A DNA stretch of 64,000 nucleotides from Candidatus Eiseniibacteriota bacterium (GTDB lineage Bacteria; Eisenbacteria; RBG-16-71-46; JASEGR01), in contig JASEGR010000002.1 of assembly GCA_030017955.1 (NCBI GenBank), positions 10,485-74,484 of the forward strand, in the 5' to 3' direction. The notes beneath the pieces are model-generated. The model searched no databases and had not been told where the DNA came from. It saw only the letters and a list, made by a program, of their open reading frames with translations. Each line of letters starts with the position of its first letter. Positions within the stretch are counted from its first letter, which is position 1. This document shows, one piece after another, positions 1 through 64,000 of the stretch. The position numbers and the translations under genes were made by a program.

Positions 1-645
1 AAAACCTCCGAGCCCTTTCATGGCGACGACTTTGCCCTGCCTTATTACTCTGATTGCCTCCTCTATTTCGCCTTCCGTTTTTCCGTTTTCAAAGAAAGAC
101 AGCCGGGGGCCGCATTTTGCGCACGCATTGGGTTCAGCGTGGAATCTCCGGTTGAGAGGGTCCTCATATTCATTCCTGCAATCAGGGCACATCGGAAACG
201 CGTCCATTGTTGTCTTCATTCTGTCGTAGGGGAGGGACTCTATTATCGTGTAACGGGGGCCGCAATTTGTGCAGTTTATGAAGGGATATCTGTATCTTCT
301 GTCAGAGGGGTCGAGCAACTCCCGCAGGCAATCGCTGCAGGTAAAAAGATCGGGCGGCGCAAATACTGTTGCCTCGCCTTCTGATGTCGGGAAGATGGTA
401 AATCCCTTGCAGCCACTCGTCGCGGAGGGAAGTACATCTATGCGGTCAATCTTTGCGTTCGGCGGAGCCTCGGCCTTGAGCCTCTCGACGAATAACTCTG
501 ACTTATCTCCCTCTACATGTATCTCTACGCCTCTTGCGGTGTTTCGTGTGAAGCCATTCAGCCGGAGTTCATTTGCGAGTCTGTACACAAACGGTCTAAA
601 TCCAACGCCCTGCACAGTTCCATGAATGTAGATATCAAGTTCCAC
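1..645 (-). CDS. hypF: [NiFe]-hydrogenase maturation carbamoyltransferase HypF, N-terminal part (gene runs off the left edge of the window)
   Basis: Absent from the ORF track because it stays open to position 1. My reverse translation of 480-645 reads VELDIYIHGTVQGVGFRPFVYRLANELRLNGFTRNTARGVEIHVEGDKSELFVER, the acylphosphatase-like domain of HypF. The start (GTG at 645) is a guess. Confidence 0.8.
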   Translation of the reverse strand, partial: MELDIYIHGTVQGVGFRPFVYRLANELRLNGFTRNTARGVEIHVEGDKSELFVERLKAEAPPNAKIDRIDVLPSATSGCKGFTIFPTSEGEATVFAPPDLFTCSDCLRELLDPSDRRYRYPFINCTNCGPRYTIIESLPYDRMKTTMDAFPMCPDCRNEYEDPLNRRFHAEPNACAKCGPRLSFFENGKTEGEIEEAIRVIRQGKVVAMKGLGGF

Positions 646-662
646 CGCAGCCCTGGTCGGGG

Positions 663-911
663 TTATTTTTCTCCTTCTATTGATTCAACTGTTATTCCTC
701 CCTTTCCTTGTCTCCTTGTCATCGTTATCGGCAGACTTTCGAGGGCCTTGTCCTTGGCCAGTGCCTTAAGACAAAATTCTATCTGCTCACCGGTGTGGTC
801 AGCATCTTCTCCAATAGAAAGAGTGACTTTCTTGATCTTCTTGATCTTGTGTTTCTCAGACTGTGCGATTATTTCTTCGAGAACCGCCTCAGCGATTTTC
901 CACTCATGCAT
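663..911 (-). CDS. hypA: Short HypA-like hydrogenase nickel-insertion protein (82 aa, no zinc-finger motifs)
   Basis: Lies inside track ORF 663..989. The internal ATG at 911 gives MHEWKIAEAVLEEII..., the MHE N-terminus typical of HypA. This ATG overlaps the protease stop (ATGCATGA). No CxxC pairs are present. Confidence 0.65.
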   Translation of the reverse strand: MHEWKIAEAVLEEIIAQSEKHKIKKIKKVTLSIGEDADHTGEQIEFCLKALAKDKALESLPITMTRRQGKGGITVESIEGEK

Positions 912-1404
912 ACTGCTTGCACTCCTCGAGAATCTTCTCACATACGGCAGGAATGGTGCGAAGGAGAGTCTCCGATACGCCCGGCGCAACCGTATCGGGG
1001 ATATTCTCTATCTGGACCGAGATTATCTTCACTTCTATCGAACATAACTCCTTGAGCTCTCTGAGCAAGTTAGAAGTGGGCACCTGGTGCATGGAGAAGT
1101 CATCGATCTTCTTTAGTGGGATATCGGAGACATCCAGCTCGAATATTTCTCCCCGTTTCCTTCCCGCATCCATTGCATCGACTATGATGATCTTCTTGGT
1201 CCATCTCTCTCCAACCGCAATATTGAACAATATATTCCTTGCACCCGTTCCCGCGTCCACGACCGCAACGTGTTCGGGCAGCAAATAATTGTTCTCCAGG
1301 TGTTCTATGACCTTTGGACCGAAACCGTCATCCCCAAAGAGTATGTTGCCGCATCCGAGGACCAGGACCGGTTTTCTGTAGTAGTCTGGTATGGTGTTTT
1401 CCAA
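904..1404 (-). CDS. Hydrogenase maturation endopeptidase (HybD/HycI/FrhD family)
   Basis: 166 aa with VLGCGNILFGDDGFGPKV and an overall protease-like layout. It sits immediately downstream of the large-subunit gene. Confidence 0.85.
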   Translation of the reverse strand: MENTIPDYYRKPVLVLGCGNILFGDDGFGPKVIEHLENNYLLPEHVAVVDAGTGARNILFNIAVGERWTKKIIIVDAMDAGRKRGEIFELDVSDIPLKKIDDFSMHQVPTSNLLRELKELCSIEVKIISVQIENIPDTVAPGVSETLLRTIPAVCEKILEECKQYA

Positions 1405-1431
1405 TCGGGCCTGCCAGGCCGAACAGGGGAT

Positions 1432-2877
1432 CTAGAAATTCCTGAGTGTATCTATCAGATTTCTGTCTCCGTCGACTATGTCTATTTTTACCGGGAGCGT
1501 CCCGTCTATGTCGTGCGTCGCACAGGATAGACACGGGTCGTATGCCCGGATCGTCATCTCCACCTTGTTAAGTATTCCCTGATCATACTTCCCGTCTTTT
1601 ATCAACGCCTTCGCCGCCTGTTTCACTGACATGTTTATGGGGGCGTTGTTGTGGGTTGTTCCGACGATCAGGTTGACATTCGTGACGATCCCGTTCTCAT
1701 CGGTCTCATAGTCATGTATCAGAGTCCCTCTTGGCGCCTCGGTGCAGCCGATTCCTCTGGCCGCCCTCGGTTTGACAGGGATTCTGATATCAGTACTGGT
1801 GATATCAGGATCATTCAGGAGCCGCACAACGTTCTCCGCGTTGTAGAGGAGCTCGATGAGGCGAGCCCAGTGATACAGAAGCGTGAGCTGAGCCGGCCGT
1901 CCGAAATTCTTTCTGAACTCTTCGAATTCTTTCTGCGCAAGTGGCGTGGGAATGTAGTCGCAAACGTTCATTCTGGCGAGTGTATTTGTTCTGTATATTC
2001 CGGATGGATTGGCGAGGTCCATCGAGAACTTCCCGACCTTCTTCATGTATGGGAACTTAAGGTAGGTCCAGGGCTCCACATGCTCCGCTATGTAGTCGGT
2101 GTACTTGTCATACGGAAAGTCCTCATACTTCCCGTCCGGTGTCATCATTCTCAGCATGCCGTCATATACGTCGAAAGCCCCATCCTGCTTGACGGTTCCC
2201 AGGAACCCCGTTTCTATCACTCCAAGCGTTTTGACCGCGTCCAGGAACGGCGTGAATATGTTCTTCTTTGCGTAGTCGATGCTGAATTTTGCGAGCTCGA
2301 GGATCTCCTGTGCCATGGGTTTCAGCTTCTCGACCTCATCCTTGGTCACGGGCTTGCTAACACCTCCAGGCACGGCGGTCACAGGATGAATCGATTTCCC
2401 GGAGATTATGTCCAGCATTTGCGCGCCGAGCCACCTGCACCTGACGACTTTCTTTGCGACATCCGGCAGTTTGCCCGCTATTCCTATCACGTTTCTGACC
2501 GAGTAGTCCGCATCCGGCCCCATCACGAAGTCAGCGCCGCCCAGGAAATAGAAGTGGAGTATGTGCTCCTCCGTGTATGCGACAGAATTGCAGAGCTCTC
2601 TCAGTTTCTTCGCCGCAGGGGGTATGTCCACGCCAAAAACAGCATCACACGCCTTTGCACTAGCAAGGTGATGTGACCACGGACATACGCCGCAGATACT
2701 CGTAACAATCCTTGGCAGTTCCTCTACCGGCTTTCCGATACAGAATCTCTCAAAGCCCCTGAGCTCAATGACATTCACCCAGGAATCCTGGACGTTTCCG
2801 CCGTCGTCCAGCTGAATTGTGATCTTTGCGTGGCCTTCGATTCTTGTGACTGGTTGAATTACTATTGTTTCACCCAT
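1432..2877 (-). CDS. mvhA: [NiFe] hydrogenase large subunit, group 3 (Mvh / F420-non-reducing type)
   Basis: 481 aa with RIEGH near the N-terminus, ICGVCPWSHH, and a C-terminal DPCLSCATHD followed by a cleavable tail. It is flanked by mvhG and mvhD. Confidence 0.9.
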   Translation of the reverse strand: MGETIVIQPVTRIEGHAKITIQLDDGGNVQDSWVNVIELRGFERFCIGKPVEELPRIVTSICGVCPWSHHLASAKACDAVFGVDIPPAAKKLRELCNSVAYTEEHILHFYFLGGADFVMGPDADYSVRNVIGIAGKLPDVAKKVVRCRWLGAQMLDIISGKSIHPVTAVPGGVSKPVTKDEVEKLKPMAQEILELAKFSIDYAKKNIFTPFLDAVKTLGVIETGFLGTVKQDGAFDVYDGMLRMMTPDGKYEDFPYDKYTDYIAEHVEPWTYLKFPYMKKVGKFSMDLANPSGIYRTNTLARMNVCDYIPTPLAQKEFEEFRKNFGRPAQLTLLYHWARLIELLYNAENVVRLLNDPDITSTDIRIPVKPRAARGIGCTEAPRGTLIHDYETDENGIVTNVNLIVGTTHNNAPINMSVKQAAKALIKDGKYDQGILNKVEMTIRAYDPCLSCATHDIDGTLPVKIDIVDGDRNLIDTLRNF

Positions 2878-2891
2878 TTTTGGATCCTTTC

Positions 2892-3818
2892 CTATGGCTT
2901 CGCCGGCAGTGGTCTTAATCTGCCCTGGGCACCAATGTATCTCTGGAAGGTTGCTGGTCTATCTAGTATTACCTTTGCGTCAAGGCCGATACTTGTTATT
3001 GCGCCCATCATCTCGACCATTGGATTTGCACCTTTTCTGATCGGTCCGAAGCATCCCCTGCAGGGCATTAGTCCTTTTACGCATCTCGGGGTCTTTTCAT
3101 GCCCTCCACATCCGGACTTTGTCACAGGTCCGAGACAGAGGAAACCGATCTCCATGAAGCACCTTGACTCTTCAAGTTTTTGCCCAAGCGGGATAATTGA
3201 TTCAAGGGGCCTCTTCAGGGAGATGTCCGCCTTCTTCTCCCTCTTGGTAGGGCAGTCGTCGCATACGCTCCTCTCGGGGAGTGAGAAAGGCTTTCCCTCG
3301 AGCAGTGACGTGAGAGCATCTGCAACGATCTCCGGCGCGGTTGGACACCCGGGAATGTACAGATCTACCTTCACAACCTCATCCACACCGTACACCTTGT
3401 CCGTAAGCGGGGGGATGCCGGCCTGGGGAGTGGGTGAAGGCTCGGTTGTCTTTGATCCTCTGTAAACCTTTTCGTAGAGGTCTTCGAGCTTCTGCTGGTT
3501 TGCGAGCGCCGGGATTCCTCCAAAGCAGGCACAGCTCCCCAGAGCAATGAGGGTTTTGCACTTTGCTCTCATTTCCTTTGCAAGTTCCCTGTTTTCTTCG
3601 TTCCTTATCGAGCCGGCCAGTATTCCTACGTCTGCCTCAGGGATTTCCATCTTCTTCTTTTCGCCCGTCTGACCGTAGAGCTTGTGGTCCATCAGAACAG
3701 GCATGTGGACAAACTGGAGTTTTGGGAGGAGGTCAAGCAAGGCTTCACCGATATCAAGAATCGTGACCTCACAACCGCCACATATTGCAAACCATTCTTC
3801 TGCCACTCTTACGGCCAT
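2892..3818 (-). CDS. mvhG: [NiFe] hydrogenase small subunit (MvhG-like)
   Basis: 308 aa with an N-terminal ICGGCE motif and further Cys clusters (GSCACFGG, IPGCP, CDDCP, GCGG). It is directly upstream of the large subunit. Confidence 0.85.
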   Translation of the reverse strand: MAVRVAEEWFAICGGCEVTILDIGEALLDLLPKLQFVHMPVLMDHKLYGQTGEKKKMEIPEADVGILAGSIRNEENRELAKEMRAKCKTLIALGSCACFGGIPALANQQKLEDLYEKVYRGSKTTEPSPTPQAGIPPLTDKVYGVDEVVKVDLYIPGCPTAPEIVADALTSLLEGKPFSLPERSVCDDCPTKREKKADISLKRPLESIIPLGQKLEESRCFMEIGFLCLGPVTKSGCGGHEKTPRCVKGLMPCRGCFGPIRKGANPMVEMMGAITSIGLDAKVILDRPATFQRYIGAQGRLRPLPAKP

Positions 3819-3839
3819 ACAACACCTCCTGGTGAAATG

Positions 3840-4043
3840 TTAGACCGGGGGCGCACCCTCTACCTTTACGTCTGTCACTATCCTATGGGTAAACAACTGG
3901 AACTTGTCTTCTTCTTTTATGATTCTGGTTTCAAAACCATCTGATTCATACTTAGTCATGGCTTCTTTTGCTTCGCCCTCACCCTTATACTCCACGCCAT
4001 CCCACATGAATTTCTTCCCATCAATCACCTTCGACACGAGCAC
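3840..4043 (-). CDS. Small hypothetical protein between mvhD and mvhG
   Basis: 67-aa ORF that fits tightly in the operon gap. I recognise no motif. Confidence 0.35.
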   Translation of the reverse strand: MLVSKVIDGKKFMWDGVEYKGEGEAKEAMTKYESDGFETRIIKEEDKFQLFTHRIVTDVKVEGAPPV

Positions 4044-4055
4044 TAAGTACCCTCC

Positions 4056-4472
4056 TTAACTCCTGTACGGGCTTGGGCCCAGTTTCCTGATCTGTTCGGT
4101 GAAATCGGTCATGACCTGGGCGAATCTTCCGCCTTCGGCTGCAGATACCCACTCGAGCTTGTATCTCTCCGGTTCTATTCCCAGGTCCTCCAGCATGAGA
4201 GAGATTCCAGCCGCCCTCTTTTCTGCTTTCAGGTTCCCGTCCTGGTAGTGACAATCACCCGGATGACATCCGCACATGATGACGCCGTCTGCGCCCTTTG
4301 TCAACGCGTTGATAACGAAATTCGGATGCACCATGCCGGAACACATCACGCGGATTATTCTGACATTCGGAGGATACTGTATTCTTGACACTCCGGCGAG
4401 GTCAGCACCCGCATAGGAGCACCAATTGCAGCAAAAAGAAATTATCAACGGCTCAAACTGTTCATCAGTCAT
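4056..4472 (-). CDS. mvhD: Methyl-viologen-reducing hydrogenase delta subunit (MvhD/FlpD family)
   Basis: ATG at 4472 gives MTDEQFEPLIISFCCNWCSYAGADLAG..., carrying the MvhD CCNWC motif. The longer track start at 4598 would overlap the hdrA-like gene. Confidence 0.85.
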   Translation of the reverse strand: MTDEQFEPLIISFCCNWCSYAGADLAGVSRIQYPPNVRIIRVMCSGMVHPNFVINALTKGADGVIMCGCHPGDCHYQDGNLKAEKRAAGISLMLEDLGIEPERYKLEWVSAAEGGRFAQVMTDFTEQIRKLGPSPYRS

Positions 4473-4483
4473 CGTATCACTCG

Positions 4484-7400
4484 CTATATTGTTTGTAGTG
4501 CTGCTTCGACCTGTGCGTCGATCTGATCCGTGGTGAATCCTCTGACCAATACGCCTCTCTTCGGACAAGTTGCCATACAGCAGCCACAGCCCTTGCATAG
4601 GCTCTCATTCACGTCAACTGTCTTCTTGATCGAACCCTGCCACATGTACTCAATCAGAGTGATCACCTGGTACGGGCACGGTTCAATGCAGTACGCGCAT
4701 CCGTCACAGTTCTCATCGATCACGCTCGATACGTTTGCCTCCAACTCAATGCTGTCTTTCGACAGTATGGTGCTTGCTCTGGCGGAGCTCGCCTGCGCCT
4801 GGATTATGCTTTCCTCTATTGACTTTGACGAGTGTGCCAGCCCGCAAACAAACACCCCATCGGTTGCAAAGTCAACCGGACGCAGCTTCATGTGCGCTTC
4901 CAAAAAGAACCCGTCTTGATTCAACGGGACTTTCAGGAACTGGGCGATAGTCTTGTTGTCGTCGCTTGGGACTATTCCGGCCGACAAAACCACCAGGTTT
5001 GCAGGGATTTCAATTGGCATCTTCAACGTCTGCTCATTGACCCTCACCGCTAATGGGCCGCCGTTCTTCGAGACGGTTGGTTTCTCGCCGGCGTCATCGC
5101 CATATCTCATGAAGACTACGCCCTTCTGCCGTGCTTTGGTGTAGTATTTCTCCTTGAATCCATATGTGCGGATATCCCTGTACAGAAAGTACACGTTCGT
5201 CTCGGGCGACAGTTCCTTTATTTTCAGAGCATTCTTCACTGCCAGTGAACAGCATATTCTTGAGCAATAGGGTCTTTCCCTGTCCCTGGAGCCAACGCAT
5301 TGGATCATTACCACTGTGTCCGGCTTCTTGCCGTCGATTGAGAGTTCTCCCTTGAGCGCCAAACGCTGTTCGAGCTCGGACTGCGTCATTACCCTGTTGT
5401 CTTCCCCGTAGAGGTACTCCTTCGGCGTGTACTCCTTTGCGCCGGTTGCGACGATAGTTATGCCATGTTCAAACTCCTTCTCATCTCCGTTTGTCGCAAT
5501 CTTTGTCTTGAACTTTCCAATCGAGCCTTCGATGTTCACTATTCTCGCATCAGTGAACAAGTTGATTCTCTTGTTCTGTCTTACCCTTTCGATGATTGAT
5601 TTCAATTCATTCTGCGGTTTTTCTCCGTCGAACAGGTAATGAATATTACGCAGATTCCCGCCGATCTCCTTCTCCTTCTCCACCAGGTGCACGTCGAAGC
5701 CCTGATCTGCCATCTCCAGCGCAGACATCATTCCGGAGAGGCCGCCGCCTATGACGAGGGCTGACTTCTTTATGGGTAGAGTCCTGGCAGGGAGCGGCTC
5801 CAGTAGTCTCGCCTTTGCGACAGCTATTCTCACCAGGTCTTTTGACTTTATTGTCGCCTTTTCGCCTTCAGCCATGTGAACCCAGGAGCACTGGTCTCTT
5901 ATGTTTGCCATTTCAAAGAGATACGGATTGAGTCCAGCCTCCCTTATCGTGTTTCTGAAGAGAAGCTCGTGAGTTCTCGGGGTGCACGAAGCAACAACCA
6001 GACGGTTTAGACTATGTTCTTTTATCTTCTCTTTTATCCTCTCCTGAGTGTCATTCGAACACGTATACAAGTTATCGTCTGCATAAACGACGTTAGGAAG
6101 TGACTTTGCATATTCCAAAACATCCGGCACAGCTACGACGCCGGCAATGTTCGTGCCGCAGTGGCATATGAACACACCGATCCGGGGTTCCTGTCCTATC
6201 ACATCTATCTCCGGCGGGAATTCCCTTTCGACGATCAGGCTCCCCTTTGCATCACTCAGGAGTGCGAGGGTTTTTGAGACGGCACCGTCGGCCTGCATCA
6301 CGGATTCGGGTATGTCTTTGGGTTCTGTGAACGGGCCCGCCACATATACTCCATCCCGCGTGGACTCCACCGGCTTGAAAGCAGCGGTCTTGGCGAAATT
6401 GAACTCGTTCAGCTCAATTCCGAAATCCTCTGCGAGCTTCTTCACATCTTTTGGTGGCTGGATACCGACAGAGAGCACGACCAGATCGTATTCGCGCGAG
6501 ACCTTCCTGTCGTTCTCGTCGAGGTAATTGACTATGAGGTTTCTGGTTTTCGGGACTTCTTCTATGGAAGGGATGCGGCATCTTATGTAGTTCACGCCAT
6601 GCTTTTTTGCCGATTCATAATACTGCTCAAATCCCTTGCTGAATGCGCGGAGGTCCATGAAGAATATGTCACACTGCAAGTCTGCCCCGGCGTGCTCCTT
6701 CGCAATTATTGCCTCCTTTGTGGCATACATGCAGCACACGGAGGAACAGTAGTCCCTGTCATGGTCTCTGGAACCAACACATTGGATGAATGCGATGCGT
6801 TTCGGCTTCATCGTAAGAGGCGTTAGAACCAGGCCCCCGAACGGTCCTGACGGGGAGAGGATCCTTTCGAACTCAAGAGCGGTTATGACATTGGGAAAAC
6901 GTCCATAACCCAATTCTTCCTTGATCTTCGCATCAAACACCTCGTATCCGGGAGAAAGGATGATGGCACCGACATCGAGCTCGATCTTCCGTTCCTTCTG
7001 GTCATAGTCTATTGCTTTTGCTTCGCAAACCACCTCACATATTCCGCACACGTCGTGGCTGAGATGCACACAGTAATTCTTGTCGATGGACGGTTTATTG
7101 GGCACTGCCTGGGGATAAAGGATGCTTACGGCTGGCTTCCCGTCCAGGCCCATATTGTACTCGTTCAGGATAGGTATCAGAGGACGGTCGGTCGTGAGAT
7201 CAGTTACCTTTTTCCCGACCGGACATATGAAATCACATGCGCCGCACGTCCAACAGAACTCGTTATGCCTTCCGAATGCCGGTTCCAGTTTCTTCCTCGG
7301 CCCTCTTCCAGAGAATGAAATGACACTTCGTCCCATCCTTTCCTGGCACATCCGCACGCAAAGCCCGCAATAGATGCAGTCATCGTATCTCTTCTTGATT

Positions 7401-7747
7401 CTCGGTTCATGTACGCCGAGGTCGGCAGCGATTTTCTTAATAACTTCGGAGTCCGGACACCTGGCAAGAAGAAGCTCGGCAACTGTTTTCCTTACTCTCC
7501 TCGATCTTTCCGAGTCTGTGGCTACGATCATCCCGTCCTGGGCAAGACATGCGCATGACGCCTGAAGGCCCGGAGATCTCCCGGGGGTCTGGACCTCCAC
7601 GACACAGAGCCTGCACGCACCGTACGGAGTCAGTGCCTTGTGATTGCACAGGGTCGGGACTTTGATCCCCAGCTTCTCTATTGCTGCGAGGAGATATGTC
7701 CCCTCTTCTACCTCAACCTTCTGATTGTTTATTGTAAGGTCTATCAT
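4484..7747 (-). CDS. 1087-aa fusion of a NuoG/HndD-type N-terminal [2Fe-2S]/[4Fe-4S] domain, the C-terminal half of an HdrA module, and a complete HdrA module
   Basis: The N-terminus reads INNQKVEVEEGTYLLAAIEKLGIKVPTLCNH...GACRLCVVEV. Two CVGSRD...CSxxCC motifs are present. There is one GVFICHCGTNIAG N-domain, one FAD site (VIGGGLSGMMSALEMAD), FLEAHMKLRPVD, and a C-terminal 2x[4Fe-4S] region (CDGCAYCIEPCP, CKGCGCCMATCP). Confidence 0.85.
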   Translation of the reverse strand: MIDLTINNQKVEVEEGTYLLAAIEKLGIKVPTLCNHKALTPYGACRLCVVEVQTPGRSPGLQASCACLAQDGMIVATDSERSRRVRKTVAELLLARCPDSEVIKKIAADLGVHEPRIKKRYDDCIYCGLCVRMCQERMGRSVISFSGRGPRKKLEPAFGRHNEFCWTCGACDFICPVGKKVTDLTTDRPLIPILNEYNMGLDGKPAVSILYPQAVPNKPSIDKNYCVHLSHDVCGICEVVCEAKAIDYDQKERKIELDVGAIILSPGYEVFDAKIKEELGYGRFPNVITALEFERILSPSGPFGGLVLTPLTMKPKRIAFIQCVGSRDHDRDYCSSVCCMYATKEAIIAKEHAGADLQCDIFFMDLRAFSKGFEQYYESAKKHGVNYIRCRIPSIEEVPKTRNLIVNYLDENDRKVSREYDLVVLSVGIQPPKDVKKLAEDFGIELNEFNFAKTAAFKPVESTRDGVYVAGPFTEPKDIPESVMQADGAVSKTLALLSDAKGSLIVEREFPPEIDVIGQEPRIGVFICHCGTNIAGVVAVPDVLEYAKSLPNVVYADDNLYTCSNDTQERIKEKIKEHSLNRLVVASCTPRTHELLFRNTIREAGLNPYLFEMANIRDQCSWVHMAEGEKATIKSKDLVRIAVAKARLLEPLPARTLPIKKSALVIGGGLSGMMSALEMADQGFDVHLVEKEKEIGGNLRNIHYLFDGEKPQNELKSIIERVRQNKRINLFTDARIVNIEGSIGKFKTKIATNGDEKEFEHGITIVATGAKEYTPKEYLYGEDNRVMTQSELEQRLALKGELSIDGKKPDTVVMIQCVGSRDRERPYCSRICCSLAVKNALKIKELSPETNVYFLYRDIRTYGFKEKYYTKARQKGVVFMRYGDDAGEKPTVSKNGGPLAVRVNEQTLKMPIEIPANLVVLSAGIVPSDDNKTIAQFLKVPLNQDGFFLEAHMKLRPVDFATDGVFVCGLAHSSKSIEESIIQAQASSARASTILSKDSIELEANVSSVIDENCDGCAYCIEPCPYQVITLIEYMWQGSIKKTVDVNESLCKGCGCCMATCPKRGVLVRGFTTDQIDAQVEAALQTI

Positions 7748-8220
7748 CTCCCGCCTCTGTTGTTAGCTTTGGCATAGTTGAAGAAGAGATTAATCTCCGG
7801 ATGGGTAACTCTCAGACATTTCATTGTTTCATCGAGCTTTCCCAGCGGCTTTCTGTCTATGTGATTCAGCCCGAACGTTGCCGTCACTTTTGTGCCCTTT
7901 CCTACGCCGCTGTCGATCTTCAGTTTCCCGCCCGACTCCTCGGCAGATTGAGCAAGGAATGACAGGCCGAGTCCTGTCTTTTTCCTCTCCTTTGTCGTGA
8001 AGAAAGGTGACATTGCCTGCTTCCTCGTCTGATCGTCCATTCCTTGTCCGTCATCATTTATCTCCAGGATGAGAAGGTTTTCCTTCTTGTACTCAGTGAG
8101 CTTTATCTCCACGTTCTTTGCGTTGGCCCTGATGGAATTCTCCACTATGTCCAGAATATGCAGCGACAGGTCTTCCACACCTATATCCTGACTTCTCTCC
8201 CGCCTTCCCCCAAGAAACAT
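7744..8220 (-). CDS. GHKL-type (HATPase_c-like) ATP-binding protein
   Basis: Contains ILDIVENSIRANA, INDDGQGM and TGLGLSF motifs. The start is uncertain: ATG 8220 overlaps the PHP gene, and GTG 8178 is an alternative. Confidence 0.6.
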   Translation of the reverse strand: MFLGGRRERSQDIGVEDLSLHILDIVENSIRANAKNVEIKLTEYKKENLLILEINDDGQGMDDQTRKQAMSPFFTTKERKKTGLGLSFLAQSAEESGGKLKIDSGVGKGTKVTATFGLNHIDRKPLGKLDETMKCLRVTHPEINLFFNYAKANNRGGR

Positions 8221-8903
8221 TTCTTCATTTCTGCAGTATTTGCATTTTTCATAAAAAAGCAGGTGTATCTGCCGCCGATCTCGTCAAGCGTGTGTGCGTC
8301 CGAAGACGTAATGAATGGAAGACCATGGTTTCCAGGAATCCTGTCTTTTCCTGATGGATCGGTTATCTCCAGGGCATCCAGGGCCAAACCATCCGGTATG
8401 AAACCGAGTTGGCCTACTATGCTGAAGCCCTCTCTGTCAACATGAGAGGCTATTGCCAGTCCGTTCAACTTGTGCGTAAGGTCAACCACCTTTTCGACCG
8501 GAATCTCTGTTGCTCCGATCAGAAGCTTCTTATTAAACCCGACAACCTCATCTTCCTCGTTGACGACCACCTGTTCTCCGTAGAGCTTTTCGTTGTTTGT
8601 CCCGCGCAGGTTCTCGTAAATTATTTCCTGCAAAGAGAAGAGCCATTCTTCTCTCTCGAACAAAGCGAGAATGTGCACTTCCTCCCTTGATGTAACCTCA
8701 ATTCCCCCTATGACCTTTATTCCTTCCTTCTCTGCGGATCTTCTCACTGCAGGGACGTTTTCGGCTGAGTTGTGATCACATATCCCAATGATATCAAGCC
8801 CCTTCCTTCTCGCCTCCTGAACTATGCTCCGCGGCGACATCTCAAGCTCGGCACACGGCGAAAGACACGAATGTATGTGCAAATCCGCCCGGAATTCCCT
8901 CAC
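8181..8903 (-). CDS. PHP-domain metal-dependent phosphoesterase
   Basis: 240 aa with ADLHIHS and GICDHNS histidine motifs. Confidence 0.75.
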   Translation of the reverse strand: MREFRADLHIHSCLSPCAELEMSPRSIVQEARRKGLDIIGICDHNSAENVPAVRRSAEKEGIKVIGGIEVTSREEVHILALFEREEWLFSLQEIIYENLRGTNNEKLYGEQVVVNEEDEVVGFNKKLLIGATEIPVEKVVDLTHKLNGLAIASHVDREGFSIVGQLGFIPDGLALDALEITDPSGKDRIPGNHGLPFITSSDAHTLDEIGGRYTCFFMKNANTAEMKKCFLGEGGREVRI

Positions 8904-8904
8904 G

Positions 8905-9240
8905 CTACCTCAGCCCCAATTCATACAGCCTGGCTGCCACCTTGAACGTGGCTGAAGAGCTGACCAGAATCGGTATCCGTTCCTCTTCTGCCTTCTTCAG
9001 CGTTTCTTCTTCAGGGATTCTGTTGTTGACGATTATTATTCCGCAAAGGTCCGTTGCGCTGGCCACGGCAACAATATTAAGATGGGTCTGGAGGGTCACC
9101 CATATGTTTCCCTTTTTGGCGTTTGCAAGAACGTCGCTCAGCAAATCGCTTGCATACCCGCCCGTTACTTCCCTGTCCAGAAGATTCTCCCCTGCCTTAA
9201 TCTTCAAATCCAGGGCTTTGGCTATGTCCTTTAGCTTCAT
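8905..9240 (-). CDS. DRTGG-domain protein
   Basis: 111 aa with DREVTGGYASDLLSDVL and a small-regulatory-domain layout. Confidence 0.65.
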   Translation of the reverse strand: MKLKDIAKALDLKIKAGENLLDREVTGGYASDLLSDVLANAKKGNIWVTLQTHLNIVAVASATDLCGIIIVNNRIPEEETLKKAEEERIPILVSSSATFKVAARLYELGLR

Positions 9241-10157
9241 CGTTGGTCGTGAACCACGAACTCCAGCCTTGTTCCCTCGTCCACACTAGATTCCAGCTTC
9301 ATTTCGTCGGAACAATTCTTTATGTTGGGAAGCCCCATCCCTGCGCCGAAACCGAGCTCCCTGACCCAGTCAGGCGCCGTCGAATAGCCGGGCCGCATGG
9401 CAAGTTCAATGTCGGCGATTCCCGGGCCCTTATCAATCGCAGTGACAGTCACTCTGTTGGATTCCACTCTGGCTTTAAGCTCGCCGCCTTGCGTAAAGAT
9501 GACCATATTCATTTCAGCCTCGTAGCAAGCAATCACGATTCTTCTTGTGATATCCGGAGGGACGCCCAATCTCAACAAATCCGTTTTCAGTTTACTGCTC
9601 TGTTCTCCGGCTTTCTTGAAGTTTCCGCCCTCCACCGGGTATCTCAACTCCAGGGTGGAGTATTCAGATATCATGTCCTCAAATATGTGACTTGCTCTGT
9701 ATCTGTGAACTTCTTCCTGGTGGTAGTCAACCTCAAGTTTCCGGAGGAGACAGTCAACAATGTCACCCTTCGTCATGATTCCCGCCAGTTCTCTAGTATC
9801 GCGGTCCAATACCGGAAAACGTCCGAACCCACTAGTCTCAAACCTGCGGATGGCATGGGTGAGCGGCTCGTCGGCGTAGAGGACCTCCACATCTTTCGTC
9901 ATCTTGTCTCCGATCTTGCTGTCAAGCTCTCCCTTCATGATGCAATTCACCAAATCCTCGATGCTTATGATTCCTACCAGTTTCCCGTTTTTGCAGACAG
10001 GCATTCCGGAGATTCTCAGGTCTCTCAGCTTGATCCTCAGGTCATTCAGAGTATCTTCCGGTCCGATCGTGTGCATGTTCGTTGTCATCGCCTGCGCCAC
10101 CTTAAGTTCATAGGCAAGTTCCTGTATCTTCGATGGTCTCTTATCATCTTCTTTCAT
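9237..10157 (-). CDS. CBS-pair plus GHKL kinase-like ATPase (anti-sigma-factor-kinase-like) protein
   Basis: 306 aa with two CBS motifs (ISGMPVCKNGKLVGIISIEDL; FGRFPVLDRDTRELAGIMTKGDI). A C-terminal IDKGPGI...GFGAGMGLPNI region follows. Confidence 0.75.
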   Translation of the reverse strand: MKEDDKRPSKIQELAYELKVAQAMTTNMHTIGPEDTLNDLRIKLRDLRISGMPVCKNGKLVGIISIEDLVNCIMKGELDSKIGDKMTKDVEVLYADEPLTHAIRRFETSGFGRFPVLDRDTRELAGIMTKGDIVDCLLRKLEVDYHQEEVHRYRASHIFEDMISEYSTLELRYPVEGGNFKKAGEQSSKLKTDLLRLGVPPDITRRIVIACYEAEMNMVIFTQGGELKARVESNRVTVTAIDKGPGIADIELAMRPGYSTAPDWVRELGFGAGMGLPNIKNCSDEMKLESSVDEGTRLEFVVHDQR

Positions 10158-10546
10158 TTTCTGGTTTTTGAGACCTTGCGATCTTTTCCACTCACTCTGT
10201 CAGCCTCAGAGCACCCAATGATCCCGGCCCTGAACAGTCTCCCGCAGCTCTCAAACATTGGCAGCTGCGTCGTAAGGAGCGCTATCTCCTTGGTCTTCGC
10301 CAGATTGATCACGTCGCCGCTGGGCACCTTGCCTCTGACAAAGCATATCGCTTCTATATCCGTCATTTCCGCCGTGTAGATCGCTTGAGCGGTCGTCAGT
10401 CCCGTGAGGAGCAGTGTCTGGGGTTTTATGAAAGCCAGCACATCACTCATCAAGTCACATCCGCATCCCATTCTTATGTCCAGATTCTCATCCGGACATA
10501 CCAATGGCTTGGCATCCAGGATCGCCAATATCTCTTTAAGCTTCAT
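10154..10546 (-). CDS. DRTGG-domain protein (second copy)
   Basis: 130 aa with GCGCDLMSDVLAF...LLLTGL, paralogous in layout to 8905..9240. Confidence 0.6.
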   Translation of the reverse strand: MKLKEILAILDAKPLVCPDENLDIRMGCGCDLMSDVLAFIKPQTLLLTGLTTAQAIYTAEMTDIEAICFVRGKVPSGDVINLAKTKEIALLTTQLPMFESCGRLFRAGIIGCSEADRVSGKDRKVSKTRK

Positions 10547-12413
10547 GAGCCCTCCTGAAATCCTTTACAGGCACCGGCTTTTCGAGTGTCTTGAGATTTC
10601 TTGCCTCCTCTCCGGAGACCTTGATAACGGCCGAGACCTTCACCGGGCAAACGTCCAGGCACGTCCCGCATTTAGTGCATTTTGGCTGCTCTATTATGTG
10701 TATCTGCTTTGATGCCCCTATGATGGCTTGAGTGGGACATTCCTTCAGGCATTTCAGGCAACCAACGCACTTTTCCGGGACAATGTAGTATTTCACTAGG
10801 TTCTTACACACCAGGGCAGGACACCGTTTCTCCTTGATATGAGCTTCATATTCTTCCCTGAAATATTTAATTGTAGAAAGAACGGGATTTGGAAGGGTTG
10901 TTCCAAGACCGCACATTGAGCCATCCTTGATTGCTATTCCGAACTCTTCCAAGAAGTCAACATCTCCTTCTTGACCCTCCCCATCTGATATTCTCGTCAA
11001 GACTTCAAGTAATGCTTCGCTACCATCTCTGCAAGTGATGCATTTTCCGCAGGATTCATCGTTTGTAAATTGGACGAAGTACTTTGCCACGTCCACCACA
11101 CAAGTGTCTTCATCCAATACTATCATGCCCCCAGACCCCATCATAGACCCCGCCTCTGTCAGGCTTTCATAGTCAATAGGCAGGTCTATCAGATCATATG
11201 GAATGCATCCACCTGAAGGTCCGCCTGTCTGAACAGCCTTGAATTTCTTGTCACCCGGAATGCCCCCTCCGATTTCATAAATTATCTCACGAAGGGTGAT
11301 TCCCATTGGAACCTCAATCAGCCCTGTATTGTTTATCTTTCCGACAAGAGAGAATATCTTTGTCCCCTTGCTCGTCTCAGTCCCTATGTTTGAGAACCAA
11401 CCAGCGCCTCTATTGATAATAACAGGGACATTTGCCAGGGTTTCAACGTTGTTCAAAACTGTCGGGCATCCCCAGACTCCAACCTGAGCAGGAAAGGGTG
11501 GTCTCTGTCTTGGCTCCGGGCTTTCACCTTCAATTGAATGAATAAGAGAGGTCTCCTCTCCACAGACAAACGCGCCAGATCCCTCTCTTATCTCGATGTC
11601 AAAATCAAAGCTCGAGCCAAGTATGTCCTCACCAAGCAAACCATAATCCCTTGCCTGAGAAATGGCAATCTGCATACGTCTTATGGCCAACGGGTATTCC
11701 GTTCTAACATAGAAATAACCATGGGAAGCACCTATGGCATATGCAGCAATTGTCATACCCTCTATGGCAGAGTGCGGGTCTGACTCAAACAAGCTTCTGT
11801 CCATGTAGGCCCCAGGGTCCCCCTCATCGCAATTGCCAATTATATACTTGGGAGTTTTCTTCTCTCCTCTACAGACCCTCCATTTTATGCCCGAGGGAAA
11901 TCCAGCGCCCCCCCTGCCCCTCAGCCCCGACTCTATGACCTCCTCTATGACCCTCTGCGGCTCCATCGTCCTCAGAGCCTTTTCCAGCGCCGCATAACCA
12001 TCCCTTGCTATGTAATCATCAATCTTTTCCGGGTCAATTATTCCCTTGTTTCTCAAAACAATAAGCAACTGTTTCTTAAAGAATGGGATATCCTGGACCA
12101 GAGGGGTCGGCTCTTTTTTCTCTGGTGGAACAAACATTAGTCTCCTTACCGGTCTTCCCTTGAGAAAGTGTTCCTGAACAAGAAACGGTATATCCTCAGG
12201 TCTTAGAAAGCCATAGAAGATCCCGTCTGGTTCAACCACCAAAAGGGGGCCTTGACCACAAAAACCATTGCATCCTGTTATCACAACGGAGACCTCGTTC
12301 TGGAGCCCCTGTTTTGCAATCTCTCTTTCAAGACATTCCCTTATTCCAAAGGCGCCGCCAGCTACGCAGCCGGTTCCGGTACATAACATCAACTCTATTC
12401 TTCTCGCAGCCAC
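10536..12413 (-). CDS. NuoF/HydB-like NAD(H)- and FMN-binding subunit with N-terminal thioredoxin-like [2Fe-2S] domain and C-terminal ferredoxin domains
   Basis: 625 aa with GRGGAGFPSGIKW, CDEGDPGA, a NuoF [4Fe-4S] motif (ESCGKCITCRDG) and C-terminal CVGCLKCLKECP / CTKCGTCLDVCP. Confidence 0.9.
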   Translation of the reverse strand: MAARRIELMLCTGTGCVAGGAFGIRECLEREIAKQGLQNEVSVVITGCNGFCGQGPLLVVEPDGIFYGFLRPEDIPFLVQEHFLKGRPVRRLMFVPPEKKEPTPLVQDIPFFKKQLLIVLRNKGIIDPEKIDDYIARDGYAALEKALRTMEPQRVIEEVIESGLRGRGGAGFPSGIKWRVCRGEKKTPKYIIGNCDEGDPGAYMDRSLFESDPHSAIEGMTIAAYAIGASHGYFYVRTEYPLAIRRMQIAISQARDYGLLGEDILGSSFDFDIEIREGSGAFVCGEETSLIHSIEGESPEPRQRPPFPAQVGVWGCPTVLNNVETLANVPVIINRGAGWFSNIGTETSKGTKIFSLVGKINNTGLIEVPMGITLREIIYEIGGGIPGDKKFKAVQTGGPSGGCIPYDLIDLPIDYESLTEAGSMMGSGGMIVLDEDTCVVDVAKYFVQFTNDESCGKCITCRDGSEALLEVLTRISDGEGQEGDVDFLEEFGIAIKDGSMCGLGTTLPNPVLSTIKYFREEYEAHIKEKRCPALVCKNLVKYYIVPEKCVGCLKCLKECPTQAIIGASKQIHIIEQPKCTKCGTCLDVCPVKVSAVIKVSGEEARNLKTLEKPVPVKDFRRAHEA

Positions 12414-12417
12414 CGGC

Positions 12418-12801
12418 TCAACCTCCCTTTTCCGAGCCTATACCAATGGCATATTCTGTTACTATGTTCCCGCCCAAAACATGTTCTTTGAATATTCTTG
12501 CTGTCTTATCAGGGGTGAGGTCTCCATACTTAACAGGGGGGGTATTCACCAATTCAACAGTAGCCATCGGTTCCCTTGAGCAAAGTCCTGCGCAGCCCGA
12601 CGTCGTGACCATTATGTCTTTCACCCCGCCCTTTTCCAGTTCACTTAGAAATGTTGAGACAATCTCTCTCGCACCGGCAGCGATCCCACAAGTTCCCATA
12701 TGAACTACTATCCGTCCCCTGAACTCCCCGTCTCTGAGGTAAATGCTCTTCTTTGCCTCTTCTCTTTTTTTCCTTAATTCGTCAATCGTGAGTTTGGTCA
12801 T
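12418..12801 (-). CDS. Thioredoxin-like [2Fe-2S] ferredoxin (HndB-like)
   Basis: 127 aa with HMGTCGIAAGA and SGCAGLCSREP. Confidence 0.75.
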   Translation of the reverse strand: MTKLTIDELRKKREEAKKSIYLRDGEFRGRIVVHMGTCGIAAGAREIVSTFLSELEKGGVKDIMVTTSGCAGLCSREPMATVELVNTPPVKYGDLTPDKTARIFKEHVLGGNIVTEYAIGIGSEKGG

Positions 12802-12802
12802 A

Positions 12803-13675
12803 CTAGGCTTCCTTGTACCTGTTTACTATGTCCGGGACTTGGGCGGTGGTTAACTTACCATACACAACATCGCCCACCGTCGCAGCAGGTGCCAGCCCGC
12901 AGCACCCGATACACCTGACGCCCTTCAGTGTGAATTTCATGTCTTTTGTTGTCTCCTCAGGTTTTATGCCAAGGAGATCCCCAAATCTCTCCATTAATCT
13001 TTCACTCCCTTTGACATAACATGTTGTTCCAGTACAGACGTTTATTATGTGCTTGCCTCTCGGAGTCATGCTGAACGCACTATAGAACGTTGCCATCCTC
13101 AGGATATGAGTTAGAGGGGTATTAGTTTCCTGCGACACATATCTCAACGTATTCTCCGGAAGATAATTGTAGGCCGCATTTATCTCCTGAAGAATGGGCA
13201 TCAACAAACCCTCCCGGCCCTTGTGCTTCTCAACGATTTCCGTCACTTTTTCTTTGAATTGCTGCTCCAACTCTACTTTTGCAATATCCAGGGGCTGGAC
13301 GACCTCCAGTATCGGACAGTTTTCAACACAAGTGCCGCAACCCGTACATTTGATTTCATCTATGTAGCTTGCCTTCCTTTTCAGGACCACCTTGAAATGC
13401 CCGGCTTCTCCTTCCACCTTCTCTATCTCCGACGATGCAATTATCTCTATGTCCTTGTGCCTGCCGATTGCCACGAGTCTTGGCGCCATGGTGCACATTG
13501 CGCAGTCATTCGTGGGGAATGTCTTGTCAAGCTGCGACATCACGCCGCCAATAGAAGCTTCTTTCTCAACGAGGTAAACCTTTATGCCGGATTCGGCAAG
13601 GTCGATTGCTGCCTGCATACCGGCAATTCCACCGCCAACGACCAGAGTCGATCCTATCTTGTTGTTATCCTTCAT
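12803..13675 (-). CDS. Fusion of the HdrA N-terminal FAD-binding half with a NuoE/HydC-like [2Fe-2S] subunit
   Basis: aa 1-125 read VVGGGIAGMQAAIDLAESG...DKTFPTNDCAMC...IDEIKCTGCGTCVENCP, which is HdrA-like. aa ~140-290 read LMPILQEIN...NVCTGTTCYVKG...CIGCCGLAP, which is NuoE-like. Confidence 0.8.
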   Translation of the reverse strand: MKDNNKIGSTLVVGGGIAGMQAAIDLAESGIKVYLVEKEASIGGVMSQLDKTFPTNDCAMCTMAPRLVAIGRHKDIEIIASSEIEKVEGEAGHFKVVLKRKASYIDEIKCTGCGTCVENCPILEVVQPLDIAKVELEQQFKEKVTEIVEKHKGREGLLMPILQEINAAYNYLPENTLRYVSQETNTPLTHILRMATFYSAFSMTPRGKHIINVCTGTTCYVKGSERLMERFGDLLGIKPEETTKDMKFTLKGVRCIGCCGLAPAATVGDVVYGKLTTAQVPDIVNRYKEA

Positions 13676-14838
13676 GCTGCTTTTGCCTCACTGACAGCTT
13701 CCTGCCCAAGAGCGCTTTCTTTGACGGCTTGAAAGTAGAGACCCAGTGGACGATATACTGCGTGTCCTAATTTTCCGAAGGGAATTTCGACAATCAGCAT
13801 CGGAACAACTACCACCATGTGGACAAAATAGGCGTAGTGTGCGGTCATTGCGAATCCCAGATATCTGAATATGTGGACGGCAATTCCGGTCAGCGCCGTA
13901 AGGAATATCAGTGTGGGGAGTGACCAGTCACTGAAGCTCGAAAACCTGTGCACCTGCTCTTTTTTCCTGATGCGCCCTAAAAGACTCTCACCGCTGCCGT
14001 ATAACAAAGCCAAAGTGGCGAGGTAGCCCAGCCATCTTTGCGGATGATAGATGGGGTATATGTTGTCGGTCTGAAACCATTTCAAAAAGAAGAGAACCAG
14101 TATGCTTATGAGAGCAAATCCGCCGAAAAGAATCAGGTGCTTCACCCATCTTGTCTTGTCCGTGCATTCCCTGAAGCGCATCTGAGCGAACCCGTGCAGC
14201 AGCAACGTCTTCATCTCTTTTAGAAACAAGACCGGCGGTATTCTCATTCCTTTGTCTTTGTGGATGGAAAGCCAGTACATACGGAAGGCGTTGGTGATCA
14301 TCAGGACAACCGGTATCAGGAAGACAACATACGTAAAATAGGTGATATTGCCGAACATGTGGCTCAGTCCCAGGGACATTTTGAGGAAGTCGCCGGCCTG
14401 GACGCCCTGCAAGGCTTCGACAAACTTCAAATGGTAGAAGAGCACAAGAAGAAAGACGAGGCCGGCCACGAACAAGCTCGCTATGAACCTCGCTATTCCC
14501 GAGCGGTACAATCTTGAGGACAAGCCGGTCCAGTCGTACTGAGATGAAAGATATCGCCTCAGTGTCATCATCGCCTCTCCAGGCTCTGCCTGGTGAGGAC
14601 AAGTCACAGCACAATCGCCGCAGTAGTAGCAGAGCCATGGTTCAAGGCCTGTTCTGAGTTTGTCCTTGAGCCCATAATGCACGTAGCGAATGGTCCGTCG
14701 CGGGAATGAAGCGGAGTCTTTAGACAGAGGACACGTTATCGTGCAGCTTCCACAATTGAAACAACCGCCTACGTCAAATTTGCCAAATCTGCGGACACAG
14801 GAAAGCAAAGCCGGTTCGATTCTTATTTCTTGGGCCAT
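13672..14838 (-). CDS. QmoC/HdrC-HdrE-like protein: 2x[4Fe-4S] N-terminal domain fused to a multi-helix membrane (cytochrome b-like) domain
   Basis: Contains CFNCGSCTITCP and CYYCGDCAVTCP, then at least five hydrophobic helices with conserved His. The track start is TTG 14853. ATG 14838 (MAQEIRIE) has a GGAG 10 nt upstream, so I prefer it. Confidence 0.7.
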   Translation of the reverse strand: MAQEIRIEPALLSCVRRFGKFDVGGCFNCGSCTITCPLSKDSASFPRRTIRYVHYGLKDKLRTGLEPWLCYYCGDCAVTCPHQAEPGEAMMTLRRYLSSQYDWTGLSSRLYRSGIARFIASLFVAGLVFLLVLFYHLKFVEALQGVQAGDFLKMSLGLSHMFGNITYFTYVVFLIPVVLMITNAFRMYWLSIHKDKGMRIPPVLFLKEMKTLLLHGFAQMRFRECTDKTRWVKHLILFGGFALISILVLFFLKWFQTDNIYPIYHPQRWLGYLATLALLYGSGESLLGRIRKKEQVHRFSSFSDWSLPTLIFLTALTGIAVHIFRYLGFAMTAHYAYFVHMVVVVPMLIVEIPFGKLGHAVYRPLGLYFQAVKESALGQEAVSEAKAA

Positions 14839-15693
14839 TTCAGTTTGCTCCAATTAGCTTTTCCTCTGCTGCCTCATCTGTGTTCTGTGTGATGCCATGC
14901 CCTTGCGAGCGCAGCCGTTCAAGACAAACTAATCCTCGTTTTTTTCACAGCATGAGACGAAGTACTAGAAACTGCCCAACCTTCGAGGAAGGAAATCCTG
15001 AACCGTTCAGAGCTCAATGTTCAGTTTTTCCGATGCAATATAAGCCAACTCATACCCAAAGTCAACCATTTATACACGACACGTTTTTCAAAGGCAAGCA
15101 CATTTTTTGATTCGGGGGACACGCCACCTAGTTCGAGAAAATATGCGCAGTCACGTACCTCCGTGTGCCCAGCCCAGGTTTGGTTCCTCGGCACGGATTC
15201 GACTGGGCTTCCGGTGCTCGTCAGCCAATTGCTCTTCGAGCTGTCCTTTCCCTCCTGCCGAAAATATCGATCCTTCTTGAACTCGCTCACTCGAATTTGC
15301 GAACTTGGGCTTCGCCCTCAGACAGCGCAAATTCGTCCCTTTCGGGTCGCTCCCTCGTCCAAGAAGGGAGTCCAGAGATTTTCAGAAAGTCGGTTCAAGG
15401 ACATCTCCAAGCCTGCCTGCTGCACGGCCGCGTCACCGACCCGGGCCGAGCCCCAATTGAATTGAGTTACGTGTCACCCTGATTAGCAGCAAAACACTGG
15501 TTAGTGAGTATGGCCCCACGTCTCACGTGTAATGCTCCATTGAAAGCTCTCGTCACGCTCGTGACTACTGATTGGAGCGTGGGGGCACTCCCTCTCGGCC
15601 AAAGGTCAAAGCCCAACGACGGCCTCTCCAGAAGAAAGCCCGCGTTTGCTTCCCTGCCACAAAACATGACCCACTGGCACAGGAAGATTGGAC

Positions 15694-15722
15694 TTGACAC
15701 TTGTTCAATATGCATATATGTT
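15694..15722 (+). promoter_or_regulatory. Candidate sigma70 promoter (TTGACA-17 nt-TATGTT)
   Basis: Read directly from the sequence. It lies upstream of ATG 15748. Confidence 0.3.
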
Positions 15723-15747
15723 CAAGCATATTGAACGGGACGCGAGA

Positions 15748-16803
15748 ATGAACACAAGTCAAGAACCTAGAGAAGAAGATGAATCCGGGCAGGAGTTTCT
15801 CTTGGATGCCCTGGATGCATTCCGCCGAGAGACGCACCTGAACGTGGAGAGATGCCAAGGTGACATCGCGGCGGATGGGAGACAAATCGATACAATGATT
15901 CGCTTGAAGGCTCAACAACGTGAGATACGATTCTGTGTCGAGATGAAGACGGGAGTGACCGACACAGTCATAGGCCGCTTGGCCCATCAATTCGAAGAGT
16001 ACTCGGGAAAATGGTTGGTGGTGACGCCTCATGTCCCGCAGCGTCTGGCAAGGAAGTTGAGAGACCTTAATATCCAGTTCATGGATACAGTCGGCAACGC
16101 CTATATCAACGAGCCGCCAATCTTCATTTTCATAAACGGCAACAAGCCTCAGCGACGGCTTCAGCTGACATCGGAAGAAGGCATGCTAGGACGGGCTGGC
16201 TTGCACGTGGTCTTTGCGCTTTTGTGCAAAAGAGAATTGGAAAATGCTCCCTATCGTGACATTGCTGAGGTAGCGGACGTAGCCCTTGGAACCGTAGCCG
16301 CTGTTGTGAAGGATCTGCTTCGCCAGGGGTATATGATTGAGAAACAAGAGGGGGGGCGGAAGCTCACAAGGAAGAAAGAACTTCTCGACAAATGGACGAT
16401 TGCATATGCTGAAAGGGTCCGCCGGAAGACCCTGATTGGACGCTATACTGCGATCCGACCTGAGTTCTGGCAAGACGTTGATCTTGTACCCTACGATGCA
16501 CAATGGGGCGGTGAAGTTGCTGCAGATAGAATGGTACATTACGTGAGGCCGGAGATCGTTACGATCTACGCACGACGTCCGCTGAACGACCTTCTGCTTG
16601 CTCTTAAGCTTCGGAAGAACCAAGAAGGCCACGTAGAATTGCGACAGCGCTTTTGGAAATTCGAGCTGAACGAACTCAGAAGAGATCTCGTACCACCGCT
16701 TCTCGTCTACGCTGACCTCTTAGCCACTGCGGACGTGCGTAATGTTGAAACAGCCAGAATGATCTACAATGAGTATCTTCAAAAACACCTCAAGGAGGAC
16801 TGA
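15748..16803 (+). CDS. AbiEi_2/DUF2186-like winged-helix regulator (type IV TA antitoxin-like); weak call
   Basis: Contains an HTH-like segment, YRDIAEVADVALGTVAAVVKDLLRQGYM. Its size and position next to fic and R-M genes also fit. The track start is TTG 15688; ATG 15748 is preferred because of the promoter-like element. Confidence 0.45.
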   Translation: MNTSQEPREEDESGQEFLLDALDAFRRETHLNVERCQGDIAADGRQIDTMIRLKAQQREIRFCVEMKTGVTDTVIGRLAHQFEEYSGKWLVVTPHVPQRLARKLRDLNIQFMDTVGNAYINEPPIFIFINGNKPQRRLQLTSEEGMLGRAGLHVVFALLCKRELENAPYRDIAEVADVALGTVAAVVKDLLRQGYMIEKQEGGRKLTRKKELLDKWTIAYAERVRRKTLIGRYTAIRPEFWQDVDLVPYDAQWGGEVAADRMVHYVRPEIVTIYARRPLNDLLLALKLRKNQEGHVELRQRFWKFELNELRRDLVPPLLVYADLLATADVRNVETARMIYNEYLQKHLKED

Positions 16804-16811
16804 CTAACGCC

Positions 16812-17018
16812 ATGACGTTCAACCCGCGTGATCCCTACAATGAATTGCCCCTACTGCCACCAAAGGCAGACTTAGAAACAAGGGGTGTCTTAAAGAAATT
16901 GGCATCTGCTCGTGGTGCTCTCGGAGAACCCAAAGGTATCGTCAACCTGATTCCCAACTTCAGGAAAGTGACATGTGTCGCTCAGACACGTATTTGTCAG
17001 AACGTGTGTCGGCAATGA
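16812..17018 (+). pseudogene. Remnant of a Fic-family gene (only the Fic_N segment survives)
   Basis: The first ~50 codons read FNPRDPYNELPLLPPKADLETRGVLKKLASARGALGE.KGIVNLIPN, matching the Fic N-terminal signature. The frame then degenerates and stops. No HxFx(D/E)GNGR core follows. Confidence 0.6.
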
Positions 17019-17210
17019 AACAGACGACACATGTGTGGAATTATGTGTATCCTCATGACACATATGCTGATTTGGTTCCAAATGTGGTCAAGATTCGATT
17101 CTGAATGTCGAGATAGACGTTTTTCTGAACGCGGTGTGAAAAACGTGTCCATGTCGTGAACACATTACTATTTCGTGCAAAGACCGGGATAGATTTCGGC
17201 CAACTTCACT

Positions 17211-19343
17211 ATGCAAAACATCGAAGCGCTTGAAAAACGGCTCTGGGAAGCCGCAGACCAGCTAAGGGCAAACTCAGGTCTGGGCTCCAACGAGTATTTC
17301 ATGCCTGTACTGGGCATTCTCTTTCTGCGTCAGGCGTATAATCGATTCTCTCTCGCTGCGAAGGAAGTTGATAAGTCCTTGCCAGTCCGTGGTGGTGTGA
17401 GACGTCGGGTTACCAAGGAAGACTTCACAAAGAGGAGGTCAATTTATTTGCAAAAAGAGGCGCAGTATGAATATCTCACCGGTCTTCCCGGAGATGCAAA
17501 CATCGGTCGAGCGCTGAACCACGGAATGGAGCTTATCGAACACGATTATGAGAGTCTGCGTGGTATTTTGCCGAGGAACTACGAAGCGTTCAGCAATGAT
17601 TTGTTGCGTTCGCTCATCAGGATTTTCAATGATGAGATTCTGAGAAGGGCGTCGGGTGATGTCTTCGGAAGAATCTACGAATACTTTTTGATGAAGTTTG
17701 CAATGCAAGGAGCCCATGACAACGGCGAGTTTTTCACGCCGCCTTCCATCGTTCAGACGATCGTTAATGTTATCGAACCTGATCACGGTATCGTATTCGA
17801 CCCCGCCAATGGATCGGGGGGGATGTTTGTGCAGACGAGTCACTTCCTCGAAACCCGCGAAAAGGAAGTGCAGAAGATGGTCACCTTCTATGGCCAGGAG
17901 AAGAATGAAACGACAATCAGAATTGCAAAGATGAATCTTACCGTTCACGGCCTTGAAGGAAACATAAAGAGAGGGAATACCTTCTACGAAGATGAACACG
18001 AGATGCTTGCGAAGGCTGACTTTCTGATGGCAAATCCGCCCTTCAATGTTGACGGCGTGGATGCCGAGAAGATCAAGAACGATCCACGGTTACCCTTCGG
18101 CCTGCCGGGCGTGAACAACAAAGGAGCCGTCACAAGCGGCAACTATCTGTGGATCTCGTACTTCTACAGTTACCTCAATCCTGAAGGGCGAGCTGGATTC
18201 GTGATGTCGTCTCAAGCCTCCAGCGCAGGGCACGGGGAAATGACGGTCCGGAAGAAAGTCGTTCAGACGGGACACGTGGACGTAATGATCTCAATCCGCT
18301 CCAATTTCTTCTACACCCGTTCAGTCCCATGCGAGCTGTGGTTTTTCGACAAGGGAAAGCCGAAGGCGATGCAGGACAAGGTCTTGATGATCGACGCGCG
18401 AAACATTCACCGCAAAGTGACACGCAAGATTTACGACTTCTCGCCCGAGCAACTCGGGAATGTCGCTGCTATTGTTTGGCTCTATCGTGGACAAACGGAA
18501 AAGTATCTGAAGCTCGTGCGGGACTACTTTGATGCCATGGTGTCTGAATGCACACAAATTCCTGACGGCCTGAAAGCATTCCACGAAGGCTTGCAAAAGC
18601 TTCGAGCACACTTTGAAACGTTTTCGAAAACTCTTGAGAAGAACAAAAAAGTCGCAGCGGAAAAGAAACAACAGTTCAAGGAACCAGTGAAGGAAATTGA
18701 TGAAACAGTAACGTTGTACGAAAAAGACCGCCGGAAAGTGCTCGGTGAGATCGAGGCCTTTCTGAAATCCTGCGAAAAGACACCGCCGGGGACCAACGGG
18801 AAGCAAGTGAAAGCCCGAGAAGCCTTCGATTCCACGGCGGACAGGCTCAAAGGCCTGATGAAACAGATTGAGCTCTTGGCGAAGCTGGCTGTTCGAGTTG
18901 CGGATCAGGTGAAGAACCTGACGGCAGAGACCCAGTTACTTAATAGCGGTCTGGATCGAAAAGAGGTTGCCAAACTCTCAAAGCAATTTGTGATTCCTAA
19001 GGCAGATTCCGATGAAACCACGCTTTTAAGAAAAGCACTCGACAATCTCAAGCAGGTTGTCTATTTCCATAAGCAGATCCACTGGCTGCAAGCGAAGTTT
19101 CCCGATGCGAAGCTGCGGGATGTGGAAGGATTGGTGAAACTGGTTGCCCGCAAAATCATTGAAAAGAACGATTGGAGCCTAACCCCCGGTCGCTATGTTG
19201 GCGTGGCACCACCGGAAGAGGATGACGACTTTGACTTTGAGGAAACCTTGCGTGACATTCACACCGAGCTGGTGGATCTCAACAAGGAGGCGGCGGAGCT
19301 GGCGGCGAAGATTCAGGAGAACTTTGAGGAGTTGGGGTCATGA
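17211..19343 (+). CDS. hsdM: Type I restriction-modification system methyltransferase subunit
   Basis: 710 aa with DPANGSGGMF (motif I), LMANPPFNV (motif IV) and a long K/E-rich coiled-coil C-terminal region. Its stop overlaps the hsdS start. Confidence 0.9.
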   Translation: MQNIEALEKRLWEAADQLRANSGLGSNEYFMPVLGILFLRQAYNRFSLAAKEVDKSLPVRGGVRRRVTKEDFTKRRSIYLQKEAQYEYLTGLPGDANIGRALNHGMELIEHDYESLRGILPRNYEAFSNDLLRSLIRIFNDEILRRASGDVFGRIYEYFLMKFAMQGAHDNGEFFTPPSIVQTIVNVIEPDHGIVFDPANGSGGMFVQTSHFLETREKEVQKMVTFYGQEKNETTIRIAKMNLTVHGLEGNIKRGNTFYEDEHEMLAKADFLMANPPFNVDGVDAEKIKNDPRLPFGLPGVNNKGAVTSGNYLWISYFYSYLNPEGRAGFVMSSQASSAGHGEMTVRKKVVQTGHVDVMISIRSNFFYTRSVPCELWFFDKGKPKAMQDKVLMIDARNIHRKVTRKIYDFSPEQLGNVAAIVWLYRGQTEKYLKLVRDYFDAMVSECTQIPDGLKAFHEGLQKLRAHFETFSKTLEKNKKVAAEKKQQFKEPVKEIDETVTLYEKDRRKVLGEIEAFLKSCEKTPPGTNGKQVKAREAFDSTADRLKGLMKQIELLAKLAVRVADQVKNLTAETQLLNSGLDRKEVAKLSKQFVIPKADSDETTLLRKALDNLKQVVYFHKQIHWLQAKFPDAKLRDVEGLVKLVARKIIEKNDWSLTPGRYVGVAPPEEDDDFDFEETLRDIHTELVDLNKEAAELAAKIQENFEELGS

Positions 19344-20527
19344 GGGCGCGCAAGCTATCACCTCTTGCCAAGTTCGCAACGTTCAACCCAGAGACCGTTG
19401 GCAAGGATTACCCTTTCGAAGAGATTGAGTACATCGACATATCGAGCATTGGATCAGGCGCCTCGGTGTCACGGCCAGCGGTGATTCCGCTAGGGACAGC
19501 TCCAAGTAGGGCCAAGAGGATTGTGCGTGACGGCGATACCATCATTGCCAACGTGCGACCGAATCTCAGGTCATTTCTCTTCATAAAGAATCCAAAGCCA
19601 AATACAGTAGTCTCGACAGGCTTCACCGTTCTTCGAGCACGAGAGCAAGCTGATCCTCGTTTTGTCTTCTATGCAGTTACTGACCGAAGCTTCACCGAGT
19701 ACTTATCCAACAACGCTAAGGGCACATCGTATCCGGCCGTTGACACTGACACCTTTGAGCGGGGGCTGGTTCCAGACGTGTCGCTTGGAGTTCAAAGGAG
19801 AGTGGGCGACATCCTCTCCGCCTACGACGACCTAATCGAGAACAACCAGCGGCGGATTAAGCTGTTGGAGGAATCCGCGAGACTGCTGTACAAAGAGTGG
19901 TTTGTCCGCCTCCGCTTCCCCGGCTACGAACACACCCGCATCATCAACGGTGTGCCGGAAGGGTGGGAGAAGAAAAAGTTAGGTGATCTCTGTGATGAAA
20001 TTAGGGAGATGGTTTCTCCCCAGGAAGTCGATCCGGATACGCCGTATATCGGACTTGAACATATTCCACGTCGATCCATAACTCTTTCTACATGGGGGAA
20101 AGCTGAAGAAGTTACAAGTTCAAAGCACAGATTCCGCGCAGAAGACATCCTTTTTGGAAAAATCCGGCCATATTTCCACAAGGTGGGTATTACATTTGTT
20201 GATGGTGTTTCCTCGTCAGATGCAATCGTCATCCGGCCACGCCGCTCCACACTCCGCGGCCTCGTGCTGATGACGATGTCGTGCGATCCGTTTGTCGAAG
20301 TAACTGCGCAGACAATGAGGGAAGGATCGAAGATGCCGCGCGCTGATTGGAAACAAATGCAGGCGTACCTGGTACCTCTTCCGCCAGACGGTCTGCTGAG
20401 CAGCTTCGATAGTTTCGTGCACGCCACCGTCGAGCAGCTGAAGACACTCGCCTTCGCCAACCACAAGCTCCGCCAAGCTCGTGATCTCTTGCTACCAAAG
20501 CTGATGAACGGAGAGGTAGAGATTTGA
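19340..20527 (+). CDS. hsdS: Type I R-M specificity subunit
   Basis: 395 aa with two variable target-recognition halves. These are separated by conserved helices (LIENNQRRIKLLEESARLLYKEWFV; LRQARDLLLPKLMNGE). Confidence 0.85.
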   Translation: MRARKLSPLAKFATFNPETVGKDYPFEEIEYIDISSIGSGASVSRPAVIPLGTAPSRAKRIVRDGDTIIANVRPNLRSFLFIKNPKPNTVVSTGFTVLRAREQADPRFVFYAVTDRSFTEYLSNNAKGTSYPAVDTDTFERGLVPDVSLGVQRRVGDILSAYDDLIENNQRRIKLLEESARLLYKEWFVRLRFPGYEHTRIINGVPEGWEKKKLGDLCDEIREMVSPQEVDPDTPYIGLEHIPRRSITLSTWGKAEEVTSSKHRFRAEDILFGKIRPYFHKVGITFVDGVSSSDAIVIRPRRSTLRGLVLMTMSCDPFVEVTAQTMREGSKMPRADWKQMQAYLVPLPPDGLLSSFDSFVHATVEQLKTLAFANHKLRQARDLLLPKLMNGEVEI

Positions 20528-20558
20528 AACAAATTCTATTGTATGAAGTGAATTAAGT

Positions 20559-21965
20559 ATGAGAACAACGATCGAACAATTCGAACAGTGGCTACGAGAG
20601 AAACACGAAGGAAATCTCGAGTTCAAGGAAGCCAAGAATCAGTTTGACACCACCAAACTGATGAAGTATTGCGTCGCTATTGCAAACGAGGGAGGAGGAA
20701 AACTTGTTCTTGGCGTGACCGACAAAAAGCCACGAGAAGTTGTTGGCAGCCAGGCATTTGAAAATCTTGAGGATATTCAAAGGAGAATTTTCGAGAAGTT
20801 GCGCTTTCGGGTAGAAACGGAAAAAATTCCCCACCCAAGCGGCCGTGTTGTAGTTTTTCACATTCCTTCAAGACCGACAGGGACCGCGTATCATATCGAT
20901 GGTGCTTATTTGATGCGATCCACTGAAGAAACTGTTCCAATGTCCGAAGATCGTCTTCGTGCGATTTTCAATGAGGGCAGACCATCCTGGTTGTCCGAGA
21001 TCGCACTCCGGCGAGCTTCTTCTGACGACGTTATTCGGTCATTAGATACTCATAGCTATTTTGACCTGCTCAATCTAGCATACCCGGCAAGTCGAGAGAG
21101 GGTGCTTGAACGATTTGAAAGTGAAAGATTTATCACCTCACATTACGATAGCTACGATGTAACAAATCTTGGTGCAATTCTTTTTGCAAAAGATCTAAAG
21201 CTGTTTGAAAGTCTGCATCGAAAGGCCCCACGTGTGATCGTCTATGAGGGGATAGGCAAAACGAAAACCAAATCGGATAAACCAGGCGTGAAAGGCTATG
21301 CCGTGGGCTTTGAAGGTTTGATCGATTATATCGGAAGCCAGCTTCCGTCAAATGAAGTCATCGGCAAAGCTCTCCGAGAGACTGTTCAAATGTATCCGGA
21401 AATTGTGATTCGAGAACTTGTTGCCAATGCTTTGATTCATCAAGACTTTAATGAGAGCGGAACATCTGTAATGATCGAAATCTACAATGATCGGATTGAG
21501 ATTTCTAATCCCGGCAAACCATTCATACCTCCCGAGCGATTCATTGATGAGTACCAATCTCGAAATGACCGCCTTGCTGACGTGATGCGAAGACTGGGGA
21601 TATGTGAAGAAAAAGGCAGCGGTATTGATAAAGTTGTTGAAAGTGTTGAATTGTTCCAGCTCCCTGCTCCTGATTTCCGTGTAGGTGAAAAACATACTCT
21701 CGTTCTGATCTTTGCACACAAGGAATTTGATGAGATGGAGATGAAAGACAAAGTGCGAGCTTGTTATCAGCATTGCTGCCTTCGTTGTGTTATGAATCAG
21801 AAGATGACGAACCAGTCTCTGCGCGGGAGATTCAAGCTCTCAGCAATCAAAGCGGATGCCGCCTCACGGGTCATAAGGGAAACCCTGGAAGCTGGCCTAA
21901 TCAGGCTTGAAGATCCTGAAAGTAGCTCCAAAAGATATGCGAAATACATTCCATTTTGGGCATAG
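20559..21965 (+). CDS. AlbA_2 (Schlafen-like divergent AAA) plus HATPase_c_4-like putative DNA-binding ATPase
   Basis: 468 aa with LEFKEA...KYCVAIANEGGGKLVLGV at the N-terminus and ELVANALIHQDF...ISNPG in the C-terminal half. It is inserted between hsdS and hsdR. Confidence 0.7.
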   Translation: MRTTIEQFEQWLREKHEGNLEFKEAKNQFDTTKLMKYCVAIANEGGGKLVLGVTDKKPREVVGSQAFENLEDIQRRIFEKLRFRVETEKIPHPSGRVVVFHIPSRPTGTAYHIDGAYLMRSTEETVPMSEDRLRAIFNEGRPSWLSEIALRRASSDDVIRSLDTHSYFDLLNLAYPASRERVLERFESERFITSHYDSYDVTNLGAILFAKDLKLFESLHRKAPRVIVYEGIGKTKTKSDKPGVKGYAVGFEGLIDYIGSQLPSNEVIGKALRETVQMYPEIVIRELVANALIHQDFNESGTSVMIEIYNDRIEISNPGKPFIPPERFIDEYQSRNDRLADVMRRLGICEEKGSGIDKVVESVELFQLPAPDFRVGEKHTLVLIFAHKEFDEMEMKDKVRACYQHCCLRCVMNQKMTNQSLRGRFKLSAIKADAASRVIRETLEAGLIRLEDPESSSKRYAKYIPFWA

Positions 21966-22123
21966 TCTATTTGCAAACAACGTCTATGGAAATGTGGAAA
22001 ACCCGCCAACTCATTATGAATCAATAGATTATCCATTTGTAGGCAAATGGGACTGGGTGGGCTTGTCTCTGTTTTCTCAACGATTTGCCCAATGAGATGG
22101 AAGCGTGAAAACTGAATAAGACC

Positions 22124-25100
22124 ATGACGCACAATTACTCCGAAGACAAACTCGTTCAAGAAACCACGGCAAACTATTTCCGTGACAAGCTAGGCTGGGA
22201 ATCCGTATACGCCTACAACGACGAGATTCTCGGTCCGGATGGTACGCTGGGCAGAACAACCGAGCGGGAAGTCGTTCTTGTCCGTTATCTTCGTCAAGCG
22301 CTGGAAAAGCTCAATCCGGGACTTTCCTCTGACGCCTACGAATCCGCTATAAGGCAAATCGTGGAAACGAGTGTTGCCAAATCCACATTGCAAACAAATA
22401 GAGAGAAGTACGAACTTTACAAGAATGGCGTGCTCGTTTCGTTTCGCAACAGCGGTGGTGTGGTGGAAAAGCAAAAACTGAGAGTGTTCGATTTTTCTGA
22501 TCCCACGAACAATCATTTTATGGTCGTTCGTGAGCTATGGACGCAGGGGCCCTTGTATCGCCGCCGTCCGGATATTCTTGGCTTTGTCAATGGGATCCCA
22601 CTCCTCTTCTTTGAACTCAAGAACATCCACAAAGATATCCGCCGCGCCTATAGCGAAAACCTGAGTGACTACAAAGACACCGTCCCCAACATTCTCTATC
22701 ACAATGCTATCGTTGTGTTGAGCAACGGCAGCGAAGCGAAGGTAGGGTCGTTCTCTGCCAAGTACGAGCACTTCCACGAGTGGAAACGACTCGTTGAAGA
22801 AGACCCGGGCGTCGTGGATATGGAAACACTACTTAAGGGAATATGTACGAAAGAGAATGTCATGGACATCTTTGAGAATTTCATCGTTTTCGATGACAGC
22901 TCAGGTAAGCTTATGAAGGTTCTTGCTCGCAATCATCAGTTCTTAGGTGTCCACAGGGCAATCCAGGCTGTGCGTGAACGGAAGGAGCGGAAGGGAAGGT
23001 TGGGTGTCTTCTGGCACACGCAGGGAGCCGGCAAGTCGTACTCGATGGTCTTCTTTGCGAAAATAATCCACCGCAAAATGCAGGGGAGCTTCACGTTTCT
23101 CATCCTGACGGATCGAGAAGACTTGGATAATCAGATTTATAGAACCTTTGCCGGCTGCGGTATTGTTGATAACGACAAAACAAAGTGCCGCGCAGGATCA
23201 GGAGATAACCTCGAGCAACTTCTCAGGCAAGATCTGCCCTACGTCTTTTCGATGATCCACAAGTTCAACAAAGACGTTAACCCTGACCAGCCGTACACGA
23301 CCCGGGATGACATCATTGTCATCACCGATGAAGCGCACCGCACGCAATATGGAAGATTAGCATTGAACATGCGGAATGCTCTGCCCAATGCGAGCTACAT
23401 CGGATTTACTGGTACTCCCCTCTTCAAAGATGACGAAATCACAATGCGGATCTTTGGCGACTATGTATCAACCTATGATTTCCAGCGGGCGGTTGACGAC
23501 AAAGCCACGGTGCCGCTCTATTACGATAACCGAGGTGAGAAGCTGCAAATTACGATGACCGACATCAATGAACGAATTGCACAGAAATTAGAAGAATTGG
23601 AATTCGATCCCGACCAACAAGCAGCGTTGGAACGAGACCTTGCCAGAGACTACCACGTCTTCACAGCGGGAAAGCGGCTTGATGCTATTGCCCGTGACTT
23701 TGTCTCGCACTACACGCAGCGCTGGGAGACTGGCAAGGCGATGATGGTTTGTATCGATAAGATAACAACCGTGCGGATGTATAATCTGATCCGAGGATTT
23801 TGGCAGCAAAGGATACAAGAGATTGAAGCCAACATGTCGAAGGCTGGCGACGAACAAGAAGAAATTCACCTGCGTCGGCAGCTTCAGTGGCTCATGGAAA
23901 CCGAAATCGCTGCCGTAATCAGCGAAGAACAGGGCGAGGTTGAGCAATTTCGCAGGTGGGGACTGGATATCCTGCAACATCGTAGAAAGATCAAGAACGG
24001 CTATGAGACCCCGGACGGGAAACGGATCGATATTGATCTGGCATTCAAGAATCCTGACCACCGATTTCGCGTTGCGATAGTGTGTGCAATGTGGATGACC
24101 GGCTTTGACGTGCCGTCGCTCTCGACGCTCTATCTCGATAAACCGCTTAAAGCTCACACGCTAATGCAAGCCATAGCCCGAGCAAATCGTGTCTACGAAG
24201 GAAAGACCAATGGTTTGATTGTCGACTATTGCGGCATTTTGAAGAACCTCCGGGAGGCGTTAGCCACGTTCGCAACCCGGTCCATTGTTGGAGGAGGAGA
24301 GCATGTCGTTGATCCTCTCAAACCCGAAGAGGAGTTGTTGGAGGAACTAGAAGAAGTAGTTGAGGAGACGAAAGCATTCCTAAGAGAACGCGGGTTTGAT
24401 CTTAATCGGATCATTTGGAACACGGGGTTTGAGCGAATTCAGACGATCATCGCCGCCAAAGAGGTCATCAACCTCAATGAGGAAACCCGCAAACGGTTTG
24501 AAATATTGGCGCGAGAAGTGTTCAACAAGGTCAAGGCTTGCATTACGATCAAAGGCGTCAACAAGTACCGAGACGAATATGGTGCGATCGATATCATCTA
24601 TAGGAAACTGCAAGACGACAGGGATCGTGCTGACATCACTGGCATTATGAAGGAACTGCAAACGATCGTTGATGAAGCAATCGTGCCCAGAGATCTTGCG
24701 GAATCACAGGACAGAGTCTACGACATTAGCAAGATTGATTTCGAACGGCTGAAAAAGGAATTCACGAAGTCTCCCACAAGGAACACCATGACTTTTTGCC
24801 TAAAAGAGCAAGTGGAGAAGCGTCTCAAAGCAATGATTGCACGGAATCCACTTCGGACCGATCTCTACCGACGTTATCAAGAAATCATTGCTGACTATAA
24901 TCTGGAAAAGGATCGAGTTACGATTGAAGAGACATTCGCAGCACTCCTGAGATTTGTCGAGCAGCTCGACAGGGAAGAAAAGCGTGCCATCCGCGAGGGA
25001 TTAGACGAAGAGACGTTGGCGCTATTTGATCTCTTGGAGAAGCCGAAGCTTAGGCCGAGAGAAAGAAACAAGCTCAAGATGGTCGCAAAAGAGCTGCTAG

Positions 25101-25327
25101 AACGGCTGAAAGCTGAGCAACTGAGAGTGCACGGTTGGAGGGAGAAAGAAGCCACGCGTGCTGCGGTGAAGACGTTTATTCATGATTTCCTCTGGAATGA
25201 ACAAACAGGCTTGCCGGCGGAAAGTTACAGTCCCCCAGAGGTTGAAGACAAGGTGGAGCTTATCTTCAATCATGTCCTCCGGCAGTATGTCGATGCCTCG
25301 GATCACGCATATGCAAGCGCGGCATAG
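22124..25327 (+). CDS. hsdR: Type I restriction endonuclease subunit R
   Basis: 1067 aa with SF2 helicase motifs WHTQGAGKS, ITDEAHRTQYG and QAIARANR. Confidence 0.9.
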   Translation: MTHNYSEDKLVQETTANYFRDKLGWESVYAYNDEILGPDGTLGRTTEREVVLVRYLRQALEKLNPGLSSDAYESAIRQIVETSVAKSTLQTNREKYELYKNGVLVSFRNSGGVVEKQKLRVFDFSDPTNNHFMVVRELWTQGPLYRRRPDILGFVNGIPLLFFELKNIHKDIRRAYSENLSDYKDTVPNILYHNAIVVLSNGSEAKVGSFSAKYEHFHEWKRLVEEDPGVVDMETLLKGICTKENVMDIFENFIVFDDSSGKLMKVLARNHQFLGVHRAIQAVRERKERKGRLGVFWHTQGAGKSYSMVFFAKIIHRKMQGSFTFLILTDREDLDNQIYRTFAGCGIVDNDKTKCRAGSGDNLEQLLRQDLPYVFSMIHKFNKDVNPDQPYTTRDDIIVITDEAHRTQYGRLALNMRNALPNASYIGFTGTPLFKDDEITMRIFGDYVSTYDFQRAVDDKATVPLYYDNRGEKLQITMTDINERIAQKLEELEFDPDQQAALERDLARDYHVFTAGKRLDAIARDFVSHYTQRWETGKAMMVCIDKITTVRMYNLIRGFWQQRIQEIEANMSKAGDEQEEIHLRRQLQWLMETEIAAVISEEQGEVEQFRRWGLDILQHRRKIKNGYETPDGKRIDIDLAFKNPDHRFRVAIVCAMWMTGFDVPSLSTLYLDKPLKAHTLMQAIARANRVYEGKTNGLIVDYCGILKNLREALATFATRSIVGGGEHVVDPLKPEEELLEELEEVVEETKAFLRERGFDLNRIIWNTGFERIQTIIAAKEVINLNEETRKRFEILAREVFNKVKACITIKGVNKYRDEYGAIDIIYRKLQDDRDRADITGIMKELQTIVDEAIVPRDLAESQDRVYDISKIDFERLKKEFTKSPTRNTMTFCLKEQVEKRLKAMIARNPLRTDLYRRYQEIIADYNLEKDRVTIEETFAALLRFVEQLDREEKRAIREGLDEETLALFDLLEKPKLRPRERNKLKMVAKELLERLKAEQLRVHGWREKEATRAAVKTFIHDFLWNEQTGLPAESYSPPEVEDKVELIFNHVLRQYVDASDHAYASAA

Positions 25328-25478
25328 CAGAAAGTTTGTTAATCAAACCGCGACCATGGAATCTCAAGAGGAATTCTACAAGATCCCTGCCTGGATGACT
25401 CTCGTCCCATAACGTGAATCCTGGGTGTTGATGCCAAGTCAGATATCACGCCTGAAGCTCCCGCGTGACCGTGAGAAG

Positions 25479-25506
25479 TTGACAGTCGTGCGCTGTGTGA
25501 TAACAT
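25479..25506 (+). promoter_or_regulatory. Candidate sigma70 promoter (TTGACA-16 nt-TAACAT)
   Basis: Read directly from the sequence, upstream of the beta-propeller gene. Confidence 0.3.
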
Positions 25507-25559
25507 TTGGCCTTCAGGTCTACGTGTTGGTTCTCAAGTGGCGTTGGAAGGAGGCTAAG

Positions 25560-27275
25560 ATGAGGTTCTATTTTCTTCTCCCCTTGATTCTCATCCCGTC
25601 TTTATTGTTTGCGCAATCGTCAGACATGGAGCCGGTGACTGTCGGATTCGTGCCTAACGGCAACCAGGTCTCCATGATTGATCTTTCCTGGGGGAAGGTC
25701 ATCTATAAACTCTACACAGGACAGGCTCCTGCACGGGCGGTGGTTTCGCCAGACAAGAAGTACGTTTGGGTCTTGAACACCGGCTCAGGCAAGACTACGG
25801 TCATAGATCTTACAAAACGGGGCGGGTTTGCGAAAGTAGAAATCTCGAATATGATGGAGCCCATCTGGCCGGTCGCCTTCGAACCGGCTGGCAAGAGCGC
25901 CTACGGAATTTCTCTGAAAGATTCCGCTCTTCTTGAAATCGACTGCACCAGCTTTGAGGTCAAGTCCAGAACCAGGCTTCCTGCCCCTGATGGAGTGAGA
26001 GGCCTGGCAATAACACCTGACAGGAAGAAGCTATATGTCATCTGGGGAAATGCGCTTTCGACTGCCGGTTTGAGGGACTACATAACCGTCTTCGATCCTT
26101 CCGGCGGCAAGGAGATCGGGAAGATTCCCGGAGGAAAAGGGATCACCGCCTTGAAACTCTCGAGTGACGGCAAGATTCTACTCGCCCTGGATGCGGGCTC
26201 ATCAGAGGTGCTCATCATTGACACAGGGAACGATCGCGTGGTCAAGAGATTCGGAGTCGGGCCGGGCCCGCTTTACATGTTTTCGTCTCCGGACTGGTCG
26301 AAGCTCGTGGTGACATGCGGCAGTGAGATTCAGCTTTACGGACTCGACCTCAAGAAGAAGTCGTCCAAGCTGATTGCGAAGGCAAAGTTCGACGGATTTG
26401 GTGAATTCGGCTGCTTTGATCCAACCGGAAACAATCTCTGTGTCGTTGATAAGAACGGCAAGAGGGTGGTCGTCTTCTCTCCGGCCGACCTTTCCGTAAA
26501 ATCGACGATCCCGCTTCCCGGAACTCCGGCCAATGTTGACCTTGTTGAGATGCTCGCGATGGACAGAAATGCCATAGCACGCTGGAGCTCTAGCACGAGG
26601 CAGGATGCGAAGATTGTTGTGAACCAGTTGAGAAACAGAGGACTGAAATTCAAAGATGCAGAGATTACAGGCACGCTCTATGAGTCCAGAGAAGATACGG
26701 CAGGTACTGTCGAGAGGAAAAAGGTGACACTCTACTTCCTTCCGCCGTTCCAGAGCCGCATCGATGTCGCGGGAGCGGAAACGGTCATCGGAAAAGAGTT
26801 TGTTGAGAAGGTTATGAAGGATGGAACCAGTACAAAGCGCCCTAGGAGGGGACTATGGTTCATTCCATTCGGAATGGTGAATGTCCAGGAAGCGACATTC
26901 ATCAATCGTCTTACCGCGGAAGCCGGAGAACCAGGTGCGATAAGCATTGCGCTTGACATCATGCATGAAGAAACCTTTGCAGGCGCGAATTTTGTTGTGC
27001 TCGGCGCTGTCCAGGGAGACAGCCTCTCAAGTCAATTCTGGGTGAACAAGGATTCATGGCTCCCGGCAAAGGTTATTGAGAATGACCCAGAGACCGGCAC
27101 GATCACGGAAACGCAATTCCTGGATTACCGCTCTGTGCCGCCGATGACTGGAGTGGGGGGCTACTGGCTTCCCATGAAACTTGACACCTACATAAACGGG
27201 CGATTGGTGCGGACTCTCATGCTGAGAGAAGTAAGCATAGATCAGGGGGTTGACCCTTCATTGTTCGAGTTCTAG
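25560..27275 (+). CDS. Secreted YVTN/beta-propeller repeat protein with a LolA-like C-terminal region (weak)
   Basis: ATG 25560 follows GGAAGGAGG and gives the signal peptide MRFYFLLPLILIPSLLFAQS. Repeated blades are visible (KYVWVLNTGSGKTTVIDL; KILLALDAGSSEVLIIDT; NLCVVDKNGKRVVVF). Confidence 0.65.
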   Translation: MRFYFLLPLILIPSLLFAQSSDMEPVTVGFVPNGNQVSMIDLSWGKVIYKLYTGQAPARAVVSPDKKYVWVLNTGSGKTTVIDLTKRGGFAKVEISNMMEPIWPVAFEPAGKSAYGISLKDSALLEIDCTSFEVKSRTRLPAPDGVRGLAITPDRKKLYVIWGNALSTAGLRDYITVFDPSGGKEIGKIPGGKGITALKLSSDGKILLALDAGSSEVLIIDTGNDRVVKRFGVGPGPLYMFSSPDWSKLVVTCGSEIQLYGLDLKKKSSKLIAKAKFDGFGEFGCFDPTGNNLCVVDKNGKRVVVFSPADLSVKSTIPLPGTPANVDLVEMLAMDRNAIARWSSSTRQDAKIVVNQLRNRGLKFKDAEITGTLYESREDTAGTVERKKVTLYFLPPFQSRIDVAGAETVIGKEFVEKVMKDGTSTKRPRRGLWFIPFGMVNVQEATFINRLTAEAGEPGAISIALDIMHEETFAGANFVVLGAVQGDSLSSQFWVNKDSWLPAKVIENDPETGTITETQFLDYRSVPPMTGVGGYWLPMKLDTYINGRLVRTLMLREVSIDQGVDPSLFEF

Positions 27276-27519
27276 CCCCTGCCTGGAGATGAGTATGCGC
27301 ACGCCGGGTAAGAGTCTTACCGGTCGCCGGAAACGACTCTGCCCTCTCCTATTCTCTTCTCTCCCCGGAATTACCGGACTCATAAGAGGCGGCGCAGCAA
27401 CCATTCACGACATGGGAACAACCGGACACACTGCCTGCATCAGCAAGGCAATTCGCAGATCGGCATAAGAGGGTTTTTGGAAAAGCGATGATGGACTACT
27501 CTGAAGAAGAGGGGGACCA

Positions 27520-29790
27520 TTGAAAGACCTCAGTGTAGTCGGAAAGAGGGTTAGGCGAGTTGATGGCCTGTCCAAGGTGACGGGGAAGGCGACCTACGTA
27601 GATGACCTTGTCACGCCCGGCTGTCTCATCGCCAAGGTGGTCGGAAGTCCCTATGCACATGCCAGGATACTCGGCTTTGATGTGTCGGCTGCGAAGAAGG
27701 TTCCTGGAGTCCTCTCTGTTCTTACCGCCAGGGACATTCCCGGTGAGAATCAGATTGGTGTCATTGTCTCCGACCAGCCGCTAATCGCAGAAGAGAAAGT
27801 CCGGTATGCCGGTGAGTGCGTGGCTCTGATAGCCGCAGAGAGCGAGGGGGCTCTTCTTGAGGCCGAGAAGAAGGTGAAAATCAAGTTTGAAAAGCTGAAA
27901 GGAGTCTTCAGCGCAGAGGAAGGCTTGAAGCCGAAGGCGCCCAAAGTGCACGCTTCCGGGAATCTCTTCACTCATCTCAAGGTGAGAAAAGGAAATCCGG
28001 ACGATGCATTCGGCGAATGCAAATTCGTTATTGAAAGGACATACAGAACACCTCACCAGGAGCACATGTACCTCGAACCGTTGGGAGCTCTTGCAGTACC
28101 CGAGAAGGACGGATCCATCCTCGTGATCGCATCGATGCAATGTCCGTACTACGTGCAGAAAGCGGTTTCAACCGTGCTCGGTATCCCGATGAACCGCGTA
28201 AGGGCTGTCCAGGCGGTTACCGGAGGAGCGTTCGGCGGAAAAGAGGATGTCCCGTCGGAGGTGTGCGGACACGCTGCGCTCCTGGCGTGGATGACCAAAA
28301 GGCCTGTCAAACTCATCTACCGCAGGGAAGAGGATGTCCTGAGATCGAGCAAGAGGCATCCCGCTGAGATACGGTACAAGATGGGGCTGACCGGGGATGG
28401 AAAAATTCGGGCTGCGGACATAACCGTTACTGCCGACATCGGGGCCTACGCGACCCTGAGTCCCGCCGTCCTATTCAGAACTACCGTTCATGTCCCGGGC
28501 CCGTACAAGATTCCGAATGTGAAGGTTGACACTTTTGGCGTGCTTACAAATAACCCGCAGTGCGGGGCGTTCCGGGGATTCGGCGGACCGCAAGCAACAT
28601 TCGCACATGAGTCTATGATGGATGAGGCAGCATTTGCCCTCGGCATGGACCCGATTGAACTGAGAATGAAAAACGCGTTGGGCGATTCCTCAGAAACTCC
28701 GACGGGCCAAATTCTCAATGGCAGCGTCGGCCTCCTTGAGACTATGGAAAAGGCCCGTGATGCTTCCATGTGGAAGAAGAAAAGGAAGACCTCGGGAGGC
28801 GGCGTCAGATTCGTGAAGGGGATCGGGGTCGCTTGTTTCCACTATGGCGTGAGTCTGGGTGCCAAGGGAAAGTATCTGGACGCCTCATCTGCATACGTTC
28901 AGGTGAACCCAGACGGATCTGTCGGAGCTGCGATAGGCGGAACTGAGTTGGGTCAGGGTGCATTCACGGTAGTTTCCCAGATAGTCGCAGAGGAGCTCGG
29001 AGTCGATGTTGAAAACGTCAGGGTGCTTCTGGTTGATACATCAATAGTGCCGGATAGCGGACCCACGGTAGCTTCACGGACCACGGTCTTCAGCGGAAAT
29101 GCAGCTCTGCGGGCAGCGTCGGAAGTCAGGGGCAGGATGATTGCAGTTGCGGGGGAGATGTTAGGGGGGCAGGGGCCGGTATCTGTGAGGTCCGGATTCT
29201 TCACAAGGGGCGGCAAATCAATTCCTTTCAGGGAAGTCTCCGGAGAGTGCTACAGAAGACGAATCGGACTCAGCGCGGCCGGACATTATGCGTCGAGACC
29301 GACATCTTTCAGCGAAGAGGACGGCTCCGGCGATGCCTACTACGTTTACTCGTGGGGAACACAGGTGGCAGAGGTGATTGTTGATACGAAGACAGGAAAG
29401 GTTGAGGTGACCAAAGTGACCGCCGCCCAGGACGTCGGCAAAGCCATAAACCCAGGCAGCGTTGAAGGACAGATTGAGGGCGGTGTGGTTCAGGGGATAG
29501 GGTATGCCCTCTATGAGAACTTCATCCTGGATGAAGGCCGGCCAATCACTCAGAATCTTTCAACCTACATAATTCCGACTGCCCTTGATGCCCCGGAGAT
29601 TGCTTCAATAATAGTGGAAGCGCCATCGGAAGACGGACCATTTGGTGCAAAAGGAGTCGGAGAGCCTCCCATAATTCCGACTGCTCCGGCAGTGGCAAAT
29701 GCAGTCTTTAATGCTACCGGCGTGAGGATAAGAGAAATCCCCATGACAGGAGAGGTTGTCCTCGGAGAGCTCAGGAAAATAAAGAAGTGA
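27520..29790 (+). CDS. Molybdenum hydroxylase large (molybdopterin-binding) subunit, xanthine dehydrogenase/aldehyde oxidoreductase family, copy 1
   Basis: 756 aa with a TTG start. Motifs are VDGLSKVTGKATYVDD, TGGAFGGKED, FRGFGGPQ and GVGEPP. Confidence 0.9.
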   Translation: MKDLSVVGKRVRRVDGLSKVTGKATYVDDLVTPGCLIAKVVGSPYAHARILGFDVSAAKKVPGVLSVLTARDIPGENQIGVIVSDQPLIAEEKVRYAGECVALIAAESEGALLEAEKKVKIKFEKLKGVFSAEEGLKPKAPKVHASGNLFTHLKVRKGNPDDAFGECKFVIERTYRTPHQEHMYLEPLGALAVPEKDGSILVIASMQCPYYVQKAVSTVLGIPMNRVRAVQAVTGGAFGGKEDVPSEVCGHAALLAWMTKRPVKLIYRREEDVLRSSKRHPAEIRYKMGLTGDGKIRAADITVTADIGAYATLSPAVLFRTTVHVPGPYKIPNVKVDTFGVLTNNPQCGAFRGFGGPQATFAHESMMDEAAFALGMDPIELRMKNALGDSSETPTGQILNGSVGLLETMEKARDASMWKKKRKTSGGGVRFVKGIGVACFHYGVSLGAKGKYLDASSAYVQVNPDGSVGAAIGGTELGQGAFTVVSQIVAEELGVDVENVRVLLVDTSIVPDSGPTVASRTTVFSGNAALRAASEVRGRMIAVAGEMLGGQGPVSVRSGFFTRGGKSIPFREVSGECYRRRIGLSAAGHYASRPTSFSEEDGSGDAYYVYSWGTQVAEVIVDTKTGKVEVTKVTAAQDVGKAINPGSVEGQIEGGVVQGIGYALYENFILDEGRPITQNLSTYIIPTALDAPEIASIIVEAPSEDGPFGAKGVGEPPIIPTAPAVANAVFNATGVRIREIPMTGEVVLGELRKIKK

Positions 29791-29851
29791 ATATGAACAG
29801 ACGCCCGACACCGCCGTGCGGAGAGTCCGGAACAGGTAGAAAGGGCCTGCC

Positions 29852-32227
29852 TTGGCAGAGTGCATAGGGAAATCAATCAGAAGGGTTGACGCAGAAGAGA
29901 AGGTCACCGGAAAGGCGAAGTATGCAGGTGACCTTTTTTTCGAGGGAATGCTCTATGCCAAAGCATTGCGGAGCTCCTTCCCTCACGCAAGAATTTTGAA
30001 GATTGAAAAAGCAGAAGCAGGGGCGGTTCCGGGCGTGAAGGCTGTTCTCACGAGCAGCGACATTCCGGGCCGGAAGCTGTACGGATTTCCGAAGCGGGAT
30101 CATCCTGTTATCGCATCGGAGAAGGTCAGGTATCTCGGCGAAGCAATAGCGATAATCGGAGCGGCGTCGAGGGCCGCCTGTGAAGAAGCGGTCCGGAAGG
30201 TGAAGGTCAGTTATGAAGAACTTCCCGCCGTATTCACCATGGCGGAAGCGCTCAAGGAAGATGCTCCGAAAGTCCATGAAGACGGGAACATAATCCAGAA
30301 ACAGAAGGTGATAAGAGGCGATGTAGAGAAGGGATTCTCTGAATCCGACATCGTTGTCGAAAAGAGATTCTCAACGCCTTTTGTCGAGCATGCCTACATC
30401 GAACCTGAAAGCGTTGTCTGCGTTCCCCAGGTAGACGGCTCGCTCACCATCTATGGCTCCATGCAGAGTCCGTTCAATGTGAGGAGAACCGTGTGCGAGA
30501 CTCTCGGAGTCAGTGAGGAAAAAGTGAGGGTCGTGCAGGCAGTTACCGGGGGCTGCTTCGGAGGTAAGGACGACATTATCTATGAGATGGCTGCGCAGGC
30601 CGCTCTTGTCTCCCGGAAGACAGGCCTTCCATGTAAGTTTGTACTTTCGAGAGAAGAATCCTTCGTCGCCAGCTACAAGAGACACCCGATGGAGATGAGA
30701 TACAAGGTTGGGGCAAAAAGGGATGGGACTGTCATCGCGTTGGAAGCGGAGATTCTCGGAGATGGCGGCGCCTACGCAGCGATGAGTCCTTTCATAATCT
30801 GGCGTGCCTGCGTTCACGCGTCAGGCCCATACGACATATCCAATGTCAGGATTTCGGGGACAGTGGTCTATACCAACAATACATACACTGGCCCGATGAG
30901 GGGATTTGGCTCGCCGCAGGTCACATTTGCCGCTGAATCGATGATGGACATAGTCAGCGGCGAGCTCGGCATCGACCCGATGGACCTGAGAATGAAGAAC
31001 GCCCTTGACTGTGGGAGGACTACTTCAACGGGACAGCTTCTTACTGAAAGTGTCGGACTCAGAGAAACCATATTCAGAGTGCGCGAGAAATCGGGATGGG
31101 ATGAGAAGAGGCGGACCGGGAAAATAGACGGCGAAAAGGCATACGGCATAGGGATGGCGTGTGGTTATCACGGGGTCAGCCTTGGCGCAGAAGGGAAAGA
31201 CTTCTCGAGCGCCCTGTGCAAGATGGATGAAGACGGAAACATTCTTATTGCATCGGGAATAACGGACTACGGAACCGGCTCAAAAACCGTGTTTGCCCAG
31301 ATCGCATCAGAGGTTCTGGGGATACCTGTCGAAAAGATAAAAGTCCTTGCCTCGGACACGGCACTTGTCCGCGATGCCGGTCCTACTGTTGCATCGAGGG
31401 GCACTACGCTTGGCGGAAACGCAATGATAGGCGCTGCCCTGGGCTTGAAAGAGAGAATTTTCTCAGTTGCGGCGGATTTGCTCAGAGTGGGCCCGGAGAG
31501 ACTCGCCATCAAGAACGACAGGATCGTTGAGAAGGACAAAGAGAATTTTCCCGGTGCGGAGCCTTCCGGCAGCTTGCCGGAGAAAATGGAGCCGCGGAGC
31601 GCCGGAGCTTCTGCTCGTGGGATCTCGCTTGGGGAAGTTGCCAGGGAGTGCCTGAGGAAAGGGATCAGCCTTGATGTGCACCACTACTACGAAGGCCCAC
31701 CCGTATCCTGGAGCGATGAGGAAGGTAAAGGAGATGCATATTTTTCATACAGCTTCGGGACCCAGGTTGCTGAGGTTGAGGTTGACCTCGGCACGGGGGA
31801 AGTCAAAGTACTGAACATCTTCGCTGCTCACGACGTTGGAAAGGCGATAAATCCTCAGGGTGTTGAAGGCCAAATCAGAGGCGGTGCCGTAATGGGGATG
31901 GGGTACGCATTGTACGAAGAGGTGAAAATCGAGAACGGAATCACAAGAACGAGAAATTTTGACGAGTATGTAATTCCGACATCGCTCGACAGCCCTGATG
32001 TTTTTCCGATAATCGTTGAGGCCTTTGAGCCGCAGGGCCCCTTTGGTGCAAAAGCGGTCGGCGAGCCGCCGATTCTGCCGACGGCACCTGCCATAGCGAA
32101 TGCAGTCTGTGCTGCAACGGGCAGGAGAATCCATGATCTCCCTATGAGTCTTGAGAGAGTTCTTCTTGGCAAGGCTCTCAGGAAGCCGTTAGCGAGTTTC
32201 ATTGTGAATGGAGCCGGGGGATATTGA
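29852..32227 (+). CDS. Molybdenum hydroxylase large subunit, copy 2 (paralog)
   Basis: 791 aa with VDAEEKVTGKAKYAGD, TGGCFGGKDD, MRGFGSPQ and AVGEPP. Confidence 0.9.
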   Translation: MAECIGKSIRRVDAEEKVTGKAKYAGDLFFEGMLYAKALRSSFPHARILKIEKAEAGAVPGVKAVLTSSDIPGRKLYGFPKRDHPVIASEKVRYLGEAIAIIGAASRAACEEAVRKVKVSYEELPAVFTMAEALKEDAPKVHEDGNIIQKQKVIRGDVEKGFSESDIVVEKRFSTPFVEHAYIEPESVVCVPQVDGSLTIYGSMQSPFNVRRTVCETLGVSEEKVRVVQAVTGGCFGGKDDIIYEMAAQAALVSRKTGLPCKFVLSREESFVASYKRHPMEMRYKVGAKRDGTVIALEAEILGDGGAYAAMSPFIIWRACVHASGPYDISNVRISGTVVYTNNTYTGPMRGFGSPQVTFAAESMMDIVSGELGIDPMDLRMKNALDCGRTTSTGQLLTESVGLRETIFRVREKSGWDEKRRTGKIDGEKAYGIGMACGYHGVSLGAEGKDFSSALCKMDEDGNILIASGITDYGTGSKTVFAQIASEVLGIPVEKIKVLASDTALVRDAGPTVASRGTTLGGNAMIGAALGLKERIFSVAADLLRVGPERLAIKNDRIVEKDKENFPGAEPSGSLPEKMEPRSAGASARGISLGEVARECLRKGISLDVHHYYEGPPVSWSDEEGKGDAYFSYSFGTQVAEVEVDLGTGEVKVLNIFAAHDVGKAINPQGVEGQIRGGAVMGMGYALYEEVKIENGITRTRNFDEYVIPTSLDSPDVFPIIVEAFEPQGPFGAKAVGEPPILPTAPAIANAVCAATGRRIHDLPMSLERVLLGKALRKPLASFIVNGAGGY

Positions 32228-33108
32228 AAGTGATGTACGGAAGTTTCTATCGGGCTGCTTCGCTGAAAGAGGCAGTCTTTCTTCTCGCGGAGAAGACCGT
32301 CTCGACAAAGATTCTGTCCGGCGGGACAGACCTAATGGTGAGAATGAAGAAAGGAGAAATCTGTCCGGACAGGCTTCTCAGCATTACCCGCATTCCCGAA
32401 CTCGCGGCTGTTCGCAGGGAGAACGGGAAAATCGTGTTTGGTTCTGCCCTCACTTTTTCCGCTATTCAGAGTTCCATTCTTATGAATGAGGAAGCTCCTT
32501 TCATGATTGAAGCTGCCTCTCAAGTCGGCTCGCCGCAAATCAGGGCAGTGGGAACCATAGGCGGCAACGTTGTCAATGCGGCGCCACACGCAGATACTGT
32601 TCCTGTCCTTGTTGCGCTTGACGGAAAGGCAAAAGTAGTAAGCACGCGCGGAGAAAAGCTGATCCCGGTCTCAGAACTGGTTCTTGGACCTCACCGGACG
32701 GCGCTCCTGGCTGATGAGATTCTCACCGAGTTCTCGTTTGAGGTTCTGCAGCCCGGAACGGGCACGGCGTTTCTGAAGCTTGGGAGAAGGTCTGTCATGG
32801 TAAGAGCCAGGATATCTGCTGCGTGCGCAGTCTGCCTCGACGACAAGGACATTGTCACTGACGTGAGAATTGCCGCAGGTGCGGTCACGCCTAAATGCGA
32901 GAGATTCCGCCCGGCAGAGGAAATCCTACTCGGCAGGAGGATGACTGAGAAGGGGATTAAGGAAGCATCGGGCGAAGTATCCAGGGAGATGGTAAATCGT
33001 GGCGGAGTAAGATGGTCAACAGAATACAAGGCCCCGGTTGTTAGCGTTCTCGTTGAGAGGGCGCTCAGGATTGCTTCTTCGAGGGCACATAAGGAATTCA
33101 TGAGATGA
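32224..33108 (+). CDS. Molybdenum hydroxylase FAD-binding subunit (CoxM/XdhB-like), copy 1
   Basis: 294 aa with LSGGTDLMV and [10 protein letters not shown]. Confidence 0.85.
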
Positions 33109-33121
33109 GGGGAGTTCTCTC

Positions 33122-33580
33122 TTGACTGGCAAGTCCTGCATTATCGTGGTGAATGGAGACCGGTTCAGCGTACCGGGCGGGATGTCACTCCTTGAGACTC
33201 TGCGAGAAGTGCTCAAGCTGACAGGAACAAAGGAGGGCTGCGGCATAGGAGAATGCGGCGCATGCACAGTGCTGGTAGATGGCGAAGCAGTAGACTCGTG
33301 CCTCATGCCTGTTGAGGAAGTTGAAGGAAAAGAAATCCTTACAGTTGAAGGGTTGTCTGAAAATGGAGAGCTGACATTTCTTCAGGAATCTCTCATCTCC
33401 GAAGGTGCAGTTCAGTGTGGATACTGCACTCCGGGGATTCTTATTTCGGCAAAAGCCCTTCTCTTGAAGAATCCAAGACCTTCCAGGCAGGAGATAAGAG
33501 TTGCGATCTCCGGAAATCTGTGCCGGTGCACCGGCTACCAGCAGATTGTTGAAGGAATCTACAAAGCCTCCAGAATGTAG
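33122..33580 (+). CDS. Molybdenum hydroxylase [2Fe-2S] subunit (CoxS-like), copy 1
   Basis: 152 aa with [18 protein letters not shown] and NLCRCTGY. Confidence 0.9.
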
Positions 33581-33618
33581 CGGTTGTGCTCACAGGGCGG
33601 GAAGGACCCCCTCACCAG

Positions 33619-33639
33619 CCTCTCCCCCGGGGGGAGAGG
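33619..33639 (+). terminator. GC-rich hairpin between the two [2Fe-2S] subunit genes (no U-tract)
   Basis: CCTCTCCCCC/GGGGGAGAGG palindrome read directly from the sequence. Confidence 0.3.
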
Positions 33640-33737
33640 GCCAAGGCAGCGGAGGCCATCAGTAGAGTTCGTGTCTGTACGGCGATTGTTTGGATCTCAT
33701 AGCGGAGATTCCATTGAGGAGGGGAAAGGGGTGAAAC

Positions 33738-34205
33738 TTGAAAACGTTTGAGCTCTCATTCTCCGTGAATGAAAAGGTCCGGAAGCTCAGTGTTCCCTAC
33801 GGAAAGACTCTTCTCGAAATTCTCAGATATGACCTTGGGCTCACCGGAACAAAAGAAGGGTGCGGGAAGGGTGACTGCGGCGCCTGCACTGTGATGATTG
33901 ATGACGAGCCTGTGAACTCATGTCTTGTTCTTGCCCCGCAAGTAGAGGGGAGGACCGTGATCACAGTCGAGGGACTTGGAGACGAAAAGGCACTGCATCC
34001 CATTCAAGAGGCTTTTCTACGGGAGGGAGCGGTTCAGTGCGGGTTCTGCACTCCGGGGATTCTCATGGCGGCAAAGGCTCTTCTGGACAAGAAGCCCAGG
34101 CCGCGTGAATTGGACGTGCGGAAGGCGATCTCCGGAAATCTCTGCAGATGCACGGGCTATGCAAAAATCGTGAAAGCGATTCTGTCAGCATCGGGCACAG
34201 ATTGA
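33738..34205 (+). CDS. Molybdenum hydroxylase [2Fe-2S] subunit, copy 2
   Basis: 155 aa with CGKGDCGACTV, CGFCTPG and NLCRCTGY. Confidence 0.9.
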   Translation: MKTFELSFSVNEKVRKLSVPYGKTLLEILRYDLGLTGTKEGCGKGDCGACTVMIDDEPVNSCLVLAPQVEGRTVITVEGLGDEKALHPIQEAFLREGAVQCGFCTPGILMAAKALLDKKPRPRELDVRKAISGNLCRCTGYAKIVKAILSASGTD

Positions 34206-34206
34206 C

Positions 34207-34779
34207 ATGCAATTCTCATCAGCGATTCTGCTTGCAGCCGGGAAGTCCGAAAGATTCGGCGGGCTCAAGCAGGGCATGGTCATTTCAGGAATGCCGCTGG
34301 TCAGAAAGTGTGCCGCAGCACTCATTGACGGTGGTGTCGATGAGCTCATCGTTGTTGTCGGCCACATGGCGGAAGAGGTGACTGCACTTCTCGGTCAAGG
34401 CCGATGGAAGATTGTGATTAACAAAGAATACGAAGAAGGTATGGGGAGCTCAATAAGAACGGGTGCGCGGTATGTCTCGGAATCATCACTTGCGATTCTT
34501 GTCGCGCTTTCTGACCTGCCCTATCTCACCGGCGAGACCGTCAGGAATATTGTTGTTGGTTTCGGGAAATGTGGAAAAGGAATCCTCGCTCCGGCTCATT
34601 TGGGAAGAAGAGGCCATCCTGTTTGCTTCAGCCGGAAATATCTCGGCGAGCTGAGGCGCCTGGGTGGTGACTCCGGTGCAAGGGAGCTTCTGGACGAGCA
34701 CCCGGAAGACCTTTTCCTTCTCGAAGTCGGTACGGATTCGATCTATTCCGACATTGACACGGAGGCTCCGGACAAATGA
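34207..34779 (+). CDS. MobA-like nucleotidyltransferase (MocA/YgfJ-type molybdenum cofactor cytidylyltransferase)
   Basis: 190 aa with AILLAAGKSERFG. Confidence 0.8.
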   Translation: MQFSSAILLAAGKSERFGGLKQGMVISGMPLVRKCAAALIDGGVDELIVVVGHMAEEVTALLGQGRWKIVINKEYEEGMGSSIRTGARYVSESSLAILVALSDLPYLTGETVRNIVVGFGKCGKGILAPAHLGRRGHPVCFSRKYLGELRRLGGDSGARELLDEHPEDLFLLEVGTDSIYSDIDTEAPDK

Positions 34780-35585
34780 TGGATGCTATCTTTCGGAACG
34801 TTCTGGCTCTTCAGGAAAATGGTGAGGACTGTGCTGTGGCCACGTTGATTTCCGTGAAAGGCTCTACTCCAAGAGGGACTGGTGCAAGAATGATTGTGAA
34901 GCAGTCCGGGGAGGTCATAGGGTCAATCGGGGGAGGGCGGCTCGAAAACCTTGTAATCCGGGAGGCAAAAAGAGCAATTGAGGAAAGGTCTCCACGAAAG
35001 GTCGTCTTCAAGCTCACCGAGAAAGAGTCGCATGGAATAGGCTCGATCTGCGGCGGGACGGCCGAAGTTTACATCGAGCCTGTGATCAGTGAGCCGACAC
35101 TCCTCGTAGTCGGCGCCGGCCACATCGGGCTTGCTCTTTCAAGATTGGCAAAAATTGCCGGCTTAAGAGTGGTTGTCACCGATGACAGACGGGCTTTTGC
35201 ATCGAGAAAGAGATTTCCTGACGCAGATGAAGTCATCGTTGTGAAGCCGGAGAAACTTCTCGAGAAAATCAAGATCGGCAGGAACACATTCATCGCCCTT
35301 GTTCCGAGGGGGCACGAGCTTGACCTTGCGTACCTGGTAAGGCTTCTTCGGGAGGATGCGGCATATATCGGCATGATCGGAAGCAGAAGAAAGACAGCCA
35401 TTATCAAGAAGAAGCTGAAGGAAAAAGGTTTCAGCAAGAAAAGAATCGACAGAATCTTCACGCCCATTGGACTCGCCATAGGCGCGGAGACTCCTGAGGA
35501 GATCGCCGTCAGCATACTTGCGGAAATCGTTGCGGTGAGGCGCGGACTGGACAGTCCGCTTGGTTCGCTGAGCAGGAGAGCTTGA
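34776..35585 (+). CDS. xdhC: XdhC/CoxI-family molybdenum hydroxylase accessory protein
   Basis: 269 aa with an XdhC N-terminal region and the Rossmann motif LLVVGAGHIGLAL. Confidence 0.85.
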   Translation: MMDAIFRNVLALQENGEDCAVATLISVKGSTPRGTGARMIVKQSGEVIGSIGGGRLENLVIREAKRAIEERSPRKVVFKLTEKESHGIGSICGGTAEVYIEPVISEPTLLVVGAGHIGLALSRLAKIAGLRVVVTDDRRAFASRKRFPDADEVIVVKPEKLLEKIKIGRNTFIALVPRGHELDLAYLVRLLREDAAYIGMIGSRRKTAIIKKKLKEKGFSKKRIDRIFTPIGLAIGAETPEEIAVSILAEIVAVRRGLDSPLGSLSRRA

Positions 35586-35588
35586 GAA

Positions 35589-36476
35589 ATGAAGTTCCCT
35601 GTGGTTGTCATCAAGGGGGCAGGAGACCTTGCCTCCGGAGTCGCGCACCGGCTTTTCATGGCCGGATTTCCGGTCTGCATGACTGAGCTTGAAAACCCTC
35701 TGGCAGTGCGGAGGCTTGTATCATTTGCCGAGGCCGTCCACAGAGGAACGATGGAAATTGAGGGCGTCAGAGCATTCTCTGCTGCGACCTTGAGTGAGGC
35801 AAAGCGAATCCTGAAGGAGAGGAGCTGCATACCCGTTCTTGTCGATCCGCGGGGTGTCACTGCCGGCAAGCTCAAGCCGCGCATTGTGATCGACGGACGG
35901 ATGGCGAAGACAAATCTTGGAACGACGATCGATGAGGCACAACTGGTGATCGGACTTGGTCCCGGATTCGCTGCCGGGACGGACGTTGACTTTGTGATTG
36001 AGACCAAAAGAGGCCATAACCTGGGCAAGGTCATTCATGAAGGAGAAGCTCAGGCGGACGACGGAATTCCGGAGCCAATCCTGGGTCACGGTGAAGAAAG
36101 GGTCCTGAGGGCGCCGTGTGACGGAGTGCTCACGAGCTTCGCAGATATTGGACGAAAGGTAAGAAAGGGAGAGGAGATATGCGCCGTCGACGGAAGATAC
36201 ATCTCCGCAACGATTAACGGAGTATTGAGAGGAATGCTGACATCGGGAAGCCAGGTTAAGAAGGGAATGAAACTCGGCGACATCGACCCGCGCGGCGAGA
36301 AATCTCTATGCTTCACCATTTCGGACAAGGCAAGGGCAATCGGAGGCGGAGTTCTGGAGGCGATTCTGATTCATCTCGGAAGAACGAGGGCCAGCTTCGG
36401 GGTCCGGAGAAAGAGTCATACCGTGGAAGAAGAGCCGGATTCGAACAAGTTGGCATCAGCCGGAGAAGAGAGATGA
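35589..36476 (+). CDS. YqeB/EF2563-family selenium-dependent molybdenum hydroxylase system protein
   Basis: The N-terminus VVVIKGAGDLASGVAHRLFMAGFPVCMTELENPLAVRRLVSFAEAV matches my memory of the EF2563/YqeB family (TIGR03309). The genomic context also fits. Confidence 0.65.
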   Translation: MKFPVVVIKGAGDLASGVAHRLFMAGFPVCMTELENPLAVRRLVSFAEAVHRGTMEIEGVRAFSAATLSEAKRILKERSCIPVLVDPRGVTAGKLKPRIVIDGRMAKTNLGTTIDEAQLVIGLGPGFAAGTDVDFVIETKRGHNLGKVIHEGEAQADDGIPEPILGHGEERVLRAPCDGVLTSFADIGRKVRKGEEICAVDGRYISATINGVLRGMLTSGSQVKKGMKLGDIDPRGEKSLCFTISDKARAIGGGVLEAILIHLGRTRASFGVRRKSHTVEEEPDSNKLASAGEER

Positions 36477-37327
36477 TTGAAATCCTTGAGTATCATGCAC
36501 CCGCGGGCATTCAAGAGGCGCTCAAGATTCTTTCGAAAACGCGGGGGATAACGATCATTGCAGGCGGCACCGATGAGATTGGACGTTTGAAAGAGGAGAG
36601 AAAACCGCTCTCCGTTCTTGATATTTCCGGAATAAAGTCGTTGAGAGGAGTGAAGATAACGAAGACCCAGATAATCCTCGGTGCTCTCACGACTCACAAA
36701 ACTATCGAAGAGAGCCGGCAGCTGGCGAAGCTCTGCCCATCACTGGTAGAAGCAGCGTCTATGATTGGCTCTCCTCAGATAAGGTCAAGGGGGACGGTGG
36801 GAGGGAACATAGCGAACGCATCACCCGCAGGCGATCTCATACCCCCACTGATTACTTTCGACGCGAAGGTCGTCCTTGCATCAAGAAGCGGAAGGAGGGA
36901 AGTGCCACTGGAAAAGCTCCTCAAGGGTCCCGGCAAGACGGCAATCTCTTCGAAGGAGATACTTTCTTCGGTCGTTATTGATAGGCGTGGACTTCCCCCG
37001 CTTCAGAGTTTCAGGAAAGCGGGACAGAGAAACTCCCTGGCGATATCACTCGTAAACGTCGCGGTCGGAGCGCACGTTGAGGGGGGGAAGATAGTGAAGG
37101 TAAGGATAGCGCTTGGCTCCGTTGCGCCGACTGCAATAAGGGCTGTGGCGGCAGAAAAGGTTCTGCTGGGCCGGATTCCGACCAGAGAGCTTGTCGCCAA
37201 AACCTCGAAAGTTGCCGCCGGGGAATCGAAGCCGATAGATGATGTTCGGGGCCACGCCTGGTACAGAAAAGAGCTTATACAGGTTCTGGTGGAAGACGCA
37301 TTTGAGCGGATACTGGACTTGTCCTAG
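36473..37327 (+). CDS. Molybdenum hydroxylase FAD-binding subunit, copy 2
   Basis: ATG 36473 (ATGA overlap with the upstream stop) gives MIEILEYHAPAGIQEAL. IAGGTDE and GTVGGNIANA are present. The track start at 36308 is an upstream out-of-context extension. Confidence 0.85.
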   Translation: MIEILEYHAPAGIQEALKILSKTRGITIIAGGTDEIGRLKEERKPLSVLDISGIKSLRGVKITKTQIILGALTTHKTIEESRQLAKLCPSLVEAASMIGSPQIRSRGTVGGNIANASPAGDLIPPLITFDAKVVLASRSGRREVPLEKLLKGPGKTAISSKEILSSVVIDRRGLPPLQSFRKAGQRNSLAISLVNVAVGAHVEGGKIVKVRIALGSVAPTAIRAVAAEKVLLGRIPTRELVAKTSKVAAGESKPIDDVRGHAWYRKELIQVLVEDAFERILDLS

Positions 37328-38145
37328 ACGGTCAAAACCTCAAAACTCCTGGTTCCACTGAAGTTCATCGCATACTGCCTTTCTGCAATGTATCCGAGAT
37401 CAGAAAGGAGCCGGAGAGTATCTTCGATTTCCTCAACAGTCCAGTTGACCTCCTGAGCCAGGGTTGACAGCGCTAGAACTCTCATTTTCTTTCTTGCGAT
37501 GAGCCTTGCGAGGCCGATCGAGCGTGAGTACAAGCTGTAGTTTGCGCCTGGCTCCGGAAGCTCAGGCACGATAAGTAGGGCAAGAGATGAAGCGAAATTC
37601 CCAAGTCTCTCATTCGGACATTCAACGAATAAGTCGAACCTGTGCTCAGGCTCCTTGTGACCGCATGTGATACCGCTGCACCTCCTCACGCCGCTCAAAG
37701 ATGAGATCGTGTCTATGAGAACATGCTCGAACACATGGGCCACATCAGCGGCGGCTCCTCTGTCAGGGGCACCGCATTGGGATTGGCCCTCGAGGGAAAG
37801 GAGCGTCTCAATAAGGGTTGAACTGCCGCAGCACTTGTGATTGGGGAGAGCAGGGAAGAGAACAGCCAATCTTCCGATGACCTGGGGAAGGCGCTTTCTG
37901 AATTCCAAAGAAAGCTCTTGTCCGATTTCAATGGTCAGCTTGAGCCTCCACAGCTCCTCACTGAAACCAGGATTAAGCGGAGTAGCTTCTTCGTGTGGTC
38001 CGTAGTCTCTTGCGATGAGTCTCATGCTGGTGCCGTTAGTGTCGTGTCCCGGAAATTCCTTGTATATGTCTTTGCCCAGGGACACGACACTTTCATAGGG
38101 GTTTGTTACCCCTCTGACGCTTCTGGATGCTCCTCTTTGTCGCAT
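37324..38145 (-). CDS. Hypothetical protein with a C-terminal winged-helix-like segment; the N-terminal part faintly resembles the cyanophycin-synthetase N-domain
   Basis: The only similarity I can point to is LPNHKCCGS...VAHVFEHVLID against the CphA N-domain motif (EHxCSxG...H[IV]VEHVALE). The C-terminus reads LSTLAQEVNWTVEEIEDTLRLLSDLGYI. The start is uncertain (ATG 38145 or ATG 38025). Confidence 0.4.
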   Translation of the reverse strand: MRQRGASRSVRGVTNPYESVVSLGKDIYKEFPGHDTNGTSMRLIARDYGPHEEATPLNPGFSEELWRLKLTIEIGQELSLEFRKRLPQVIGRLAVLFPALPNHKCCGSSTLIETLLSLEGQSQCGAPDRGAAADVAHVFEHVLIDTISSLSGVRRCSGITCGHKEPEHRFDLFVECPNERLGNFASSLALLIVPELPEPGANYSLYSRSIGLARLIARKKMRVLALSTLAQEVNWTVEEIEDTLRLLSDLGYIAERQYAMNFSGTRSFEVLTV

Positions 38146-38162
38146 CCCTACGCTGTCACCCT

Positions 38163-38186
38163 GAGGGGGTCGGCCACGACCCCCTC
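38163..38186 (-). other. Perfect 10-bp stem / 4-nt loop hairpin (GAGGGGGTCG-GCCA-CGACCCCCTC)
   Basis: Read directly from the sequence. It lies between the palindrome at 38275 and the start of the 273-aa gene. Confidence 0.5.
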
Positions 38187-38273
38187 ATACCCCCTGGCAG
38201 TGTGCCTTATGAAACGCCCCGCATTTCGTAAAGTCATCTCTGGGAGGGCACACTGGCTCTGCGCTGGCTGCAA

Positions 38274-38307
38274 AGAAGAAGGGGAAGAATATTCTTCCCC
38301 TTCTTCT
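38274..38307 (-). terminator. Perfect 32-34 nt palindrome (GAAGAAGGGGAAGAAT|ATTCTTCCCCTTCTTC), probable intra-cluster terminator or attenuator
   Basis: It starts 13 nt after the stop of the small gene at 38320. The stem is up to 17 bp and is followed on the minus strand by TTGCAG, a weak U-tract. Confidence 0.6.
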
Positions 38308-38319
38308 CGAGTGACCGGC

Positions 38320-38532
38320 CTACCAACTCCAGTCGTCGAACTTGGACTCGTCCTTGTCAAGAGTGCCATGAAGAACAACTCTGTATTCGCCGGTCTCCGG
38401 ATTGACCAACTCCACTTTTGCCCTTGCGTTGGTCGAACAGACCAGCATCTCGGAGAGCTTGTTTCTGAGCGATGCAGGGGCGGTCGGCGACTTCTCAAGA
38501 TAATCAAAATCCTGAATCTTGAATCTTGGCAT
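38320..38532 (-). CDS. Small conserved hypothetical protein, paralog 1 (70 aa)
   Basis: MPRFKIQDFDYLEKSPTAPASLRNKLSEMLV...TGEYRVVLHGTLDKDESKFDDWSW. About 60% identical to the adjacent ORF over its full length. Confidence 0.6.
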   Translation of the reverse strand: MPRFKIQDFDYLEKSPTAPASLRNKLSEMLVCSTNARAKVELVNPETGEYRVVLHGTLDKDESKFDDWSW

Positions 38533-38554
38533 GATAAAAATCCTCCTTCAGAGT

Positions 38555-38761
38555 TTAGGGCGTATCCCACCTGCTCTCGTCTTTGTCGAGTGTTCCCTGG
38601 AGAACAATCCTGTACTCCCCGGTCGTCCTGTTGACGGCCTCCACCTTGCAGTTGGCATTGTGAGAATTAAGTAGCATCTGGCTCACTTTGTTTCTCAGAT
38701 TTCCCGGAGAAGTCGGCCATCTTTCGAGGCACTCGAAATCCTGGAGATTGAACTTCGGCAT
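38555..38761 (-). CDS. Small conserved hypothetical protein, paralog 2 (68 aa)
   Basis: MPKFNLQDFECLERWPTSPGNLRNKVSQMLL...TGEYRIVLQGTLDKDESRWDTP, preceded by the strong RBS GGGAGGAGGTGA. Confidence 0.6.
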   Translation of the reverse strand: MPKFNLQDFECLERWPTSPGNLRNKVSQMLLNSHNANCKVEAVNRTTGEYRIVLQGTLDKDESRWDTP

Positions 38762-38812
38762 TGCTCATCACCTCCTCCCTATTAGGGTCTGGAATTCTCT
38801 TCCTCGTGAAGC

Positions 38813-39187
38813 TCAGTCCTTTTCAGACTCGTACGGCTTTTCGCATGCGATGACGAACCTGTACGGAGCCGTTATTGCAGGCAGATCCCTGGTGCAGAAC
38901 ATGCACTTTTCTCTTTCTGGTTCCACCCTGTTTTGTTGCCTGGACATCTGTTTCACCCACTCCTTTACAAGCTCAAGTCTCAGAACTTGGTCGATCTCCC
39001 CGGTCTCATTCCATGAACTCATGGCTTTCTTCATGAGGAGCGGATTTGTCGTCAGAACCTCTCTGAAACCGAGAAGCGCTTGTTCCTTTGAAAGCGGTTT
39101 TTCGCGGATAATAGGGGTTTCGTTTATGACTGGAAGAAGACCTGAATCTTCTAGAAGACGTTCGAGCAGCAGCCGTTGATCTGACAA
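38813..39187 (-). CDS. Hypothetical protein (124 aa)
   Basis: TTG start preceded by GGAGGGTG. No motif recognised. It is the first gene after a 315-nt gap. Confidence 0.45.
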   Translation of the reverse strand: MSDQRLLLERLLEDSGLLPVINETPIIREKPLSKEQALLGFREVLTTNPLLMKKAMSSWNETGEIDQVLRLELVKEWVKQMSRQQNRVEPEREKCMFCTRDLPAITAPYRFVIACEKPYESEKD

Positions 39188-39502
39188 GACACCCTCCGAT
39201 TTATTCCCGCGCTTCGCCTGTTCTCTGGAAGGGCAGGATGGGAAGCATGCTGTTTATCTAATCGTCAGGCTGGGCTTTACACTTGAGGGAAATCTTCTAC
39301 TGGCAGGAAAACGAATGGGGTCATGAGCGACTGGGATGGCTGACAGTGATGAACCCTGAGCTGGCTTCTGTGGGAGGGATGGGGACACATCTTGGCGAGC
39401 AAGGTGGGGATACCCAGCCCTTCAGACGCTGGGAGGGGCAAGGATTCCCCGCCTAGCGGGCCATAGATGGGTCATCCCGGAGCGGAGCCGGCGAAGGGCT
39501 CA

Positions 39503-40300
39503 TCACTGTGGTAGTTCCTGGGGGAGCGTCTCAATGACCGACAGGATGCGCGAGAACAGGTCTTCGAGAACCTTCGAGATTGAGCCGGTCCCGGAAGGTC
39601 TTCTGAGGAGCTGGAGGTCGAAAGGGAGAAATCCGAGCCCGACCGGAGTGAAATTGAGAAAACGGTCTGAGACTCCAGCAAGTATTTGAGAAGCACTTCG
39701 CCCCTCGTTAGGCGTGGTACACCTGTTAACCACAACACCGACTCTGGAAGTCGTTTTGCCCAGGACAATGTTTTTGAGAAGGGCATAATTGGAAGTCAGC
39801 GATAGAGGGTCAGGTGTTGCTACGATCACCGCAAACGTTGAGATTTCACGAAGCTCCGCGCCAGGACCTCCCAGACCCGATGGAATGTCAAGAATAATGC
39901 AGTCGAATTCTCTTGATATGGGTTCAAGGTCGCCGCGGACTGAGAGATGCTCCTCGTGTGAGAGCCCCGAGAGACTGCCGAGTCCGGGACACCCGGCAAG
40001 AACGCTGACTCCGGTCTTGGTTTCCTTCACGCACGACCTGAGTGTCCTTTTCCCTTCGAGATACTGAGCAAAGTGATCATCCGGCTCGATGCCAAAGAAA
40101 AAGTGGCTTGAACCAAGACTCCAGTTAGCGTCAACGAGTAGAGTTTTCTTTCCGAGCCTGGAAAGCCACAAGGAGAACTGAGTCGCCAGGTAGGATACTC
40201 CGGTCCCCCCGTTGCCCGAGGAAAAACTGATGAGTACGCCCTGGAGCGATCCGAAATCTTGCGCAAGACCGGGCCTTCCTTCAGACGCCTCATCGTTCAT
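39503..40300 (-). CDS. MinD/ParA/FlhG-like P-loop protein with a degenerate Walker A motif
   Basis: 265 aa with LISFSSGNGGTGVSYLA where MinD has SGKGGVGKT. LLVDANWSLGS (Switch-I-like), CIILDIPSG (Walker B-like) and VVVNR are also present. Confidence 0.7.
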   Translation of the reverse strand: MNDEASEGRPGLAQDFGSLQGVLISFSSGNGGTGVSYLATQFSLWLSRLGKKTLLVDANWSLGSSHFFFGIEPDDHFAQYLEGKRTLRSCVKETKTGVSVLAGCPGLGSLSGLSHEEHLSVRGDLEPISREFDCIILDIPSGLGGPGAELREISTFAVIVATPDPLSLTSNYALLKNIVLGKTTSRVGVVVNRCTTPNEGRSASQILAGVSDRFLNFTPVGLGFLPFDLQLLRRPSGTGSISKVLEDLFSRILSVIETLPQELPQ

Positions 40301-41180
40301 TGTCTTTTTGTCCGGATTCCCCCGGAGAAGAACCTCCGAGGGACATTATCTCGGCAATGGTCAGGAGCCCCGCCTTTGGCTTCTCGTCCGGCACTGCGAA
40401 CTTTTCCCTGAGCTTCCTCAAGGCTTCCTCAATGTCCTCGGCCTCTTGAATCTGCATGGGACCGGCGCCCCCTCCGTCAAGTGAGAACTCGAGAAAACCT
40501 CGTCCTGCCTGGATGGTTGCTACCGGCTTCTGGAATGCCTCCACAAAGATTCTTCCACGCTCGCACTTCAGAGAGACTCCGGGAAAGAGCTTCTGGATTC
40601 TCCCCGCCGCCCGCATCGCAAGATTTCGCAATTTGTCCGGCTCTATTTGGGAGAAAAATGCGGGCAGAGATTCCGCATCCACCCGCTTGATGCGGGACAG
40701 GTTCACTGCGTTGAAGACGGGGTACTTCTCATCCTTGCCGAGAAGGACTACTCTGAGTTCGAAAAGCTCAATTGCATAGCTGGAGAAGGAGGCCATCCGT
40801 TCAAGAAAGATATCTGGAAAAGAGGGAGCAGCAACTACTATCCTGCAAGCTTCAGCGTTGACCGCTTCACTCCCTGGAAAAAGAATCGAGAAAAACCAGG
40901 GGTTTTTCTTCTCCCACAGGTAAATATCCAGCAGTTCCAAGAAGAGCCCGTCTGAAGGTTCGAGTGATATGCAGAGGGACACAGGCTTCCGATTGCAGTC
41001 GATCCCGACAAGATAGCTTCTTTCTTTCTGAGAAGCTTTTATCAAGCCGGGCGGAAGCTTCTTCTCACCACCCTTGAGGATTACCGAATATCCATTCTCG
41101 AAAGAGTGCGGCCACCGGATGATGAGCTCAGCGAGTTCGTCGAGGTCGTGAATATCAGTGAAAGAGATTCTGGCGTGCAT
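40290..41180 (-). CDS. Hypothetical protein (296 aa)
   Basis: First gene of the minus-strand cluster; its end overlaps the ParA-like gene by 11 nt. No confident motif; the segment LVGID...LLDIYLWEKK is only vaguely nuclease-like. Confidence 0.45.
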   Translation of the reverse strand: MHARISFTDIHDLDELAELIIRWPHSFENGYSVILKGGEKKLPPGLIKASQKERSYLVGIDCNRKPVSLCISLEPSDGLFLELLDIYLWEKKNPWFFSILFPGSEAVNAEACRIVVAAPSFPDIFLERMASFSSYAIELFELRVVLLGKDEKYPVFNAVNLSRIKRVDAESLPAFFSQIEPDKLRNLAMRAAGRIQKLFPGVSLKCERGRIFVEAFQKPVATIQAGRGFLEFSLDGGGAGPMQIQEAEDIEEALRKLREKFAVPDEKPKAGLLTIAEIMSLGGSSPGESGQKDNER

Positions 41181-41234
41181 TTCTGCCTCTGGATGTCTGG
41201 AATTCCAGGACTGGGTGCCTATCGATGCAATCTC

Positions 41235-41263
41235 AGGCTATCATTGGACAAGAGACCTGTCAA
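41235..41263 (-). promoter_or_regulatory. Candidate sigma70 promoter for the minus-strand cluster (TTGACA-17 nt-TAGCCT)
   Basis: Read directly from the reverse complement. Confidence 0.3.
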
Positions 41264-41306
41264 GGCAGTCGCGGCAGCGGAGATGCTTCTCCCAAGAGGC
41301 GCGTTC

Positions 41307-41336
41307 TTGACAGTTCACCGCCAGAGCCACTATTGT
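41307..41336 (+). promoter_or_regulatory. Candidate sigma70 promoter (TTGACA-18 nt-TATTGT), divergent from the one above
   Basis: Read directly from the sequence, upstream of 41411. Confidence 0.3.
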
Positions 41337-41410
41337 CAAACATAATGTAGGGTTCTGTTGTCTGTGCTGGACGATGATGTTTCAGGGAATTGCACTGCTC
41401 TGGAGGTGCC

Positions 41411-41893
41411 ATGAAGACAGAGGTAATTGACATTGATCTTCCCAAAGACACGAATGTGATCATTGGGCAAGCCCACTTCATAAAGACGGTTGAAGACCTC
41501 TATGAGGCATTCGTGACTTCTGTGCCGGCTGCGAAGTTTGGCGTAGCATTCTCCGAAGCTTCGGGGCCCTGCCTTGTCCGTTCTGAAGGGAACGATGCTG
41601 AACTCAAGGAATCTGCAGAGAGGGCAGCTCTTTCAATAGGAGCCGGGCATGTGTTTGTTGCCTTCATGAAGGATGCCTTTCCAATAAACGTCCTTGGGGC
41701 AATCAAATCGTGCGATGAGGTGTGTTCCATCTTCTGTGCCACAGCCAATCCTCTCCAGGTCGTTGTTGCGGAAACTGAAAAAGGAAGAGGAATCATGGGT
41801 GTCATAGACGGATCGCCGCCAAGGACCGTTGAAGGCAGCGAGGATGTGAAGAACAGGAAATCCTTCTTGAGACGGATAGGATACAAGCTGTAG
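41411..41893 (+). CDS. Adenosine-specific kinase family protein (PF04008/DUF355-like)
   Basis: ATG 41411 follows GGAGG. The sequence TNVIIGQAHFIKTVEDLYEAFV...FSEASGPCLVRSEGND...IFCATANPLQVVVAET matches my memory of this family. Confidence 0.7.
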   Translation: MKTEVIDIDLPKDTNVIIGQAHFIKTVEDLYEAFVTSVPAAKFGVAFSEASGPCLVRSEGNDAELKESAERAALSIGAGHVFVAFMKDAFPINVLGAIKSCDEVCSIFCATANPLQVVVAETEKGRGIMGVIDGSPPRTVEGSEDVKNRKSFLRRIGYKL

Positions 41894-41919
41894 TCACTCG
41901 TCAGGAGAAACCGCAGACG

Positions 41920-44900
41920 ATGTCCGATATCGATATTGGAAAAATCCTAGCCGGAAGGTACAAGGTCCTTGCTCGTCTCGGCACCGGGGGCATGGGCTCG
42001 GTTTACAAAATCGAGGATTTGAAACAGGGCGGTATCAAGGCTCTAAAGCTGCTCTCCAGAGAACTGAACACTCGAAAAGATAGAGAGCGGTTTGTGAGGG
42101 AGTTCCTGCGGCTCTCGAAACTTGAGCATCCAAACATCGTTCGTGTTCACGAACAGGATTGGGCAGATGATGTCAGTCCCTTCTACACGATGGAATTCAT
42201 CGAAGGGAAGAATCTTCTGGATGCATGGGCATTGATGGAATCAGAACGAGCTTGCTCGGTAGTAGCGGATATTCTTCAGGGCCTCATGTTCATCCATTCA
42301 AGAGGGATAGTCCACCTGGACGTGAAGCCATCAAACATCTTTGTAATAGATGCTGGTCCCCGCCCCACTGCGAAGCTCGCGGACTTCGGTCTCGCGAGGT
42401 TGTTTCGTGAAAAGGGATCGGGCAAAGTCTCCGGCACACCGGGATTCGTTGCTCCTGAGCTGCTCGAAGGGAAGGGAGCTGACGGAAGGTGCGATCTCTA
42501 TTCTTTCGGCGTGACGATTTGCCATGCAGCGAGCGGCGGCAAGATTGAGTTCGATGAGAACAGGGAAGTCGTCTTTCGCGCCGGCCTTTTTTCCAGAATG
42601 CCCCAAGGGTTTGAGAAAGTGATATCGAGATTGCTGGAGCGGGACCCACGAAAAAGGTACCAGTTCGCCGATGAGGTGCTGAGGGACTTTTCCCAATTTC
42701 TGGGAAGAACATATGTTGCTACCGGGAAGGGGACAGTATTCCTGCCGGCTTTCACAGGAAGACAGAAATTGATTCGGGAGTTCGACTCTCTCCTTCTGGA
42801 TCAAACTCAGAACAACAGGGCCGTCCTCCTCGTGCGTGGAGAATCCGGGACCGGCAAGACGCGGCTCCTTGAAGAATTTGCTGCAACTGCGTCCATGAAG
42901 GGATTCTTCCCGATAATGATTGACTATCCGGGAAAGAATCGTGGACTGGAGATCTTCCACCAATTTTGCGAGAAGTCGTTTGAGAGGACCGGCGATGAGT
43001 TTTTCCTCGAAGCCCGTTCAAGGTTCTCAGCGTGGGCCGGGAGCTCAGAAAGAGAATTCTTCCTTCAAGTCGACGAATTTCTCTGCAAAGCAGCAGAGAT
43101 ACTTTTCCGGAAACCCGGCACGAAGCCCCACCTTGTTGTTCTTGTTGACTCAGCTCATCTAATCGATGAGTTGAGTTTCGCATATATCAGCATGTTCTCG
43201 AATAATTCATCGCTTGCTGGCGGCCTCTTTGTCCTCACCTGCCTTGATCCGCCTCCTGTTCATTCCTTCCTCGAAGAGGATGAACTTTCGAAAGCCTCCG
43301 GGTTCCAGAGGCGTGAACTTGATCCTCTTTCCAGGGACGAGATCGAGCTTGTAGTCGCATCGATGCTCGGGACCGCTACTCCTCCGTCCGGCCTGGCTCA
43401 AAGGGTCTTTGAAATATCTCAGGGTAATCCTCTCTATGCCGTCCAGTTTGTGAAGATGGCTGTCGAGGGGAAAATTCTCTCACGAGCGGGCGGAGCCTGG
43501 AAATATGATGAAGAGGGGAAAGAGCTGCCTCTACCGGGGTCTCTGGAGGCTGCGTTTGAGAATATTCTTTCAGGCCTTGGCACTGAGACTCTTTCAGTTC
43601 TCAAAGCTGCGAGCGTTTTTGAGATCTCAATACTGGGCGATTTCCTTGAAGAGCTTGTCTCTCTCAAGCCGGAAGGTTTTCTTGACTCTTTGGGTGAGCT
43701 TCTAGGTAAGGGACTTCTTTCAGAACAGGGAGATGGCCTCTTCTTTTTTTCAAACTCATCTTTGCAGCAATACGTGGAGAGGAGGTTAGAGCCAGGGAGG
43801 AAGAAGGAGCTACATGAGCATCTTGCCGGCATCCTTGAAGAGAAATCGGACGCGGATGAGACAGTCTGGGAGATTGCCGATCACTACCTGAAAAGCAATC
43901 GCCTCGATAAGGCAAAGGAGTACGCAAGAAAAGCTGCCGGCCTTGCACTGAGAAGAAGATGCCCGAGAAAAGGCGCTCATTTCCTGAAGACCCTCCTTGA
44001 GCTGCATCCTGAAGTCTCTGAAGAAGAGAAGAATGAACTCATGATTCAGCTTGCAGATCTTCTCGAGGAAGCCGGGATGCTTGACCAGGCACTCGGTGCT
44101 TTGAAATCTCTGGAAGCAAAAGAAGGCGATGCCTCTCCGTTCGCGCTGAAAGCAATCTTCAGAGAGGGTGTCATTCTTAGAAAGAAGGGAGAGCTCAGGC
44201 AGGCGAGGGAAAAACTCGATGCGTGTCATATCCGGGCTGTCGAACAGGGGCAGGAATCTGTATGCGGGGAGATCCTGCTTGAGCTTGGCTGGCTCGAACA
44301 TCTCGAGGGAAGAGGCGGTGAGGCAGTCAGCACCTTTGAGACAGCCCGGGAAATCTTTGACGGTCTTCAGGATTCCAAGAATGTCGCTCTCGCGCTTATG
44401 AGAAAAGGAATAGTGGAAATCTACTCCGGAATGTTTGATGGGGCAGAGGCCTCATTCTCCGAGGCCCTCTCTATCGGCAGGAAAGAGGATGATATCCTGA
44501 CCATCCAGAAGTGTCTTTTGAACATCGGTTTCGTCCTGGACAATAAGGGTGAGCTGGAAAAGGGCCTCGCAACCTACAAGGATGCGCTCTCGCTGTCGGA
44601 GGGGCGAGAGGATAGTTTTTCTGCGGCGCTCATACTCAACAATGTCGCCTCTGTCGAGGAGAAACTCGGGAGATTCGAGGAAGCGGAGAAGTGTTATCTG
44701 CAGGTAATCGACTTGAGAAACAGGATTGGCAACAAGAGCGGCGAGGCGTGGTCCAGAGTCTCGCTTAGTTGGGTCCTCATGCTCAGGGGTGAGTGGCTGA
44801 AGGCTGAGGAATATATCACCCAGGGGCTTGAGATGTCATGCCGGTTGGGAGACAGGTCCACTCTCTCCGCGGCCAAAGAGAATCTGGCTCTTCTTTCCCT

Positions 44901-47070
44901 TAGGAAAGGCGACATCGGTCAGGCCGAGAAGCTACTTCTTGAAAGCAGGGAACTCAAAGACGCGTTGGGACTGAAAGCCAGGTCTCTTGTTACCAGCGCG
45001 AATCTGGCCTTTCTTGCCATCGAGAAAGAGGAAGCTGCAAAGGCAGAAGCTCTTCTGAGGTCTGTTCTTGATGAAAAGAAGGAATTCGTTGAACCGTCGT
45101 TTCGGGTAAGATTGCTTTCCTGCTTGGCGTACACCTTATGTCTCAGGAATGAGTCCAAAGATGCGGCGGGTTACGTGAGCAAGAGTCTTGATTTGCTTCC
45201 ACGGTATGAGAACAAAGTCGATGTTTCAAGCTCAAAGAGGATTCTGGGTCAGAGCCTATGCATCTTGGGGGATGGGGAGAAGGGACTTTCACTTATTGAG
45301 CAGGCAATTGCTGAATTCCGGGAGATGGGAGCCCCCTATGAAGAGGCGGAGTCTCTGCTTGCGAAGGGGGGAATCCTCGCGGATGATGCAGGGAAACAAG
45401 GTGAGCGGGCGGAGCCGCTCAAATCGTTAAAGGGTGCGATCAAGATCTTCAGAAGATTGGGGGCAAAGAGGAAGCTTGAAGAAACGCTCGGCCTTTATGC
45501 GGCAGTTCTGGAATCTGCTCTCAGCAGAACCGGGAAAGAAGCGAGAAGGGAAGCCGACACCCTGGCTCTGCGCGAAATGCTGGAGCTTGCCAACTCAATT
45601 GAGAAGACAGAGAAACTTCTGGGCAAGGTCATGGAGCTCGCATTGAGGAAGACGGGTGGCGAGAGGGGATTGATCGCACTCTTCTCAAAGAGGACCGGGA
45701 GATTGGAAGTGGTTGTGAACTCGGGTGTCGAGATGGGACTCGTCAGGGACGCGCTCAGGATCTCCAGGTCAGTGCTTGAAGATGTCGCCGAGAAAGGAAT
45801 ACCCCTGATATCAAGAAACGCAGCAGAGGACGAGAGACTCAGAGAAAGAAAGAGCGTTGTCGATTACCAGATTCATTCGCTCATGTGCATTCCCCTTGTC
45901 ATAAAGAGTGAGAAGGTTGGAGCAATATATATTGACAAGAGAGAGGACCTGAGTCCCTTTGCGGAGGACGATCTCTCTTTCCTGCAGGCGTTCGGCCACC
46001 TGGCCGGAGTAATTATTGAGACCTCAAGGCTGAGATCTGACCTCGAAGAGGCGAGAGATTCTCTTTCCAGGGAAAACGAGTCGTTGAGAATAGAAGTTGT
46101 CTCGCGGTACCGGTACGAGAACCTCGTCGGCCAGAGTGAGGCAATAAGAAAGGTGTTTTCTTTCATTGAGAAAGTCGCCGGTTCGACGGCTCCGGTCCTG
46201 ATCACGGGAGAGAGTGGGACTGGTAAGGAGCTTATTGCAAAAACAATTCATTTCACCGGCCCGAGAGCAGGCAAACCGTTCAGGGGCGTAAACTGCGCAG
46301 CCATCCCTAGAGAACTGATCGAGAGCGAGCTCCTTGGAATCGAAGAGAAGGTTGCGACCGGCGTGAGCATGAGAAAAGGACTTTTTGAAGAAACCGAGGG
46401 CGGAACGGTGCTTCTGGACGAGATAGGAGATATGGACCCTTCAGTCCAGGCAAAAGTCCTTCGCGTTCTCCAGGATGGAGAAGTTAGAAGGGTCGGCGGA
46501 AGGAAAGACATAAAGGTCGATGTCAGGACAATCGTGGCCACAAATAAGGACCTCAGGAATGAAATCAAGGAGGGAAGATTCAGGGAAGATCTATATTTCA
46601 GAATTTCGACACTTCCCATCGAAGTGCCGCCCCTGAGAGAGAGAACGGAGGATATCCCGCTGCTCGCTGATTTCTTCGTAAAGAACTACTATAAGAGTCT
46701 CGGAATGAGACCAAAACCGCTTCCTCAGGAATTCATTCAGGCTCTGGTGAAAGGAAGGTGGTCCGGGAATGTCCGGCAGCTCTTCAACTGCCTTGAAAGG
46801 ACTCTTGTCATGTCAGAGGGCTCGGAGATCTCTTTTGACTACTTGCCTGACGAAGTCCGGGAGGGATCTGGCCCGGCTCTGGCGGCCTTCGCTCCAGGCG
46901 AGGAGACCCTCATGGAGGTAATCTCAAAAGTCGAGCTTGAAATGCTGAAGAGAGCCCTTGAAGAATCATCCTGGAACAGAACCAAAGCCGCCAAAATCCT
47001 CGGAATTCCTGAACCGACAATACGATACAAAATGAAGAAGTACGGTCTCACGCCTCCTCGCAAAAATTAG
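41920..47070 (+). CDS. 1716-aa fusion: Ser/Thr protein kinase, STAND/AAA ATPase, TPR array, GAF, sigma54-interaction AAA+ domain and Fis-type HTH
   Basis: Kinase motifs are GTGGMGSVYK, IKALK, HLDVKPSNI and LADFGLAR. The P-loop reads RGESGTGKTRLLEEF. Long TPR-like repeats and a GAF region follow. The EBP core carries LITGESGTGKELIAK, VLLDEIGDM and FREDLYFRI. The C-terminal HTH reads WNRTKAAKILGIPEPTIRYKMKK. Confidence 0.9.
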   Translation: MSDIDIGKILAGRYKVLARLGTGGMGSVYKIEDLKQGGIKALKLLSRELNTRKDRERFVREFLRLSKLEHPNIVRVHEQDWADDVSPFYTMEFIEGKNLLDAWALMESERACSVVADILQGLMFIHSRGIVHLDVKPSNIFVIDAGPRPTAKLADFGLARLFREKGSGKVSGTPGFVAPELLEGKGADGRCDLYSFGVTICHAASGGKIEFDENREVVFRAGLFSRMPQGFEKVISRLLERDPRKRYQFADEVLRDFSQFLGRTYVATGKGTVFLPAFTGRQKLIREFDSLLLDQTQNNRAVLLVRGESGTGKTRLLEEFAATASMKGFFPIMIDYPGKNRGLEIFHQFCEKSFERTGDEFFLEARSRFSAWAGSSEREFFLQVDEFLCKAAEILFRKPGTKPHLVVLVDSAHLIDELSFAYISMFSNNSSLAGGLFVLTCLDPPPVHSFLEEDELSKASGFQRRELDPLSRDEIELVVASMLGTATPPSGLAQRVFEISQGNPLYAVQFVKMAVEGKILSRAGGAWKYDEEGKELPLPGSLEAAFENILSGLGTETLSVLKAASVFEISILGDFLEELVSLKPEGFLDSLGELLGKGLLSEQGDGLFFFSNSSLQQYVERRLEPGRKKELHEHLAGILEEKSDADETVWEIADHYLKSNRLDKAKEYARKAAGLALRRRCPRKGAHFLKTLLELHPEVSEEEKNELMIQLADLLEEAGMLDQALGALKSLEAKEGDASPFALKAIFREGVILRKKGELRQAREKLDACHIRAVEQGQESVCGEILLELGWLEHLEGRGGEAVSTFETAREIFDGLQDSKNVALALMRKGIVEIYSGMFDGAEASFSEALSIGRKEDDILTIQKCLLNIGFVLDNKGELEKGLATYKDALSLSEGREDSFSAALILNNVASVEEKLGRFEEAEKCYLQVIDLRNRIGNKSGEAWSRVSLSWVLMLRGEWLKAEEYITQGLEMSCRLGDRSTLSAAKENLALLSLRKGDIGQAEKLLLESRELKDALGLKARSLVTSANLAFLAIEKEEAAKAEALLRSVLDEKKEFVEPSFRVRLLSCLAYTLCLRNESKDAAGYVSKSLDLLPRYENKVDVSSSKRILGQSLCILGDGEKGLSLIEQAIAEFREMGAPYEEAESLLAKGGILADDAGKQGERAEPLKSLKGAIKIFRRLGAKRKLEETLGLYAAVLESALSRTGKEARREADTLALREMLELANSIEKTEKLLGKVMELALRKTGGERGLIALFSKRTGRLEVVVNSGVEMGLVRDALRISRSVLEDVAEKGIPLISRNAAEDERLRERKSVVDYQIHSLMCIPLVIKSEKVGAIYIDKREDLSPFAEDDLSFLQAFGHLAGVIIETSRLRSDLEEARDSLSRENESLRIEVVSRYRYENLVGQSEAIRKVFSFIEKVAGSTAPVLITGESGTGKELIAKTIHFTGPRAGKPFRGVNCAAIPRELIESELLGIEEKVATGVSMRKGLFEETEGGTVLLDEIGDMDPSVQAKVLRVLQDGEVRRVGGRKDIKVDVRTIVATNKDLRNEIKEGRFREDLYFRISTLPIEVPPLRERTEDIPLLADFFVKNYYKSLGMRPKPLPQEFIQALVKGRWSGNVRQLFNCLERTLVMSEGSEISFDYLPDEVREGSGPALAAFAPGEETLMEVISKVELEMLKRALEESSWNRTKAAKILGIPEPTIRYKMKKYGLTPPRKN

Positions 47071-47147
47071 CGCCCGCTCGTAGATTTTTCCCAATAAGAA
47101 TCCGCTTAATTGCCAATGAGTTAGGAGTATATATGCGTCCATCTCGC

Positions 47148-47195
47148 AAATTATTGCGATTGGACCGTCGTTGTGGGGCTCATACGCAATAATTT
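47148..47195 (+). promoter_or_regulatory. Perfect 11-nt inverted repeat AAATTATTGCG-26 nt-CGCAATAATTT (possible activator-binding UAS)
   Basis: Read directly from the sequence. It lies 75-125 nt upstream of the sigma54-like element at 47270. Confidence 0.35.
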
Positions 47196-47269
47196 TCCAT
47201 GGCTCGCTAGGTACCCTAACTCACGAATTTCCAAGACGATAACAGAAAGTCTCCTTCGGTTCTGTTGTC

Positions 47270-47285
47270 GGGCATGCTAGTTGCG
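47270..47285 (+). promoter_or_regulatory. Sigma54-like -24/-12 element (GGGCAT-GCTAG-TTGCG)
   Basis: The GG-to-GC spacing equals the consensus TGGCAC-N5-TTGCW. The first base is G rather than T. Confidence 0.45.
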
Positions 47286-47373
47286 AGCGGTTTGAATGTT
47301 GAGGTGGCGCCACCTTCTTCGGGCAGTAAACAACATGCTCGGGACTTCTTGACCTCGAAGGGAGGTGGACTGA

Positions 47374-47568
47374 TTGAGTTCAACGTGGATTGTGTTGCTG
47401 CTATTTGCTCTTCTTCTGGTGCTGCCTTCACTTGCAGTTATGGCGGAAGCAGACGGTGGGAGTGAACCGTACCCCAGTGATCCGCCGCCTCCAGATGGAG
47501 GTGGTACTTCGACCGGATCGTTTGGAGAGATCCTGCTGTGGTTCCTGGTGGCTATGGTCGTTGATTAG
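47374..47568 (+). CDS. Small putative secreted or membrane peptide (64 aa)
   Basis: TTG start 6 nt after GGAGGTG. It has an N-terminal signal-like helix (WIVLLLFALLLVLPSLAVMA), a Pro/Gly-rich middle and a C-terminal hydrophobic tail (ILLWFLVAMVV). Confidence 0.4.
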   Translation: MSSTWIVLLLFALLLVLPSLAVMAEADGGSEPYPSDPPPPDGGGTSTGSFGEILLWFLVAMVVD

Positions 47569-47736
47569 GGGCTGCAGTCTCACTCATCGGGCGGTCTTGA
47601 GACAGCCTTGGCCGCCCGTGCCCCGCAGTGTTTGATCCATCGTTTTGAAGAAGGGTCCACTGCGCGAGAACTTGATAAGAACACTGATGGCTAAGTACAT
47701 TCCGGTAGGAAGCACGGATAATATCGGCACAGAGGG

Positions 47737-48285
47737 ATGGATGATATGAGAACACAAATAGAGCCGGCACTCGGCGCACGGCTGGATGAAGTTGAGTTCT
47801 TGTTGCAGAGATCAAGCAAGTCACTTTCCAATGTTCTCATCATGGGCGAGAACAAAGCTGTACGGCTTGTTATCGCCTTTTCATTTCACAGCCGGGGAAG
47901 GACATCCCGTCTCCCATTCCTTGCTACAGACTGTAAGAATTTTCTTGGCGAGCTAAAGGAAAAACTGATAGATGGGCTGGACGGAAAAGACCGCAATGCA
48001 GGACATGTATCGCCGGTCACATGGGGAGTGTCCGGGACGACGTTTCTTGATGAGGCCGATGAAATCAGCGTGAGCGAGCAGAAGCTCTTCCTCGAGTTTG
48101 TGAAAGAAAGGGAGAGACAGAAATTTCTGTCGGTGCATTCGCCGATCGGAAGACTCGTGATTGGATCGGGGAAGAACCTCGAGGATTTATGCAGGTGGGG
48201 GAAATTTCTTCCCGAGCTATATGACTGCCTGAACAAAGTCAAGGTGAACCTCGCAAGCACTCCCACGCTGAGACTCGTGGAATAA
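47737..48285 (+). CDS. Degenerate stand-alone sigma54-activator AAA+ core (no Walker A lysine, no GAFTGA, no HTH)
   Basis: VLIMGENKAVRL replaces VLITGESGTGKE. GTTFLDEADEIS (Walker B region), KLFLEFV, RLVIGSGKNLEDL and LYDCLNKVKVNL are retained. Confidence 0.6.
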   Translation: MDDMRTQIEPALGARLDEVEFLLQRSSKSLSNVLIMGENKAVRLVIAFSFHSRGRTSRLPFLATDCKNFLGELKEKLIDGLDGKDRNAGHVSPVTWGVSGTTFLDEADEISVSEQKLFLEFVKERERQKFLSVHSPIGRLVIGSGKNLEDLCRWGKFLPELYDCLNKVKVNLASTPTLRLVE

Positions 48286-48295
48286 ACAGAGGAAA

Positions 48296-48706
48296 ATGAC
48301 CATTCAGGATCCTGTTGCTTCGAGGAAAAAGACCGTGCTCCTTTTCCTCCCCGGAGGAACGGAACGCTGGCCACTTGAAGAGGAACTTACGACGAGGGGT
48401 CACAGAGTCACATCTGCATTCTCTGCAGAGGACGTTCTCCTCATGACGTCCTACATCAAATACGATCTGATTGTGACAGAGATTGATGTCAGGGATGAAC
48501 TCGGCCTCTCATTACCCAGAACCATCAAGAAGAAAAGCCCCGGGACCGTAATTCTTGGACTGATTTCTCCCGGTTCGACTCTTAACATCGAGAAACTTCA
48601 ATCCTTGGGCATAGAGGAAGTTTTTCTAGGACCTGAGGACCTTCTCAAAAGCCCACTGCTCACCCCCATAATCGACGAAGAAGGTCAGACCTCACAGGCA
48701 GAGTAA
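48296..48706 (+). CDS. Pseudo-receiver domain protein
   Basis: It has a REC-like beta/alpha pattern. LLFLPGG replaces the DD pair, DLIVTEIDV has E at the phospho-Asp position, and FLGPED lacks the conserved Lys. Confidence 0.5.
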   Translation: MTIQDPVASRKKTVLLFLPGGTERWPLEEELTTRGHRVTSAFSAEDVLLMTSYIKYDLIVTEIDVRDELGLSLPRTIKKKSPGTVILGLISPGSTLNIEKLQSLGIEEVFLGPEDLLKSPLLTPIIDEEGQTSQAE

Positions 48707-48812
48707 GAGCTCTAAAGGAGCCTTCGGGCTACTTTCGCGCTGGGAACCTGCACCGTTGCTGAATGGATGGATCGGGTCGTCGTCTCCTTTTTGACAGGAA
48801 AGTCTCTTCTGT

Positions 48813-48828
48813 TGGCATGGTAGTTGCT
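48813..48828 (+). promoter_or_regulatory. Sigma54 promoter (TGGCAT-GGTAG-TTGCT)
   Basis: Exact consensus spacing. It lies 55 nt upstream of ATG 48883 and is nearly identical to the element upstream of gvpA. Confidence 0.65.
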
Positions 48829-48882
48829 CTCGGTAATGATGAGATAAGGTGAGGCCTTTCTGAGTCGGGCCGAGCGAGGTCA

Positions 48883-49359
48883 ATGCTCATGCTTGGAAAT
48901 ACACAGAGGATGCGAAAGAAAAAAGATGTAGCCGCGGATAGGCTACTTAAGAAAACTCGGGCACAATCAAAGCCTATGAAAAGCAGTCAAAAGAAGAAGC
49001 GTGTTTTGGTTGTCGATGACGAAGTGCAGATATGCAACATCGTTCAAAAGGTGTTGTCGCGAGAAGGCTACCACATCGTTACTGCACTTAGTGGTGATGA
49101 GGCCTTGAAGCAGTTGGAAAAAACAGCAGTCGACTTAATCCTGGTGGATTTGAAAATGCCCGGCATGGATGGATTGGAGATGTTAAGACAGGCGCGCGAC
49201 ATTCAGGGGAGTCTGCGAGCGGTCCTCATGACCGCCTATGGAACGGCCTCCTCGGCCCGAAATGCCATGGCTCTTGGCGTTTGCGATTTTGTGGCGAAAC
49301 CATTCGATAACCGACTTCTCAAGAAGGTCGTAAAGGAGGTCCTGGGTGCCGACCGATAA
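48883..49359 (+). CDS. Single-domain response regulator (CheY-like receiver)
   Basis: Contains RVLVVDDE, DLILVDLKMPGMDG, VLMTAYG and FVAKPF. The basic N-terminal tail makes the start uncertain. Confidence 0.85.
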   Translation: MLMLGNTQRMRKKKDVAADRLLKKTRAQSKPMKSSQKKKRVLVVDDEVQICNIVQKVLSREGYHIVTALSGDEALKQLEKTAVDLILVDLKMPGMDGLEMLRQARDIQGSLRAVLMTAYGTASSARNAMALGVCDFVAKPFDNRLLKKVVKEVLGADR

Positions 49360-50041
49360 ACTGCTCGGCTCGTCTCCCGGGCCCAGTCGAGACAGAAGCG
49401 TCGGCCATGCACAGGGGAGGCGAGTAATTTATATTCCAATTATTCACACTCAACATGACATGGGAAGCTTGGCTGCTGCGGCCAAGACGGCCTACATTGA
49501 AAAACTGGGCAAGAGGTTTTGGCAAAACCATGTAGAGGCGATCGACGAAATGTGGTATGGCATCAAGCAGCGCATTTCACGGCTGAGGCTGCCCTTCAAC
49601 AGAGTCCGTATCTATCAAGATGGGTTACCGGTGTGTGGGAGGGAGGAGTGCATCATCGATGCCTTGGCAGGCCAAGGCAGTCCGAACCACTTGATCGTGG
49701 AATGGTTGGTGAAGCGAGGTGCCACGCTCGTTGGAACTGAAGACCCAGAGCTGTTGATTCAGGAGTACGACTACGTGAAGCGAATTATTGCAACCCCGAG
49801 CGGTCCCCAAAGAGAAAATGCGGTGAGGGAATATGAGAAGGTAGCCCCGGAGTTGCTAAAGAAGCGAGACCACTTTATTCAGAACCGGATCGATAGGACC
49901 CTGCCGCAGGGAGGGATAGGTCTGCTTTTCGTGGGGCTGCTGCATCGGGTGGATGAACTCCTGCCGGCAGACATTCGAGTCAGTTACCTCATATATCGTC
50001 TTCCCTTTCAACGTAGCTTTGAAATGGAGTTGCTGAAATAG
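49346..50041 (+). CDS. Conserved hypothetical protein within the regulatory operon
   Basis: GTG start 6 nt after AAGGAGG. 231 aa with no recognised motif. Confidence 0.45.
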   Translation: MPTDKLLGSSPGPSRDRSVGHAQGRRVIYIPIIHTQHDMGSLAAAAKTAYIEKLGKRFWQNHVEAIDEMWYGIKQRISRLRLPFNRVRIYQDGLPVCGREECIIDALAGQGSPNHLIVEWLVKRGATLVGTEDPELLIQEYDYVKRIIATPSGPQRENAVREYEKVAPELLKKRDHFIQNRIDRTLPQGGIGLLFVGLLHRVDELLPADIRVSYLIYRLPFQRSFEMELLK

Positions 50042-50069
50042 TACGTACGGTTGTGGGGCCGAGTGAAAC

Positions 50070-51190
50070 ATGTTGAACGAATTGCTTAACGTTCAAGATA
50101 TCATTCAAAGCCGCCATGAATTGTTACAACTGTTCGACGGTCTCAGTGACCCTATCATCATGATTGACAGACAGTTTGTCATTCAACGTGTGAATTCGGC
50201 AACTCTCTTGGCCTTGGGCAAGAAATCATTCGATGAATTCATTGAGAAGCCCTGCTACGAAATGCTGCACGGTTTGAGACAGCGCTGTCCTCAGTGTACT
50301 GCACCCTTAACCTTTTCTTCGGACTCTCCTGGACAGAAGACCGTACGCACCGGCTTCATGGAAGCCAAAGAGAACCCGTTGAAAACAACCTATAATATCA
50401 CGTGCTATCCGCTCATCAATGATGAAGGAGAGATAACCTCGATTGCGGAATATTATCGGGACAGCTCCGATATCGTGAATCTGAGCCGGGAACTGTATGA
50501 ATCCGAGCGGGCACGGATCATGGAATCACTGGCAGTGGGACTGGCTCACCAAATCCGGCAGCCGCTGACTATCATACGCTCCGCCGCCCAGTACGGGCTC
50601 GACACATTTACAGCTAAAGACAACTCCGCGAAAAAGGATCTTCGGGAAACCATGGAGAGTATCGTTCAGAATGTGGACACGGTGAACGATGTCCTCAATG
50701 ATTTGTTGCTATTTTCAAAACCTACCCAGTACAAGATGAAGAAGGGGTCTGTTGTTAAGTTGTTACAACAGGGGCTTCGGCTCGTCCGGCAGCTGACTAA
50801 AGAACAGCAGATTTCGGTGGCTACAGATTGGTCCCAAGACCTGCCGGAAATCCTGATCGACGAAAGACTCCTGCTCCAGGCATGTCTGAATTTATTGATG
50901 AACTCGATAGAGTCTATGACGAAGGGAGGACAGTTGACCGTCAAGGCGTTTTGTCAAGAGAATACGACACCTCCCAAAGTCTGCATCGCCATCGAAGACA
51001 CCGGCGTGGGGATCCCCAAGGAACTCATCTCGAAATTGTGTCAGCCTTTCTTTACCACGAAAGAGGGGGGGTCGGCTTGGGCCTGCCTGTTGCTGAAGGA
51101 ATCATTAGGTCGCACAGCGGCCGACTGCACTTTGAAAGTCGGGAAACTGGTGGAACGACAACTGTGATTGAGCTGCCCGTGGTCGTGTGA
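50070..51190 (+). pseudogene. PAS-sensor histidine kinase interrupted by a -1 frameshift in a G7 run
   Basis: The H-box reads LAHQIRQPLT, the N-box LLMNSIESM, and the G1 box EDTGVGIP. After FFTTKEGG (G-run 51065-51071) the G2 box and C-terminus (GVGLGLPVAEGIIRSHSGRLHFESRETGGTTTVIELPVVV) continue in the other frame to 51190. Confidence 0.75.
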
Positions 51191-51206
51191 TTCGGAGTGT
51201 TGTGGT

Positions 51207-52634
51207 ATGGGAATTAGGTACCCAGACGCTCTGATGGGCGATACGATTTACGTCATCGATGATGAAAAAGAGCTCTGCCTGACCCTCAAGAAGGTGTTGG
51301 AAGCCGAAGGATATCAAGTTCATTGGACGACCGACCCAGAGGAATTCCTTCCTAGGCTGCATGATAGCCGGCTCAGTTGCATCCTGCTCGATCTAAAATT
51401 GGGGGGCAAGGACGGCCTCGTTTGTTTGCGAAAGATTCATGAAACCGATCCGCATCTTCCGGTTGTCATGATCACCGCCTACGAAACGGTGAAGACGGCC
51501 GTCGAAGCGATGAAAGCCGGGGCGTTTCACTATTTGTCAAAACCCTTTGACAATGAAGAACTCAAAACGCTAGTAGGCAAGGCGGTTGAACTCCGCCACC
51601 TCTGCTGGGAACTCGAGGACTTCAGAAACAGGGCAGCCAATGCGTCGGACCTGGAATTTACGATGGGACATTCTAATGCTGTTCAGGGGTTGATCAGGCA
51701 ATGTGCTGCCGTGGCACGAACCGATGTCAATGTGCTGCTCACGGGCGAGAGCGGGACGGGCAAGGAGTTGATCGCCAACAGCATCCATCAACTGAGCGCA
51801 AGGAAGGATGGGCCTTGGGTACCAGTAGATTGTGCTTCTATCCCGGAATCTCTTATTGAGAGCGAACTCTTTGGCCATGAGAAGGGAGCTTTTACCGGGG
51901 CCCATGCTGCGCAGAAGGGAAAACTAGAGAAGGCGGATGGCGGGACTCTTTTTTTGGACGAAGTTTCCAACATTCCTTTCAACGTTCAAGCGAAGCTGTT
52001 GCGCTTCCTGGAAACGCATACCTTTGAACGGTTGGGCGGAAGACAGACTGTTGCGATTTCTATGCGAGTTGTCGCGGCTACCAACCGTGAACTTCCTCAG
52101 CTCATCAAGGAGGAAAGGTTCAGGCAAGATCTCTTTCATCGGTTCAACGAGTTTCCATTACGACTGCCGCCTCTGAGGGAACGCGTAGAAGACATCCCTT
52201 ATCTAAGCCTGAAATTCTTGAATGACTTTCAGGAACAGGTTGGCAAAACGTTTTCTGGTTTCAGTAGGCAGGCTTTGGAGGCGCTCCAATCGTATCCCTG
52301 GCCTGGCAATGTGCGAGAACTGCGAAACGTGGTCAAGCGGGCAATGGTTGTGGGTAGTGGCACGATCGAGAAGGCCGATTTGCCTGACGAGATTCGGAAT
52401 CCTTCGGCCTCAGGGACCCACCAAGGAGTGATCGTTTCGATCAAACCGGGTCTTCCGCTTTTCCAGGCCACCAGGGAAGCTGTGAGCATGGTTGAAAAAG
52501 AATTGATCCGGGGCGCTCTACAGCGGGCCGAAGGCCGCAGAGGCAAAGCGGCTGACTTGTTGGGCATTGATGAAAAAACATTGTATAACAAACTCAAGGA
52601 ATACAAGATCTATTTGTGGCAGTTGACAGGATAA
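51207..52634 (+). CDS. NtrC-family sigma54-dependent response regulator (REC, AAA+, Fis HTH)
   Basis: Contains IYVIDDE, CILLDLKLGGKDG, LLTGESGTGKELIA, a canonical EKGAFTGA, and a C-terminal HTH (GKAADLLGIDEKTLYNKLK). The start is ATG 51207 or 51234; the track start at 51168 overlaps the kinase. Confidence 0.9.
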   Translation: MGIRYPDALMGDTIYVIDDEKELCLTLKKVLEAEGYQVHWTTDPEEFLPRLHDSRLSCILLDLKLGGKDGLVCLRKIHETDPHLPVVMITAYETVKTAVEAMKAGAFHYLSKPFDNEELKTLVGKAVELRHLCWELEDFRNRAANASDLEFTMGHSNAVQGLIRQCAAVARTDVNVLLTGESGTGKELIANSIHQLSARKDGPWVPVDCASIPESLIESELFGHEKGAFTGAHAAQKGKLEKADGGTLFLDEVSNIPFNVQAKLLRFLETHTFERLGGRQTVAISMRVVAATNRELPQLIKEERFRQDLFHRFNEFPLRLPPLRERVEDIPYLSLKFLNDFQEQVGKTFSGFSRQALEALQSYPWPGNVRELRNVVKRAMVVGSGTIEKADLPDEIRNPSASGTHQGVIVSIKPGLPLFQATREAVSMVEKELIRGALQRAEGRRGKAADLLGIDEKTLYNKLKEYKIYLWQLTG

Positions 52635-52741
52635 GGCAGCACTTATGACCAGCATCGAGTTGAAGGACTCAAGAGGCGAGGGGAGTTTCACTAGATCTTC
52701 GCCTGATTTTGTGACATTGGTGCTGGTGTCATGCTTTATCA

Positions 52742-52780
52742 GGAATCGCCTCCCGTATTCGGGAATCTAGTCCCGATTCC
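52742..52780 (+). promoter_or_regulatory. Cluster of GGAATC half-sites (GGAATC, GGGAATC, inverted GATTCC), possible NtrC-type UAS
   Basis: Read directly from the sequence. It is centred about 100-140 nt upstream of the sigma54 promoter at 52883. Confidence 0.35.
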
Positions 52781-52882
52781 TCCCATCTTCCACCAAAACT
52801 ATCACTCCTGCATTCGGCGAATAACCTTCATAACCTCCCAATTCTAACCATGCGGATGTGTGGCTGTGCGTGGTTCGTGAGA

Positions 52883-52898
52883 TGGCATGAGTTTTGCT
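52883..52898 (+). promoter_or_regulatory. Sigma54 promoter of the gas-vesicle operon (TGGCAT-GAGTT-TTGCT)
   Basis: Exact -24/-12 consensus spacing. It lies 33 nt upstream of the gvpA ATG, with the RBS AAGGGAGGTGA in between. Confidence 0.7.
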
Positions 52899-52930
52899 TC
52901 TGACAAATTGTAAGAAGGGAGGTGAGTTAG

Positions 52931-53146
52931 ATGCCAGTCCAAAAAGCAATGGCGAGTTCTTCACTCGCAGAGGTTATCGATCGCATTCTCGATAAGGGAA
53001 TCGTGATCGATGCATGGGCCCGCCTTTCCCTGGTGGGAATCGAGTTCTTAAGTCTGGAAGCCCGGGTAGTTGTCGCGGGTGTCGAGACGTACCTGAAGTA
53101 TGCGGAAGCCATCGGGCTTACGCAGTCAGCGGCCAGTCCAGCTTAA
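52931..53146 (+). CDS. gvpA: Major gas vesicle structural protein GvpA
   Basis: 71 aa: [54 protein letters not shown]. Confidence 0.95.
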
Positions 53147-53261
53147 ATGAGAACGGGCAGATTTGTCGGGATAACCTCATTCCTTGAGTTTATGTCGCCA
53201 AATCAAGCCGCCCCTTTCGGGGTGTTATGAGTTTCCTATTTGCAAGGAGGGATCAGGCATC

Positions 53262-53831
53262 ATGGGGGGATTCGAACAGGTCAAAGACATGACAGCGGCG
53301 GTAGTGTCGAGTTATGACGAGCGGATCTGCGCCGTGGGAGAGATCGTCGAAAAGGGCCTCGCAATGCTTGATCAGTGTCGTCTTGTGGAGCAGGCTGTGC
53401 AATACGAGCTAAGAGAAAGACTAGCGAGGGTAGAGTCTCTGCGCAAGAAAGATTTTGATCAACTCATGGCCCCCATTTTGATCTACCAAAGTACAAGGGA
53501 ACAAGAGATTAGGCAGTTCATGAACTTTTTTCTGAAAACACAAAGGGAACTGGCAAGCCAGCTGAAAAGGATGATTGAAGCGGAGATTTTCTCAAGAGTC
53601 CCTGACCTGGAGAAAATCATCCAGACAAACATCGAGGCGGCGAGAGAACACGTAATCGGTTTCCAGAAAGAACAGGCAGTAATCGGGCGGAGAATGCGGC
53701 ACCTGTTTCTCAAACAGGAAGATCTCACTTTGAAGGAATTTAGAAAGACCGTGGACATTCTCTGTGGAGAACTGGGCTTGGAGAAGGAAGAAAAACTCGC
53801 AATGCCGGCAGCAGTATTGTCGCATTGCTAA
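53262..53831 (+). CDS. Coiled-coil protein in the gvpC position, paralog 1 (189 aa)
   Basis: ATG 53262 follows AAGGAGGG. It shares the N-terminal motif SSYDERICAVGEIVEKG with the next ORF (ASYNERVNFLGKNIVDT). The sequence is helical and charged. Confidence 0.5.
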   Translation: MGGFEQVKDMTAAVVSSYDERICAVGEIVEKGLAMLDQCRLVEQAVQYELRERLARVESLRKKDFDQLMAPILIYQSTREQEIRQFMNFFLKTQRELASQLKRMIEAEIFSRVPDLEKIIQTNIEAAREHVIGFQKEQAVIGRRMRHLFLKQEDLTLKEFRKTVDILCGELGLEKEEKLAMPAAVLSHC

Positions 53832-53847
53832 AAAGGAGGTGACTACC

Positions 53848-54186
53848 ATGGGATTGGCACAGCAGTTTACAAACCTCGGGGAAGATATGATCGCCTCCTA
53901 CAATGAGAGGGTGAATTTCCTCGGGAAGAATATCGTGGATACCCACAGGCTCCTTGGCGGCTTCAGAAAAGACCACAAAGCAATGGGCAGAAAGCTCAGG
54001 AGCGATCTGGCCGTCTTTCCGATTGCCCTGACGGAGACGGTTGATCAGATGCTGTCCAAGTTCCGAAAGGAACACCGGGAGGCCCATCGCGCGTGGCAAC
54101 AAGTGGCCAGGACGATGGCAAGCAAGCGCCATAACTTCAATGCAGCGCTGACGAAGGCCAAGCAAAGCGCTGCCCGGACGCGCTGA
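53848..54186 (+). CDS. Coiled-coil protein, paralog 2 (112 aa)
   Basis: ATG 53848 follows AAAGGAGGTG and gives MGLAQQFTNLGEDMIASYNERVNFLGKNIVD. Confidence 0.5.
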   Translation: MGLAQQFTNLGEDMIASYNERVNFLGKNIVDTHRLLGGFRKDHKAMGRKLRSDLAVFPIALTETVDQMLSKFRKEHREAHRAWQQVARTMASKRHNFNAALTKAKQSAARTR

Positions 54187-54216
54187 AACACGGCTTTTTC
54201 ACGGAAGATCACGTCC

Positions 54217-54234
54217 CTCCGCCTCAGGGCGGAG
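54217..54234 (+). other. GC-rich hairpin (CTCCGCC-TCAG-GGCGGAG), possible intra-operon attenuator
   Basis: Read directly from the sequence. It follows the three promoter-proximal genes and has no U-tract. Confidence 0.3.
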
Positions 54235-54261
54235 CGGACCTGATCCTCCCTGGAGGAAAAG

Positions 54262-54621
54262 ATGTCCAACCTAGTTCAGAAAACGACCCACCTATCCCAC
54301 ACCAAGAAGATACCATGTGCCTTTTGCAGAGGGACAGGAAAAGATCCATTCGGACAACTCTATCCGGGATCGACCTGCCAGGTCTGCCATGGAAGGAGAG
54401 AGGTCTATCTCCTTACCCCTTATAAAGCCTGTGCCTATTGTCATGGAACCGGAGTCGCCTTCAGCACGCAAAATACCTGCACTTCCTGCAAGGGGCGGGG
54501 TGTCATCAGCCTGGGGAATCAAGGCTTAAAAGGAATAATTTGTAGTGCCTGTGGCGGGACAGGAATGAATGCTGAGATGAACCTTCCCTGTGCCACCTGC
54601 AATGGGCTTGGCTCCATTTAG
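54262..54621 (+). CDS. Stand-alone DnaJ-type cysteine-rich zinc-finger protein with six CxxCxGxG-like repeats
   Basis: The repeats are CAFCRGTG, CQVCHGRR, CAYCHGTG, CTSCKGRG, CSACGGTG and CATCNGLG within 119 aa. Confidence 0.7.
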   Translation: MSNLVQKTTHLSHTKKIPCAFCRGTGKDPFGQLYPGSTCQVCHGRREVYLLTPYKACAYCHGTGVAFSTQNTCTSCKGRGVISLGNQGLKGIICSACGGTGMNAEMNLPCATCNGLGSI

Positions 54622-54636
54622 GAAGGAGATGCAAAG

Positions 54637-55575
54637 ATGGAAACGCAGGAAATGACTCTCTTACAACCGCAAGCAGGTAAAGAGTTTGTAGAGACTCCAT
54701 TTGTCAGAACGACCGTGGCGCGGGCTATGCATTATCTTAGGGCCGGCTTTCCAGTTCATTTTCGGGGAATCTCGGGCACAGGAAAGACGACACTCGCCCT
54801 CAGGATTGCAGAACTGCTCGAAAGACCAGTCGTGATGATCCACGGGGATGAGGATCTCAACACAGCCGACTTGGTCGGCGCGGAGACCGGCTATCATGTG
54901 AGGAAACTCCGGGACAACTTTATTTCTTCCGTTCTGAAGATCGAAGAGGAGATGTCCAAGCGGTGGGTCGACAGCCGACTGACCGTGGCGGTCGAGAACG
55001 GCTACACCCTGATTTATGATGAATTCACCCGTTCGCGGCCGGAGGCAAACAATATCCTCCTCTCCGTCCTCCAGGAAGGAATACTGGATCTCCCTCTGAG
55101 CCGGGATGGAGGACAGGCCAGCCATCTCAAAGTCCATCCAGAGTTCCGTGCAGTCTTCACCTCGAATCCGGAAGAGTACGCTGGGGTCCACCGCTCCCAG
55201 GACGCTTTGCGAGACCGCATGGTCACCCTTGATTTGGAGTCATTCGATGAGATCACAGAGTGCGCCATCACCAAGGCCAAGTCGGGACTCTCCCTGGAAG
55301 GGGTGAAAAAGATAGTGAAGATCGTGCGCTACCTGAGAGAACACGGGCAATATGAGTTCTCCCCCACGATCCGGGGCTGCATCATGATCGCAAGGACCGT
55401 CAGGGAGTATGGAAAGGAAGTTCAAGTTTGTGCCTCCGATTCCCTTTTCTCTTCCATCTGTCTGGATATCCTCACGTCCGAGACTTCTCGGATCGGGAGC
55501 AAGACGACCTCTGCCAAGGTGAGGGAGGTAGTAAGAAAAGCGATCGAAGAATACTGCGGTAACGGAAACCGATGA
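54637..55575 (+). CDS. gvpN: Gas vesicle AAA+ ATPase GvpN
   Basis: 312 aa with FRGISGTGKTTLALRIA and LIYDEFTRS. Confidence 0.9.
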   Translation: METQEMTLLQPQAGKEFVETPFVRTTVARAMHYLRAGFPVHFRGISGTGKTTLALRIAELLERPVVMIHGDEDLNTADLVGAETGYHVRKLRDNFISSVLKIEEEMSKRWVDSRLTVAVENGYTLIYDEFTRSRPEANNILLSVLQEGILDLPLSRDGGQASHLKVHPEFRAVFTSNPEEYAGVHRSQDALRDRMVTLDLESFDEITECAITKAKSGLSLEGVKKIVKIVRYLREHGQYEFSPTIRGCIMIARTVREYGKEVQVCASDSLFSSICLDILTSETSRIGSKTTSAKVREVVRKAIEEYCGNGNR

Positions 55576-55591
55576 ATCAAGGAGGAACGAT

Positions 55592-55933
55592 ATGCCAATC
55601 CCGGTAAATTTACCCAAAGGTTGCTCTTCAAGTCGCGGGGCCTCGGACATCCGCCACATGAGTTCGAGAAGAGCCAGTTTGGTCCAAGAGACCAATCGGC
55701 TCTATATGCTTAGTGTCAGGCACGAAAGCCTGATGAACAAGAGGTCTGCCATGGCGCTCAGACTCAAGGAGATCAATGAGCAACTCAAGGGGATAGAGAC
55801 GGACATTGGTGCAACTGACAAACAGTACAGGAAGTTGCAAGGGAACAGCTCGCACAAAAGGAACAGCAAACGTGCGCAAATGAGCGGAAGAAACAATGGC
55901 CGCTCCGTAAGGGCAGTTCCCTTCAAATTCTGA
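55592..55933 (+). CDS. Basic coiled-coil hypothetical protein downstream of gvpN
   Basis: ATG follows AAGGAGGA; 113 aa. This is the position occupied by small accessory gvp genes in other clusters. No motif recognised. Confidence 0.45.
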   Translation: MPIPVNLPKGCSSSRGASDIRHMSSRRASLVQETNRLYMLSVRHESLMNKRSAMALRLKEINEQLKGIETDIGATDKQYRKLQGNSSHKRNSKRAQMSGRNNGRSVRAVPFKF

Positions 55934-55990
55934 CAAAAATGCGCAAATACTTGAGCTTGCTCCAACCTGCCAGCAGAGGAGGAGAATATT

Positions 55991-56524
55991 ATGAAAGAAG
56001 AGAAAAAGAAGAAAGCTGCATCCGTAGCGGAAGCCGGAGGATTTCTCGGGGGTCTTTTTAAAGGATTGGGAGATCTTATCGACCTTGCGGACAAAGTTAG
56101 TCAAGAAGGAGGAACCATCCAGAAGCAAGGTGAATTTCGCATCCCCGGACAAAAGGATGCGAAAGGAGTTTTTGGATTTACCGTCCGAAGCATGGCGGGG
56201 CCCGGTGGCGAAAGGCGCCCCATCGTCGAGCCTTTCGGGAATATCAAGAGGACCCAAGAAGGGCCTGTGGTTGAGGAGACCAGGGAGCCCATTGTTGATG
56301 TTTTCGAAGAGAAAGATGCTGTCCAGATCGTTGCAGAGCTCCCCGGTGTGACCGAACAAGAAATCCACTGCGAGGTTCACGGAGATGTGGTCGCTCTGTC
56401 TACCAGCGGAAAGCGGAAATACAACAAGGAGATTCTACTGAAAGACCCTGTGGAAGAAAAACCTACCAAGGTTAGCTACAGAAACGGCATGTTTGAGCTG
56501 AAGCTGAAAAAGAGGCAAAACTGA
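55991..56524 (+). CDS. Hsp20/alpha-crystallin-domain protein (GvpH-like)
   Basis: The C-terminal half reads VDVFEEKDAVQIVAELPGV...VSYRNGMFELKLKK, which is alpha-crystallin-like. The N-terminus is Gly-rich. Confidence 0.8.
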   Translation: MKEEKKKKAASVAEAGGFLGGLFKGLGDLIDLADKVSQEGGTIQKQGEFRIPGQKDAKGVFGFTVRSMAGPGGERRPIVEPFGNIKRTQEGPVVEETREPIVDVFEEKDAVQIVAELPGVTEQEIHCEVHGDVVALSTSGKRKYNKEILLKDPVEEKPTKVSYRNGMFELKLKKRQN

Positions 56525-56589
56525 AAGTGAACTTTTCCAAACCTTTGCCACGGGTTCCAGTGACCCGGGTTTTAGAAACGTGAGACTCT

Positions 56590-58773
56590 ATGAGTAGCCC
56601 GCCAAAACAATTATCTCCTCATCCCAAACTAGATACGCTAACCCTCCGAGTTAGTGAAGCATTAACCAAAGATGTCGGCCACGGCATTGCCCGTCTCGAT
56701 CCAGCGGATATGGAAAAACTGGCATGTCAGGTTGGCGATACAATCTACATTGAAGGAAAACGGACCACAATTGCCAAAGTCGCGCCAACCTATCAAGAAA
56801 ATCGTGGGGAAAAGTGCATCCAAATGGATGGAATCTTGCGCGAAAATGCCAAAGTCGGGCTGGATGAAAAGGTTCACATTCGCACGACCACAGTTGTACC
56901 AGCCAGGTCCTTGCGCCTGAAGACAACGCTGGGGGCTCTCAGACAGAGTTCCCTTCCGAGCGCAGACCGTTACATGGGGCGTCTGCTGGAGGGTTTGCCG
57001 GTAATCAAGGGAGACAAAATCCGGGCTCTCTTGTTTGGTTCCCGCACCCGTGATTTTGAGGTGGTCGATACTCTGCCCGAAGGGGCCGTGCTCATTGCAT
57101 CGACTACCCAAATCAACATTGAGGGAGAAGAGCACAAGGGGGGAGAAAAACAGCCTACTGCCGTTTCATACGAGGATGTTGGAGGCCTTGGCAAAGAGAT
57201 TCAGCGTATCCGGGAGATGGTGGAGCTTCCCCTCAAATACCCTGAAGTGTTTGACCGCTTAGGAATCGATCCTCCCAAGGGAGTCCTGCTCTACGGGCCA
57301 CCAGGGACCGGCAAGACCTTGATTGCACGTGCGGTTGCTCACGAATCGGAAGCCAATTTCTTCTCCGTGAATGGTCCGGAAATTGTGCATAAGTTTTATG
57401 GTGAGAGTGAAGCTCATCTCCGCAGTATTTTTGAACGGGCGAGCCAGTCTCCGGCCTCGATTCTGTTTATCGATGAAATTGATGCCATTGCGCCAAAACG
57501 GGCAAACGTTCAGGGGGAGGTGGAAAAGCGGATCGTTGCCACACTGCTTTCGCTCATGGACGGTCTCAAATCGCGGGGGCAGCTCATCGTGATCGGGGCA
57601 ACCAACATGCCCGATCTTCTGGATCCCGCCTTGAGACGCCCGGGTCGGTTCGACCGCGAGATCCAGATCGGGATCCCGGACCGGAATGGACGCCTGAACA
57701 TCCTGGAGATTCATACACGCGGCATGCCGCTCGCCAAGGATGTGAGTATCGCTAAATTGGCTGAGATCACGCATGGCTATGTAGGGGCGGATCTCGAAGC
57801 ACTGGCCAGAGAAGCTGCCATGAGTTGCCTCCGTTCACTGTTTCAAGAAAAGGACATCTCCCTGGAAGAAATTCCTGACGAGGTGATTCAGAGCCTCGAA
57901 GTCCGCATGGATCACTTCTTGGAGGCCTTACGCGAAGTAGAGCCTTCAGCCATCCGGGAGGTGAGCATTGAGATTCCCGATGTTCGATGGGAAGATGTTG
58001 GAGGACTCGATGCGGTGAAGGAGACATTAAGAGAAACGATAGAGTGGCCTCTCAAGTATGATAGGTTATTTGAAATTGCTAGGTTGCGACCCATCAAGGG
58101 GATCTTGCTTCATGGCCCGCCTGGGACCGGTAAGACCCTGCTCGCCAGAGCCCTGGCCACGGAAAGTGGCGTCAATTTTGTTTCGGTTAAAGGACCCGCC
58201 TTGCTGTCAAAATGGGTGGGCGAGTCTGAGAAGGCATTGAGGGAAATCTTCAAGAAGGCCAAAGCGGCCGCTCCTTGTATCTTGTTTTTTGATGAGATCG
58301 ACAGCTTGGCCCCGCATCGTCATGGCGGAGGGAGCGACTCTGGAGTGATGGAACGATTGATGAGCCAATTCCTAGCAGAGTTCGACGGAATCGAGGAGCT
58401 CAAGGGGGTTCTTGTTCTGGCTGCCACGAATCGGAAGGATCTGATCGATCCTGCCTTACTTCGCCCAGGGAGATTCGACCTTCTGATTGAACTTCCTCTG
58501 CCGGATCTCAAAGCCCGGCAGGCTATCTTCGAGATTCATACGAAGGGAAAACCGCTGGACAAGGGTGTGGACTTAGAGGCCTTAGCTCAAGTCACACAGG
58601 GCTGGAATGGATCCGAAATCGAAGGGATTTGCCGCCAGGCTGCCGTGAACGCTCTGAGAAGTTTCATCGTGGGTGATGAGAAAGAAGGGATGGGGAAGGT
58701 GGCAGGATTCAAGATTAGTATGAAGGATTTCCAAAACGCAGTGGCAGCTTCAAAGGAGGGCCCCGGGAAATGA
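56590..58773 (+). CDS. CDC48/VCP-like double-ring AAA+ ATPase
   Basis: 727 aa with a CDC48-N-like start ([20 protein letters not shown]...[10 protein letters not shown]). Both AAA modules carry GPPGTGKT and a FIDEIDA/FFDEIDS Walker B motif. Confidence 0.9.
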
Positions 58774-59834
58774 GTTGCTATCTCTATGGTGTCATTGAAT
58801 CAGAACGGGCGATAAGTTTCGGCCCTATTGGTTTCGAAATAGGAGACAGGAGGAGAGGGTTGGTTGTAGCAATGCCAGACCCTTCGGCCAAGCTTCCCAC
58901 AGCTCAGACTCTTGCAGCAGTCATTGGTCCGGTGCGGCAAGTGAATTTCGATTGTCTCAACAAGGAACGATTGGTCAGGACTTTGTTAGCCCATCAGGAA
59001 ACCATGGAGACAATCATGAGAGACCAGTTCATCCTTCCCTGTAAATTCGGCACGGTATTAAGGGACCAGCAAGAGGCCAGGGAGCTCCTTTCCCAGAACG
59101 GAACACTCTTGGCTGAATGGCTTGACAGAATGCAAGACAGCTACGAGATGGGTGTCGTTGCAAGCTGGGATATCCATCCGATTTTGAAAGAAATTGCGGC
59201 TAGCGATTCTGAGGTCATGGAACTGAAGGCGCGTTTAGAATTGTTGTCTTTGGAGGAACAGGAAAGGGGGAAACTGCCTTTGGGGATGCTCCTATCGGCA
59301 AAATTGAAGGAACGAGCTCAGCGTTATGCCGAAGATATCGTTGCAGGATTAGAGGAAGTAAGTGAGTCCCACGCCACCCATGACTTGATAAATGACGAGA
59401 TGGTTCTCAACGCCTCTTTCTTACTTTCTCGCGCTGGCGATGACGCCTTTTTCAGGGCCCTGGAGGGTTTGGACAATCGGTGGGCCGGAAAATTGAATCT
59501 TAAGTGTATCGGTCCCCTGCCTCCTTACAGTTTTGCCACAGTTACCATCAAACGGTTTGATCTGGAAAGGATCCATCGGGCCTATGACACGTTGGGACTA
59601 AAGCGTCATGCGGATGTGGATCAGGTGAAGCGCGCCTACAGAAACATGGCACGTCAATGTCATCCCGACACCCATCGTGGATTGGACAAGGGAGAATTTC
59701 TGGGCGTCCATCAGGCGTATGAACTCCTGGTTGAATATTATGAAGGAGGCTGCAAGCCGACGAAGGTGGCCTTGTCTAGAGTGGAAGAAGGAAATGTGGA
59801 AGAACACACGTCGAGTCAACCGGTCTTGGTATGA
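58770..59834 (+). CDS. GvpF/L-family protein fused to a C-terminal J-domain
   Basis: The N-terminus [21 protein letters not shown] and IGPLPPYSF are GvpF/L hallmarks. The C-terminus [32 protein letters not shown] carries an HPD tripeptide. Confidence 0.8.
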
Positions 59835-60577
59835 AGCACGAGGGAAAATACGTTTACGGAATTATCGCTGCTGAAGATGCTCCCAATTTTGGTCCTATTG
59901 GGATTGGCGGCCATGATGATGAGGTGACGACCATCGGGACCAGAGGGATTGCCGCGGTGGTCAGTAGGGCTTCAACGGATCACTTTGTTGTTTCCATGGA
60001 AAATCTGACCGCCCACATCAAGGTGGTTGAGAGAATCATGGAATCTTACACGGTGCTTCCTATGCGCTTTTGTACGGTGGCTGAGACGGCGGACGAGATT
60101 ATTGCGTTTTTGGAAAAAAACTCTAGAGAGTTGAAAGGCAAGTTAAAAGATCTCGATGGTAAAGTAGAGATTGACATAAAAATAGTCTGGACGGACATGA
60201 AAAAGGTCTACGAGGAGATTGTCAAAGAAAATAGAAGAATTCGGGCACTGAAGACAAAGGAGACAACGGGAACCCGGCAAGACCTGATCCGCGCCGGCGA
60301 ACTCGTTGCCACAGCTTTGGAAGAAAAGAAGGCAGTTGAAGGAGATAGATATCTAAGGCTTTTCAAGAAGGCCGCGGCCGACTGCAAAGAAGATGAGCCA
60401 GGCGCAGACGAAATGGTAGCCCACGCTGCATTCTTGATCGACAAGGGTTGGCTGAAGGAATTTAACAACACGGTTGAAGGGGTGGGGGAGGAGTTCAAGG
60501 AAAGAATTCAGATTCACTGTGTGGGCCCCCTGGCGCCCTTTAGTTTTGTGAACTTGCAGCTGCACTGGGTAGAGTAA
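59831..60577 (+). CDS. Gas vesicle protein GvpF/L family
   Basis: KYVYGIIAAEDAPNFGPIGIGG...VGPLAPFSF. Confidence 0.85.
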   Translation: MKHEGKYVYGIIAAEDAPNFGPIGIGGHDDEVTTIGTRGIAAVVSRASTDHFVVSMENLTAHIKVVERIMESYTVLPMRFCTVAETADEIIAFLEKNSRELKGKLKDLDGKVEIDIKIVWTDMKKVYEEIVKENRRIRALKTKETTGTRQDLIRAGELVATALEEKKAVEGDRYLRLFKKAAADCKEDEPGADEMVAHAAFLIDKGWLKEFNNTVEGVGEEFKERIQIHCVGPLAPFSFVNLQLHWVE

Positions 60578-61393
60578 ATGCAGGAATTGAAAGAGGAGAA
60601 CGTTGCTGTGATCGAACCAACCGGACTGTGGGTCTACTGTGTGATCCACAATAGGGGGATTCTAAACCTGGAGACTCAGGGTATTCATGGGACCAGCCCC
60701 GTTCATACGGTGGCCCATGGGGATTTTGCAATGGTTGTTTCCGCGGAACCGATGAAAAAATATCGCTTGGCCCGTGATTTTCTCATCGCGCATCAACTGG
60801 TCAATGAGAAGGTCATGCAGACCCAACCAGTGCTGCCGGTCAAGTTTTGCACGATGGCCAAAAATGCGGAGCAAATCGTCGAACAGGTCCTAAAGCAGAA
60901 AGAGAAGACGGAGGAATTCCGCAAGACATTTGCCGAAATTGACGGGAAGAATGAGTACGGTTTGCGAGCCCGATGGAAAAACATGGACCAGGTTTTTGCA
61001 GACTTGACCCAAGAAAATGAAAAAGTCAAAACGGCAAAAGAGAGGGCCCTGAGACTGTCGAACTCCGAACGCCATGTTGCTCTGATTGATATTGGCCATG
61101 TCGTGAAGGAGGCCCTTGAGGAGAAAAATGCCAGGACAGCCGAGTTGTTGATCCGTGAACTCGCCCCTCACGCTGTCCAGTACAAAAGGCAAAATGTCCT
61201 TGGAGACATGAACATTCTCAATACCGCTTTCCTGGTTGATGCGGAGAGGCAAGTCCGGTTTGATCTGGCCGTGAATACCTTGGTGGAGAGGTATGAGTCC
61301 CTGATGCAGTTCAAGTATGTAGGGCCCGCGCCGCCCTTTAATTTTGTTGAGATTGTCATTCACTGGGATGGGACCGGTAACACGACAGGTTAA
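60578..61393 (+). CDS. Gas vesicle protein GvpF/L family
   Basis: LWVYCVIHNRG...VLPVKFCT...VGPAPPFNF. Confidence 0.85.
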   Translation: MQELKEENVAVIEPTGLWVYCVIHNRGILNLETQGIHGTSPVHTVAHGDFAMVVSAEPMKKYRLARDFLIAHQLVNEKVMQTQPVLPVKFCTMAKNAEQIVEQVLKQKEKTEEFRKTFAEIDGKNEYGLRARWKNMDQVFADLTQENEKVKTAKERALRLSNSERHVALIDIGHVVKEALEEKNARTAELLIRELAPHAVQYKRQNVLGDMNILNTAFLVDAERQVRFDLAVNTLVERYESLMQFKYVGPAPPFNFVEIVIHWDGTGNTTG

Positions 61394-61395
61394 CC

Positions 61396-61623
61396 ATGGC
61401 ATTCTTATTCGATGATTTAGTTTTCTGGATTGGCAAAAGAGTCAAAGAAATAGCTGATGAGGAGTTGTATGGGGATTCGAAGAAGATTCACGAGCAACTG
61501 CTTTCCCTTCAGACCAGACTGGATATGGGAGAGATCCAAGAGGAAGAGTATAAGGTCAGAGAGATGGAGATCTTGGATCGATTGCAGGAGGCCCAAGAGC
61601 ATGAAGAACAAAACGAGACATAG
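61396..61623 (+). CDS. gvpG: Gas vesicle protein GvpG
   Basis: 75 aa: FLFDDLVFWIGKRVKEIADEELYGD...EEEYKVREMEILDRL. Confidence 0.8.
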   Translation: MAFLFDDLVFWIGKRVKEIADEELYGDSKKIHEQLLSLQTRLDMGEIQEEEYKVREMEILDRLQEAQEHEEQNET

Positions 61624-61677
61624 GAATGTCGAAGAGCAAATCAAGAAGGAGTTGAACACTTTGGAAAGGAGGTGTTT

Positions 61678-61935
61678 GTGTTGGGCATTCACGAAGTAAA
61701 GGTCAGGGTTGCAGAGTTTCTTCAAAATGAGTTAGGGCAAGAGCCCGAGGCTTTTAGATTTCTCAAACTGGCCAAGTCGGATGGTGGTTGGGAAGGAACA
61801 GTGGAGGTGACCGAGCTAAATGAGTATTTGAAGAAGCTCGGTTACCCTCCTATTTTCGACAAGAACCGCTATGCGGTTGCGTTGGATGAAAATCTGAATG
61901 TCATCCGGTACGGACGCGAAGAGGAGGAGGAATAA
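61678..61935 (+). CDS. gvpO: Gas vesicle protein GvpO-like
   Basis: DGGWEGTVEVTELNEY...YAVALDENLNVIRYGR fits the GvpO pattern. The start codon is uncertain (GTG 61672, GTG 61678 or TTG 61681) and follows GGAAAGGAGG. Confidence 0.6.
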   Translation: MLGIHEVKVRVAEFLQNELGQEPEAFRFLKLAKSDGGWEGTVEVTELNEYLKKLGYPPIFDKNRYAVALDENLNVIRYGREEEEE

Positions 61936-62160
61936 GTGCCGCTCATCCATTCTACAAGGGGAGATACTTTGGCCGATGTGGTGGAGCGGATTCTTGACAA
62001 GGGGTTGGTGATCAATGCCGATATCGCGATCTCTCTGGCCGGTACCGAGCTCCTGAGCATCAAGATCCGCGCCGCGTTGGCGTCCTTCGAGACGGCGGCA
62101 AAATGGGGGTTGGCATTTCCTTCGGAAGTGAGAATCGCTCAGCCAGTTCCGAAAGCGTAG
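61936..62160 (+). CDS. GvpA-family minor protein (GvpJ/M/S-like)
   Basis: GTG start follows GAGGAGGAGG. The sequence reads LADVVERILDKGLVINADIAISLAGTELLSIKIRAALASFETA. Confidence 0.85.
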   Translation: MPLIHSTRGDTLADVVERILDKGLVINADIAISLAGTELLSIKIRAALASFETAAKWGLAFPSEVRIAQPVPKA

Positions 62161-62213
62161 GAATACATGATGATGTCTCTGCCAAGGCTTAGACACTTAT
62201 GAAAGGAGATAAT

Positions 62214-62393
62214 ATGGCCAGCAACGAGAAAGAAAAGAAAGAGGAAATCGCAGATGATATTTTTGAGACCGTGGATAAAATCATTCCCGGCTTCGGCTCC
62301 TTCTTCAAGAAGGGAGAGAAAAGCGAGAAGTTCGGTGACCGCATGAGAAAAATCCGTGAGGAGATCAACAAGCGTTTTGGGGGGATGAGATAA
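62214..62393 (+). CDS. Small charged hypothetical protein (59 aa)
   Basis: ATG 62214 follows AAAGGAG. PGFGSFFKKG loosely echoes GGFLGGLFKGLG in the N-terminus of the Hsp20 ORF. Confidence 0.4.
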   Translation: MASNEKEKKEEIADDIFETVDKIIPGFGSFFKKGEKSEKFGDRMRKIREEINKRFGGMR

Positions 62394-62444
62394 TTGTAAG
62401 GATGCCTGAGTGGTGGGCCTCAAGGAGTCAAGCGGTTCCTAACC

Positions 62445-62768
62445 ATGAAGATCGAAGTCGATGATAAGGATCTAAAACATGGCCTGTTGGGATTGGTTTT
62501 GGCCATCATTGAGGTAATCCGAGATACCTTGAGGATTCAATCCCTCAAGAGAATGGAAGGCGGCCATCTGACCGAGGAACAAATTGACCGGTTGGGGGTC
62601 GCCCTGCTGGAGTTGGACAAGGCGATAGAGAAAATCAAAGAGGAACAGGGAATTTCGGAAGCGGTGCGGTCTGTGCGCGATGGGCTTGACGATTTGGTGG
62701 ATGGGATGGTCCAGAAATTGGCTGATCCCAGCCCAGTTACTGACAAGGAAGTGACGCTGGTGGGTTAG
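62445..62768 (+). CDS. gvpK: Gas vesicle protein GvpK
   Basis: LKHGLLGLVLAIIEVIRDTLRIQSLKRMEGGHLTEEQIDRLG. Confidence 0.85.
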   Translation: MKIEVDDKDLKHGLLGLVLAIIEVIRDTLRIQSLKRMEGGHLTEEQIDRLGVALLELDKAIEKIKEEQGISEAVRSVRDGLDDLVDGMVQKLADPSPVTDKEVTLVG

Positions 62769-62782
62769 AAGGAGTTTGGTCT

Positions 62783-63556
62783 ATGACTGCCGACGGGATT
62801 TATGTCTACTGCGTTACGAAGGGAGATCGGGAAGAATCATTGGATGTGCGGGGTATCGAAGGAGCACGAGTGCGGGTCATGACTCACCAGGGATTGGCAG
62901 CGATCGGGCAAGACTGTGAGCCCAAGCTGTTTGCCTCTCAAGGCCAGAGTGTTTTGACGGATTGGCTCCTGATCCATCAAAGTATCGTGGATCTTTCATG
63001 GGAGCGATACGAAACTATCGTTCCGTTTGCGTTTGGCATGATCGTTGTGCCCACGAACGGGAAACCCGCCCGGCAAAACCTCGATGAGTGGCTGGAAAAG
63101 CAATCGGCGGAACTCAACCGCAAATTGGAAAATCTCAAAAACAAGGCGGAATATGGCGTCCAGGTTTTGTGGGATCTAGCCACGATTGTTTCGCGTATTA
63201 GGGAACAAGATAACGAGATCCTGAATCTGGAGAAGGAGATCTGCTCCAAACCGACAGGGGTCGCTTATCTGCTGCAACAAAAACTGGAGGAACTGATCCG
63301 ACAGCGTTTGGAGACGGCTGCCAATACGCATTTCAAGGCCTTCTATCAACAAATCCGTGAATCTGTTGAGGACATCCGCGTGGAAAGGATAAGGAAAGAA
63401 GAGCTCCCAAGACAAATGATCCTGAACGTCTCTTGCCTGCAAAACAGGGATGAAACGGCAACCCTGGGGGCAGTGTTGGAAAGAATCGGCCAGATTCCTG
63501 GTTTCGATGTCCAATTCACCGGTCCCTGGCCGCCGTACTCCTTCGTCAGTGTTTGA
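62783..63556 (+). CDS. Gas vesicle protein GvpF/L family (fourth copy)
   Basis: GIYVYCVTKGD...IVPFAFG...TGPWPPYSF. Confidence 0.8.
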   Translation: MTADGIYVYCVTKGDREESLDVRGIEGARVRVMTHQGLAAIGQDCEPKLFASQGQSVLTDWLLIHQSIVDLSWERYETIVPFAFGMIVVPTNGKPARQNLDEWLEKQSAELNRKLENLKNKAEYGVQVLWDLATIVSRIREQDNEILNLEKEICSKPTGVAYLLQQKLEELIRQRLETAANTHFKAFYQQIRESVEDIRVERIRKEELPRQMILNVSCLQNRDETATLGAVLERIGQIPGFDVQFTGPWPPYSFVSV

Positions 63557-63577
63557 CTGTTAATAGTTACCACTCTT

Positions 63578-63832
63578 ATGGAACCAACTCGACAGGGCAG
63601 AGCAACTCTCGCGGACCTATTGGATCGGGTTCTAGATAAAGGTCTGGTTCTCAACGCAGACGTAATTATTACGCTAGCTGGTGTTCCTCTAATTGCCGTG
63701 AGCCTCTCTGCAGCAATCGCCGGTGTGGAGACCATGCTTGAGTATGGTCTCATGAAAGATTCTATTCTATCCCAGACTCTTCAAGAAAAGAGATTTGCGG
63801 ACCCCGTGCCAGAACAAGTTGAACTAGGGTAG
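63578..63832 (+). CDS. GvpA-family minor protein (GvpJ/M-like)
   Basis: LADLLDRVLDKGLVLNADVIITLAGVPLIAVSLSAAIAGVETMLEYG. Confidence 0.85.
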   Translation: MEPTRQGRATLADLLDRVLDKGLVLNADVIITLAGVPLIAVSLSAAIAGVETMLEYGLMKDSILSQTLQEKRFADPVPEQVELG

Positions 63833-63922
63833 ACGCTGCCGGTGAAGAGAGGCGGAATGAAGTCCAAGAAACCACTCAGTTATCAAGAACAAAGACAAGC
63901 TAACTAGAGAAAAGACGATTCC

Positions 63923-64000
63923 ATGAAAACCCTTAAGAAGGTTCTGAGCATCATTGCCCTCATCTCAGTTTCGATCTTTACACTCCACGCGCTCTCTCTG
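63923..64000 (+). CDS. Start of an ORF with a signal-peptide-like N-terminus (truncated by the window edge)
   Basis: My translation is MKTLKKVLSIIALISVSIFTLHALSL... Only 26 codons are visible. Confidence 0.3.
   Translation, partial: MKTLKKVLSIIALISVSIFTLHALSL

Follow-up and report, generated by a model that had tools for sequence, protein, structure and literature searches.

A J-domain fused to a GvpF/L protein in gas-vesicle gene clusters suggests recruitment of DnaK to gas-vesicle assembly

Analysis of a 64-kb stretch of DNA (hereafter, the window) revealed a gas-vesicle (gvp) gene cluster encoding a GvpF/L protein that carries a J-domain with an intact HPD motif at its C-terminus. On the basis of its sequence and modeled structure we propose, with a probability of roughly 0.6, that this fusion belongs to the class C (type III) J-domain co-chaperones and that in it the GvpF/L fold would act as the client-targeting module and the J-domain would load DnaK onto a Gvp client.

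The fusion gene lies where the original prediction had placed it, and the peptides that the prediction quoted were both present in the open reading frame (Table 1). A Shine-Dalgarno sequence, aaaggagg, was found at 58752−58759 upstream of the start codon, which overlaps the stop codon of the preceding gene as ATGA. The match of the N-terminal part to the Pfam GvpF/L profile was full-length (profile positions 2−244 of 245), and a PDB sequence search aligned the GvpF crystal structures 6l5d and 4qsg to residues 70−259. Foldseek comparison of the AlphaFold model recovered the two-lobed alpha-beta architecture known from GvpF crystals, with the GvpF/L part matching 6l5d_B (E=4e-13, TM 0.78) and 4qsg (TM 0.72) at E values in the range of ~1e-12 to 1e-13. 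The Pfam boundaries (residues 3−256) and the GvpF fold thus upheld the proposed GvpF/L identity of the N-terminal ~270 residues. The scores against the NCBIfam equivalogs were far below the cutoffs, reaching 66.7 bits for GvpF (cutoff 350) and 50.5 bits for GvpL (cutoff 200), and we rejected the assignment of the fusion as an ortholog of either GvpF or GvpL, since the NCBIfam and PDB scores fit neither protein. The GvpF/L part formed an orthologous subfamily of its own even when the J-domain was removed from the comparison, the top-20 cross-locus matches being 100% of the J-bearing type.

The C-terminal part, predicted to be a J-domain with a helix II-HPD-helix III pattern, scored above the gathering cutoff of the Pfam DnaJ profile PF00226 (residues 271−320, E=1.3e-11, 44.9 bits compared to the cutoff of 27.8; profile positions 2−53 of 63). 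The N-terminal J part of the NCBIfam models for DnaJ, CbpA, DjlA and TopJ matched the same region, as did ~30 solved J-domains found by the PDB sequence search (residues 271−323). The AlphaFold model, with pLDDT of 93−97 over the J region, placed the HPD tripeptide between the helices 283−297 and 307−325. Superposition of the model on solved structures, proposed as a check of the prediction, gave an rmsd of 1.5 Å over 54 columns (TM 0.72) for 5nro_B, the E. coli DnaJ J-domain bound to DnaK, and 1.4 Å and 1.6 Å for 5vso and 2m6y, respectively. The helix II consensus of the family, with K/R at position −11 relative to HPD (93%), Y at −8 (90%) and R/K at −7 (68%), kept the basic face that contacts DnaK, its I/K-R/A/Y/R-K/L/A pattern corresponding to I21-R22-A24-Y25-K26-L28-A29 of E. 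coli DnaJ, and the same basic Hsp70-facing surface was present in helix II of the window fusion. Pfam detected no DnaJ_C or DnaJ_CXXCXGXG domain in the fusion, and the scores against the DnaJ/CbpA equivalogs (20−37 bits) were far under the cutoffs of 338−619 bits, which together assigned the fusion to class C rather than to the DnaJ orthologs.

The prediction of the J-domain therefore stood for helices I−III and the HPD motif and required correction at the C-terminal end, where helix IV is replaced by a conserved tail predicted to form beta-strands and the Pfam alignment runs no further than position 53 of the 63 in the profile. Helix IV lies outside the known DnaK-contact surface, and its loss does not exclude function for that reason. 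A CSF(R/K)xxD motif recurs in the tails of relatives, and 45% of the family tails contain a hydrophobic window (at least 4 of 5 residues) compared to 21 ± 3% of the shuffled tails.

An assembly frameshift artefact joining two genes was named in the original prediction as one outcome that would undo it, the other being lack of a significant J-domain HMM match. We regard an assembly or annotation artefact, in which a frameshift or a lost stop codon joined a GvpF/L gene to a separate small J-protein gene, as exceedingly improbable. Errors of this kind do occur in these data: an apparent Hsp70-GvpF/L-J triple fusion in locus L018, a stop-free frame with Pfam matches to HSP70, GvpL_GvpF and DnaJ, was rejected after a run of X residues originating from masked N bases was found to bridge two genes. 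For the window fusion we found no evidence to support an artefact. The domain boundary lies in one unbroken frame free of ambiguous bases and homopolymer runs, the linker between the GvpF/L part and the J-domain consists of only a few residues, and AlphaFold modeled the GvpF fold and the three-helix J-domain as one confident unit (pLDDT 90.2, pTM 0.81 across both domains). The same architecture was found in 86/86 independent loci and in ~900 clusters, with the distance from the GPLPPYSF motif to HPD fixed at 42−44 residues across the loci. With both HMM matches above the curated cutoffs and the architecture repeated in hundreds of independent sequences, the sequence record places the fusion far beyond chance occurrence. 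Neither of the two outcomes that would undo the prediction was found, and the fusion is confirmed.

Our search for the same fusion in other genomes recovered hundreds of independent sequences, with 93 protein clusters among the homologs and about 906 clusters at 50% identity; the 86 loci come from more than 15 phyla, and there is one J-bearing GvpF/L paralog per gvp cluster. The fusion was retained among homologs from 65% down to 27% identity. In the L036 fusion, the motif preceding the J-domain was the variant MPLPPHSF and the HPD was present. Most carriers are uncultured organisms, in which gas vesicles are predicted from the genes, and the fusion was not seen in the model gas-vesicle organisms Halobacterium, Anabaena, Priestia megaterium and Serratia. 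Our search of the openly available full-text literature found neither the fusion nor a dnaK gene within a gvp cluster described, in agreement with the prediction that the fusion had gone undescribed; the only associations that we found published were those with ArsA and Hsp20 (PMC2963123). Public databases nonetheless already hold the fusion proteins, mostly named only as “GvpL/GvpF family gas vesicle protein”. The GvpF/L-J fusion defines a large and apparently undescribed protein family.

The HPD motif was invariant in a 26-sequence alignment. Among proteins chosen by the length of the C-terminal tail only, with no preselection on HPD, it was kept in 177/179 J-bearing members and in 177/181 long-tailed GvpF/L proteins. 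Of the four that lacked it, two carried unrelated tails and two had degenerate motifs, QPD (P0057) and HRQ (P0068). These degenerate motifs, the family-specific tail in place of helix IV, and the lack of a linked dnaK gene in the window and in about 60% of the long loci would fit a J-domain that acts independently of Hsp70, either as a structural or dimerisation module or as an adaptor for another partner such as the Cdc48-like ATPase. J-like domains with no Hsp70 function typically lose HPD. The retention of HPD in ~99% of the members together with the basic helix II face, down to 27% identity, is the pattern that selection to activate Hsp70 leaves behind, and with dnaK linkage across many phyla it makes an Hsp70-independent role very unlikely.

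A gene for DnaK-type Hsp70 was found inside the gvp cluster carrying the fusion in 15/39 loci of at least 15 kb, where ~1% or less would be expected for a random gene. The linked Hsp70s were full-length, with PF00012 scores of 629−790 bits and scores of 699−900 bits against the NCBI DnaK equivalog (cutoff 648). The dnaK gene often abuts the fusion gene, as in the Anaerolineales-type clusters and in L009, L025, L031, L043, L050 and L077, or it is the last gene, as in clusters from Nitrospirota, Planctomycetota, Dehalococcoidia and Syntrophales, among others. This genomic linkage supports recruitment of Hsp70/DnaK by the fusion, and the fusion genes beside dnaK in gvp clusters imply that Hsp70 may help to build gas-vesicle shells. 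Inspection of the window identified no dnaK within the 64 kb, including the ORFs of roughly 620 residues upstream of the cluster. The ORF from 63924 onward, considered as a candidate because dnaK is the next gene in clusters of the “GvpK FL A/J Hsp70” order, begins MKTLKKVLSIIALISVSIF, which is signal-peptide-like and not DnaK. With no linked dnaK gene in its own cluster, the window fusion is assumed to partner with the housekeeping DnaK.

The gvp cluster of the window spans 52931−63832 and includes genes of the GvpA, GvpN, GvpG, GvpJ and GvpK types and four GvpF/L genes, only one of which encodes a J-domain (Table 1). Its synteny is shared with L001, L081 and others. The sigma-54 activator upstream of gvpA, found in the same position in L081, L083 and L085, is likely the cluster regulator. 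The stand-alone zinc-finger protein matched the DnaJ Cys-rich domain (1exk) and that of Ydj1 (1nlt), and its gene was present in 43/86 loci; the position of the small heat-shock protein (sHsp)/GvpH-like gene was conserved across the related clusters. The stop codon of the Cdc48-like gene overlaps the start codon of the fusion, and the fusion stop codon in turn overlaps the start of the second GvpF/L gene, both as ATGA, the former overlap indicating translational coupling of the fusion to the Cdc48-like gene upstream.

Table 1. Fusion gene, its domains and the neighbouring genes of the gas-vesicle cluster (positions in the window)
Feature	Position	Strand	Evidence
Response-regulator sigma-54 activator, directly upstream of gvpA	51168..52634	+	Pfam Response_reg, Sigma54_activat, HTH_8
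GvpA, major shell protein, presumed ultimate client	52931..53146	+	Pfam Gas_vesicle 57.4 bits
Stand-alone DnaJ-type zinc-finger protein, 119 aa	54262..54621	+	Six CxxCxGxG-like motifs; DnaJ_CXXCXGXG 41.8 bits vs cutoff 32.7
GvpN-like AAA+ ATPase	54637..55575	+	Pfam AAA_5 E=2.7e-18; position conserved
Small heat-shock/GvpH-like protein	55991..56524	+	Pfam GvpH 20.9, HSP20 20.4 bits, both just below cutoffs
Cdc48-like double-ring AAA+ ATPase, 727 aa	56590..58773	+	Pfam CDC48_N, CDC48_2, 2x AAA
GvpF/L-J fusion gene	58770..59834	+	ATG start, 354 aa; Pfam GvpL_GvpF + DnaJ
GvpF/L domain (aa 3-256), proposed client-/complex-binding module	58776..59537	+	Pfam PF06386 E=1e-48, 167 bits
J-domain helices I-III (aa 265-325)	59562..59744	+	Pfam PF00226; helices 265-274, 283-297, 307-325
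HPD tripeptide H298 P299 D300, Hsp70 ATPase-triggering motif	59661..59669	+	Codons cat ccc gac
Conserved C-terminal tail in place of helix IV, predicted beta-strands aa 331-339, 342-347	59745..59831	+	AlphaFold secondary structure
GvpF/L paralog 2, no J-domain	59831..60577	+	PF06386 E=3e-55; 69 bits to cyanobacterial GvpF 4qsg
GvpF/L paralog 3, no J-domain	60578..61393	+	PF06386 E=9e-56; 70 bits to 4qsg
GvpG	61396..61623	+	Pfam GvpG 59.9 bits
GvpO-like protein, weak match	61672..61935	+	Pfam GvpO 16.7 bits, under cutoff; GvpO position in L083-L085
GvpA/J-family protein	61936..62160	+	Pfam Gas_vesicle 62.6 bits
GvpK	62445..62768	+	Pfam GvpK 65 bits
GvpF/L paralog 4, most divergent, beside GvpK (GvpL-like position)	62783..63556	+	PF06386 E=5e-55; 22 bits to 6l5d
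GvpA/J-family protein, final cluster gene	63578..63832	+	Pfam Gas_vesicle 58.8 bits

In the proposed co-chaperone mechanism, the GvpF/L domain would bind the hydrophobic GvpA-family shell proteins and/or the accessory nucleation complex, as suggested by the published interactions of GvpF, a direct GvpA binder, and of GvpL, which binds all accessory Gvps (PMC7688916). These binding data concern haloarchaeal and Priestia GvpF/GvpL only, and their application to the fusion is an extrapolation because other paralogs are closer to GvpF or occupy the GvpL-like position. From the conserved features of the J-domain and the dnaK genes linked in the related clusters, we infer that the HPD loop and the basic helix II of the rigidly attached C-terminal J-domain would dock ATP-bound DnaK and trigger ATP hydrolysis, after which DnaK would clamp the Gvp client at the docking site. 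DnaK would then keep the aggregation-prone shell subunits assembly-competent and pass them to later factors such as GvpG, with the sHsp, the DnaJ-type zinc-finger protein and the Cdc48-like AAA+ encoded nearby possibly acting as the holdase and unfoldase components of a gas-vesicle-specific proteostasis network. What the analysis establishes is the identity of the domains, their fold, the conserved functional residues, the orthology of the J-bearing subfamily and the linkage to dnaK in other genomes; the physical contact between the J-domain and DnaK, which client is bound and which way it is handed over are inferred. GvpF has been proposed to serve as a transient chaperone of GvpA2 before its hand-over to GvpG (PMC11445434).

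The J-domain and the dnaK linkage are equally consistent with a role in release and recycling, as known for auxilin or HscB, in which GvpF/L would sit tightly bound to GvpA or within the accessory nucleation complex, and the recruited DnaK, rather than holding the client, would pull this complex apart, free GvpA for transfer to GvpG or the shell, and return GvpF/L to a new cycle. Auxilin, which binds a scaffold, likewise carries its J-domain C-terminally, and the fixed linker of the fusion suggests exact placement of Hsp70 relative to the bound partner. Auxilin/GAK, which acts with Hsc70 in clathrin uncoating, resembles the fusion in having a C-terminal J-domain on a binder of a self-assembling shell or lattice that places Hsp70 at a defined site; unlike the fusion, for which the direction may be either assembly or release, it is eukaryotic, disassembles the finished coat and employs an unrelated lattice-binding domain. 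The binding of GvpF to GvpA is transient and displaced by GvpG (PMC11445434). However, delivery and release are indistinguishable from sequence and active disassembly of GvpF/L is an assumption, and we consider release the fairly unlikely direction.

A third role for DnaK would be quality control, in which the fusion would tag Gvp proteins that are mis-assembled or aggregated, so that DnaK, the Cdc48-like AAA+ and the sHsp extract and unfold them. Such a role would resemble that of the sHsp-DnaK-ClpB disaggregation network and would lie outside productive assembly. An sHsp, Hsp70 and a hexameric AAA+ constitute an established disaggregation triad, and “sHsp Cdc48 FL-J” is the commonest gene order across the loci, with the Cdc48-like gene overlapping the fusion start in the window. 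The proteotoxicity of GvpA overexpression (PMC12848028) also points in this direction. Against it, Hsp70 and the fusion occur with no Cdc48-like gene within reach in L007, L009, L025, L027 and L086. Cdc48-like proteins, moreover, are not known to have the M-domain that couples ClpB to DnaK. Quality control in place of productive assembly appears improbable, and we favor the co-chaperone mechanism described above.

Comparison with known systems placed the fusion among the specialised J-proteins. Like HscB (Hsc20), which operates with HscA and IscU in Fe-S cluster biogenesis, the fusion has neither a G/F region nor the DnaJ C-terminal domains, and in HscB the HPD J-domain activates Hsp70, the non-J domain binds a single client, and the Hsp70 gene is often neighbouring, as dnaK is beside the fusion in some loci. 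The two proteins differ in that the J-domain of HscB is N-terminal and followed by a helical bundle for IscU, whereas that of the fusion is C-terminal on the GvpF/L alpha-beta fold; the window cluster also has no dedicated Hsp70, and the sequence relationship is limited to the J-domain. TopJ, which functions in terminal-organelle assembly of Mycoplasma pneumoniae, is likewise a bacterial organelle-specific J-protein, and its models NF037946 and TIGR03835 scored 26.7 and 21.3 bits on the fusion, matching the J-domain only and far under the cutoffs of 300 and 512 bits; unlike the fusion, TopJ carries its J-domain N-terminally, contains extended acidic/proline-rich regions and is unrelated to gas vesicles. 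Canonical GvpF (Microcystis 4QSG, Anabaena 6L5D) and haloarchaeal GvpF/GvpL share with the fusion the family, the fold, the cluster context and a C-terminal GP(L)PPYSF-type motif, but none of the characterised proteins carries a J-domain, and the fusion forms a separate subfamily. As in class A DnaJ, both a J-domain and a CxxCxGxG zinc finger are encoded in the window cluster. They reside on two proteins with no G/F region or C-terminal substrate-binding domain, and the zinc finger contains six motifs compared to four in DnaJ.

An open problem of gas-vesicle biology is how a shell protein as extremely hydrophobic as GvpA stays soluble and enters the growing vesicle, for which a chaperone role of GvpF has only been hypothesised (PMC11445434). 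A conserved GvpF/L-J paralog, often beside its own dnaK, provides natural genetic evidence of the GvpF/L fold meeting the ATP-dependent chaperone machinery, and gas vesicles would become one of the few prokaryotic structures known to have a J-protein of their own, next to the Fe-S clusters (HscB) and the Mycoplasma terminal organelle (TopJ). More tentatively, it is possible, though short of probable, that a large and phylogenetically widespread class of gvp clusters employs an organelle-dedicated, ATP-driven chaperone line, in which the sHsp and zinc-finger proteins would act as holdases, the GvpF/L-J adaptor would load GvpA-family subunits onto DnaK (encoded within the cluster in many lineages), the Cdc48-like protein would serve as the unfoldase, and Hsp70 would be an obligatory assembly factor. 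Gas vesicles serve as acoustic reporter genes, an application in which proteotoxic stress limits heterologous expression (PMC12848028). Candidate helpers for such expression are the fusion itself, the dnaK linked to it, the zinc-finger proteins and the Cdc48-like ATPase, and if the dedicated chaperone line proves true, supplying this module could unlock gvp clusters that now fail in E. coli.

The ORF proposed to join a GvpF/L domain to a C-terminal J-domain was present exactly at the predicted position. Pfam assigned a full-length GvpL_GvpF domain to residues 3−256 (E = 1e-48, 167 bits), placing the protein in that family, and a DnaJ J-domain to residues 271−320 (E = 1.3e-11), whose score of 44.9 bits exceeded the gathering cutoff (27.8) and upheld the J-domain assignment. 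The J-domain segment was the sole part matched in the NCBIfam models of DnaJ, CbpA, DjlA and TopJ, and a PDB sequence search aligned the GvpF structures 6l5d and 4qsg with residues 70−259 and about 30 solved J-domains with residues 271−323. The protein was not an equivalog of either characterised GvpF or GvpL in NCBIfam. Neither a G/F region nor DnaJ C-terminal domains were found with Pfam and NCBIfam, indicating that it is not an ortholog of DnaJ or CbpA. The HPD tripeptide, predicted to be intact, was encoded as cat ccc gac. An assembly frameshift joining two genes was ruled out by the clean, in-frame sequence at the domain boundary and by recurrence of the architecture across relatives. The gene is preceded by a Shine-Dalgarno sequence, its start overlaps the stop of the upstream Cdc48-like gene (ATGA), and an overlap of the same kind joins its own stop to the start codon of the following gene.

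The AlphaFold2 model of the fusion (26-sequence alignment; mean pLDDT 90.2, pTM 0.81) placed the last GvpF/L strand at residues 257−262, followed by helix I (265−274), helix II (283−297), the HPD loop and helix III (307−325). In Foldseek comparisons the N-terminal part resembled GvpF structures (TM 0.72−0.78), and the C-terminal part superposed on many solved J-domains at 1.4−1.6 Å, including that of E. coli DnaJ in its complex with DnaK (5nro chain B), in agreement with the predicted fold. Four of the features tested for membership of the J-domain superfamily were present; the exception was helix IV. The Pfam match did not extend beyond position 53 of the 63-position profile, and β-strands were predicted in place of this helix at residues 331−339 and 342−347. 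The tail carrying these strands is a conserved feature of the fusion family. A hydrophobic strand (at least four of five residues hydrophobic) occurred in 45% of family tails compared to 21 ± 3% of shuffled ones; it often follows a CSF(R/K)xxD motif and is flanked by basic residues, as in KVALSRV, VLITVRR and LLLIKVRA of relatives. The tail is reminiscent of a DnaK-binding peptide or of a docking strand.

Features of the window and Hsp70 genes of related gas-vesicle (gvp) clusters; L numbers denote genomic loci of relatives of the fusion
Feature	Position	Strand	Description
GvpF/L-J fusion	58770..59834	+	ATG start, 354 aa
HPD tripeptide H298-P299-D300	59661-59669	+	within the fusion
C-terminal tail in place of J-domain helix IV	59745-59831	+	aa 326-354 of the fusion, conserved in relatives
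gvp cluster, 5′ part, in order	from ~51.2 kb	+	sigma-54 response regulator, GvpA, two conserved proteins, zinc-finger protein, GvpN
gvp cluster, middle, in order		+	113-aa coiled-coil-like protein, small heat-shock protein (sHsp)/GvpH-like, Cdc48-like AAA+, fusion
gvp cluster, 3′ part, in order	to ~63.8 kb	+	two GvpF/L, GvpG, GvpO-like, GvpA/J, 64-aa protein, GvpK, GvpF/L, GvpA/J
p215	53184-53831	+	215 aa, no Pfam family, position conserved across related gvp clusters
p140	53764-54186	+	140 aa, no Pfam family, position conserved across related gvp clusters
Stand-alone DnaJ-type zinc-finger protein	54262-54621	+	119 aa, almost entirely six CxxCxGxG-type motifs
p113	55592-55933	+	113 aa, coiled-coil-like, no Pfam family, position conserved across related clusters
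Cdc48/p97-like double-ring AAA+ ATPase	56590-58773	+	727 aa, CDC48_N and CDC48_2 domains
p64	62199-62393	+	64 aa, no Pfam family, position conserved across related gvp clusters
Kinase-activator protein	41920-47070	+	1,716 aa
Sigma54_activat-containing ORF	47737-48285	+	182 aa
Type I restriction-modification system	17211-25327	+	HsdM (N6_Mtase) 17211-19343, HsdR 22124-25327
Hsp70 genes in gvp clusters	L031:7929-9956; L009:731-2548; L086:1639-3492; L075:15527-17398; L080:13497-15353		about 18 further loci

The same fusion recurred in many other genomes. Searching 5.8 billion proteins returned 103 relatives with 27−65% identity to the query, 93 of them with both Pfam domains, and a scan in which each GTDB species was represented by a single genome returned 458, nearly all of the best 80 of these 458 loci aligning through the J-domain. 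Each of the 86 loci surveyed in six frames encoded exactly one GvpF/L protein bearing a J-domain with HPD. A profile built from the junction, J-domain and tail only matched 906 of 1.84 billion representative clusters (50% identity) at E ≤ 1e-10; among the top 150 of the 906, almost all were 330−400 aa long and matched at about residues 220−335, the same architecture. Carriers in the GTDB scan included Desulfobacterota/“Deltaproteobacteria”, Nitrospirota, Chloroflexota, Planctomycetota, Acidobacteriota, Omnitrophota, Zixibacteria, Latescibacteria, Aerophobetes, NC10, Elusimicrobia, Actinomycetota and a Methanoperedens MAG. The Chloroflexota carriers comprised members of the Anaerolineae and Dehalococcoidia together with two cultured organisms, Ktedonobacter robiniae and Dictyobacter vulcani. 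Carriers are for the most part uncultured, and their capacity to make gas vesicles is predicted from genes. A 1,001-aa Hsp70-GvpF/L-J single ORF (L018:1-3003) was rejected because a masked N run joins two genes, a warning for automated counts of domain architectures.

The four GvpF/L paralogs in the window share 22−29% pairwise identity. Against cyanobacterial GvpF the second and third scored about 69 bits, the J-bearing fusion 48 and the fourth, which adjoins GvpK, 22. When the J-domain was removed, the top 20 cross-locus BLAST matches of all 86 fusion GvpF/L domains were fusion proteins only, compared to 0.9% fusion proteins among the top 20 matches of 111 non-J paralogs. On this sequence comparison the fused proteins are a distinct orthologous subfamily, and their separate grouping indicates an old fusion, probably of single origin, that has moved together with the cluster. 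In a Pirellulales-type cluster, a different GvpF/L paralog (L083:13636-14649) carried a C-terminal TPR-like extension and no J-domain; GvpF/L thus seems to have served repeatedly as a base onto which C-terminal adaptors are fused.

Residues expected to mediate Hsp70 activation were strongly conserved. H, P and D were invariant in the 26-sequence alignment, in which overall identity fell to 27%. Among GvpF/L proteins chosen solely for a C-terminal tail exceeding 55 aa, 177 of 181 had HPD. Two of the four exceptions were other GvpF/L paralogs with unrelated tails, one with TPR repeats; the other two had degenerate J-domains (QPD in the relative P0057, HRQ in P0068) and may be natural loss-of-function variants. 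In E. coli DnaJ, helix II residues R22, Y25 and K26 face DnaK; the family had K/R in 93%, Y in 90% and R/K in 68% at these positions, respectively. The spacing from GPLPPYSF to HPD was 42 residues in most loci and 44 at maximum, a constancy pointing to a rigid geometric relation between the two domains. This conservation bears signs of selection for Hsp70 activation, and retention of HPD in about 99% makes it unlikely that the J-domain acts other than through Hsp70. The dnaK link is absent from the window’s own cluster, a limit on the Hsp70 co-chaperone reading.

Indeed, no Hsp70 signature was detected anywhere in the 64-kb window, and the ORF directly after the gvp cluster, inspected for a linked dnaK, had a signal-peptide-like start. 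The gene order of the cluster, delineated with Pfam, recurred in two MAGs, one assigned to Nitrospirae and the other to “Deltaproteobacteria”. The stand-alone zinc-finger protein, encoded between conserved no-family genes and gvpN, matched the Cys-rich domain of DnaJ (1exk) as well as Ydj1 (1nlt). In this cluster the two signature modules of DnaJ are divided between proteins, the fusion carrying the J-domain and the stand-alone protein the zinc finger. Similar zinc-finger proteins occurred in 43 of the 86 related loci in one to six copies, reaching five or six in Anaerolineales clusters. The Cdc48-like gene is a conserved member of fusion-type clusters, and no description of such an ATPase in gas-vesicle biology was found in the papers searched. 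The p215, p140, p113 and p64 products are probably undescribed accessory Gvp proteins.

Elsewhere in the window, the 1,716-aa protein, encoded about 4 kb ahead of the regulatory genes of the gvp cluster, combined a Ser/Thr protein kinase, a STAND-type AAA_16 NTPase, TPR repeats, GAF, a sigma-54 activator AAA+ domain and HTH_8, an unusual fusion of a kinase with an enhancer-binding protein. The 182-aa ORF matched part of the Sigma54_activat domain only and may be a truncated activator remnant. ORFs between HsdM and HsdR probably correspond to HsdS plus an accessory gene.

Hsp70 genes in related clusters, located by motif scan and then by Pfam and NCBIfam, were full-length and DnaK-type in many other carriers (PF00012, 629−790 bits; NF001413, 699−900 bits, cutoff 648). 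Among loci of at least 15 kb, dnaK lay within 10 kb in 15 of 39, the random-gene expectation being about 1% or fewer. In Anaerolineales-type clusters the end of dnaK met the start of the fusion gene (L009, L025, L031, L043, L050, L077) or was separated from it by one Volactin-like actin-fold gene alone (L027, L086). In Nitrospirota, Planctomycetota, Dehalococcoidia, Syntrophales, Aerophobetes, Edwardsbacteria and a Pseudomonadota MAG, dnaK closed the cluster (“GvpK FL A/J Hsp70”). The cluster-end Hsp70s tested (L075, L080) scored 676 and 717, below the stricter TIGR02350 cutoff of 822, which suggests that they are specialised paralogs. The annotated gene neighbourhoods of related clusters showed no GrpE. 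The Volactin-like protein (PF25216; L086:4139-5182) was also encoded in L015, L022, L027, L054, L067, L068 and L087, between dnaK and the fusion or elsewhere in the gvp cluster. Single- and double-domain ArsA/ParA-like ATPases occurred in many clusters (L083:9011-9997; L084:13119-15146; L086:10550-13683), fitting the published ArsA-gvp association (PMC2963123).

GvpF binds the hydrophobic shell protein GvpA directly and GvpL attracts all accessory Gvps (PMC7688916); GvpF was proposed as a transient GvpA2 chaperone that hands over to GvpG (PMC11445434), and heterologous gas-vesicle production causes proteotoxic stress (PMC12848028). Taken together with the J-domain, its conservation and the dnaK linkage, these reports make a class C J-domain co-chaperone the best-supported reading of the fusion. 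Its GvpF/L module would pick the client or assembly site, the J-domain would turn DnaK to the high-affinity state there, and DnaK would then hold and deliver GvpA-family subunits. Sequence alone makes no choice between this delivery, which we prefer, and two less favored versions, in which DnaK would strip GvpF/L from GvpA-family subunits, as auxilin or HscB do, or extract mis-assembled material with the sHsp and the translationally coupled Cdc48-like ATPase. The pairing of a targeting domain with a J-domain likens the fusion to HscB/HscA/IscU, auxilin/Hsc70/clathrin and TopJ.

Consistent with the original remark that no description of the fusion was known, no paper tying J-domains, DnaJ, DnaK or Hsp70 to gvp clusters was found in the non-subscription full-text literature, nor were full-length DnaK-type Hsp70 genes inside gvp clusters found in the literature searched; the published associations of this sort are ArsA and Hsp20 only (PMC2963123). 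Public databases list most family members as either “GvpL/GvpF family gas vesicle protein” or “hypothetical protein”, so the sequences are known and their biology appears undescribed. The fusion would represent a class C J-protein whose targeting domain is new and which links Hsp70 with the biogenesis of gas vesicles.
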